Positions 1 through 64,000 of a DNA stretch of 64,000 bases are shown here, piece after piece; the first letter of the stretch is position 1; every line of letters begins with the position of its first letter. A program made the position numbers and the translations under genes. Below the pieces are notes generated by a model, which worked only from the letters and a program-made list of their open reading frames with translations, did not search any database and was not told the origin of the DNA. Origin of the DNA: Tubulanus polymorphus (lineage: Eukaryota > Animalia > Nemertea); the NCBI RefSeq assembly GCF_964204645.1, contig NC_134026.1, positions 26,012,150-26,076,149 on the forward strand. Reading direction: 5' to 3'.

Positions 1-936
1 ATTTAGTCTGAATAGTTGAGTGCTAAGGTTCCAGGATTTGGCATTTTCATTAGAATTTATTCATAAGAATGTAGACATAAGGAAGTTGCACAGCAGTATC
101 GTGCGGAGGCATGAAGAATCATGTAGTCTACACAGGAATAAGGGGCCATTCATTAAGTTTTTATGCAAAACAATAACGACCCTTAGACCTCATTATTGAA
201 TTTCAATAAATTTTATTAGTAAAATCTTTATTTTTAACAAGCTATTTTTCAATTCAATAAGCATTAATAAAAAATGTACCTAAATTTTCTCATTATAAAT
301 AACTGATCGATGTTGAATTCATATTACAGTACACATTTTCAAATTTCTAGTGGATTATATACATTTACAATATTATTCTCCTAAGAATATCATGATAACA
401 AATATCACCCCAAGCTTAGCACAGAAAACTACTGGCATTTTGAGGCATATGCATGTATATACCTGCATAATACATCATTTTATAAATTTGCAACCAACTT
501 GTCGCTGATACTAAGTCACAAGATCATTTGGAGTTCAATAAGACTAGAACTTTTACTGGCTTAGATGAACTTATTCAATATTTTACATACCATATATCTA
601 AATACATGTACAAGTAGTTTATACCCATAATATATAAGTACAGCAGACTTGTTTCATCCGGATCATTTGGGATCAATGAATCCAGAGAAATCCAGATAAA
701 CCATATTATAGATACATTTATGCTAAGTTAACCATACTTAAAATCTAGGTTGAATCAAAGTCCAAATTAGTGGGATCTAATGTATAACTTAAGTATTGCA
801 AGATACTGATGTACTGGGCTTGGTGTTTGATATAGATATAAAATACAACTCAATCATTACACCAAACGTACAATATCAGTTTTATTTCTTACCTGGGTAT
901 GACAATACTTATTGTCAGAAACTAAAGATACGTAAT

Positions 937-3900
937 TCAGTCACTTTCAACTGGTTCACATTTTATAATAGTAGGTGTACTACAGGAAGCACTAATAACA
1001 GGCAATTCTATATTGGATGAGATGCACTTTAGATTCTGCATGTTATCAGTCAAATCATTCAGACTTGTTTCTACATTTTTATATACTAAACACCCGTCGG
1101 GTTCATCTTCAATAATTTGGTTGCTTTTTAAATCTGTCTTTTCTTTGTTCTGATGAAAAGACTCGTGATAATCCCGACTAGAGTTTTCTTTTTTGTCAGT
1201 AGAGAGAGAAGCCTCTGTAGGTATCACTCTAATGTTATCCTCAACGTTTCCATAGTGAATCATCAGAGAATCAGAGTCTATTGTTGTTTCAATTGGGAAT
1301 GGATATGCAGTGTTATCATTATTTTCTGTACACACACTAGGCTGCTTACATGTAGATGATTTCAATTTTGCTTTTGTCAGTTCATTTTGTACATTTTTTA
1401 GCCATTCAATCTTGGCTTTATTGGTTAAACAAGAGTTCTCCAATTGATCTATCATTGAGTACGAAATGCTAACACCAGACATTTTGTTTACAAAATCTGT
1501 GCTCGAAACATCATCAACTTTTCGGTGATCGTCTAAGTGATTAGTGTCCACTGACCTATCCAACTTTGTGTCAACTTGGTTACCAGTACTACACTTCTTC
1601 ATGTCACTGGAACTGTCTGAGGAAGACACTTCAGAGCTAGCACCTGCAACACTGCTACTACTAACCATATCATTCACAATAACATGACCGTCTTTTACTC
1701 TAACAGTATCAGTCAAATTTGTTGCAGAAGGTTTCGTTGTTCCAGATAGTTTAGTTGAAAGATATTTCAACTGATTTAGTGGTTGAGACATAGGGAAAGA
1801 CTGCATTTGATTTTCAATACTCGGCACTGAATCATTGCCGCATGGTGCAGAAACACTTGTGTATAATGATTTTAGCTGTTCAGTTGCAGTGAAACTCTTC
1901 CTAGAATGTGGTTTTGTGTGAACCTTTTTCACGTGAGATGTATTTGTATCAAGTTCAGGTAATTCATTTTTGGTCAATACAGAATGAAGAACTGATGTAG
2001 ACTTAGTTGAATCCTTTTCTCCATGTGATTTAGGTAAACTGAAGTCTAGCGCAGTATCTGGATCAGATGATTGCAAATCTTTCTTGTTTTCAACTTTTCT
2101 CAATCCATTATTATTCCGTTTTTCAAGATTGATATTTTTATTCATTTTATTGGTCTGCATAAAAGTCCTCTGTTGATTCGTCATAGCAGCCATGGAGTAC
2201 TGCAATGCCTGCAGCTGACTACTGACAGTTGTTGGAAATGTAAGTCGTTGGGACGTTGGCGGTCGCATGTTGTGATAGGGATAGAATCCACCATGTGATC
2301 CATGTGGTATTAGAACAGGAGCATAAGCTACACTGAAATTATTGGGCATCATCATTGGAACTGGATGTCCCATGTAAGGTAACTGACCAATAAATGGATT
2401 GTTAGGCTGTACCATTCGGTGTTGAGGAACTTGTGGAATTTGAAGAATAGATTTATCTGTTTGCTTTTCTTTCAGTTCTTCTTTCAACATAGATGTCATA
2501 ATTGGCCGTGCCTTTTCTTGATCATTCACACTCGTCAATGTTGTACAGGACTTCAACTGAGAAATTAGTGCAGAATTAGAAATGGATTTTGATGCTGGTG
2601 TCTGAACATCATCTTCATCCATTGGTTCTTTCTTTATAGTAAGCACCGAGTTGGTAGATTTCGAAAATACATTTGTCAAGTCTGATTCTATAACTTGTTC
2701 ATTTTGCTTAGATGCAGGTGTTTTGGTGATTTTCATATCAGATGGGTGTTCATTAGTTGAAATGGATGGCACTGCAATTGTCTCATTATCAGTATCCATC
2801 ATGGTTGGAATTACAGATGGTATTAAACTTCCACATGTGGTTTCATTGGAAGTTGAAAAGCTAGATATTGGTTTTATTGCCGTTTTTTGTGCAGCCAGCA
2901 TCAAATTACGAGCTTCATTAAAGTTACCCTTTTGCAATGCACCAAACAACTCGGAAAGATTAACTCCTTGCTCTTGAAGATTTTTCACGTCCTGTTTTGA
3001 TAAGCGGAATCGCAAACGGCCAGGCGGTGTTTTACTTGTTCGAGGAGAACCAGGTAAAAATGATGGTTTCTTAACGCCACCTGGTGGGCTCACTGGACTA
3101 AGCGGTCGCCCAGCAACATCACAGTCTAATGAACGTGAATGACGTAATTTAGGTTTTTCAGTTTGTCGAAATATTTTGTTCCGAGTATTCTCATGACTAG
3201 TCTTTGAAATTTGTGTGTCCGATTGTGGTGAGACAGGAGACGAGTCATTCTGTCCTTGAGGTATCATCCATCTTGACACGGGAACAGAATCAGATGGTTT
3301 AACATAAATCAACGGTGGCGGCAAGTCCAATGTAGCAGGAGTGTTCATCGCAGTATTGGTTGGAGTAGAAGGTTGAGACATAGTATGTTGAGATGGAAGC
3401 CTTGGTATTGGAATTTTCAAAGCTGTTGGTGACATCACTGACACTTCCATACTAGCAGAATGTCTTCTCTGAAAATGCCAAAATAAAAACGAAGTAGTAT
3501 TCTTTTCCAGTAATGAAAGTCATGCCAAGGCGAACATTTTAGAACCTTTTTTTAATATTTACATGTATACACAAAATATTGTTGACATGCTTCGGCTAAC
3601 CCAGTTTGCCTTCAGTACAATATCAGAAGTATGCTATAGATCATACAAGACAAGAATAATTTGACAAAAAGCTTACTAATAGTTAGCAGCTCGTCAATTG
3701 CCTTGTCAATTTTATAAACCCTCTATCACCTTGTCAATTATTCTGTCACATTCTTCTCATCTCAGTGCTATGTCAGTCTATAACTTAGTTCTGATTTTGT
3801 TCTTTGTACGTAGTATGTAAATATAACAAAAAAGGATGTAAAACGTTCGCCTTGGCATTTTGTTTACTAGTTTTCTTTTGATACTTTTCCCATAAACAAA

Positions 3901-6900
3901 TCTACGAACATGGGTGTTTACTAATATTGTACCTTTCCCTTCTTGGGCGGATATGCAATATCCACCTTGGCATTGACATTTGCACCAGAAGCCTGCAGCA
4001 AATACTTGACATCAGTATACCCTCGATTTGCAGCAATTTGGTAAGGATAAACTCCTGCATAACTACACACATTCAGATCAGCTTTGCACTTGATAAGCAA
4101 CTTCACCATTTCTATATTATTAGCTTCTGCAGCATAGTGAATACAGGTTCGACCACTCTTTGAATCCTAGAATAAAACAAGATACATTGAAAAGTAAATG
4201 AATATCTTTTGATCAAGGCTAGAAGTAATCTAAAACAAAATACAGACCTCAGCATTAACATCTGAACCGTAACGATATAGAAGATCAGCAGCTTTTAGAT
4301 CTTTTTGTTCAACAGCGACATGCAGTGGTGTTAATCCTAGAATAAAGGTTTTCAGACTACTTTTTAAAAGTATGAACTTCCAAAAAAGTAGTTTTTTTAA
4401 TATCTCAAACAAAATAAATAATTACCTTCAAATGTTTTCGCATCTAGATCAATCTTATGTTGCGTTTTCTTCATAATCAGATCTAAGATATCAAGTCTTC
4501 CTCTCTCTATGGCCATATGCAAACAGTTACGTCCACGTCGATCAGGCAAATTAGGATCTGCCCTGTGTTCAAGCAGTAACTGGATTATCAATTCATTTTC
4601 AGTTAACACACTTAAATGAAGAGCCGTCTAAAAAACATTTAGCATGATTTAAAATAATTTCTTATCAGTTTGTAATCAGATTTGTACCAGAAGTAATTTT
4701 CTGTTAACAAGACCTTGCTGTTTACCTGTCTAAGCTTATTATATGTATCCAAAGTCTTGTTGAATGCCTTCATAAGATCAATCAACCTTTTGACCACATC
4801 AATTTCACCCTGAACAACAGCAATATGTATTGACCTGAAAAATTATATTTAACAGATATATTTCAGTTCTTCCTGTTTTTGAAATGGCAAAAAACCTGAA
4901 ACAAAACCTTATACATGTACATTGTGTCAATGGCAAGTTTGAAATCAGAAGTTAGGCAGGGTCTAATTCTAATTCTGCCAATTCAAAACATTAATAATGA
5001 TGCAAAATAAATGTTTGAAATTGAAGGACATTCAGATAAATGTCTTCATAATTTTGGATTTGTATATGACTTACAAATCACCATCATCATCAGGAGTCAA
5101 TGCTTTTTGACAGTCATTCAAGATTTGCATATTTCTACAAGGGTCCACTGGTTGAAAACCTGAAATCAGATACACAAAATAACATATAGCAATGTGCCAA
5201 CTAATAGGCCAGTTAGTCCAGTAACCAACTAAGACAATATATACTGGCTTTTTCTATAGGGACATTTGATCAGATAGATACCAATGCCATATTAGAACAA
5301 ACAATTTGGCTATCATACTTTTTGCTTTTGACTGAATTATCCAATTAACACACAATATATTTATTCAACACTCCAGTGACTGAGACGTAAAACTATCTCT
5401 CCTGATCTAGGCTATTTAAACAAGGACAGACCTACCAACCTCTAATCTCTGCAACGGTAGTCCTACCAAATTTGATTTAGTTTTAACTCGGTGAAAACAA
5501 ACTCCCCAAATGAAATATAATTCATGTAATGGCGGGTAGATTTGATTTTATCAGCAAGCTGTTGACTCATCTATATTGAATTGACAGATAAATTTTATGA
5601 CTTCAAAGTTTCAAAAGGTTTTCTCTGATTACCGATTAGCATAGTTTAGAATACATATCTTTAAATGTGGTGCTTTTATCGCTGGGTTTTTGGGAGCTCT
5701 GGTCTTCCGTGTTTGATAATTCAAGAACTAATGCTATGATATATTTATTTTATATTGATATAGATCTATGGTTGTGTGCCGATTAAAAACCACACCAACT
5801 CTAATGAATATGAAAGCACTTTCTTTCTAAGTAAAATTCAAGATGTGGTTAAAAAAATTATATGTCTCGATGATACAACACTAACAGAAGGTCTTCATTT
5901 TGTGTTCAAGAAATTCTAGGCTTTTTATGTTGTATAGGCTTTATTGTTGAATACTGGTAGATATGGGCCATTCCCTTTGATAACAATTCTAGGGAAATCC
6001 ATTCACGTTGAAATGCCATACTGTCAAGTAACAGCCAACGCATTAGTGGTAATACTAAACTAGGTTAAAACTTTATATACACCAGGTACCCAGGTTGTAT
6101 TAACCTTGAAATATATAACCATTTAAACCTATCCTTTTTGATAAGCCAAGTCAGCTGAAAATGGTTTCTCATTTCAGAACCTACTTTAAATATAATATGG
6201 AATCAAACACTAGACTTAGAAATACTGACAAACACTATATACAAGTTATGACACCAGTGGTTATTCTCAGAAAGGACAAGACTGGTTTTTTCAAAACCAA
6301 ATCTTTGGCCTAATTCCTTTGAAGTTTTAGAAGAAATGAACAAAATGTTTTGCCTCCATATATATGCCTAGAGCCTAAGTCAAAAGACTTGCATAACGAC
6401 CATACAAAGCTAAAATGAATAAGACATATTCTTATTATCACATATATCCTGTGTAGGGCCTACCTAGAAACTAGTGTTTTCCCTACAAAAGCTATTCTAT
6501 GAATCCCAACTAAGCCTTAGTCCCTTCAATAATGATCTCCAGTGTCAATCCAATGATTTTATCAAATTTAGTTCTCCAAAGCAGTAATTACAATCTAAAT
6601 ATATGTAATGTATTAAGAAATACAGACTGATGAAAACCCAGATTTAGAAAGTCCTTATCAATTGATTTGCTTGTATTATCTGAATTATGGAAATTTTACC
6701 TGATTTGTTAGTGTTCATACCGACACTTGGGTACTGGTTATCAATAGGCCGTTTTGTTTCCGCATGCACATCTGTTCCCCCATCACTCTCACCAGCATCC
6801 AAATTGTCGACAGGAGTAGGAATGTCTTTCAATGAAGAGGCCATTACCAATTTCATTGGAAGTGTCATAAGTTTGTCTTTCAATTTTTCCGTTTCGATTT

Positions 6901-7363
6901 CCATGTCAATAACTTTTCGCTTTTTAGGTGGTAGTCGACGATTTTTAACTTCCACCGGTACATCCTTGTTTGAACTCTGTGCCGCATTGCCTTTCATAAC
7001 AATAGTCGAATCTGTCCTTTCTGATACATTATCAGTTTGCTTTGGCTGTTCAGCCATTTCATAATTACATGTATTCCCTGATATAGCTTCAGAAAATATG
7101 GCATCCAATGAACTGATTGATGATCCTACTAGTGCTTCTTCATTTGTATTTTTTACTTTTTTCTTTCGCGCCTTTGCAACAGTCTGTCTTCTCTTTTTTT
7201 GTTTGGAAGGATTTTTCTCATTTGACGTAACACAAGATTCTGTGACATCAGCTGATGTCGTCGATGCTAGCATGGTAATAGCGAGGGCCGCTGCCATACG
7301 ATCGTTGTGTTCTTTATTATTGTCCCCTTCCGATCTTTTTGGCGAATCTGACGCTTCAGCCAT
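937..7363 (-). CDS. BCL3: BCL3-like atypical (nuclear) IkB ankyrin-repeat protein, about 1,300 aa, 7 coding exons
   Basis: Hand-spliced exons about 7363-6700, 5159-5076, 4834-4727, 4627-4427, 4337-4248, 4166-3933, 3468-937, GT-AG and phase-consistent. Ankyrin core PDDDGDLSIHIAVVQGEIDVVKRLIDLMKAFNKTLDTYNKLRQTALHLSVL...DSKSGRTCIHYAAE resembles human Bcl-3 as recalled (DEDGDTPLHIAVVQG...LDIYNNLRQTPLHL...DIKSGRSPL). Basic NLS-like motifs RRLPPKKRK and KARKKKVK in the N-terminus. Confidence 0.8.
3508..3869. mobile_element. MITE-like element with about 65 bp imperfect terminal inverted repeats, in the last intron of the BCL3-like gene
   Basis: ATGCCAAGGCGAACATTTTAGAACCTTTTTTTAATATTTACAT near 3522 versus ATGTAAATATAACAAAAAAGGATGTAAAACGTTCGCCTTGGCAT ending near 3858 (reverse-complement match); no coding capacity. 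Confidence 0.6.
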
Positions 7364-7754
7364 AATGGTACCGGTAGAGAAATTATTTACAATATATACT
7401 TAAAATCATAGAGCAATCATCAGATCAAAAAATTACTCATAATGTGTGGGCACGTCACCAACCTGCCTGCATAATACCGAGAAATATAGACTCACACTAT
7501 ACACTACACACTGCCATTATTATTGCCACCAATGCGCTCCTTCGCGGATACATTTTTCGCAGCCTATTTATTGCTACATTCGACACAAAATTGTAACAAT
7601 TAACACATTGATATAACGTTTGAACATCTATCTATCATGAGGATATATTCTGCGTACGCCTTTCAACGGCATTATACCTTTTTAAACGAGTAAAAAGCCA
7701 TTTATTGTGCGCTGCACAGTTGATCTATACGCCACATCGAACAAACATAGCGTT

Positions 7755-7783
7755 GGGAATTTCACCCAGTTCCGGGATTTCCC
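7755..7783. promoter_or_regulatory. Paired NF-kB (kB) sites upstream of the BCL3-like gene
   Basis: GGGATTTCCC at 7774-7783 (fits GGGRNNYYCC) and GGGAATTTCA at 7755-7764 (9/10), about 400 bp upstream of the ATG; a further half-site GGGAAAT on the - strand near 7834-7840. Confidence 0.6.
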
Positions 7784-8449
7784 AGCGTCAGGTGACCACT
7801 CTCGCCCAATCAAAGACCGCTATTATAACGCGTATTTCCCCGCCCTGCTGCGCGCCTGACAGCAGCTCGTATCACCGCGACCATGGACATACAGAAACTC
7901 TAGTTCATTTCTAACCTGGAGACTATACTTGAACAAACGGATTGGAAGAATTAGGTGAGGTGAATGCCTTTCACCCGCCACCTCCGGACAAAATATTTAA
8001 AAAAAAACGGCGGCATGGTCGATCGACTTGTAATTATTTTATTTCTGGTAACGTGAGTTCATGCTGCTAACATTTCGAATATGAGAAATAAATAAGAGCG
8101 TTATCCTTTAAAAGAATGAATACATTACAAATTAATCACGGATAGAGCGCAGTCCGTATAGTTGAGCTTATACGTACGTAAAAGAAAAAACACGCATGCG
8201 CGCTTATAAAGGCCATCGTTAGTGAGTCCATGCTATGGCCATTATATATTTCTATACGACAGCAACTCGATACTATTTCGACTTCCAACCTCGGCGTATT
8301 ATATTCCAATTACTCGTGTCGCTTTGGAATTGAAATAAAAAATCGATGAGTCCTAATCCTGAATTATTGAGCTACGTACATGAGAAGCGAACCGATCAAT
8401 TGATTAAATGTTATATCGGCAACTGACGAGTTAACCTGGTCAATATTAA

Positions 8450-11756
<3,307 letters not shown>

Positions 11757-12090
11757 TCTGTTATACAAGATTCTTATCCGTATAATTGCCATTTTTGTGT
11801 CGAACTGTGCTGCGGTACTGCTGCTAGTGCATGTAACGATTCACTGCAACGCGAGCAAGTAGTATGGGGAAAACCAGTACATTCGATCGTAATCGTACTG
11901 CAGCGTATATTTACCTACTAGTAAGATTTCCCAAGAATTTGTAAGGTTCTATGATATCAAGATTATGGGCAAGGAGAATAAAAGAATGGTGAGTCATTTC
12001 CATTGCTTATAAAGCAATGGCTTTCAGATTTGGTTGGGTATACGTATTGCAGCCTATGAGAGATATGTTTGGATATACGTACGTATAACC

Positions 12091-12198
12091 ATCCTCCCCC
12101 GGCAGGGATTCGAACCTGATGGCATCGAGATTGCCGCGGTTCGTGCCGTGGCTGAGTGTAGCGATGCCATCAGGTTCGAGTCCCCGCAGAGGGAGGAT
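12091..12198. repeat. tRNA-derived palindromic element (37 bp inverted arms, each with a Pol III B-box), SINE-head or MITE-like
   Basis: Arm 1 ATCCTCCCCCGGCAGGGATTCGAACCTGATGGCATCG (12091-12127) pairs with arm 2 CGATGCCATCAGGTTCGAGTCCCCGCAGAGGGAGGAT (12162-12198). B-box GGTTCGAGTCC on + and GGTTCGAATCC on -; A-box-like TGGCTGAGTG in the loop. Confidence 0.6.
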
Positions 12199-12360
12199 GA
12201 CGTATAACCTGCATTTATTAATCATCGCGTGCGTACGTATACATCATTTGAACGATAGTAATAAATACCTATAAAGAGGACACGCAATTATTGTAATTAT
12301 CAAATACTTTCTTGTCACTGCGTTTATTAAATGTTTGTTTGATGATAACCCGGGATTCAG

Positions 12361-12683
<323 letters not shown>

Positions 12684-13194
12684 TTCTGTGTAAAAATTCC
12701 ATGGGAAAACCGTAATTCATATCTGATAACGATTTCAAATGCGCCCAATATCGGCCAAGTACAGAAATTAATTTGCGGGGAAAAAATCTTCAAAGGACTT
12801 GTGGGTTTCATTTTCACCATTCCGGTTCACTACTGGAGCTTTTTCCAATAAGCGAATACATGTTCTCTTTATTACATTAAATTTATTTTGTCCATATGAA
12901 TATAAACAATATTAACTTGGATATATAACTGAATTAAGAAGCTCTAACACTAAACACAATAAATGACTTATCTATTTAGAATAACATTTGAAATATATAC
13001 AAATAAATTATTGCTTTTAGAATATTGGTCACTGCATTTTACACTTGAAAAGTAACTGAACAGAAAAGTATCTTATTTCATGAATGCCAAATCTGAATAT
13101 GCGTTTTTGTATAATATCTTATATTATTCCATGTCGTATAAGTTCTCGAAATGTATTTACTTGGCGTGACACTGATCTTCTCACAGCTCTAGTA

Positions 13195-16100
13195 CTAACC
13201 TGCAAAGGAAAGTCCGAAGTAATGATTATGCTAAAACTACGCGGTACCATCAGATTAGAATCGCTGCGAGTGAGTATATTGTGTACTTACTTCTGTATGA
13301 CGATGGTTTATCACTAAGCATATCATCGTCATCTTTTTTGAAGGCGTCATTGTCATACGTTAACGAATGAACTATTTTCAAGAAATAGAAAACATATTCA
13401 AGCGCACATAGAGTAGTTTCAGAACTATCGGTACTTATGTACTCAAGAATATTGATGTTGTTAATAATTACCTTGACTCTTGGCCTTTTCTTTTTCAGAC
13501 GCCTGTTTGTTCCTATATTTTCGGAGAATATTCATTTTTCGGAAAAATACCAAGATAAGTATCGCTGTCGCGGCAACCAGAGTTCCAATAGCTACAGCCG
13601 CATCTCTATATTCAATCGGTGTCATGGTTGAAACAATGGTCCACACTAGAACGCTACCCATACCAACACAGTTGGCTCCTAGAATCCACCTCGATTCTTG
13701 GTTGTTCTCGTCACTTGTCCAGGTCAAACCGGAGAAAATAGCAACAAGTACCTGGAGAAACATCACGTACGTCATGCTAAGCACCAGACCTTCATTGTGA
13801 AAATCACTTGGAGTACACCGTGGCCAGTATTGTAGCTCGTAAATTATTTGTTCAGAGTTCGGTGGTTCAAGAACGATCCATTCTATGGCAATGATCACCT
13901 GTACAAAAATCAGGCCGATCGTGATACAGAAGAGACCGAAAGGATGAGAAAACCTCTTGTAGCTTGCAGATGACGTTTCATCGTATCCCTCAACTCTCCA
14001 AGTATTCATTACTTTCACAGCCATAGACGAATAACAAATTGCATAAACGATTCCCAGACAGAAACGTCTTATTGTACAGACTACCGGACATGGATGGAAA
14101 ATAAAGGCGAAATTCACTGCGTACATCAGGAGAACACCAATTATGAGCATATATCCGAGAACAGTCGACATACCGCGTTTTGGGTAAAAGCAAATAAAGA
14201 AGATAAAACAGAAGATCGATATGATGAATCCTATACCGGACAGAATGGCAAGAACGAGTCCAAGAGCCGTATTAAACTGATCGTATTTGCCAGGAGCAGG
14301 TTTGATGCGATTTCCACCCAGTCGGCCAGCTCCGCTTGCACAGCCGCAATCAACTCCATGCGGACAGAATGATGCAGGTATGTTACCTTCGGTCTTTTTT
14401 TCACCAGATGGACCAATATAGTCATCCATTGATAAGTCCAACTGACCTCGCCAGCTCCCAATCTGAAAATAAAAGGTTCGAAATTATTTTGTGGAAATAG
14501 AATTTATGATATTAAGCAGAAATAACTTTTGTTAAAATGTACAAACGTAAACAAACCTTAACATATTCGTATTTTTTTGTTGTGGTGTTGTATCTAAAAT
14601 TGTAAATGAAGTAGCCTGGATTTCCATATCCCTCATTTGTAAAGGTGAAATCAAACCTATTACTGCCCAGGTCTGATGGAAGAACTGTCCAAACAGCACT
14701 TTTGATTTGATTATAAATCATTGAATTCCTGCTTTCCTTCTTGAGCTTCCACACGCAAGCAGAGAAGGACCCTGCGGCGGCGCAGTCCGATATTCTCGAA
14801 AGTCCTTTCGCAGCGATGTATGTCGAGATGATGATGTGTAAAGTGGCTGATTCGTACTTAACCATATTAGGAGTAATCGTTTCATTTTTCAAACATTGTT
14901 TTACGTATTTCGTCAGTACCACTCTGCTACCTTGTATGCGGCATTTATGTACGTGTTGCCAATATTCTTCGAACCAATCTAATGGTATCCCACGTCTGTT
15001 TTGGAATGATAATTTGGTGAGCCACGATATAAAACTCTGTACATGGAAGGATCGAACTTCTATAGTTAACGCACCAGCTGCTGTACTTTCTACGTCTTCA
15101 ACAACTTCCATTTCGCTAGCCCAATCGTCTCCTCCGAGCCAGATGAATCTGTCTTTAACTTTCATACGCTGTACAGCTTTAAGGATACTTCTCGTATTTT
15201 TTCCAGTTGCGAATAGTACCACTACCTTAGCATGCTCGTGCTTCAAAAGCTTCATAACGACTGCCATAGCATCTTCAACGGATGCGTCTGAATCGATCTT
15301 ATATCTTGCGCCCATACAAAGTGTAGAATTTGTCGCATTAGCAATCTTCCACAAAGCATCCATGCCACCATTACCATAATCACTATCAGTGTTGACACCA
15401 AGGAAATATGTCCAATTGAATGTGCGGAGGATACTGGCCATGGCAATGGCTTGCAGATTGTCAGGTGGTACAGTCCTTAGGAAATACGGGAATCGTGTTT
15501 TGTCACTGAGAGTTGGGGCAGACGCCGATGGACTAATGTAAGTGGCGCCTATTGATTTCATGTACGGTCCAGAAATGATACTTTCAGGAGACGCCATCGT
15601 CATATAAGCGAAGACCGTTTGAGGTGCGATGAGAGCTTCGTATGGAGGTTCACTGCATAGCCCTTCTTTATTGATGTATGTGAAGTAATCTTCGTGAAGA
15701 CGGTCATTATTTGAGCATATATCGATAGCCAAGCCTCCCATTTTGAACTTCATGTCTGTATTCGCGTTTACCAAGTCTATGGCATAAAAAAATGCCATAA
15801 CTCGTTGGAAACCTTGAGTTATCTGCATGTCACCGCATATCAAGTAGTTATCGTCGTTTTGCTCGTGTACGTTGAAAAGTCCGACCATATTCAGCCCAGT
15901 ATTGTTAGTTTGCATGTATCGTGTTTTTCTGTGCCAGATATACGGGCACATTACGCACCATTCAGGTTCCTCGCAATCTGATTGCCAATTGGGATTGTAC
16001 GTTGAAGCTATCGTCAAACCATCTTTCACAGTTGGATAATATCCGATCTGAAAAATTTTGAAATTAACGTTAATTCATGATCACGTTTGCTTATCTAAAA

Positions 16101-19100
16101 CTTCTGACATACCGATCAATACTTACGTTTTGATAGTTATAGATGAATCTATTTATGATGGATTGCCGCAGAGCATATACATGGTACCCTCGGATACTGT
16201 CTCCATTTTCTTTATAGTAGAATGGTTTATTAGTGGCATCGGTAAAATTAATCGTCTTTGCGTATTTGTAGATATCTAATTGTTGATTGGATCCTTGGCG
16301 ATAGTTGTCGCATATTCCGTCGTAATTCGGACCGCATTTGTTTCTCAGAGTTTCGTGAATGCCATAAGCGAGTGTGTAGACTGCATTGATGACGTACATG
16401 GTGAACTGGTCTTGGTGGTATTTACTGTTACGGACGACTGATTGAGAGATACTACTGCATTGGCGGGGATAGCTGAGAACATTCCCAGGAATTGTGCAAT
16501 TAAACATGTATTCATAGTATGAGTTAAACCAAGGATTTCTTTCATAAGTGTTTGGAAATTTTGAGTCGAGATAGACGTCGAATTCGGGGATATCACTGGT
16601 AGCAAGGCTAAATGTAACACCATCGCCGAGTCCGTACTTGATGCCTCTGATCACTTCTGGACTTGAACCCCAAGTTTCTGATCCAATGAAAAAGAATCTA
16701 CCGGTCCTACTGTTTGGGTACTTAAGTATCATTTTCTCGGTTGCCCGGAGGAGTGGGTTGATAAATTCTGTCTCCAGTATGATAACAACAACAGTTGCGT
16801 TTGGTCGATTAAGAAGTTCATTGGCCACCTCTAGGGCACTTTGTTGCGTCACTATTTGCGTTTCATTAAATATTAGATGTTGAGAAATGCATATAAGTTT
16901 TGACTTGGCCAATTTCACAAATTCCTTCGTAGCTCCGACGCTGTAGTGGCGTGTCGAGGAAACAACCTGCACGGCATTTATTTTGTACTTCAAAAGGAAA
17001 GACACGATGGCATTGGCGAGTTTATCATCCGCTGGCACAGTTCTGAGAAAATATGGATACTTTTTACGATCAGAGAGTTCAAGACTGGTAGCTCCATAAC
17101 TGACGAGAGGAATTTTGAGTTTTGTCAAAACTTTCGCCGCATGCTCAGTTTCCAGGGATGTAAGATCTCCGACGTAGCCGACAACTTTTGTAGGGTCAAC
17201 TTCTTCCGTACTTTTTGTTAATTTGAAAACACGCGAATGGAAATCTGCCATAAGGTTTCCCGCTCTAATTGCACTTTGACACGAGTCCATTGCAATACCA
17301 CCTAGTGTAACACCTTTCAGTTTCCCATGGAATATACCTTGGTGTTTGTTTATCTGTTCTATAGCGAACGCAAATGCTTCGGTCAGTTGAAAGCCGGCAA
17401 CTGGATTGACGTTTCCGCATGTGAACGGTTGTAAACCACGAATACTAGCATCAAAAATACCTACAACACGAGAAAAATTGCTATGTATTGTGCCTTAAAA
17501 AAACCCATTATTACAATATTTGAACTCGTACCGCCTATCAGGATATCTCCAGGGATATACAAGAACTTTTCTTTAGCCTTTGGTCTAATATTGCACTCGA
17601 CGCAAGGGGAACATGTCGATGGAATTCTCCTTGAAGTATTCAGAACCTCCGGTTGTGTAAACGACAGTTGATGTCGTACATACGTAGCAACCTGAAAAAA
17701 TCAATCATTTAAAGAAAAATTTCTATCAATATTAAACACTGTCGGACCTATTTCCATTTATTGGGTACTGATACATAATATGATTTACCTCTTCATATCC
17801 GGCACCTTTATATCTGAAAATCTTGTAGCCGTTTCCAGCTGCGCGGTTGACAAAAACAAATTGGCGTTTATCTAATGACTGGAATGATACCTTCCCGAGG
17901 TTCTGTAATATTCGGTCATTCAAGTTCCCAGCACTGATGAAATTTGCACAAACACCTAAAAAGGAAATATATGGTAGTCAATGATTTCTGAGTTACTTTT
18001 CTTCATACGCCCAAAATGTTTGCGAACATATACCTTTGTAGTTTGCTCCACACTCCTCTTCCAAGGTGAGGTGAACAGCTTGACCGAAAGCGTAAACTGC
18101 GTTGATAGTGCTAAGAACCCAGTTGTCCTGTTCAAAGTCCGGTGCATCACTCAGACCCGAAGTTTCACAGGTTTGACCGATATTGCAACCGTATACATAC
18201 TGGTAATATTCGTTAAACCAAGGATTCATCTTATAATTGGTCGGGTTTTTGTCGCTCAGATACTTTGTGAAATTTGAAATCACAGGAAAATCGACTTTCA
18301 TCGTCATAGCGTTCTCAGCTGCGCCTTCTACGCCTTTCACTGCCTTCTTGATCGTAGCCCAAGATTCACTTCCAATAAACAATAAATTTGTCGCATTTGC
18401 GAGAGCCTGTTTTTCTTTCAACAATTGGTTTACGTATTTATCAGCATCGGCAAGTACTACTACGACTTTTGAAGTTGACCCGGCTAATTTAGCTACAACG
18501 TCACCAATATTGGAAACACTTAGCTCGTAACAAGATGACAGGCATAATCTCTGAGCTAGCATATTGTTTTTGAACTCAATGATTGCTGATCGACCATAGA
18601 TGTTCCTCGAATAGACAGCCTGGACACAAGTGAAACCCAAGGCCCGTACGAACTTTGCTATGGCTAATGTTTGAATGTCATCAGTTGGAACAGTCCTATA
18701 TAGCGTTGGGTAAGTGGCGACATCGGATAAAGATGTGCTTGTTGCACTCGGGCTTATTTGAGATATATGAAGTCTTCCAACGATCTCGGCTACTTTAGCT
18801 GTGATATCGGAGCCATATGTGACCCAGCCTCGGATGTTTGACTGATCGACAGTCAATGAACTATTTGAAAGTTGCACTGTATTTGAATGTATGCCCGATA
18901 TCAAATTAGCAGCCATAAAATCACTGGAGCAACTGTCCAGGCCGACCCCACCTAGGCGAACTCCATTCAATTTCACTGGAGCCGTTCCATTGTTGATCGA
19001 TTTAATGGCGAAAGCAAATGCCTCACTTGATTGAAATCCATTGAAATCCTTTAGGTCTCCGCACGAATAAGGAGTTGGTCCAGGCCAATGGATGTTGAAC

Positions 19101-22100
19101 AATCCACCGATAAGTACGTCTCCGGGTATATACATGAATTTCGTCTGATACCGTGATATACAAATTTTACATAAATTACCAAGCGATGCGGGGCACATTG
19201 AGGTTATTGTTTTATTTCCGTAGTACTTGGGAGTTCCAGTCATTGACAAATTTTTTCCGCTGTATTCTCCAACCTGATAAAAATAGAATTATGTTATTAA
19301 GATTGATTCAGAATATGTACTCAAAATACTGGTTTAGAAAATGTACTCAAAATACACATTAGATACATATGCCATAGAAATGCAAGGGAATCATGCATAC
19401 CTTGACATAACCAGCTGCTTGGTAATTATAGATTTCATAATCTGCAACACCTTCGTCATTTATGAATGTAAACAAACGCCCCGCTTCATCAGTAAATTGG
19501 GCTTTGCGGATGAACTCTAGCATAGTCGCTTTCCGGTCCAATGCTGTGCGATAAGCATTACAAACAGTGTTATAATTTTGACCACAGTAATATTCCAATG
19601 TCGAATTAGTCGCTGTAACGATTGCCTGGACTGCATTTAGTAAGTTCAAAGTAACTGGATCTTGGGCAAACCCTGGAGCATCGGTTATCTCTTTGGATGC
19701 GTCGCATGGTACTGGATAACGAACCTGACTCTGAGCAGTTAAGTAACAATTGTATAAGGATTCGTACCAGTCTCTGAAAAATGGGTTCTCCTTTTCAGTA
19801 AGAACATTAACTGACTGTAGGTATGCTATAAAGCTTGGCAGTGGTGGCGATTTCAGTTTTGTCGTAAAGGTTCCAACGGCTATATCTTCGTAACCGTTGA
19901 TAATTTCATTGGAGGTCCCCCAGTTTTCGCTTCCAAAAAGCAGTAATTTTCCACCCATATTTGATGTCTTCATGGCACCCAGCAGACATCGAAACTGTTC
20001 TACGTCGGCAAATACGACCACGACCTTTGCATTTACTCTTAAGCTGAGTTTATGAATCAACTGGAGGCAAGTACCATCAGTACCAAACTCGAGGGTCGCT
20101 GTCACACAAATTCTGCCTTCTGCCTCTGCGTACTTGATGAAAGCATCAATTCCAGCCCGACCGTAACTTGTTGGTGCCTGTATCGTTTGAACATGGGTCC
20201 AACCTTGGTTCTTCAGAAAACTAGCAATCACTTGCGCCTGATATCCATCGTTTGGAACCGTTCTCAGAAAAAAGGGAAATCGTCGCTTGTCAGACAATGC
20301 CGCCGACGTTGCCCTATATCCAACCTGTGGGATTCTGAGAGGTGATAACACCTCCGCCACGGATATGGTCGTAGAGCTGTCATGAGCAGCAGTGTATGCT
20401 TCCACCTGACTTGGGTTAATAACATTACCCTTGGAATCCATAACTGTAATCAGATTATTCTGAAAACTCGCCACTAAACCATTAGCAATGTTTGAACTAC
20501 CACAATCATCGATACCAAGGGCACCTAAGTTGATGTCACCGCCTAATTTTGCTTTTGAAATAGCATAGACGAAGGCAGTCATCAGTTGCGCTCCGTTGTT
20601 TTTCACCCGAGTACAGTAGGCTCCATTTTCTGTCTCATGCACAGAAAATACCCCATTGATAATGATGTCTCCAGGTTTGATATAAAACTTTGACGCGACG
20701 TTGAGGCTAAGACAGAAGCCACAACCACTAGCAGGACAAATCGACTTCGGTACACTGGCAAGGACGTTTGTTCGTTGACTATCATACATTTTAAGTTTTG
20801 TCAAATTAAGTGTAAGTTGGTCATTCATGTAATATCCAACCTAAAAAGTAAATTATTCGAGAATTTTCATTTTATATTGGAGAGGAAAATATATTTTAAG
20901 CTTGGCTATAATGGCTTACCCTTTGCAAAGTAGTTGTTGCACCATTCAATATATTACTCCATACGACATAACTGGCTCCGATAATGTCACCGTTGGTGTC
21001 GAAACTGATTTCCGATGTAAAAGGTGCAGACACAGCAGACGAAGAATTGATGCCCTCATTCGTTATTGAAGTCGTCTTAACATAATTCTGAAAGAATTCT
21101 TTCGTAGATGTAGATTCCAGTGTCTGACAAATTGTTGTATTTCCTTCGCATTTTGTCCGTAGTGCTCTTTTGAGAGCATCGGCATACGTGTAAACGGCGT
21201 CTATGGTCGACGAGACGTACTGATTCTGGATGTATTGTTGTTGTTTTTGTGCTGTTGTCAGTGGTGGACATACGTTTGGGAGTGACGCATATGGTTCATA
21301 CGTGACCCCTGCCAATTTACAGTTATGAGTGTACATATACCAGTCTCTGTACCACGGATCGTTTGCTGGGTTGTTGATGTCGATTCCAAGCCAGCTATTT
21401 TCAAATTCAGTCGAGGTACGTGATGATGGTGAAACAGAAACATAACCTCTCGCATACTGTTGACCGGTTGCAAAAGTATTACTGACACCGACTGCATCGG
21501 AGAATATCCACTGCAATCGACCATATTTTTCAATGGTGGAGTTAATTTTCATAATCTCTAGCGCCGGGATGTAATGACCAAAATACACTACACCAGTGAT
21601 GTTTGTGGACAATAATTGAGTAAGGATGCCTTCAATTATGGGTGGATCTTGTTCAAAAGTCCTAACAGGAAGTGCGATATTTATACATATTCCAGCCTCA
21701 CCGGCTGCCATGATAAACTGTTTTTTGCCATCACTACCATATGCATCATCTGAATATACCAGGCCGATATATTTCCAATTCAATTTCTTCAGAACCTCAA
21801 TCATAACCTAGAGATTATTCGGAACGAAGAATATGACGTGAGTTACATCTTTAGCAGAAATTCGGTAACAAATACAGAAATAATGAATTTAACCTTCGTT
21901 TGCATTGTATCCGGTGGAATAGTTCTCATAAAATATGGGTATTTATTTTTGTCACTCAACGTAGCTGCTGTTGACATAGGCGAAATTTGAGCCACTTCGA
22001 ATTTGCCACTCCAGTCAGCCACACCTAAGCTCACAGAACTATGTGAAGCTCCTAGAATCCCTGTAAAACAACCATTCATTGTTCCAGTAAAAATGTTTTA

Positions 22101-22765
22101 GATTTAATGAAAATAGATTAAATTGGAATTGATCTTAAATACCTAAAACAAGTTGATTCCCATCCGAGCAAGTTCTTTTATTGGTGTAAACAGAGGGATA
22201 AAACTCCATAGCAGCTCTGTTGGCGACGCTTGCTTGGCCACATGTATCAAATACTTTCATTCCTGTTAGTTAGAAAACCCAATATCACGATTTTTCGAAC
22301 TAATAAACGTTTATACGAAGCCACTTGATTTGTCATTTGATACTCACCTATCTGGACGCCAGCATAATTGATTGTGTTTATTTCCGTAAGAGCCCACTTT
22401 GCTGCTTCATATGCAGGTAAAATCACTGAAATATATGATTTGGAAAGAACGCTGATTCAACGTATCACCGAAACTCAATGATATTCTAAATTGTAACTAA
22501 GAATTAACGTAAGCATCTGGTGTAGTTTCAAATATTAGCACTAAATACCTGGATCAGGGGTTCCGCAGCCAGATCCATCATTTCCTGGGATACGGATATC
22601 AAACAGACCGACAATCACCACTGGAGCATTTGGAAACAAGTTTACAGCACTTTTACTGGCATCGCATGTATCTTGGGCTAGTGTGTCCTGTCCTGAGCAG
22701 TTAATAACTAACGCCATTATCAGCAACGTGATTGTGAGTAACTTTTCCATATTCCTTAAACACAT
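13195..22765 (-). CDS. Giant class C (mGluR-related) GPCR A: signal peptide, 5 tandem Venus-flytrap domains, 7TM; about 2,800 aa
   Basis: Signal peptide MEKLLTITLLIMALVINCSG. VFT1 exons about 22765-22549, 22426-22349, 22262-22143, 22060-21894, 21807-20921; VFT2 20840-19401; VFT3 19273-18034 plus 17955-17790; VFT4 17691-17535 plus 17461-16126; VFT5 16047-14559; 7TM 14462-13473; tail exons 13371-13290 and 13199-13195. Each VFT has G[LV]F, D[TSD]C, SP/Y.AT/S..LSDK..YPYF.RTVP.D and GS[ED].W-like motifs. The 7TM has class C hallmarks (C..RRF.LG..YAICYS...K, ECL2 Cys, ESRWI). Confidence 0.88.
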
Positions 22766-23525
22766 ATGAATTCATTATGATATTATTTCCACGGTCTTCT
22801 GGGCATAGGTAGGTCTTAATGATATGACCGTCCTCGGAAAAATTATATCTTTTAACCTTTAATATGAATCAAAACAAGTGGATATGCATTTTCATAATTG
22901 CTGCGTGTGTGCATACACATAAGTGATAAATTGTCTTAAGACTTACCGTAATATGCTACACCCCTTGTCTGATGCTAAATTAAACTGAATTTTTAGGTAA
23001 GACACTACAGTAACGCCGTTGCCGCCATTTTACCCAACCCATACATAGATGGCACAAATTTAGACGACCCAATTGTTTATTGTCATAACGAAAGCACAGG
23101 AATAACCTGAAAATATGTGAATTATTAGATGATTTGTTTGAAACCGGTTTTCTAATGAGTAATAAAGACGGGCGTGCATTGGTAATGTAGGTGTGATTGC
23201 TGCAAGGCGTGTACGTCGTTCAAACCCATTGAAAACAAGTTTTGAAATACTTAATATTTCATAGTTGACAAAAATTATTTATAGAAGTGCGATTAAGAAT
23301 CTTATTTGTACCCCTAAAAGACCGGTAGCTACCGCAACCTGTTGATGAAAGCGGAAAACAAATCTTACAAACAAATTTTTGACAATCTCACCTGCACCGT
23401 ATTATACGGCCAATTTTTTTTCCAGAAAATTACCTGTGTTAAAGCGTTCTGGGAAATGATAGAGTCGTTTATTCGGATATATTTTTACACTTTCACCACG
23501 AATGATCACTGACAAACCTTTCCTA

Positions 23526-23709
23526 CAGTGGAACCTCGTTGATACGAATTTTGTTGGGCAAAAACGAAATTGTCGTATAAAATGGGTTTCGTATTATCCA
23601 AAGCTTGATTGATTGAAAAATGTATAGATATGTTAGCTGGGACATGCTGGATATCATCGTTTTAAATTGGTTTCGACTCGAACAGAATCGTATTAACGAG
23701 GCTCAACTG
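23526..23709. mobile_element. Tc1/mariner-pogo-type MITE (184 bp) with TA target-site duplication
   Basis: TA|CAGTGGAACCTCGTTGATACGA ... TCGTATTAACGAGGCTCAACTG|TA; imperfect TIRs of about 22 bp; lies between the two giant GPCR genes. Confidence 0.75.
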
Positions 23710-24032
23710 TAATGTTGAAATGCATTTCCATCAACCAATTACATGAATATAACAACCAGTTTTTTTCTTGAGTTCCTCTTGGATGCCGCTATTTCAGCTC
23801 AGTTCGAACCCATCGTTTGTCGAAATAAGGAATAAGAAGGTTCATTAACCTCACAAACAAGAATAATTTTTGTGACTTGATTCATCTACTACACATGTGT
23901 AAAAGATATTTATTTCTTGAAATCAATGTATTATACATAATAGATTTATTAGATTAGTTATATACATCATCATTAGAATATTGTAATCTATAATATAATA
24001 ACGTAAACTTTCATGTTTCCTTTATGCTTCTT

Positions 24033-27000
24033 CAAACACTTGGTTGAGCCACGCATAGGTCCACGTGTTCTACGTCCCTTTCGGTAAAATTACGACTTAA
24101 TACTCGCTGAAAGATAACAGAAAATTAGAAACCATATTCAGGATGACTGTAGTTTTAAATCTGATTGCGGCAGTCACCTGAATGAATCTGCGAGCCGTTA
24201 GAAATATGTGATTCTTCGCTCAGGACTGTTGCATAGTAAAGATCTGAAAAAGAACGAAAAAAACATGCGGTGAAGAAAGCAAGGTAATGATAACAAGAAG
24301 CTAGCTTACAAATAGATTCATTTTTACCTACCTTTTGTTGTTTTTTTAGTACTGCTTTTTCCAAAGCCACCTCTTCTCTAAACTTTCGAAGGTAATAAAT
24401 CTTTCTTATAAATATACACAATACCATCACAGTTGCGCTGAATAGATTACCGATTGCTATGGCACCATCACGATATTTCATTTGCGCTCTCGTGGAGACA
24501 ATTGTCCATAAAACCCAAATACCAGCCACGAAACAACAAGTAACCAGAATCCAGCGCGATTCGCGGTTGTTTTCATCCGACCTCCAGGTCAATGCAGAAA
24601 AGATGAAGGTCAAGACAAGAAGAAACATCACGTAAACTATGCTGAGCAGCATTTCTTCATTATGAAAATCACTTGGCATACATCGGGACCAATATTGTCC
24701 CATGTAAACTACCATTTCTGATCCCGGGTGTCGGAGGGTTAGCCACTCTATAGCAATGATAACTTGAACGAAAGCAATGCCCAGTGCGATGAGGAACAAA
24801 CCAGTCGGTTTAGAGAATCTTTTGTAACTAGCTTCAGAAAAGTCGTCGTAACTGTCAACCCTCCATGTGTTCATTGCCTTTACAAGCATCGAGGCAAAAC
24901 ATATTGCATAACTGACTCCCAGACAGAATTGTCGTATACAGCAAACAGTTGGACATGGATTAAAGACAAATGCCAATGTCACAGCATATACGAACATGAT
25001 ACCGAACAGGAGGAAATATCCCAAACAGGTGGTACCGCCAGTTTTTGGATAAAAGAATAAGAAGTAAAGAAAAAGTCCGAAAGTGAATAGAAAGCCAAGA
25101 ACTGTAGCGATAGTCACGATGACACCCCATACTGAACGGAAGTTGTCAGCTTTGCCGGCGGCTGGTTTAACGTGGACGAATCTTTGCGCTCGACCAGCTG
25201 TACCTGGACACCCGCAGTCAATTTTCTCAGGACATACAGATGAAGGGATCTCTTTTAATCTATCACCGCCTTGAGTATATCCCTCGAAGCTTCCACTACG
25301 AGACATGGTAAGCCCTTTTAGCCATCGTCCTACCTAGAATAGTAAGTTGTATTTATTAAAGTATTGTTTTGCAGGATATCCGTGATAAATAGATTTCGAA
25401 TACTTACAGGAATGTATTTATGTGTATTAGTCGTTGGTTCATATCGCAGATTGTTCACGACATAGCCAATATCCCCATGCCCATCTTCGGTAAATCGGAA
25501 ATTGAATGATTCTGATTTCAGGTCATCCGGCAATACTTGCCACTGGGCATAGTTGATGCTGTTGTAGATCAAAGCATGTTTAATTTCTCTTTTAACCCGC
25601 CACAAACAATAATCAGCCTCTAGCCCTAAGCACTCAGGAATATTCGTCACTCCTTTCGCTGCCATAAAAGTAGCAATGATTAATCGTAATGTCCTAGGAT
25701 CCTCGCCTATCGAGACATTTTTCATGCTTTCGTTTCTAGTACATGCTCTATTGTACTGCCGTTGAACTACGATACTGTTCTCAAGTCGACATTTGTGGAT
25801 ATGCTGCCAATATTCTTCAAACCAATCAGTTGGTATTCCTTTCCGATTTGTAAATGTTAATTCCCTTAGCCAACTGATAAACCCATTAACCACGTGTGAA
25901 TGAACCTGCAATGTGATAGCACCCCTGGCAATTTCCTCGAGTCCACGTATGATGTTGTAATCGGTAGACCACGAATCAGATCCAATCCACACAAACCTAC
26001 CGAATAAGTTAAGTTCCCGGCAAGCCTGGAGAATCAATCGGTTCTGATGAACGGAAGTGAACAGAACAACTACTTTAGCATGAGTGAGTGAGTCTAGACT
26101 TCTGAGCGCATCTTTAGCATCATCAAGCGTTGCCGATAAAGGTAGAATTTTCCTTTTTCCAAAGCACAGAGTGGAATTCGGTTTATTGGCAATATCCCTC
26201 AGAGCGTCCATACCACCATTACCATAATCATTGTCGGTGTTTATACCCATAAACAATCCCCAGTCATAAAGCCTCAATATGCTGGCAATAGCCTCTGCTT
26301 GGAGATTATCAGGGGGTGAAATTCTCAAGAAATATGGGAATTTCTTTTTATTGCTCAGTGTCGTTGATGTAGCAATTGGACTTATCTGAACTAGTTTTCG
26401 ATCCGTGAAATATTTGCCTGCAATGATACTTTCTGATGATGTCATAGTCAAGTAAGCTACCGCAGTCCAAGGTCTTATAAGTTCCGTATATGGGGCGTAA
26501 TGGCACAAGCCACGTCCATCTAGATATGTGAACAAGTCCTGTCTTAGTCTATCCTCACTCATGCATTCATCGATAGCTAGGCCAGCTACTTTAATCGTCG
26601 ACTGGAAACGACTGATGTAGTTTTTGTTGATGATGTCGATAGCGTAGAAGAAGGCCAACATTCCTTGGAATCCGTACGTCACTCTCATCGGTCCACATTT
26701 CAAGTAGTTATTTCCGCTTTCATGGACGTTGAAGAAGCCAACTAGACTTACATCTCTCTGAGATTTCCACTGCATATATCTGGACAGGCGAGGACCAACT
26801 CTTGGGCATTTGTCGCATGCCCCTGCTGGAACACTGCAATTAGCATACCAATTTGGGTTGTAAGTAATATCGAGTTTCAAATAGTGGGTGTCGTTATAAC
26901 TTCCAACCTACAACAAAAGATTGCTAGCTTTTGAAAAAATTGCTTTTGATTCTATTAGATTGAAAGGATCATTCAATAACGATACTCAATGATAACTTGA

Positions 27001-30000
27001 ACCTAACACTCACGTTATAGTATTGTTTGGCATTGGCAAAGTCCTTCTTAAAAGCATAAACATGATAACCCCGGCTGCTCTGACCATTATCCTCGTAGTA
27101 AAATGGTTGAAAGGTGTAATCTGTATAATTCACGTATAAACTTTGATTGAACAATTCCAGACGTCTTTCGCCAGACTGACGGAAATCTTCGCAAACTCCA
27201 ATGTAGTCATTACCACAAATTTTTTTCAATGTTCCATCAAGTGCCAAAGCAATTGAGTAGACAGCGTTTATGACGTACAGAGTGAGAGGATCTTGCTTAT
27301 ATACCTGGGTATTGCGAGGTATCGACATCGAGCTACTGCCGCACGTTTTTTTATAACTCTGAACGTTTCCGGGTAAGGTGCAATTGAAAACATACTGGTA
27401 GTAAGAGCGGAACCACGGATTTCTGTTATAATTAGATGGATATTTCTTGTCTAAATATCGGTCAAATTCTGGAATATCAGCTGTTTCTAAGTCAAAGGTC
27501 ACCACTCTATCCAGTAATGTCGATTTAAGTCCCGACTTTAAAATGCTATCATCATTTCCCCAACTCTCAGAACCAATATAGAAGAATTTGCTGTTTGCAA
27601 CCGGGTCTTTGTCGACTGCCTTTAGGAATGTTTTCAGAAAATCCATCTCTAAGATGGTAATGATGACTGATGCGTGTAGATCCTTCTTCATTACTGCGAT
27701 CACGTTATTTGCCCCAGCCTCTGTGGCCGTTCCATTTTGATCTTCGAACTCGATTTTCTTTTCAATGCATATGCCGTTCTTCCTCGCCAGTCGGATGACT
27801 TCATCAGATGCTGCCTCGGCGTAGAGTCCATGAGACGCAACTACTTGTACATGTTCAAAATTCCAGTATTTCAAGAAACTAACGATTCCTCTGGCGAGTT
27901 TATCGTCTGCTGGAACAGTTCGTAGGAAATACGGATAATTTTTCTTTTCAGCCAAAGTAAGCCCGGAAGCACCATAACTTATGTGTGGAATATTCATGAC
28001 GTTGAGAACCTTTGCTATTTCTTCACTGGCCAAAGTGGTCAGTCCAGCTACATATGCCAATATCTTCGATGGTACAATTGTTGTACGACCTTCGCGTAAT
28101 GTTATCACACCAGCATTGAGATCCGCCACCAGATTTCCCCCGCGAATGGCGCTTTGACATGAATCCACTGAAATACCACCCAGATTGACACCTGGCAATT
28201 TTCCGGCGAAGATGCCTTCTCTCCTCTGTATTTTCTCTAATGCGAAATTAAACGCCTCCGTAAGCAGAAAGCCATTTTTAGGGTTAACTTTTCCACAGGA
28301 AAACGGGTCTGGGCCTGGTTTACTTACATCAAACACCCCTGAAAATTTCAAAGTATTTCGATGTTTTCAATTACGAAACGATTTGGAGGCGTAATCTATA
28401 AAGCTATACTGTTACCTGCAATTAGAAGATCACCAGGGTAGAAGGTGAACTTTTCATCGTCTTTGTCGTCTTGAGTTAGTTTACATGCTATACAAGGAGC
28501 ACATAAGGATGGGTAACTTTTATACAAGTTCACCACAGCCGGATCGGTGAATTTGACTTTTCTGTCAATATACTCCGCAACCTATACATATGCAGAATGA
28601 AAACTAAGTTCAGTAAATCGAACAATTGATAACAGCAATGGCCAAAAATTACATACAGTACTTACCTTAGAGTATCTGCCACTTACTACACGACTGATAT
28701 CATATCCCATCTTCCCAGATCTTGCATCAAACGTAAAACTCTTGTTCGTGACCGAGATGAAATCGACTTTAGCTAGATTTTCAAGAATCTTTGTATTGAC
28801 ATCTGGACTACCGATAAACTGGGGGCAAATTCCTTAAATTACGAAAATATTGCGTGATTATTTGAAAGCGTAGAGATAATGTATAGTTCTGAGCTACAAT
28901 GTTACTATTAATTCTTACCGACAGATTGGTTCCCGCAAAGATCCTTCAGTGTTAGATTAATGGCTTGCGCTGTGGCGTACACGGCATCTATTGTACTAAC
29001 GACAAAGTTTTCTTGCTCATATTTCGCATTGCTTGTTATAGCTGTGTTGCTTGTACAGTTTTTCCCGACGACACAATTGAACATCATCTGGTAATATTCA
29101 TCGAACCAGGGGTTTCTTTTATTCGATCCTAAAAACTTTTTTTGAAGATAAGTATTGAATTCAGCCACCACTGGGGACTCTATTTTGATAGTAAACGCAT
29201 TTTCCGCAGCTGCAGCTCTCCCAGCGGCAGTAATACTTTTTAGTTGGCCCCAGGATTCACTGCCGATGAGAACCAAATTCTTTCCATTAGAATTTTTCGC
29301 TTTTGCATCCAAAAAGCGGCCAACATATTGATCCGCGTTAGCAAAGACGATTACAATTTTAGTTGATGATGTTAAGAGTTTGGCTACGATTTGATCATAA
29401 CTTCCATCACCACTCTCAAGGGCGTAACAGCTGGACAGGCAGAGCTGTAGCGCTTTTGCTGCTTTTTGAAATTCAACGGCCCCAGAAAGACCATAAACGT
29501 TGGGTGCATATACAATTTGGGCACATTTCCAACCCATAGATTTAACAAACTCCGCCATCGCCATCGCCTGTACGCTGTCAGGTGGTACAGTACGGTAAAA
29601 TGTCGGATAGACTCGTTCATTTTGCAGTTCCTCACTTGTGGCACTCGGGCTCACCTGTGGGATATTGAGACGTGATAGGATTGCGTTGACCTTCAACGAT
29701 TTGTAACTACCATAAGTAAGCCATGTGTGAATGTTCTTATAGTCGATCACCTTTCCATCTTTTTTCAACTTCAGCGAGCCGGAATGCACACTAGAAACTA
29801 AATTTGTCGACAGATAATCACTAGAACAATCATCCAGACCGACTCCACCTAGAAGTACACCATTCAATTCGATTCCAGCAGTACCACTGTTTATTTTATC
29901 AATGGCATGGGCGAAAGCTTCAGAAAATTGGAAACCATTAAAATCCTTCATTTTGCCACATGTATAGGCACTGCTCCCGGTCCAGTGTATGTTGAAAAGA

Positions 30001-33000
30001 GCTCCAATCAAAAGTTCTCCAGGTACGTACAGAAATTTCGTCTTAATTCGTGTAAGGCAAATGGAACAGGCGGCGCCCCCTGTACAACGAGAGACGGTTG
30101 GCTGATCCATATAGTACTTGACGTTCAAAGTATCTAGAGTTAATTGGTCTGTTTTATAAACATAATCACCAAGCTAAAATAAAACAAAATACGCATATAT
30201 AAGTATCTATTGATATCAAAAGACTTTTACTGGAGAAAACAATAGCTGTACATCCGTGTACCAACCTGACGATATCCTGTGGTTCGTCCTTGATAGTTAT
30301 TGATTTCATATTCGCCAACTCCTTCGCCGTCAGTGAACCTAAAAACTTTTCCAGATTCGTCGACAAACTCCGCTTTCGTGATATTTTCTAATAAGACGCT
30401 GGATCTCCCGTTTTCGGCTTTGAAAGCAGGACAGACTGTCGTGTAGTCATTTCCACACAACGACCTTAAGGTTGCATCAATTCCCTTTACAATAGCATAA
30501 ACAGCATCTATCACGTATAAGGCAAATGGATCTTGCTTCTTTCCAAACAGCGAAGAATCTGGGATTTTTCTAGTAATGTTGCACGATGTTGAATATATAC
30601 CCTGACTTTGGGCGGAAATATAACAGCCAAACATGCTTTCGTACCATTCTTTGAACCAGGGATTTCTCCTGTAAGTATCAACATCCAAACTACGCAGATA
30701 TTTGATAAAGTCAGTAAGGAACGGGGTTTTTAAACTCAATGAAAACGTCCCCACAGCGATGTCCTCATATCCTTCAACGATACTCATTGACGTTCCCCAA
30801 GTAACACTTCCGAATAGTAAGATTTTCCCTGCAATTCTCTGATTTTTAATAGCCTCTAACAGACAACGGTATTCTACAGCTTCGGCATACACAATCACCA
30901 CTCGAGCATCAGCTCGAAGTCCCACTTTTTGGATAACCTGGTCACAATTACCATCTCTAGCGAGCTCATATGTGGCTGTGACGCATATTCCATTTTGCTC
31001 AGCCGTTTTTATGAAAGCATCAATTCCGTCTCTGCCATACGTTGTTGGAGCTTGTATAGTCTGTACGTATGACCAGCCTTGTTCTTTTAATGTTTTTACG
31101 ATAGCCATCGCCTGCTTCGTGTCCGAGGGTACAGTTCGTAGGAAATAAGGGAATCTGTTCTTATCTGATAAAGCCGTACTTGTAGCTCTATAACCGACCT
31201 GTGTCATTCGTAATTGAGTAAGCATATCAGCAATTGAAATCGTGGTTTGGCTACTGTGCGCGGCAGTATAGGAAAATACGTTACTAGGTTCAACTGCAAA
31301 GCCGGAATTATCTTTGATGTTTAGCATGTGGTTGTGGAAGCTTGTTACTAACCCACGTGCTATGGTGTTACTGTTACAGTCATCAATCCCCAAAGCTCCG
31401 ACTTTGATTTCACCTTGTAAAAATCCGGACATTTTATCAATGGCGTATGCGAATGCTTCTATCAGTTGGGCTCCATTTTTCATGACAGCTGAGCACGCTT
31501 GACCACCAGAGCCTCGGTGTACAGAAAATATACCATTGACGATAATATCACCTGGTATAATCAGAAAACGAGTTCTCCCTTGTAAGATGAGACAGATACC
31601 ACACCCAGTTAATGGACACGGCGATGGCGGTAAGTTGTTGAGAACGGTGGTACGTTGTCCGTTGTACATCGATATATTTTTCATGTCCAAAGTCAATGCA
31701 TTGTTGATGTAATAACCGACCTGTAAACAAATTTCAAAGTTAATTTGAGTGGCAATAAAAAATGAAATAATGTAAGTCTGACGGGATGAAGGTTTGATAT
31801 TTTTCTACTTGCCCTTTCAATGAGATCTCTGCCAAAGTTACCGTTTCTTCTATAATTCCAAACATCGTAGATGGGATCTGTAATATCACCGTTATTGTCA
31901 AATTTCGTAGTCTTAGCGAACCCGTAAGGCACTTCAAGATAGGATGACCAGCTAAAAATTCTTTCCGGATTCCCGTATGTAATATCAACCTTTCTTAGAT
32001 ATTTCTGGTAAAATTCTGATGTGGTCATATCTGCTAAAGCTTGACAAACTCCTCGTGTGTTGTTGCACTTGGCTTTACGAGCATCCCTGAGTCCCCTGGC
32101 AAATGTATAAACTGCGTCGATTGCTGGTAATACAAACTGGTTCTGGACATACTCCTGTCGCTTCTCGGGCTCCCTCTGACTCTTGCACGAAGGCAAAGAC
32201 GCGTATGGAGCGTATGTGACTTCTGCGAGTTTGCAGTTGTGGGAACTCATGTACCAGTCCTTGTACCACGGATTATCGGGAGGCGGATCATTTTCATCTA
32301 GTCCAATCCAGTGAGCTTGGAATTCTGGTGTTCTCCGTGATGACGGCGATACTGAGAGGAAACCTCTGTTATACGTGGTAATCTTGGCGAATTCTATACT
32401 TGTGCCAATAGTATCAGAAAATAGCCATTGAAGTTTACCTGCGTTGGTTACATTTGAACCAATCATCATGAGCTCTTTAGCCGCGTTGTGTCCGCCTAAA
32501 TACACAACTCCAACTGTTCCACTTTTAAGTAGTTGTGAAAATATATTTCTGAGATTTTTTGGATCTTTTTCAAAAGGTTTGACCGGTAGAGCCACTTTTA
32601 CACAAATTCCTGCTTCAACTGCCAGTCTTATCAATTCCTGGCGCCCATCCTCTCCATATGTATCTGAAGTGTACACCAAGGCAACATATTGCCAGGTAAG
32701 CTTCTTCAATACTTCAACCATTACCTAACATGAAATAAAGACTTTTTACAATCAACGGAATATTGTATTAATTGAAAGCCACAGAATTTAAAAGTATTTG
32801 CAAATGAGGACGAAATTCAAATTTGATTTTTCCCTTTGCATTCTGCGAACCTTCACTTGAACCGAATTCGGTGGTACCGTTCTCATGAAATGTGTGTATG
32901 TTTCTTTATCACTGAGCGGCGTGAGCGTAGCTGAAGGGGAAATCTGTGGTACTTTGTGCTGGGTCAAAAATTCAGCGACAGATTTTGTCACTGTACTATC

Positions 33001-33736
33001 AGTAGCGCCCAATACACCTAAATGAATGACAATTATATGGAACATAGGAGTGAGATACTAGAGTTAATCCATATCAAATTTAATCAAATAAACTTACCTA
33101 AAAACAGACTAGTTTTATTCAGTGCACAATTTCGTTTATTAGAATAAAGATTTGGCATGAAATCTAAAACAGCTCTCTCCCCGAGTTTTGCCTGACCACA
33201 CGTATCATAAACTTTCATTCCTAAAGAAGAATTTTTCGCTTGTTTAGATTATTCAATACAATTTCTACAATAATCATCTAAGTATATATGCATCTTACCG
33301 ATTTTCATTCCAGGAATGTAACTGTCTTGTATAGGTGCGTTGTTTATATTTCCACTATCTAAATTAATCCTTTGCAACGCCCAAAGTACTGCTTCGTAAA
33401 TAGGCAGGGCCACTGAAATAAACACACGTATGTTAACCATTTTAATCAATATCTTTCGTAGAGATTTTAATAGAAATAGAATCAGAAAGAATACACTGAA
33501 TATCATTTCCGATATTGCTATGATAGTATTTCCTTACTTGGATTTGGGGTTCCACAACCCAAGCCTCCTGCGTCTGGTGTTCTCAAGTCAAATAAACCAG
33601 CTATCATAGCATTTGCGTCTGGTTGAATTGTCAGCAGATTTTTCGATATATCACAGGTATCTCTCGCCAGTGTATCTGCTGCAATTACAGCATGGCTGAC
33701 GTAGGTCACCATCAAGACAATCACTAACATCGCCAT
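24033..33736 (-). CDS. Giant class C GPCR B (tandem paralog of A): signal peptide, 5 tandem Venus-flytrap domains, 7TM; about 2,800 aa
   Basis: Signal peptide MAMLVIVLMVTYVSHAVIA. VFT1 exons about 33736-33538, 33413-33299, 33219-33098, 33017-32851, 32724-31813; VFT2 31720-30266; VFT3 30173-28919 plus 28833-28667; VFT4 28581-28416 plus 28338-27014; VFT5 26907-25408; 7TM 25333-24327; short tail exons about 24243-24178 and from 24107 (final exon frame and stop uncertain, about 24090 or 24033). Same motifs and intron positions as gene A. Confidence 0.87.
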
Positions 33737-34714
33737 TCTTAAAAAAAAACATTTTGATATTCACTAATGACAACAATTTACAAAGAAAATTAGTTATGTA
33801 TACGTTGTGCATGTGTTGCTATTGTTCATTATAAACTAAGAATTAATCGTAATCTATATTCATCTCTAACTATTATTTTCCCCTACCTGTTTTGGTATTA
33901 GATGGACATAGTTATTACTGGGTGGGTCGGAGAGTATGGCGGCAATCAACGACTTACAGCTTTCAATCGTTTGAAAATAGGTAGACATACCTAATTCCTT
34001 TCAGGCTCAAACCAGTTTTCCAAATTCATAAACATAAATAGTTCTTCGCATGTATTTTATTGAAATGACATTTTTCGCGCTACCAGTAATGCAAAAACCT
34101 GTTTGACTGGTGTCAATCTGTGTTTTCAAATAGTACACTCGTTGCCATTTAAATTCAAAAACTAGTTTTCGAACCACTGATCAACGCCTCACAGCCAGGC
34201 TATTATTTGCAATAACAATTAATAGTTATCAGTTAAGGCTACGACGAGGATTTGCCTGTTCAAGTTCGATACTGCTGTAATTTTCTATCTACTTGTTATA
34301 AAAGTATATATGTGTCAGAAAGGTTTCATGACTTCTATCCGACATCAGCATCTTAAAGAGGAGGTTTGATGTCAGAACAATTGAGTCATTAGTGTATACC
34401 AGTACTTTGAATAAAAGTTATTCCTGTGTACACGCAATTGATAGTTTACCACAATCAATTATGCATCTTATGCCAACATTTCTCAATATCAAACGACAAT
34501 TAATTCTCACCCACATAGCGACAACGAAGATCTATCAGTCGATATTTGCATACTTTTATTTATCCAATTCAGCATTTTTTATGAACAAATTGTTGGAAGA
34601 CAGTGATATGTCCTAAGACAAATTTTGTGTGGTAAGATTTTAGACATGGTCATAATAAGTGAATACGGATCCATAGTGATACGGTATCTGAACTAAAACT
34701 GCGGAAGTCCTAGT

Positions 34715-37700
34715 TTAATCAGCGATGTCTGGTGAGGATTGTGCAGAACCGATATTCAGGGTCATTACTTTTACATTGATATCCCCGGTTGAACTGGACC
34801 GCCATCTGGGTATCGTTGGAACGTCGAGCCACGCATTACCTATCGGTGTCATCTCAGATGATCTTCTCATAGAACCATCCGGTGGTACATGAATACTGAT
34901 TGTACTAGGTCGACGAATACTATTACTGCTCATCGCCGTTAAACAGGTATCGGCCGAACCATCCGAATATAAAGATTCTGATCGCGAATTAGGCCTCATC
35001 TCTGGTAAATTCATATCATCCATTTCAATGACTATTTGTTTGCGAGGCGGTTCCGAATTAGTTTTACAATATTTCGTTGGAACTTTAAATCGGGGCACAG
35101 CTGCAACTCCACCATTCATTGGGATTTGATACGAGGTCATTTTACTCGCTGGTGATTTAGTGACAATAGCTTTTTGTTTTTTCTTGAGCGAAGGTTCTAC
35201 GTTTTGCGGCACAATTTTCACATTTCGATTGCGGCATCTATAATAAACTAGTGCCTTCACTACACAGATGACAAGAAGAACTATTGGTATTCCAAAAAGT
35301 ACCGAACCTATCATAATCATCGGCATAAATGGTGCAGCCTCTTCCTTCCTGTGCGTTGCTATATTTGTTGATGATACAGTTGATGATGTTGTTGGGGATG
35401 TCAAACTTACAGTTGGGTCGGGTTGTGTGGATTCTATCTCATGAAATGACATTGTGGACAGTGGTGTAAACATTGAGCTGACAGTTTTAAATGTGTTTGT
35501 GGGCCCCAATAGTGAAGTCAACGGTGAAAATGAATTGATGGGCAATAATGAAGTGAGCTGTGATACAGGTAGTGAATCGGGTGAGGAGTAGAGTTGTAAA
35601 CTAGATTTAGCCGGCGAAGCAAATACAAGTGATGATTTGATATTCACTACATTTGTGGATGGAAAATGTAATGTAGGTGGAGATAAAGATGCTGAAGATA
35701 GGACGGGTAGACTTGACAGTAATGTGCCAGTTTCTTCCAGCGTTATAGTTTCCGTCGCTGAAGATTCTATATCTGAAATAAAACTAGCTGTTTCAGATGA
35801 TAACTGACTTGTAATAGAGGCCAGCACTGTGTGCATTGGGGTATAATCAGCTATAGATCGGTCCATTGACGATATCACTTTGGATGGTGATATTGGTATT
35901 GAAATAACTGATGATTCTAACGTTTTGATAAGAGTGTAAGATGAAAGTGACGGTGTTAAAAGGCTAGATTGAAATGAATCGGTCGTAAATGGTATGAAGC
36001 TGTGAAATACGTTGCGATGCGATGTAAAATTCAGATCGGTAGATAAGATACCGGTATTACTGACCCAAAATGAACTATTCGATATAATCCTAGTGGTGAA
36101 ATGACTGTTTGGTGTATCTGTAAATGATAGAGCAGGTGTATTAAAACTTGAAATATAAGATGAAACTAATGACATATGTTCAGATCGAAAGGAAAATAGA
36201 GACAATATGAACGATGTTGATTCTACATTAGAATGAATTGATGAAAAAAACCAAGAACTTTTAGATGACGATAGAACTATGTTATGTATCGAGGAGTGAT
36301 ACACTGAAGTTGTGGTATTAGAAAAATCAGTCATCGATATGCTGTATGAACTGATGACACTGATGTTGTCCTCTGATTTTTTGAAAACAAATGGCGAACT
36401 ATTGAAATGTGCAGGTAAAACAGGAGTTGATGATAAATCAAAACTATTGGACAATGAAATGGAAGTGATCAGCTTTGAACTAACTGTCGTGGAACTAGTC
36501 TCAAATGTTGTTGTAATGCTGCTGCTTAACGGAGATGATAAAGGGATAGTAGTGGTACTTACCCCCGTTGAACTCATGATTGATCTTGTTGAACTGGTTG
36601 CAGCTAGCCCAGTAGCTGGATAGACATTTGAGTTTGAAGTGGATGTGACATCGACGATGACAGGTGTAATACTTGACAATAATGGTGGTGCTAATATCGA
36701 GTTTGTGGAACTCAATTGTATGAATGCAGATGGTGTGGAAAATAGAGTTACAAGATTAGATAATAAAGTAGTCGATGGAAGACCTACACTAGATACTGAA
36801 AGTGATGTTGAAAAATCAGGCGTATATAATGTAGATACTTTGTACGAGGAGGTTGAAATAATTGAATCAGATGAACGCGATGATGAAATGGCTGCAGGTG
36901 TTAAAAATATCGACACAGTGGAAGAAGAGGGCGATATGAATGATTCGGTAGATGGATAGAAATAGCTTGATGAATATTTGCCAAATGCCAAATCTTCATC
37001 AATGTACCCATCGCCGTCATCGTCAATTCCATTATACAATTCCTCGTCGATTTTTTCGTCACAGTCGTTGTCTAAACCGTCTCCCGATTCCGTCAAGGTA
37101 ATAACGCAAGCTGTGCCGATATATGCCAATCGCATACCAGCCGGATATCCATACGATTCGTATGGAGCATGGCCATACATTATGGCACCGATGACAACTA
37201 TCGGATTTTCATGACTAATATGATGTGTTCCTTCGTAAATGAAAATCTGAGCCCCGACAAAAATCGTTTTACCGATAGGTTTCCACGGTAATCCGGTCAG
37301 TATCTCACCGTCCATTTCAATTTTATCTTTATATCTTCTTTCAATGACCAGGTTCACGTGATTCTGAAAACTTCCACTGAATTGGTTACCAGGTTTTACA
37401 GTTGACACTGTGTACGTGTGGCTAAACTGCGACGAAGGTGGAATAACGATCATGAAGGGATCAGTATCGGGCTGGTCGACGCCTTGAGACTTCGAATATT
37501 GGATCACCATTACTGGCTTCGAACTTGTAATGCTGGCGTATGTTTCAGATGCAACACTGAGTTGTTTGAAACCTCCTTTATCTATTGTGAAGGATTGACT
37601 GGTAGTGTCATTGAAGGAAATCTCAACCACGGTGCTATTTTCACTGGCTGCAAAACAATCCTAATTCATGTCAAGCTTCTTATTGAAATGAGAGTCAAAG

Positions 37701-39405
37701 TTCGGAGTTATTATAGATTTGAGACTTACCAATTATACGAAAAATATCGCCAACACTTCGTTCTTTAATTGGCACGGTCATGAACAATCTGCCCCATGTT
37801 TTAACCGGGGGTAGTTGCTCCACAAGATGATCTCTCGTATTGCCTTCGATCGATGTTTTTTCCGCTCCGGAAAACACTGATATCGGTTTATCGGAAATGA
37901 TTTCCGTGCCAGTTAGGTCACCTAAATCAGTCTGGATTTGAAAAGTTTCGAACGCGTTCAAATTAAATGTCAATGATTCGCCACTTTTGTACTGCATCCT
38001 ATTGTATTGAATGTAAATCTTTGGATGGCCTAATTCGTCCATGATTACAGGCATGATAACCGTAACTGTAGTAGCATTTTCAATCGCTGCTATGACCATT
38101 TCAGATTTAGCCGTCCCTTCTTTGTAGGAGGCGACGAAATATCGTGTATCCATAACATCAGTGGGTAAACCAAGGAAAGCATCGGACGAACCAAACTGTT
38201 TGTTTATGCCATAAACAACGATTGTATCTGTGGCAGATACCAATATTCCTTAAAAATTCATAAGATATTTCATAATTAATGCCGAATAAGATTCCGATAG
38301 TTTACGCAAATGAATTGTTTTTTAAACATTTCAATAATCACCCTAAGCTAGTTTCCTCTGGAATATTTAAAGCCACATAGATATGGGGAGACTGGATGTA
38401 AGTTTAATTCATGAATAATAAATTGATAAGATCACGAGATTGAGACATTTGATTGTTTTGATTTACGAATGAGTTTTCTAATTTTAGCTGTTCTCTGGCT
38501 GTAAATGCGAATTGGATTGGCCGCAAACAAGAGCTTTAACGCAGATTCACGTGTTCATGAGTTCAACGAGAATTAAGAATTCCTAGAATGTTTTCATACC
38601 ATTTCTCGACAGACCAGTTCCTTCTCGGGATGGGACATCCGTGTGAAGTGAAACTAACTGACCCTGTCCGCGTTCGACGACAATATTCTGGTCATGGACA
38701 CTATTAAGTAATGGCAGAGAAATGGTGACATCGACAGGCGTGTTGGAATACGTGGTTATCATTAGTTCAGAGTTTTTATCACCATGTCGAGCGGAGAGGT
38801 ACTGGTTATGCATGAATGCTAGCACGAATTTACTACCTTGGTTATCGGGAACATCTGAAACAGAATGAGCAAATAGATTTCGAAGCTATTTCTTCGTGAT
38901 TTGTTTTGCTGTTATGAAAAAATCCGTTTATCTATACTTTTATACAATATATTTTGCCGATTTACTTTTAGCAGGGAATTGCCCCTACTTCTCAAAAGGA
39001 TATCCCTGGTATAATGCCCCTATAAATTGCTGCTACACAAACATGCATCATGTTCAAGACATAATTTCGTATATGTTCAATGATCATTAATCTAGTTACA
39101 CGTAGTATGCTAAGATAACGAAGGAAGGTCAATTAGAGTTTGCCATGTTCGCATGATGTTAATGCGTAGCGCAACCGTCGTTGGACATTCACGTTCTTTC
39201 TACGAAAGAATTTCAATAAAATTGAACCGACTTCGTTGTCGCATTCAATGCATCATGAAAATTAGCGAAATCAGATAGATTTATACATATAATCAGATTC
39301 TATGAAATATATCATACCTTTGTACGTAGCAGGATTTGCTAATCGTAATCTCCAATAGACAACCATAAAACAGCCGATTATTATTTTACTTCTGTAGATA
39401 GACAT
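34715..39405 (-). CDS. Type I membrane protein: IgGFc-binding-protein N-terminal domain, acidic DxDxDG repeats, long Ser/Thr mucin-like stalk, TM and cytoplasmic tail
   Basis: Exons about 39405-39318 (signal-like), 38854-38600 (PDNQGSKFVLAFMHN), 38248-37730 (SSDAFLGLPTD...G DLTGTEIISDKPISVFSG...RDHLVEQLPPVKTWG), about 37646-34715 (DPFMIVIPPSSQF...YESYGYPAG; GDGLDNDCDEKIDEELYNGIDDDGDGYIDED; S/T-rich stretch; TM IMIGSVLFGIPIVLLVICVVKALVYY). These are IgGFc_binding family signatures. Confidence 0.82.
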
Positions 39406-39899
39406 TGTAGATTTCTAGGTTTCACTTGTAAAAGTCCATTTTTTATAAAAATATCAAAACATTGCAGCGTTCTTTTGAAACAAAACAAAAACTATTCATA
39501 TGAAGGCAAAGAGATGGGAATTGAATTCATTGTCGACGATGCCTCCCATATCAAAGAGTCTGCATGGGGATAAGCGCCTGTTACTGTATCCTTGACCAGG
39601 TACATCTGGATACTGAATGATGGATTCAGTCAGCTAACTTCGTTAGTGTGATTGCCGCTCCACCTCTGTATACTTCGACTAAAGTGCCCTTATCATAAAT
39701 TATGCAGTTCACTATAAACCACACGTGAGCTGTAAAGGATGACGGATCCCGAGATTTTCCGGTGAAAATCACTCACCATGCAAAATTACTGTGACCCAAT
39801 CATATTCAATAAATCAGTTTTTATCAGTTCACAACGATTAACCCAAAAAACCTTTAGACAATAGGTAAACCCTCGTATTATTACGTATATACAGGCAAA

Positions 39900-40306
39900 A
39901 TGTGGCTCTTACTACTACAGATTTTTAGTATCTTTAGTTATTCAAACGCAGGAATGCCGTATACGGCCGCCGTTTATGCTCATGCCGTATATTCGTGGCC
40001 GGATAACGATGTACCTCCAACATTTCAGGAAGCGATGCATGTTATTGATACAAATCTGATGGTTTTTGAAGAGCAGACTAAGATTGCTAAACAGGAGGTT
40101 CGTAATTGCTCAACAGTATGACTCTCTGTTACTTGATGCCTATTTCATTATCAATTCTATAACTCTGTATCCGACCAGTGTAGTGATATCAGAAGGCATC
40201 TACTGTATTAAGGGTTAGGAATTATTTAAACATTACGACACATATATTATAAGCGCCGCAATGTTTAAATAATTCCTAACCCTTAATATATATATGCATG
40301 TATGTA

Positions 40307-40345
<39 letters not shown>

Positions 40346-40618
40346 GTGCGTGTGTGCGTGTGTGCGTGTGTGCGTGTGTGCGTGTGGGCGTGCGCGCGTG
40401 CGCGCGTGCGCGCGTGCGCGCGCGCGCATGCGTGTATGTATGTATGTATGTATGTATGTATGTATGTATGTATGTATGTATGTATGTATGTGATGTAGGT
40501 ATGCTACCTACCTACCTACCTACCTACCTACCTACCTACCTACCTACCTACCTACCTACCTACCTACCTAACCTACCTACATCACATACATACATACATA
40601 CATACATACATACATACA

Positions 40619-40650
<32 letters not shown>

Positions 40651-41994
40651 CATCACCCATAAAGATTGTTTTTATTACTATAATTTCTTTATCATTTGTT
40701 GTAGGGCGCAGATATTATATTGTTCCCTGAAAATGGTATACGCGGATTCGGATTCTACATGGCAAAACCATATTTGGATGAAATTCCAGATCCTAATCAT
40801 GTCTCATGGTGTCCGTATCTTGACCAAAATCTGAACGAAACCGCTCACTCGGAATACAGGCTCAGCCATATGGCTCGAGAAAACAGCCTATATCTTGTAG
40901 CTAATGTTGGGGAGGCAGTGCCGTGTAATGTTCATCACGATCCAAAATGTCCAAGGAAAGGCCAATACCAGTATAATACCGATGTAGTTTATGCACCTGA
41001 TGGCTGTCTGGTCGCGAAGTATCGCAAATATCATTTGTACTTTGAACCAGAATATAATACTCCACTGCTGAAGCATGTAACATTCCAGACTCCGTTTGGA
41101 ATTTTTGGATTATTGACGTGTTTTGATCTACTGTTCCATGAGCCATCGATTTCATTGGTAAAAGATCATGGCGCCGAAAACATAATATTTCCGGCTGCTT
41201 TTAACGACGGAATGCCGCTGATGGCGGCTATCGAGTTCGCATCCGCATGGTCTATCCGTATGCGTGTCAATTTATTGGCAGCAAATATACAACAACCAGA
41301 TAGACAGATGAGTGGTAGTGGGGTATTCTCACCTGATGGACCGTTAGTCTATTACCGCAAAATGAGTTCGGACCAAGGACGTCTTTTGGTAGCCAAAGTG
41401 CCAGCATATAAACCCACCGTCCCACCAATGGCTAGAAACGACGCTACCCCATCGCTACCTCAATTACAATCTTCGGTAAAATTCGTAGCTAATCTCAGTT
41501 CCGATCCATATCATTGGATCATGTTGCAAAGTTTGGCTGCCACGACGGCGATTTGTCACAATAGTGTTTGCTGCCAGTTAAGTTACACCATAAAATCTCG
41601 CGTTGCTGGAGAAATATATGCTTTGGGTGCATTTGATGGTTTACACACAAAGAACGGTAATTATTACTTACAGGTTTGTACGGTAGTTAAATGCGCTAAC
41701 GATAAAGCTAAAAGTTGTGGATCCCCAGTTGAAAATTCACGAACTATCTTTACTCATTTTGATTTACATGGAGTTTTTAACACTCGATACGTGTTTCCCA
41801 GTTTGAATACAAACGGAGTGAAATTTGCATCCGGTGAGTGGTCATTTAATTACGAACAACTAGAAGGAAGGATTCTAAGTCGACCGAACGGTATCAAAGA
41901 ACCGTTACTATCTAGTGCACTTTATGGAAGATTCTATGAACGAGATAACATTTCTTCAAGTAGATCCAACAAAAAACAAAACCCCACACGATGA
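39900..41994 (+). CDS. Vanin/biotinidase-family (pantetheinase-like) carbon-nitrogen hydrolase, secreted
   Basis: Exon 1 39900-40097 (signal peptide, YTAAVYAHA), exon 2 40705-41994 (GADIILFPE, KYRKYHLY, TCFDLLF giving the Glu-Lys-Cys nitrilase triad; C-terminal base domain YALGAFDGLH, LYGRFYERD). Confidence 0.9.
40287..40650. repeat. Compound microsatellite (TATG)n(TG)n(TGCG/CG)n(TATG)n...(CTAC)n...(CATA)n in the vanin intron
   Basis: Directly visible; the (TATG)n-TGATGTAGGTA block is the reverse complement of the TACCTACATCA-(CATA)n block. Confidence 0.95.
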
Positions 41995-42697
41995 ACGTCC
42001 AAAATGTTTATGAAATTGGTTTCAGATGTTAAATGTTTATCATGTATGATTAGAATTTAAAGCGTTCGATCTCTATAGCATAATAACTTTAATTATCTTT
42101 GACTGATTTTAATTGTTAGCTTTGGAACGATTGAGTGTCACTGATTTGAATATATTTGTCACAGATTTTCTTTAGTTGAAAAGGTAAGCGATTTGGGTGA
42201 CATCTATCTATAAATCTGTAGAATCTAAGTCAAGGAGTATCGACGACACCTCCCATATCGTATGAAAAGAAACCCGTCAAACAAGTTCTTGAAACTTGCT
42301 GCATTCACATTCAACCTAAATATTTTTACCACAATAAACTAGATATTTTTGGCATTGTACAGATATACTATTTTTGTGAACGATACTGGAATATGTCACT
42401 AGGGCTGGGCACATAATATGGCCGTCTAATAACATCAGTACGCTGGTAGGAAAATAGAGATATCTTATGGTAAATTCTGATATTTTTCAAACTTTTTAAT
42501 TCATTATAAAACGCTAACAATTGTCTTTGGGCTCATTTGATTACTTTAAAGTTTCATAACTATCAAAGTTGAGCAACATAACTTCATTGGAAAGAATTTG
42601 TATTCATATGTCTGGTGATTGATGGATTCTTCAATGGAACCTTTATTTTCAGGTGATGTTGAGGGCAATTCTTATAACGACACGATAACGACAATTA

Positions 42698-44130
42698 TGA
42701 TGAATACATCAACCAACATCAGTGGACGAAATGGGCTTCCTGGTCTACGTGATAAGCAATGGGTTATACCTTTGATGGTGCTGGCTGGTTTGGGAATGTT
42801 AATTGTTCTCTTTTTCGAGATTTATATTCTTTCTAAAATGATTGGTACCAGATTGGTAAAGACTTTCCGTACATTATGGCTGGGTCAGGTTCTTCTTCTC
42901 GGGGTTTTCTTGTGTTATCTCGTGTGCTTCTTGTTTGTAGTCGAGCAAACCAAGGCGACATGTGGGATGCAAAGATTTGGGGTCGGGGTGAGTTACGCCC
43001 TTTGTTTTTCCGTGCTCATGGTTAAATTGATGATTGTGTTTAGCTCGCACAATATCGGTTATCTTCGGGGTGTCTACCAAGTCCTTATGCTGACTTTTGC
43101 TTGGGGTGTGCAGATTGTCATTGATTCTGAATGGCTCATTCTAAGCCCACCTGGTCTTAAAATGAACAACGGTGAAAATGTTTGCAACCACGAGTTCCTC
43201 GATCACATCAAGTCGTTCGTTTATGTCATGTTTCTGATATTTGTCTGCACGATTCTTGCTGTCAGAGCACATGGAATTATCACCAATCACAGGGAAGGCA
43301 TATTCATCGGTTTGGCTGCAGGTTTCAGTATTCCTATTTGGATTGCTTGGACACTGGTCGGTTCTCTGAATGAAAGTATCGAGTTCAAAGATCCTTGTAT
43401 GGCCTTCGGTTTACTTATTAACGCAACTTTGATTTTGTTCTGTATGTTCCTGCCGAAAGTTCGACAATTGAACACACTGGGAGTAGAAGCGATCTACATG
43501 GAAGATGACAATGAAAGAGAGGTTTACGGTAGCGTTATCTATGGCGCACCTGATAAGGCATCAGGGGTGTACTGGAACGGTGGAGTAATGAGCCATTATC
43601 CCGACTCGGTTCTTCGTTCAGATCCTGTCATCTTAAAATCACAGTCGGAATATATGCCGCGTTAGTATATTTCCTCCTAAGATTAAAACACCGAAAGCCT
43701 CCGTGTAAATTTGCAATGGTAGAAAAATTATGCTTATTTCAACCTTTTATTTTAGATATCATAAGCGGCAACATAGACGTTGACGCCTTGCACCTTAAGC
43801 ACCCTGGAAGCGTGAAAAGTGCGCCTTTGTATGCCGGTGGTACTCTGCGTCGGTATGGACCCCCGGAATCAGCTTATGGGACCATTGGTAACGGTAGAGT
43901 GTTGAGAGTGACTGGTGATTTGACTGGAAAGGGTCCACTTGATACGAAAAAGGCTCAGTCCGAGATTGGTTATGCCGATGTTAAACCCAGGAGTCAGAGA
44001 GGAACATTGAGACGTATGTTTATAAATTGAGTTCATGATTCTATTCTGCAGAAAAAAAATTCATGGTTTTTACAGGATTTCTTTATTTGTTGTAGGTTCC
44101 GGTTCACTGACAGATCTTGGCGCACTTTGA
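42698..44130 (+). CDS. Class C GPCR 7TM protein with a short N-terminus and no VFT (GPRC5-like architecture)
   Basis: Exons about 42698-43660, 43756-44012, 44096-44130. Seven hydrophobic segments with TCGMQRFGVGVSYALCFSVLMVK (TM3), an ECL2 Cys, NHREGIFIG and MFLPKV (TM7). The N-terminus is about 20-45 aa with N-glycosylation sequons NTS and NIS. Start codon uncertain (42622, 42634 or 42698). Confidence 0.8.
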
Positions 44131-44723
44131 GGAATCTTACAATTATAGTGTTAACGTGAGAGATTTGCTAATGTGTATATATACATACATTTACGTTGTT
44201 AACGTTTTCGCAATATCCTATTTTGAATTACCGAAGAATTCTTAGTGAATATTCACGCATATGCTACTTCGAGATGCTACTTCTAGGGTTATTCTATCAT
44301 TAATTTACAATTCATGCGCGATCACTTGACCGAATTTGTATGAACCTTCTCTTCAATATTCTTAAATCCTTGGGGTCATATTTTCAAGATTTGTATATAT
44401 GCATGTACCGTAGATCATATTTATCCCAATGAACATTTCATAAGTTAGTTTATACACGTATCAATACGTATGTATTAAAACAACCACATGTAAACGTGTC
44501 CATGAACCACTGGCTTTTTTGTGTCTATGGAATGTCAAAAAGTATCGTGACAAATTGATGTTTGTGAAGTAATTCATATCATTGATATTATCCTTAATTC
44601 AATAAATATGTGTATACTAAGATAATTCCGCTGTTTTGAATAATTTCATTGTTCATCAACCATATCTTTAGAAGGAATACAAACAATCGGTGCTGGTTAT
44701 ACCTCATCGATTTTTTTTAAGTA

Positions 44724-44862
44724 TTTATAATCACAGGGGCTCGTAGTCGAAGTTTTGGGGGTGAATAGTAGCTAAGCTCAAAGTTATAAAAAGAATCTTT
44801 TTATACTACTTTTGTTACTTTTCACCCCCAAACTACAAAATACAAGCCCCTGTGATTATAAA
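44724..44862. mobile_element. MITE-like foldback element with about 48 bp imperfect TIRs
   Basis: TTATAATCACAGGGGCTCGTAGTCGAAGTTTTGGGGGTGAATAGTAGC versus GTTACTTTTCACCCCCAAACTACAAAATACAAGCCCCTGTGATTATAA. Confidence 0.65.
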
Positions 44863-46265
44863 AACCAAAAATTCATATAGACTAATCTTCATGAATTTTT
44901 GATTATACACATTCTCGGATTTAGACGCACCCAACTCGATACTCCGAGCTTGCCCATCCAATTCTGTCTTGCAGCTAGGTGTATATATCCGGATAAATGG
45001 GGCATAGGATCACATGTAAGTGGACAGTGAACGCAAGGTATGAACTCTAACGATTAGTCGAGTGGTGAAAATACAAGGTCCTATCCACACAGAATATCGG
45101 GGAGGGGATTCGTATGGATACATGTGATTATGGGATACGCAGATTCCTTAAACAACATGTGATATAGTTTGGTATCATCAGTACCAAACATTTAAAAAAA
45201 CTATACGAATTTTTGTCAATACCATCATTATCCTTTCTGGTCATATAAATAGTCGAGGCATCCTCTACTAGACATTGCTATCCAGGTTCACCAAGAACCT
45301 TAGTGTTTGTTGTACCACAGATTAGTTACACTAGGATCGTAGAGCGACGGAGACCACAGTCCAGGCAGATTAGAAACACACTAGATAATAGGATGGTTAT
45401 ATCTACGAGCAATTATCTCAATATCGAGATAATTGCCGGTAGGTTATATCAAAGCTGTGGGCAGCTAGACTGTGAATGGCGCTTTGATTCAAGCCTGCAT
45501 ACCAGTATATGACTAAAGTGAATAAATTATCAATTCATCCATAGGCCAACATTTATTCATTTCATTGCATCTCAATTAAATACAGTATAGAGCAACATTC
45601 ATAAATCAGGCATTGTTAAATAAATAATAATTACAGAATCCAGTAATATCCTATGGATTAAATATCAAATTGGAATTACTTTTTCGAGTAAGGCTGGAAA
45701 CCAGCTGTATGATTTCAAAGGCGATTGATAATTCAACCCAAGTTAATAACTAGCACACTAATTTAATGGTATCAATTGCATGAATTGAGAGTTTATCGAC
45801 AACTATGAAAAGGATACTGTAAAAATATTTCAAAAATTACCGCTAAAATAATTCTATAATTCAGTTTTAAAAACATTTACCAATAAAAATCATGTCAGCC
45901 ATTCAAAGACATCAAATATTTTCCGGGTGAAGTAAAACTAATAAGATTTTTACAATTTTTAAAACGTAGTATGAGCCGACAAAGGTCAAGGCTATAATCA
46001 TAACGCAGCAATGAGAAGAACTAATCTGAAGTCGGCGTATAAAAACTTTTAACATTTCCTACAATTGTTTCTTAAGAATAATACACTGTACATAAATTAT
46101 ATAAATACATTTCATATCATTCAAACATATGTACATACATAACACATTGCATTCATACCATTACGTAATAAAAATATACACGTCATGCACAAAATAATAT
46201 CAATTGTATAATGATTGGACCGCTGATTGCACCGATATTATAAACGCAATGTACGTACAATCCTC

Positions 46266-49200
46266 TCAAACGACTCGAGTACGTTTCCTGCGAGTTTCGG
46301 TCGGCTCATCGCCGTGTTTTCGTTTTAAAGCAGTAAACTGACGGTTGACGCCGGGATTACTACTACGAGTACGAGTACGCGCTGGACTCGAGTTCTGATT
46401 TTCGTTCTTCTCGGCGCTTCTCGGTCGTAAACGCATATGTCCGCCGTTGCGCGCCGTGCTTATCGGCGTCGACAATTTATTCTTGTGGCTGTTCGTACGT
46501 GTCGCGCGAACCCGTTTCGTCGCGGTATTCAATCGTTCGGATTTACGCCTCAGATTACCGGCGGCGTCGCTGATGCCGGTGACCTGGTCATCGTTCTCCG
46601 GTTCATCAGTCGTTCGTGAACGCGACTGGCACGATTTATTTACCGACGACGGCGAATCGGCCGATTTGATTTGATTGTGAATCACCTTGGAATTTAAACT
46701 CAAATTTGATTTACTACCATTCGACGCTCGTAGAGACCGTCCGCAGTCTACGTTATTTGAGGTATCAGCACATGCTGCACTCGCCGATATATTCCCGCCA
46801 TCGGCGACAATCGCGGAGTTCACAATTTCCGGGCTGGATTTTGGCGACAGTTTCGGATGTACACAACTCTGTCTGGTAAGCGATGCGGGTTTAGAAGGCG
46901 AGGGTACGCTATTATTGTTCGCATTACCGTCTAATATAGGTGTGTTCAGAGTAGAAGGAATATCACGTTTAACAGTACACGACACGCCCGGCTGTTCGCT
47001 AGCCTTAAACTTGACGGTTGACGCTATCGCCGGGGCACTAGTCTTACGTTTGCTGTCGAGAACGCCATCTGCTACTCTTTTACCCTTTTCTCTCAGTAGC
47101 TTCATGTTAATCATTCGCTGAGCAAACAAACATTCACTTCGTCGCGGTCCATATGGGTCCAAAAGTACGACTACTGCGGTAGTGTTGTCCGCACGTAAAT
47201 TTCTCGATTGCCAGCGTAGAATCGCTGTATCTACTATTCGAGCGGATGGATTTATCCAGTAGTTCACGCCAACCGTCTGAAAAAAGACAAATTACACTGT
47301 AGTATGATGCAAGTATCAAATTCATGAAATAGAAAACACACAAAATGGGTTTAGCTTTTGGATGTTTAAGTAAGAATCATTTCGATGAAATACTTACGGG
47401 ATCATTGAGGATTCTGTCTTCAATCTTTTCTTCGACGTTTTGTACGATTGTAACAGCTTCAAATGGCGACATTACGTTCCACAGACCATCGCTACCAAAA
47501 ACGAGGCATTTATGAATTGCTGGATCGAGATGATGAACGGACACATCTGGTACTGGGGATACAGCAAATTCTCCATTAGCAAAATTATAACTCCACAAGT
47601 CACCTGCAAAGGGAAAGAAATCAATTTTACAACATGGGCTCAATCATGTAATTTCCAGCAATTACAAAGATGATTCTATAGCCCTATAGAATAGAAGATT
47701 TACCTAATGATCGGGCTACGGCTAGAAATGGAACCTCTTCAAGCTGAGTGCTACGCCGAACTGGCCCTTTGTGGCCGGCTATTGGTCTATTCCACACAAC
47801 ACGTTGAACGCCTGTCTTTCCTTCAACCACCTTTCCACCCATCGCCTCAATACGTGTTTTTTCTTCTGGGCTTTCAGGTTTGTGGTCCTTTAAATTGAAT
47901 TAGATTGTATTACAATACATGATTTGTTGGTTATTGATTTAGGATTAGATTTTGATACTTAAACTTGACATTGACACTACTACTACTATCACTATTATCT
48001 CAAGATTTCACAAGTACCAGGTGATACCCAAATGATCACCTGTTTAGTCTATGGGTGTAGAATAAAATTTCACACGAACCTACATTTTACTACATTTCTT
48101 AAATCTTATTCCATGACGTATTCTACTTACAGTGGTCAGCTGCCATGCTTTGAACGGTTTACTTCCTTCATCTTGCATGCCGAGGACAATAGCTGAATCT
48201 CCAACATGACCAACGTACAATTTGCTGTTACGAATAATTCCAATACTACATGTTGTCCCAGCAGTGCTTCGTTTACCCGATCCATTCTTTGGCCATTTGT
48301 CTGTCATTATGAAATTTTAATAATTATTTCATCTGATAAAGGCAAAAATAGCATTTCAAGTCACTTTTCACGTATGGCTAGTAAGGTTGAGGGTTTGGGT
48401 CACCACCTATTTTCTCAGTAACAGCTGAATATAGTCTATCGACTGCCTTAACTCTTCACAATCGCACAGGTCTGTTGCTCTTAAAACATTTAGGCCTATT
48501 TAACCTAGCCAGGCCTACAGTAAACCTTGCCTTACTCAGACATTGCCAACTTAGACTTTTGACACTTGCAAACGTATTTTCCCATAGGCCTACTTAACTC
48601 CAAGGCACTGCTTACCTTGGAGTTGGACCAATTTAGCCAGTCCCAGTTTATTGAGTTTAACTGTAGGCCTGTTGATTTAAGAGAAAAGTCACAGTTGTAA
48701 TTGATGGGTTAGTGGGGCCAAGGCCAAGGGTAGCCAAAACGCAATACCCTTGGCTTCTTGTTCTGGAAATCATCAAAATAATTCTTCCATTTCTTAGTCA
48801 GCCCATAGGCTTATGGGACAGTGTGCCCCTTTGAAAACTCTTAACAAATTGCAGCCACGTGGATTCCCTAAGATTACTACAGTTCAAGTGTTTACAAACA
48901 AAACGTAGCGCGCGCAATGAATGAGGCGGAGTCCAGACATGGCGCTGCTCGTTCAAAATTCAAATGCACACACTTACCGACTTCCTTCCACATCAGTTCA
49001 TGGGTTCTGACGAAACCGATCTTAATCGCTTCTAAAACCTGTTTATCGTCCGACGACCAAAATATATCTTGGTTTATAATCTGCTGAACGAGGTGTTTCT
49101 TAGCAAATTCAGCCGCTTCTCGCCCGCCATGACCGTCGAATACTCCAATAAACACTAACTCGGTGTCGCCGTCAGCAGATTCCACAAAATGTACTGAATA

Positions 49201-49275
49201 CACGTCTTCCATATATTTGCGACCGCCTTGGCAGAGTTTATAAGATACTCTGAGATTCAATCCTACTCCTGACAT
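46266..49275 (-). CDS. PPM1D: Protein phosphatase 1D (Wip1), PP2C family
   Basis: Exons about 49275-48978 ([15 protein letters not shown]), about 48302-48131 (STAGTT, HVGDS), about 47887-47704 (DHKPES...[27 protein letters not shown], the PPM1D-specific B-loop), 47603-47397 (DLWSY, SDGLWN), 47276-46266 (LRADNTT plus basic disordered tail). Confidence 0.93.
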
Positions 49276-49399
49276 CGTCAATAGGTTCTCCTTATCTTTA
49301 GATTAAAAACAAATCAATGTTAAAACGACTTCATCTCTTTCCCTCCCGACCACAACGTTTATTTCAATGTGTTGAGACAAGTCGAACTACGCGCTCTGT

Positions 49400-49463
49400 G
49401 ATTGGTTCCTTTCGTAAGGGGCAAAGTTCACCTTTCCATATATGGGACGCGCGGCTGACGTCA
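49400..49463. promoter_or_regulatory. PPM1D proximal promoter: CCAAT box and perfect CRE
   Basis: ATTGG at about 49401-49405 (CCAAT on -) and palindromic TGACGTCA at 49456-49463, 125-190 bp upstream of the ATG. Confidence 0.5.
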
Positions 49464-49866
49464 CGTCTCAGCAAATCAATAATACTGTAATATGCTGTAT
49501 GCCTGCACGTAAAAATGCACGTGTCCATCGTATTATTTGTTTACATCCAGAAAGAAATGGAAAACCCATGCCGTAGTAAAGCAAAACGACAAGCGAGGTT
49601 TCAAAATTGCACAATTGCGCCAATTGATTTTATTGCAGATGTAACGTATAATTTTTCAAAGGAGTACATTGTACATTGAAACGTGCAATATTCAGTAACG
49701 CAAAATCACTGTAAAAACAAACTATACACAGCCTATAATAATAGGTTAATCAATGTTATCATATAAATATATTTTATTTACAAAACTAAACTACATGTAC
49801 TACAAAAAAGCATTTAATAATTAATAGCCTTCATTTGTATTTCTTCCACCTTATGCAGCATTGACT

Positions 49867-52800
49867 CTAGTCATCTCGGAACATTTGAAAGAAAACCAAA
49901 TGGGCCTCTGTTCTTCTCATATTCTTTATGTTGTAAACATTTCCTATCAAATTTAATAAGAAATTGAACATTTCAATAGCAGAATGTAGCTGGTCATTCT
50001 AACGAAAAAAACTTATTTTCCTTCTTATCTTAATGTAAACAACACACACCCCTTAAAATAAAGAATCATATCATTGAGGCCATATTTAGACATTCAATAT
50101 AACCGAAACCGCTTAGAGGAAAAATCAGAGATCAAATTTTCAAATTTTTCTGGGGGAGGGAGGGCCCATCCAGTTCATTTCTAACCAAAAAGAAAACCAA
50201 CCCACATTCTTTGGCTATGGGTCTGTCATCATTGGTTGATATCAAGTGAATTACCTTGAGGAACAAAGAACATATCGCCTTCTTCAATTATTGACGTAGA
50301 TTCATGAATAGTCACTGCAACTTTTCCTTTCATGACATAATAAGACTGAAAATAAAAATCCCCTCAATATATTATTTGCCCAAGTAGAAAATAAATTGGA
50401 AAAAGTAAGAATTAACAGAAGGTAAGGATATAATGATAAAATAAATGTAAACATGCCTACCATTGCTAAATCCATAACTCGTTGCAGTCCTTTCTCACAA
50501 AGAGGTCTCAGTATTATTTGACCCATTGCAAAGGACTTTTGATAAATCGGTTTAGTGATAATCAAAGCATCGTCATCTTTCTTCTCATTTCCACTCGGGC
50601 CAACATAGTAATACTGATCTTTAACTTTCAAACATTCTAAAGAAATAATAAAATAAGTCTACCATCTACCAGTAGGTATGCCATACGAATGGATGAACAT
50701 GTATCAAAACTTACCAATGGCAACAAGATTTCCATTTGTTGGGTCAATACATTCTACGTGACCGTCATTATCAATAAAATTTGTATCTGGTGGCAAACCA
50801 ACATGAGTAGACAAACGCCTAGTCGGATCCTTCTTTTTACGCATCATCGCTGTAAAGAAATTCAATCATAAAATCTATTGTAGATATGAAAATGTGCGGC
50901 ATATGTATAGTTTATTACCATATCTTTTTATTTTAGACATCTTCTTGCTTCGAAGAGGAGATGCATATGAAGGGCGTGAGATACCTACAATCCCAGAACC
51001 TTAAAAACAATAAAGAAATTTCCATTATCACATTCATCTTATAATACAATGAAAAATGAGATCAGAAATTTCAACAGAAATAGATTAATGATGTACAGAC
51101 GCTTACCTTTTCGCGGATTTTCGTATTCAATTCTTTCACATTTATAATATGCTAATGGTTTTACACGTACTCGGCGTGACCTCCTCAATCCTACAGGGGG
51201 TGTACTTGGCCATACTGAAAATGAATTAAATACCAGTATCTCATCCAAGTAGTTTATATAGACTCACACAAAATGGGGGAATTATATGCCTGATAATAAC
51301 ATTGCATACCTATTCTATTCTCTGCTTTGTCTTTTTCTTGGTATTGCGGCAATTTTGGGGTGTCAGATACTGTAACGTTGTAGATATGCAATGGACTGCT
51401 TGTGGAGTATCTCGGAGTTGTAGAACCACTCTTCAAAATGCTTTTTTTTGGTGAAGGTCTTACATCTGTTAGGAAAGGTTACAAAGTATTTAAGATTAAG
51501 GTCAGAATAGCAATCAAAAACCAAAATAACTGCAATACAGAAGAGATTTCACTGGCACTATTTCTAGTATACTTTACCATGTGGAGTCGCAAATGAAGTC
51601 GCCGACAAACGCTTTTGTGATAAGGAACTTTTCTTTTTTCTATTTAAATTTGATTTTCCCTTGACCTGACGCAGAAATCTTGATACAGGCGTTTTCTTGA
51701 TTTCGCCAACTGAAGATATAATTTATGAAGATCATGAAGAAGTTAATTCAATCACAAAAGAAAACTTGAACAGAAACTAACCTGCTGGCTGTATATCAAC
51801 ATATTCATCATCTGAATGGTTATCCGTAGTAATGTAATCATCTTCAATAATACCATTGTTATCTTCTTCAGTTTTTTCATTCAACTCAGAGATTGGTTTA
51901 TGACTTTCATTCGAGTAATCCTCATGAGAATCCCTAGACCTTTTTGAAGGTGACTTTGTTGAAATGACATTGGACGTTTTCATATTTACTCCATTTCTTT
52001 TTCTTCCTTTCAGGGATTTGGTAGGCGATTTATCTTCTTCGGATAATTTCTTCAAAGATGTACTTTTCTTAGGGCGTTTTGTTGGTGACACTTCACTATC
52101 ATTGTCTGCACCATGTGATCTTCTCAACTGCCTTGTCGAAGCCGATGACTTTTCTAGCGAACTTTGTTGTTTTGATTTTGACTTATTATGATTATTTTTT
52201 TCACTTAATGAATCCCTGCTCAATCGTCCTGTTCTATTCTTATCTGTGTAACTTTTCAATTTAGAAATTCTGTTTACTCTGGGAGACAGTGAATCAGGTG
52301 GTACATCAACGTAGTAATCTTCATCATTGTCACTTTCCATAGCTCCATCATCATTAACATTTGAAGCTTTCTCTGTAATTCCTTGCGAAGATTTTGGTTT
52401 ATTCCTCGATGGAGAACCATTGTCATCATTATCATCAGTAAAAACATCATCTATGACATCATTATCCTTCTCCATAACTGAATGTTTTTTTCCAGGTGAC
52501 TTACCGGTACCATTTGATTTACTCAAATTTAAAGATTTGACATTTCTCTTGCGAGTTTTATTGACAACTACATCAACTTCTTCTTGATTTTGTGGAGAAC
52601 CATTATCATCAGTAAAAACATCATCTATGACATCATTATCCTTCTCCATAACTGAATGTTTTTTTCCAGGTGACTTATCGGTACCATTTGATTTACTCAA
52701 ATTTAAAGATTTGACATTTCTCTTGCGAGTTTTATTGACAACTACATCAACTTCTTCATTTTGTGATTTTTTAGAAGACCGCGTACTCCTGGTAGTTCTT

Positions 52801-54933
52801 TGCTTGTCATTTACTTCTGGCTTATCTGATTTACGTTTAGTTGCTGATGCTCTCACTCTTCTACCAACAGTTGACTGTTTTTTTATCATTTCTGTTTCAT
52901 CTCTAAGTTTTTCATGCATCTCCTTGGTTTTTTTTGTTTCAGCTCTAACAAGAACCTCAATCATGCTGTCAGAATCTGGTGAATACAGCCTTTTCTTACC
53001 ATTTGATCTCACCATAGAGAGCTTCTTATTTTCTCTGGATTTATTTATGAGAGTTTCCTGACTACTGTTTACAACACTTTGTTCATCAGACTCTTGTTGG
53101 TCGCCCTGCTGTAGTCCAGTTTGATCTGTATATTCTAAATCATCCGCTAAATTTTCTGAGCTTTCAGATTCATCTTGACCATCAAACAAGGCAGCAGATT
53201 TATTCTTGTTACTATGGGAAGTTGGAGTTGGAACTCTCTGTGGAGTGAATTTCGATCGATTTGAAGGAGTGAAAACCTTATTGCCTTGGTTTTTTTTTTC
53301 TGAATTTTTAGCAACATTAGTTTTTGTAGAAGCGTTTCTTCTTTTCTTGGGTAGTTCACACTTCGAATCATCATTGCTATCTGAGGCAATGGCATCATCT
53401 TTGTTAGCAACACTTGCATCATCTTCATCAGATGCATCATTAATGTGTATCGGTGCCACACTTGGCCTTGATATATGATCTGGGGATCCACCACCACCAT
53501 CATCATTACAGTCTAATTGCTGAATCATACTAAGACGTGATTTACGATGATTCATCTTATCTTTAGTCGGAGTACTATTATTACCTCTTTGCACATTCTC
53601 ACTACTTTCAAAGCTTTGGTCATTGCCACTTTTTTCAAATGCATCTTTAGTTTGCTTTCTTTTAGATTTACTTAGAGAAGTGTTAACATTATCAGAGGCG
53701 ATTTCTATCAATGGAGAGTTTGCTAATCTGTTTGATTTTCTAGGAGAATTGATCTGAGCTGGAGTATCCTTTGGTATCGGTGATGTTGCAACTCTGTCTG
53801 CATCTGGTACATTATCTCGAATACTAGCTAAGTTTTCCGTAGTATTTAGATTTTCATTCCTACAAAATCACAATCAGATAAGCAATAGCAATAGCTTTAA
53901 TGACATATCAATTACATCAAATTTTTTTCAATCAAAAATTCTGACATACGTTATCATCAATTCCTGATCAGCTGGAAGAGAACCACGAGCTTCAGAAAAT
54001 CGTAACCTAAAACGAAACAAAATATCAATGAGCATAAAAATACATCATAAACATTGATTTCCCAACAAATCTACCTACTTTTTCTTTGTATGAAAACTGT
54101 AAAGAGCAGTTGTGTTATGAGTGTTGTCGTTTTTAGTCAAAGATCCCGATACATTGTTTCCATCTACATTAATATTTGATTGAACTTGGTCAACCGACTT
54201 AAAACTGTTTGAAATATAAGACACAAAATATCTCTCAGACCCATACAATATGTGAAATAAATACACGTATCGGGGTATTTTATTGGAACATACTTATCAT
54301 TTTCTTTGCCAATTATTTCATGATCAGGTGCTCTTGGCGTTGGTCGAATCAATTCTTTAGATCTAGTTTTTTCATTACTTGTTGAAACCCCAGTGCTTGG
54401 AGCAGAAGAGAAAGAAGACATTTCGTGCATGGAACGAAAATTCTGGAAAAAGAATGGAAATTCTATTAATCCTGTAGCTGATAACTGTAAACTGTTAGGG
54501 AGATAGAGTCTCAGTAACTCATCACTCAAACGAACACAAAACGAAGATTGTCTTCACCTTAGCTTTGATACTATTTGAAGCTCTTGTACTCTCTAAATCT
54601 GTAAGGGTCAATTCTGACTCATCGCCATCTGAAAGTTAAATATATATATTCGGTTAATTTGTAATGAGAAGAGTAAGATGAATGATATGTGAATTATAAA
54701 TCCCTCACCTGAATCAGAGAAAAAATCATCAAAGTTCTCACGCCCATCTTCATCTTTCCGAATATTTTTACCTTCTCTTACGTCAATACCAAATTGCCTA
54801 TAAAAGATCCATGTTATTAGAAAATTAACCATAGGGATGTGATTGAAGTAGAATAACTACGTCAACGATGTACTTACTTCCATACATATGGATTGCCATG
54901 AAAAGGATTATCCATTTTACCGGAGTGGTCCAT
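49867..54933 (-). CDS. CENPC: Centromere protein C (CENP-C/Mif2)
   Basis: N-terminal GRQFGIDV...DEDGRENFDDFFSDS; long low-complexity basic/acidic middle (ORF 51777-53711); CENP-C motif GLRRSRRVRVKPLAYYKCERIEY (about 51120-51195); C-terminal cupin domain (FAMGQIILRPLCEKG...VTIHESTSIIEEGDMFFVPQGNVYNIKN...LVFFQ); stop at 49867-49869. Multiple small exons. Confidence 0.88.
52427..52757. repeat. In-frame tandem duplication (174 bp / 58 aa period) within CENP-C
   Basis: 52427-52583 and 52601-52757 are almost identical (EEVDVVVNKTRKRNVKSLNLSKSNGT[D/G]KSPGKKHSVMEKDNDVIDDVFTDDN). Confidence 0.95.
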
Positions 54934-55990
54934 CTTACTCTAGAAAGATAGTGGAAAGAGTTTTAAGCAAATTCTTTCAGATTTGTATATCATTGAAAAG
55001 CATCATAGCGTTACGTGCTACGTATCTACACACTGCTGTGATCAATACATGATGTCTGCCATGCTAGACAAAGAATTACTATTGTGAATGTGTGAACTAT
55101 CATTTTAATCACTCTTATCACAGGGTGGCAAGTTTCTGCCCATTTATAAATCCATAATCCATTGCATGAAGTTAATTGTACAAAATGATATTTTTACCAC
55201 TTGCACAGTTAAACCTATGACGTAGTGAATGTCTGAAAATGGTGGAACAGGCACATTGCGATTTGGGGAGCAAACCCGGTAATCACAATCAGAGTGAAAA
55301 TGAGATTCATATTTTTCTAGATTTGCAGCTGGCAGGGTCCTGCAGGAATGTAAAATAGTGCAAAGAAGAATACTGAAAATAGTGAGCCTAGGGCCAGTTA
55401 CAATTAAAAATGCAGTGTCTGGCATTATCAGCTTGCTAGACATCCAGTACCACGTTTGTTAGCAAGGGCAGACAAGAAAGGTCCAAGATAAACTAGGGTT
55501 GTCAACCTAGTTAGGCCTAATACTGACTGCGTGACTACAGTCTACGTGCTTGGAAAATTCCTCTTTCCACACAACAACACCAACTCAAACTGAATAATCA
55601 TTTGATAGATAGTCATATGAATCATCTAAATTAGTTAGAGTCAGTGCCAGCGTATACTATAAAGCGTGTATGTCTGCTGTTGCCGTGTTGGACTCTTGGT
55701 TTATATGGGATGATAGGACGTGGCCATTGTAAGTGACGACGACTACGAATGTGTGTACTGTAGTTAGTGTAAAAGACGCAAAAAAGACTGCCGACTGGAC
55801 GTTCGTTGGTCGTTCATTTCATCCTCGACCTCGACCATTATTCGAAAGAAAACTTCAACTTCTAATAAAAAATACAACTTACTACAATACACTATACTAT
55901 GGGTGGGCCAAAAATATGTGAACAATAACTGGAGTGAATGGAGATAAGTGAAAAAAACGAATCGTTATAACTTTTAGTTCAAAATTCTCT

Positions 55991-56018
55991 CTTTCGCCGC
56001 CATTTTGAAACTTCCGGG
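55991..56018. promoter_or_regulatory. Putative bidirectional promoter core between CENP-C and HAUS3
   Basis: CTTTCGCCGCCATTTTGAAACTTCCGGG contains overlapping E2F/CDE-like TTTCGCCGCC, YY1 GCCGCCATTTT, CHR TTTGAA and ETS CTTCCGG motifs. Confidence 0.45.
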
Positions 56019-56313
56019 AACAAATACAATTCAATAAATTTTAATTACCAAATCCGTAATCAATCTACCAAATAATTGTGATGAACATACTGAAAGGTAT
56101 AGATCATACATTTCTATACACTATTGAAGTGAAAAAAATCAAAAATGAATGATGTGAAAACGATTAAAACGATCACATTTATTGGCAAGACGGACTAAAT
56201 ACCGAAATAACCTGACAGAATTTACAAATTACCACTTAGCACGATAGAAATAATGGCTTATTTCCGCAAATAAATGAACGCATCACTATTTTGATTACAG
56301 GAGGAGCTGCAAT

Positions 56314-59268
56314 ATGAATGGAGGGCATTTTGTTGAGACGCTCAGAAGGCTTGGCTATCCGAATGCTGACAAACTAAATCGCTCTGCATTCGATTGGATG
56401 TTTGAAAGTGGGAATATGGCACCATTCCTTGAGTGGTTTTGTACAAGTTTGGATTCTAAGAATAGGCTAAGTCCAGAAAAATGGAAAAGGCAAGATTATC
56501 AAAGAAAATTTCATGAAATCTACTCTAAAATTATCTGTACTGCCAATAATAAAAAGTTGATAATTGTTTTATAGGTATCAGGCTCTACCAAAAACTGCTG
56601 TACTTGAAGGACAACAGTTGATTGACAATCTTAAAATTCGGAAATCCGATGAACCAAATGAACAACAAATTATGTAAGTTATCATGCTCATTTGATATAC
56701 ATAATATCATTATATTCAAAAAGTTATTGACTCTAAACAATTTTTTTTTAAGTGAACAAATAGAGGAACTGGAACAGGAAATTGAAGAAGAAGATGATAT
56801 ATGCTCACATTTAGTTCATCAAAGCGATTGTCAAATGTACGTTGAGCTTAAATTGTACGAATAATGTTGTTATGAATTAAACATGATTTATTGGTCCTTG
56901 AAATGTTATTTCCATTACAGTTTGCACCAAGCAAAACTGAATCACAGAATTTCTGAACTTGATAAAGTTGTAACTCGACGAAAGCATCAATATGATCGAA
57001 TATGTGATGAGATAGAGTGTTCTGATAGAATGGTAAGTGCTTTATTCCTTTTAGATTACAAGGGATGCACATAATTCGTTCCTCATTTGAAAAATGTAAT
57101 TTACATGAATGATGATACATTTCATATACTGTTTCAGTTAAACTCCTGTCTACAAACTCTTGAGGTCGATGTCAGAAATATAAGTGATTTATATGCGGGC
57201 AAGTCAAATAGTGATGTCACATTCCTTTATCGACAATCGCTAGATAAGTATAGACTTGCCGAACAAGAATACATGGGAGGTCTTAAGGAGTTCTCGAAGA
57301 GGATTTTTGCTAATGTAGTAAGTTTTAGAATTCCAGATCTGGTGTCGAGCTGTAATAATGTAAGATGATAAGTGTTAGTTCAGTGTAAAATTAATTTATT
57401 TTTCATTGTTCTACAGGATGTCAATGCATCAACTGGAGATGTGTCTAGTTTGAATTCAACACTTCTCTTACACAGTGATAACGTTCAACAACAAGTTATT
57501 GACAACAAAGAATTAAATCGTTTGTACATGATGTAGGTACATCTTGAATTTTGAAGAAATGCGATCATCAATTCATATGCCTTTGACCTTCATTCCTCGA
57601 GTTTGCTATTCATATTTTAACAGATATCCTAAATCAACTATGAATTGGATTCTTAGTGTTGCTGAGCTGAGACAACTAGAAGCACAACAAAACTTTATGG
57701 CAAAACAGCGAAGGCTCTTATTTGGAGGTCATTTGCCGTATGTTTGTGATATAACCACACTCGGGTATGTAAATTTCAGTTTTTGATAGATATTCATAAG
57801 TTTCGACTTTTTTGCATTCAGATTTTTAAGCAACAGTATTATATAGATCAGACAAATACATTCAGTACTTTTGATTATAGGCAAATACAACGTGATCTTC
57901 AGACAAAATTTATATCAGTAAAAAATCAGTGTTGTTCAGTTATTGAAGAAAAGCTGAGAGGACTAGTTCTAATGGGTGCAGAATGGCAGAGAAATAAAGT
58001 GTTAGCCGGTGACTGTGACTTGAAACTGGTTAAACAAAATGAATTTACATCCAAACAAACACAAGTATGTTCTGGTGTCAGAAAGGTTTAAGATTCTAAA
58101 TTTTAGTCAAAGAACAGCGAAGACAAAAAACTGCCTCATTATTTTCAGCTCATTGACTTCCTATTGAAGCATAATGCACGTGTTGTATTTATGAACACTG
58201 CACTGGAGTTAGATCATCAGCGACATCAAGATACAAATGTTTTACTCACTGATGTGAAAAGAGAACTCCGACAAATGGTTGAAAATCATCACAGTCAGAT
58301 GGTAAATTCAATTTCCTTGAATTGATTATTGAATCTTTTACTCTCTTGTCAAAATTTTGCCCCTAACTCATGCCTGCTATCGCTTCTATAGAGCCTCTGG
58401 AAGGCAATCAAGGACCAGACATACATCTTCTCCGATGAAGATTCCGGGACTGTTGATGCTGAAAATCAATTTATGCACGGTTTGTTCTATATTCTTGGTA
58501 AGTTGAGAGATTTTAGATTCTGCATCTAATGGATTTTCTACATACATGTATTTGTATTACTCAGACGTCTCTATCATTATTATCTTAGTTTCAGCAGAAA
58601 AAGCTAAGGCCAGTCAATTACTTGTTACTCACAATGACGTACTAGCAGCGGCTAGCAATCTTATCGAGCGAAAACAAAATTTGCAGAAATCTATTACCAT
58701 TGCTGAATCGATTCAATTACAGAATGTGAATAAGATGTAAGTAACCGAAGAAGATTTCAATAGTCAAACTTAACATAAAATAAAGTTGGTAATCCAAGAA
58801 GGTATAATGTGTCTTATAGGGAACAGCAGCTTCTATCAGTGGATGACATGTTGTTTAATTGTTATACATCCGGTGGAGGAATACCACTCAGTCCGGAATC
58901 TCTACAGATTCTCATTCATTCACTTGAGACGAGCCTTTCAACTCTAGAACAAGCCATGAAAGGAATCATCCGAAATATAACAGAAAAGGACCGTGTGAGT
59001 ATTGTGTCATAATTTATCGATAATTTTTTCGTGTTTTTAGCCTTGAAATAATCATAGATTGTATTTATCTTTTTAGCGACTATCACTCTGTCAATACGAG
59101 AAAACAGAAAGGCAACTTTTCATCTATTTCTTCAACGATCCTAATAAACTTGAACAGACAATTAACAAATTGAAAACAGATCTAGATACGCTCATAAGTG
59201 CAAACCGTAATTGTAAGACGGCTCCAACGCCTAAAAAGTCCTTTGGGGCATTTTTTTCACCCTCTTGA
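56314..59268 (+). CDS. HAUS3: HAUS augmin-like complex subunit 3
   Basis: N-terminus MNGGHFVETLRRLGYPNADKLNRSAFDWMFE...FLEWFC; internal VLAGDCDLKLVKQNEFTSKQ; C-terminal ERQLFIYFFNDP; about 13 small exons; stop at 59266-59268. Confidence 0.88.
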
Positions 59269-60069
59269 AATCATCTCAGAAGGTGAAAAGTGGTGTTTTT
59301 AAATTTAAAAAGCAATCTAAATGTAAATACCGTAAATCTCCATGGCTGTGAGTCTTGCTAAAAGGCATGAATATAAACCTATTAAATGTCTAATGAATCA
59401 CTGGTATATGGTGCGGGATCAAATTTTTCTGGATTATCTTAATACAAAATAGAATTTAGTATTGTGCCAAAAAAGTATTTTTAATTTCAAACATACCTGG
59501 AAACAATATAGAAATGATATTTATTCAGTTGAGTATTCATATACTACGAAAGTAAAGCCCACGTGTCCAGATCTAATGAAAAAATTTGATCCAGAATGAA
59601 ATATGATATTTTACTTGGATGTAAATTTATATGTGTAGATAAATAATAATAATAAATAATGTCTGGATTTGACTGTAAATAAGGAATGTGTAACATAAAT
59701 TATTTTGTTTACAGTACATTTGCATGGACAGAATACAAGTTTGTGAATAAATTTGGATTTTCATCTCATTCTTTGTTTTGATTAGTAAAATATGTGTATA
59801 TGTCGGTATCAGCTTTAGATTATGCGATTACACACCTTGAAAATTCATCAACTATCATGTATGCCGTCATTAGTCTCTACAACCCCACTTCACAGCATCT
59901 AGTGACACAATGAAGCAGCCTATTAAAGGCCAATAAGCCTTGTATCTGGTTGTAAAACTCGATACATAATCAGTCCAGTCAGTTTCCAACATCAGCACAG
60001 TCCATTCTGCACTATGTCGTGTCCTGTGGAGAAACATGCTCCCAAAATCAGATCCCACGCGTCCAATTG

Positions 60070-60244
60070 TAGTGGAACCTCATTAAAACGAACATCAAGG
60101 GCACCAGAAAAGGTGTTCATTTTAACTGAGTGTTCGTCAAACCTGGTGTAAAATAATTAGATTGTTCCTATTTGGGACAGAATTCTAGGTTTGTAATAAC
60201 CAAAAATTGTTAAATCCCTGAAGTTTTTTTAATGAGGTCCACTA
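60070..60244. mobile_element. Degenerate Tc1/mariner-pogo-type MITE related to the 23526-23709 element
   Basis: TAGTGGAACCTCATTAAAA ... TTTTAATGAGGTCCACTA; shares the AGTGGAACCTC terminus and has a similar length (about 175 bp). Confidence 0.6.
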
Positions 60245-60444
60245 TTATTTCTGTCTTCTAGCCCAACTGCACTCCGTGTACCCAATTGGTACCAATTCAA
60301 CAAAATGAATGATAAGGCACATTGGTTTCAAAAAATTCCAGCTTAAGACATGAATTACTGACTAACATCACAAAATAAATACATCTCACTCAAAGCTTTA
60401 TTTGATGTGAACTAATAATACAACAAGTATTCAATGTTCCCTTT

Positions 60445-61119
<675 letters not shown>

Positions 61120-62251
61120 AGTAGTAATTAGTTGTGGATGGCCGACGTAATCAGTAATTAAGCTGAACAGCGGTGAGCCCGAACTTCGATGTTCAACGAA
61201 AGGTGTTTTCCAAAGAGACCACGTGCGAGGTTTCAGGCGATTACATTCAACCTATGGGTAAGGTAGATTAGTGTGGATGCATTAGTAAAATGTTATATTT
61301 TAAAGGTACATATGTTTTTTAACGTTAAATATCATATATGTTAGAAATAGTATTATTAGTAATATATTATGTTATTTGGTGTCTGACTCTGTCTTCAAGA
61401 TGTCAACTTTGACATTGCGCCGTTCGAGTATTCAAGTATCTACCCTCTATAACTTGATATCTTCGAATGTTATGCTTCGTGTATTTGATCTAAATTAGTT
61501 GGGATTTGTGACCTTTGAGTAATCTAGAATTCTTGTTTTTGTGAATCTATTGTGATAGAATTCCCAATTATAATGATTTCCTTTAATCTAGAAATTCATC
61601 TAAGTTCTGTGAAATAATTTCTGAATCTTCTCTCTTTTAGTGGAGATTATCAAACACAGGAAGCCAGTTCCCACGTCCCCAAATGCCAAAATGGATGTCA
61701 GTGCAGCTCGATTTATTCATTCGGAGGTATTTTTATACATATTTAACCCAAAGAGAGCCTAATCTCCTATTATTATACGTTTTAATTCTTAACCAATGCA
61801 TATACTATGATTCTGTTGCGAGATAATGTCTGGTCAATCGTCAATTAAACCGGGAATAGTGTTATTGATATCCTAAAAACTATTATTATTAGTACTTGTT
61901 GTTGTTCTCGTTGTTGACGGACAGGGACGGGAGAGTAGAGTAGTGACTAAGAATTCGCGGACCGTGACCTGACAGAAGGTGGCGCAGCTAAAAAAAAACT
62001 AAAAATATTGGCCTCTTCGACGTGGTTATCTAATAAATAGTAATACCAATTTGTGATGTTATTGATAGAATTCTTTTGGAACATATCTGGATGGATATTG
62101 TGGTGTTATATGATTGCGTGAGAATCACTTTTAGAAGGTTTGCCTGCTATGTGTCTAGGCAGGTTTTCATACAAGGGTTATGAGTGAACATATCGCCATT
62201 TAGTTGTGACAGCCATATGAACTATGAACATATATTTTGTTTTTTTAGAGA

Positions 62252-64000
62252 ATGAAGCTTCTTAATTTCATCACTGCTGCTGTCATTTTATTGGCATATT
62301 GGCCTGCAGTTGAAGGATTTTATATACCTGGGGTTGCCTCCGTAGAATTCCATAAAGGCGATGTTGTAGATGTTAAGGTAAAATGCATCTAAGAAATTAG
62401 TTTGAAAATATGTGCAAGTAAAGGTTTTGATAAATTTACCCCGGTATTTGTTTCCAGGCAGTAAAGATGACAAGCACTCACACGCAGTTACCATATGAGT
62501 ATTATTCATTACCATTCTGTAAGCCAGAAGGAGAAATTGTCTATAAGGCAGAAAACTTGGGTAAGTCTTCAATTCACTGACCCTTGAGGTCAGGTTCCTA
62601 TTCTACGTCTGTGAATTCTCAAAAAGTTGATTATGTCTATGTATGGATGTTTGATTATCTAGGTGAGGTACTACGAGGGGATAGGATTGTGAACACCCCG
62701 TATAAAGTAAGTACCAGTATCCATTCATTGAAACTACTTTCCTACACTACTCGCCAATTGAAAATCTTTCAAATATTGAATTATTTACCCCGTAGGTTCT
62801 CATGGATGAAAATATGCCTTGCGAATTGCTCTGTAAAAAAGAACCAGGAAATGTTGTTGTTGTCAAAGAAAAAGAGGCCGCCACAATCATTGAACGAATA
62901 TCAAATGATTATTATGTACATCTGTAAGTTTATTCATATTCATTTTTGTCAATAGTTTTCCTTAAAAGACTGAAGACTCATTTAGTTGATTATTTCTTTT
63001 CAGATTGATTGATAACTTGCCGTGTGCTACCAGATTCCAGTTGATGGACACGAAAGAAATTCAATATGAACACGGATACAAACTTGGGTATATTGGAAAG
63101 GACAAAAGAGCATACATCAACAATCATCTGAAAATACTTCTCAAATATCACTCGGAGGATTTGTAAGTTCTTTCTAATTGAACTGTGACTTCCCGAAATT
63201 CATATTGCATCATAATTGACGATTGTTGTGGTAAAGATTTACCTAAATCTAATTTCCTAATAATGTAAATATTACTCTTTGTTTAACAGGAATACATACC
63301 GAGTTGTTGGCTTTGAAGTAGAACCAATGAGGTATTTTTTAAATGCTGGAAACAAGTTAGGTTGTACTCTGTAATTATCTGATACCACTCCTTTGCTTTT
63401 GTAATTTTTCAGTATTGAAACTGGTCAATTGAAACTTGAACAAAATAAATGTAAAGCTGATGCTATAAAGAAAATCGTTCCACCTCAAGTAATCGACCCT
63501 AAAGGTAATTTCATCTAGATATGCTAGTTGTAAAATTTTGGTAATCTTGGTGTGTCGAAATCTACCTGTCCTCAGTATTGTCATTGCATCAAAAAAATTT
63601 GTTTTATAGGAGAAACGAAGGTCATGTTCACCTATGAAGTGGTTTGGACCCCGAGCAAGATTCAGTGGGCCTCGAGATGGGACACATACCTCACAATGAG
63701 TGATGTTCAAATTCATTGGTTCTCTATCATCAACTCTGTCGTTGTTGTCTTCTTTTTGGCAGGTATATATTTAAACTTATAACAGTGCAAACAGTGAAAT
63801 GATACTCCGTATAAAAACAGTCATGAGGAAATATATTGAATATTTCTAGGTATTCTGACAATGATTATTGTGCGTACACTTCGCCGTGACATCGCAAAAT
63901 ACAACAAAGATGAAGACCTCGTAAGTTTAGACTGCGGCTCCGTATCTATTCATGCATATGTTTTCTGTAATGTGTTTTGAATGATCTAAAGCATGTTTCA
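62252..64000 (+). CDS. TM9SF4: Transmembrane 9 superfamily member 4 (5' part; continues past the window end)
   Basis: [29 protein letters not shown]...[13 protein letters not shown]...[18 protein letters not shown]...IDNLPCAT...[51 protein letters not shown], across about 10 GT-AG exons. Confidence 0.92.

Follow-up and report, generated by a model that had tools for sequence, protein, structure and literature searches.

Two tandem genes of the nemertean Tubulanus polymorphus encode class C receptor proteins with five Venus-flytrap modules in series

Results

Two receptor genes with five flytraps each

The DNA analysed, a stretch of 64,000 nucleotides from Tubulanus polymorphus (hereafter the window), carries two minus-strand genes, A and B, each of which encodes, after splicing, five Venus-flytrap (VFT) modules and one class C seven-transmembrane domain (7TM). 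The genes are paralogous. We consider it about evenly probable (roughly 0.5) that their products work as dimers and sense amino acids, though not glutamate; the VFT next to the membrane would then drive the 7TM, and the four outer VFTs would widen or tune the range of ligands. The best reading of the family to which they belong is that of an orphan, mGluR-related, multi-pocket amino-acid sensor.

Both reading frames are open from ATG to stop (Table 1), and the two models are identical, letter for letter, to the T. polymorphus database proteins P0208 (gene A) and P0057 (gene B). The introns are AT-rich and 71-127 nt long, and 24 of the 25 are GT-AG. The exception, the VFT1/VFT2 intron of gene A (31812-31721), is GC-AG and was absent from an earlier, sequence-only reading of this DNA; gene B has a GT-AG intron of equal position and phase. 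A further 71-nt intron lies in the 3' UTR of gene A, beyond the tail exon (about 24107-24177). A different gene A tail, using a donor four bases later, was dropped because a spliced contig (see below) has an 88-nt skip.

Table 1. Features of the two receptor genes, in window positions.
Feature	Positions	Strand	Remarks
Gene A	24220..33736	-	Signal peptide, five VFTs, class C 7TM; 13 coding exons, 2,802 aa; P0208, LOC141898799
A, signal peptide and VFT1	31813..33736	-	Five exons; exon 5 Pfam-scanned
A, VFT1/VFT2 intron	31721..31812	-	Phase-0, GC-AG; also in database model P0208
A, three-cysteine linker and VFT2	30266..31720	-	One exon
A, linker and VFT3	28666..30173	-	Two exons
A, linker and VFT4	27014..28581	-	Two exons
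A, linker and VFT5	25408..26907	-	One exon
A, last three-cysteine linker and class C 7TM	24332..25333	-	Pfam, spliced contig
A, short tail exon with stop	24220..24243	-	Gene model, spliced contig
Gene B	13195..22750	-	Signal peptide, five VFTs, class C 7TM; 14 coding exons, 2,787 aa; P0057, XP_074641006.1, LOC141898800
B, signal peptide and VFT1	20920..22750	-	Five exons; exon 5 Pfam-scanned
B, linker and VFT2	19401..20840	-	Pfam, spliced contig
B, linker and VFT3	17789..19273	-	Two exons
B, linker and VFT4	16127..17691	-	Two exons
B, linker and VFT5	14557..16047	-	Pfam, spliced contig
B, last three-cysteine linker and class C 7TM	13472..14462	-	Pfam, spliced contig
B, cytoplasmic tail	13195..13371	-	Exons 13291-13371 and 13195-13199; gene model, agrees with P0057

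The module and membrane exons were scanned with Pfam at curated cut-offs. ANF_receptor was above its cut-off in all ten module exons (E 2.6e-22 to 1.4e-47), and 7tm_3 (cut-off 33.5 bits) scored 130 and 121 bits in the two membrane exons (E 1.2e-37 and 1.1e-34), so that both genes have the five ANF_receptor domains and single 7tm_3 domain expected of them. NCD3G was sought by Pfam in both proteins and gave no match. In the stretch that separates the N-terminus from the 7TM, a hydropathy scan revealed no hydrophobic segment in either protein, in agreement with the claim that there is no internal signal peptide. At the N-terminus itself, the segment of gene A passed the hydropathy threshold; that of gene B did not, yet it reads like a signal peptide. 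The two ectodomains contain 19 and 24 N-glycosylation sequons.

The repeat unit consists of a VFT and a three-cysteine linker, with phase-0 introns on both sides. The linker is a remnant of the cysteine-rich domain, with three cysteines in the window proteins against nine in the mGluR controls. A helix-F cysteine together with exactly three linker cysteines was found in 195 of 213 modules of the family. In arthropods, all eight third modules have lost the helix-F cysteine and seven of these have two linker cysteines, a co-loss that is one evolutionary event. By analogy with the Cys234-Cys518 bond of mGluR2, a disulfide may join the lower lobe of each VFT to the linker that follows it; single-cysteine and two-cysteine linkers disagree on which linker cysteine would be the partner.

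Spliced contigs cross the module junctions

Apparent merges of neighbouring genes do occur among the database matches. We excluded multi-VFT entries from fish (Siganus, Acnodon, Polypterus and Clarias), which are probably gene models that merge tandem CaSR/V2R-type genes: the Siganus and Acnodon modules cluster with CaSR-type flytraps, and the Siganus and Polypterus entries have partial modules and a 7TM that is absent or misplaced. Genes A and B could likewise be one-VFT genes fused by prediction or assembly, and gene A depends on the GC-AG intron, but such an artefact is extremely improbable. In sequencing run X2, a 7,694-nt contig skips seven of the 13 gene B introns, all five module junctions among them. 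A 7,048-nt contig from the same run, reaching from 31600 to the tail, lacks seven of the 12 gene A introns from VFT2 onwards (five among the joints listed, two from record coordinates) and spans four of the five module junctions; the VFT1/VFT2 joint is not among the joints listed. None of the joints listed corresponds to any of the first four introns of gene A or gene B, and the last two introns of gene B lie outside the stretch examined. We infer that run X2 is cDNA, though it is not on record as RNA, because the introns are skipped exactly. The same joints were looked for in the genomic-type run X1 and none was seen, and in run X5 only two short unrelated pieces aligned. The in-phase splicing into continuous frames claimed earlier is thus borne out by spliced RNA over the junctions crossed. 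For the GC-AG joint of gene A, the support comes from homology together with the database model.

Other observations also argue against a fusion. Introns of this length are too short to hold promoters, no internal signal peptide is present, and full-length relatives in molluscs and Lineus are collinear with the window proteins (29-35% and 43-48% identity, respectively). In addition, seven Logan proteins of 2,730-2,885 aa are encoded on contigs of 8.8-10.2 kb, which we read as spliced transcripts. We conclude that the merged-gene explanation is largely refuted for gene B.

The five-flytrap array is older than the gene pair

Modules at the same position in A and B are 48-55% identical, whereas all other pairs of modules show 18-34% identity, which upholds the proposal that each VFT is closest to its counterpart in the other gene. 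Between the genes, pS is 0.75-0.88 and pN 0.29-0.35, in support of constraint on the protein, as had been proposed; since synonymous sites are saturated, no numeric dN/dS is given. In trees, VFT modules cluster by position across phyla. The array is therefore older than the A/B duplication, as the sequence-only reading held, and it even predates the split between nemerteans and molluscs.

Nemertean and mollusc members have five VFTs; those of chelicerates, one crayfish, echinoderms and one hemichordate have four, and amphioxus members have two to three. Almost all of these database proteins are annotated as uncharacterized. They include Lineus LOC135483288/289, Pecten LOC117333478, Mytilus LOC127711239, Limulus LOC106458191, Saccoglossus LOC100374272 and Branchiostoma LOC118426443, predictions without functional study that share the repeat unit of the window genes. 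The relatives differ from the window genes in having two to four modules outside Lophotrochozoa, internal repeats that have partly expanded independently, and more decayed pockets. A match in a relative of red algae (P0184) is partial only.

The recurrence of gene pairs could suggest that A and B form an obligate heterodimer with each other, like the subunits of T1R and GABA-B receptors, and have been kept as a pair for that reason. Lineus has two consecutively numbered genes on one contig, molluscs have two paralogue groups with partly complementary pockets, and in run X2 A and B have similar contig depth, a weak indication. Set against this, the nemertean copies form one group apart from both mollusc groups (support 99.8/99), indicating that the gene pairs do not descend from one ancient subunit pair. 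FastTree and IQ-TREE conflict, at low support, over the branching of Tubulanus A, B and Lineus 288, and with it over whether the A/B duplication is older than the divergence of Tubulanus and Lineus; tandem duplication would by itself explain the adjacency of the genes. We therefore regard obligate pairing of A with B as quite improbable.

Pocket residues favour amino acids other than glutamate

All five residues that anchor the amino-acid backbone are kept in eight of the ten window modules, and four of them in the other two. Equivalents of Arg78 and Lys409 occur together in none of the ten modules, and the arginine alone in one. The anchors suggest that the modules bind amino acids, and loss of the Arg78/Lys409 pair points to selectivity for amino acids other than glutamate. 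In the earlier description of the modules as amino-acid-binding clamshells, the conserved pocket stands, and it is this residue conservation that speaks for binding. A helix-F tyrosine and cysteine, which in mGluR2 link the pocket to the cysteine-rich domain (part of PMC12394075), are present in all ten modules.

Pockets are less well kept among the relatives. In one mollusc paralogue group the mean number of anchors is 1.8 of 5 at VFT2 and 2.4 at VFT3, in the other it is 2.7 of 5 at VFT1, and arthropod modules mostly have 0-3 of 5. Decay of this kind at several positions speaks against binding by all five modules as a general requirement. Conservation was best in the 7TM; among the VFTs it was highest in VFT4 rather than in the membrane-proximal VFT5, a poor fit to a simple model in which the proximal module is the driver. 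Helix B is part of the mGluR dimer surface. Its conservation was strongest in VFT4 and VFT5 (0.64-0.86, as against 0.48-0.71 in VFT1-3), an observation that was counted in favour of the sensor reading preferred here.

The 7TM of both proteins retains the lysine of TM3 and the glutamate of TM6, together with the two cysteines of the ECL2 disulfide. In TM7, however, both have arginine in place of the proline, and the TM6 tryptophan is missing in gene B, changes which indicate that signalling may differ from that of mGluRs.

Relation to known receptors

The solved structures nearest to VFT2 are mGluRs (E 1e-58) and the one nearest to the 7TM is mGlu3 (E 2.7e-18). Like mGlu1-8 (for example PDB 9llz, 8wg9, 6n4y and 8tqb), the window proteins have the ANF_receptor fold, 7tm_3, the helix-F tyrosine and cysteine, and the backbone anchors. 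They differ in carrying five flytraps instead of one and a three-cysteine linker instead of a nine-cysteine domain, in lacking the Arg78/Lys409 pair, in the replaced TM7 proline, and in a 7TM that falls outside the mGluR clade. In a FastTree analysis of 68 7TM sequences, built with no GABA-B outgroup, the multi-VFT protostome receptors formed their own clade (0.999) outside an mGluR clade of 11 sequences (0.938).

Class IV mGluRs (insect mXR) and CaSR-type sensors likewise keep the backbone anchors and lose the glutamate-specific ones (portions of PMC6307864 for the former; CaSR rows compared here for the latter). Unlike the window proteins, these receptors combine a single flytrap with a complete cysteine-rich domain, and in trees the window proteins do not cluster with single-VFT sequences of mGluR or CaSR type. 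GABA-B receptors have no cysteine-rich domain between VFT and 7TM, in contrast to the cysteine linker found here; the window 7TM matches GABA-B1 at E 1e-4 as compared with 1e-18 for mGlu3, and no GABA-B entry was found for VFT2 among the 60 matches listed.

Discussion

For class C receptors, the twisting of a single flytrap dimer is taken to account for activation. On the sensor reading that we favour, the window receptors would dimerise, couple to G proteins and use the membrane-proximal flytrap to drive the 7TM as in mGluRs. The outer four would widen or tune the ligand range, and any influence of theirs on the 7TM is conjectural.

Alternatively, closure of any outer flytrap might be relayed to the 7TM through the disulfide-tethered linkers, or along a ladder of flytrap dimers, so that up to five ligands are integrated. 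A relay cysteine and a three-cysteine linker follow every module and not the last alone, position-specific modules have been retained since the nemertean-mollusc split, and eight of the ten window pockets are intact. Tandem flytraps can, moreover, work in concert, in a dimer, in bacterial BvgS (PMC4352136), which also carries serial flytraps on one membrane signalling protein. The parallel is an analogy only, BvgS being a histidine kinase with two periplasmic flytraps and not a GPCR. However, in a predicted two-domain model of VFT4-VFT5 from gene A (pTM 0.52, linker pLDDT under 50), which matched the mGluR flytrap fold, the domains had no fixed orientation; mechanical coupling along the chain is thus unsupported by the model. 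Relatives have lost pockets at differing positions, and the linker disulfide could merely stabilise the fold. A serial relay is, on balance, unlikely. Earlier suggestions of ligand counting, an AND gate or avidity gain no support here.

The same hinge and the same decay, with folds left intact in arthropod, amphioxus and some mollusc modules, would suit outer flytraps with a mainly structural role, as a long stalk that serves adhesion, the binding of proteins or the sensing of force; no more than one or two pockets would then still work for small molecules. The numerous glycosylation sequons point the same way. Nevertheless, all ten window pockets keep at least four of the five anchors despite saturated synonymous sites, which argues against a pure spacer, since a spacer would not need them; we find this explanation doubtful.

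In the class C architectures that have been described, each subunit has a single ligand domain (PMC12716839, in part). No description of the five-flytrap architecture was found in the mainly open-access papers searched. The main texts of the Ciona and sponge GPCR papers contain 'ANF' 0 times, and an expected mention of multi-ANF receptors was not borne out. The suggested novelty of the architecture thus holds as far as this literature goes; the family itself already stands, uncharacterised, in the public annotations of many invertebrates.

More speculatively, and with little expectation that it will hold, the proteins may represent an undescribed class C branch of bilaterian age, with flytraps chained by disulfide-tethered mini cysteine-rich linkers and a dimer that integrates up to ten pockets with different ligands. 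If true, one GPCR would by itself perform multi-input logic, and class C receptors would have a new route of activation.

RefSeq already contains predictions of both proteins; what is of interest is the family rather than this locus alone. An order of five flytraps that is fixed in nemerteans and molluscs alike, alongside relatives with four flytraps in arthropods, echinoderms and hemichordates, raises the question of whether a membrane-distant flytrap signals through other flytraps or is a mere stalk. Nemertean A and B are good subjects for such a test because the genes are compact and eight of their ten pockets are intact. Among marine invertebrates, the family constitutes an overlooked set of candidates for the reception of amino-acid cues.

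Gene structure and splicing

Six-frame translation placed extended mGluR-like reading frames on the minus strand, at 13.4–32.7 kb of the window. Models in which splice sites were placed by eye and exons joined by script gave two genes, A and B, with proteins 48.5% identical in an end-to-end alignment. Letter for letter, the models equal two Tubulanus polymorphus database proteins, P0208 (gene A, uncharacterized protein LOC141898799) and P0057 (gene B, LOC141898800). The introns are 71–127 nt long and 24 of the 25 are GT-AG. The exception, the GC-AG intron between VFT1 and VFT2 of gene A, has a strong donor context and matches the GT-AG intron of gene B in position and phase; since P0208 is identical to model A, the public annotation contains it too.

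Pfam found ANF_receptor above cut-off in 10 of 10 module exons (for VFT1, the largest exon was scanned) and 7tm_3 in both membrane exons. This is the domain content that the sequence-only reading had expected of an InterPro/Pfam scan, and it gives five Venus-flytrap domains (VFTs) and one 7TM per gene. No Pfam match to NCD3G was found in the scanned exons. All five module boundaries carry phase-0 introns in both genes, so the array may have expanded through duplication of a symmetrical block of exons.

Features of the window, with positions counted within the whole stretch
Feature	Position (nt)	Strand	Description
Gene A	33736-24220	minus	13 exons, 2,802 aa
Gene B	22750-13195	minus	14 exons, 2,787 aa
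Class C frame	42619-43662	plus	third 7tm_3 frame (Pfam)
IgGFc_binding-domain protein	~34718-38885	minus	directly upstream of gene A; long Ser/Thr-rich mucin-like stalk and a likely single membrane helix
Vanin/biotinidase-type gene	39900-41991	plus	CN_hydrolase and Vanin_C (Pfam); two exons, microsatellite-rich intron
PP2C-family phosphatase gene	~46269-49302	minus	Pfam; presumably PPM1D-like, judged from its long basic tail
Short dispersed repeat	~23520-23710		between A and B; very high depth, many variant contigs
Microsatellites	~10400-11230 and 12350-12690		long, (TA)n and (TATACA)n-type; downstream of gene B

Both genes had been proposed to splice in phase into a single frame. Contigs of sequencing run X2 skip predicted introns exactly. 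A 7,694-nt contig runs from the 7TM of gene B to its VFT1 exon, lacks 7 of 13 introns and is spliced at all five module junctions, bearing out the proposal for this gene. For gene A the proposal stands from VFT2 to the tail: a 7,048-nt contig starting inside the VFT2 exon has 7 of 12 introns removed (five are listed joints, two were read off contiguous record coordinates), and the VFT1/VFT2 joint was not among the X2 joints listed. This evidence comes from assembled contigs rather than single molecules, and neither X2 nor any other matching run listed is on record as RNA. The genomic-type run X1, which may be the assembly's own sample, spans both genes with none of these joints and no differences. 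An artefact of merged gene models is very improbable, and weaker than the relay or stalk readings weighed below. We conclude that genes A and B are real, expressed and conserved.

Family and age of the array

A query with a bivalve match returned 22 proteins, itself and 21 others of 2,730–3,045 aa, the named members being from bivalves and gastropods. A Pfam scan of 19 proteins gave nine with five ANF_receptor stretches and 7tm_3, and four with four stretches and 7tm_3; profiles built from the window found five VFTs plus 7TM in 26 of 202 collected proteins (gene B included) and four in 13. Database look-ups showed five modules in Lineus, scallops, mussel, oysters, clams, Solemya, abalone, limpet and snails, and partial models in octopus. 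The two Lineus genes have consecutive numbers on one contig. Four modules occurred in Limulus, spider, scorpions, mite, tick, crayfish, starfish, crinoid and Saccoglossus, three and two in amphioxus, and at least four, in a record without 7TM, in the flatworm Macrostomum. Database labels for nearly all these relatives read uncharacterized or hypothetical, and a few have a loose mGluR name. Seven full-length Logan proteins sit on contigs of 8.8–10.2 kb, which we read as spliced transcripts. One Logan protein forms a clade with the four named nemertean copies (99.8/99). Fish matches, whose many partial VFTs suggest merged gene models, were excluded. A mollusc family of 1,000–1,470 aa (P0006, P0007, P0008, P0017, P0021, P0115 and P0192) has two flytraps, related to the multi-VFT modules, without 7tm_3.

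Same-position modules of A and B were 48–55% identical, as against 18–34% for all other module pairs, in agreement with the positional likeness first noticed in the sequence. In a tree of 160 modules every position formed its own clade across the nemertean and molluscs (FastTree support 0.99–1.0), with A and B sisters at each position, which supports an array older than the A/B duplication. A 129-module tree supported positions 2–5 (0.97–1.0), clustered lophotrochozoan modules 2, 3 and 4 (0.999), joined the first module to arthropod (0.97) and ambulacrarian (0.98) first modules, and paired arthropod modules 2 and 3 with one another (0.95). Together, these trees indicate that a multi-VFT ancestor was probably bilaterian, that the five-module form dates back to the nemertean–mollusc split or earlier, and that internal repeats expanded partly independently. 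Between A and B, pN was 0.29–0.35 and pS 0.75–0.88 in every module; the purifying selection suggested earlier is upheld as constraint throughout the protein, saturation of synonymous sites leaving no usable ratio.

Repeat unit and ligand pockets

After each VFT comes a linker of some 35–65 residues that holds exactly three cysteines, in contrast to nine in the mGluR controls. A lower-lobe cysteine, taken here as the equivalent of mGluR1 Cys254, was present at each position in 31 or 32 of 32 five-VFT proteins. PMC12394075 places the corresponding mGluR2 residue, Cys234, at the base of helix F, bonded to the cysteine-rich domain and linking that domain to a pocket tyrosine. The lower-lobe cysteine and three linker cysteines occurred together in 195 of 213 modules. 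Arthropod third modules lacked the former in 8 of 8, with two linker cysteines in seven and none in one (a co-loss counted as a single evolutionary event); 10 other modules deviated in other ways. This distribution fits a putative disulfide joining every lower lobe to the linker that follows it, and the pattern as a whole identifies the repeat unit as a flytrap with an abbreviated cysteine-rich domain behind it.

Pockets were scored against P0135, an mGluR1-type protein among the matches, using Ser165, Thr188, Asp208, Tyr236 and Asp318, which hold the backbone of the bound amino acid. All five anchors were kept in 8 of 10 window modules, and four each in A-VFT1 and A-VFT2. None of the ten kept both Arg78 and Lys409, the glutamate-specific pair whose loss, according to PMC6307864, marks non-glutamate class IV receptors. 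Pockets of relatives were less intact. VFT2 and VFT3 had decayed in one mollusc paralogue group (means 1.8 and 2.4 of 5 anchors) and VFT1 in the other (2.7 of 5); these differing losses hint at a division of labour. Of the mollusc five-VFT groups (P0036-P0056), one keeps the VFT3 and VFT4 pockets, the other VFT1 and VFT4. Arthropod modules mostly retained 0–3 of 5 anchors. Conservation among the flytraps peaked in VFT4, with 65 positions at ≥90% against 22–43 in the others, and helix B was best preserved in VFT4 and VFT5.

Membrane domain and proposed mechanism

The nearest solved structures to the 7TM were mGlu3 and mGlu2, but it branched apart from mGluRs, in a clade with other protostome multi-VFT receptors (0.999). 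Among positions that we take to be functional class C motifs, the TM3 lysine, TM6 glutamate and ECL2 disulfide cysteines are retained, the TM7 proline is arginine, and the TM6 tryptophan is missing in gene B. A and B are class C GPCRs, and by the four criteria tested they are not mGluRs. The third 7tm_3 frame shares 48% identity with the 7TM of a Gigantopelta receptor that has a single VFT, and in the tree it falls beside the multi-VFT clade; no flytrap sequence was found in the window outside 13–34 kb, and the frame may encode a flytrap-less receptor with a short glycosylated N-terminus.

A model of VFT4–VFT5 of gene A (mean pLDDT 85.5, linker pLDDT <50, pTM 0.52) predicts two good flytraps but does not define how they are oriented to one another. 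Single mGluR flytraps were the solved structures that matched it best, each accounting for about 40% of the model, and no solved chain spanning both was among the matches listed.

We propose, with a probability of about 0.5, that A and B are amino-acid sensors: as dimers they would bind amino acids, VFT5 would drive the 7TM by way of the final short cysteine linker, and input would be broadened or tuned by the outer flytraps. A genuine serial relay along the flytraps to the 7TM would account for the repetition of helix-F tyrosine, cysteine and linker along the array; we regard it as unlikely, given the undefined VFT4–VFT5 hinge in the model and pockets lost lineage by lineage. Equally doubtful is that the outer flytraps are mainly a structural stalk, a reading that suits the arthropod members better than A and B. 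That A and B work only as an obligate heterodimer is more improbable than either.

Metazoan class C architectures comprise ANF plus NCD3G, ANF alone, or Cache plus EGF, according to PMC12716839. The literature searched, main texts of open-access articles, yielded no account of a class C receptor with several VFTs, and the architecture goes unmentioned in the available portions of PMC9138782, PMC2396169, PMC12716839, PMC6267866, PMC6307864, PMC11650548, PMC11682238, PMC4302439, PMC12394075, PMC4352136 and bioRxiv 10.64898/2026.04.13.718258. The interest of genes A and B rests on a five-flytrap architecture that is family-wide.
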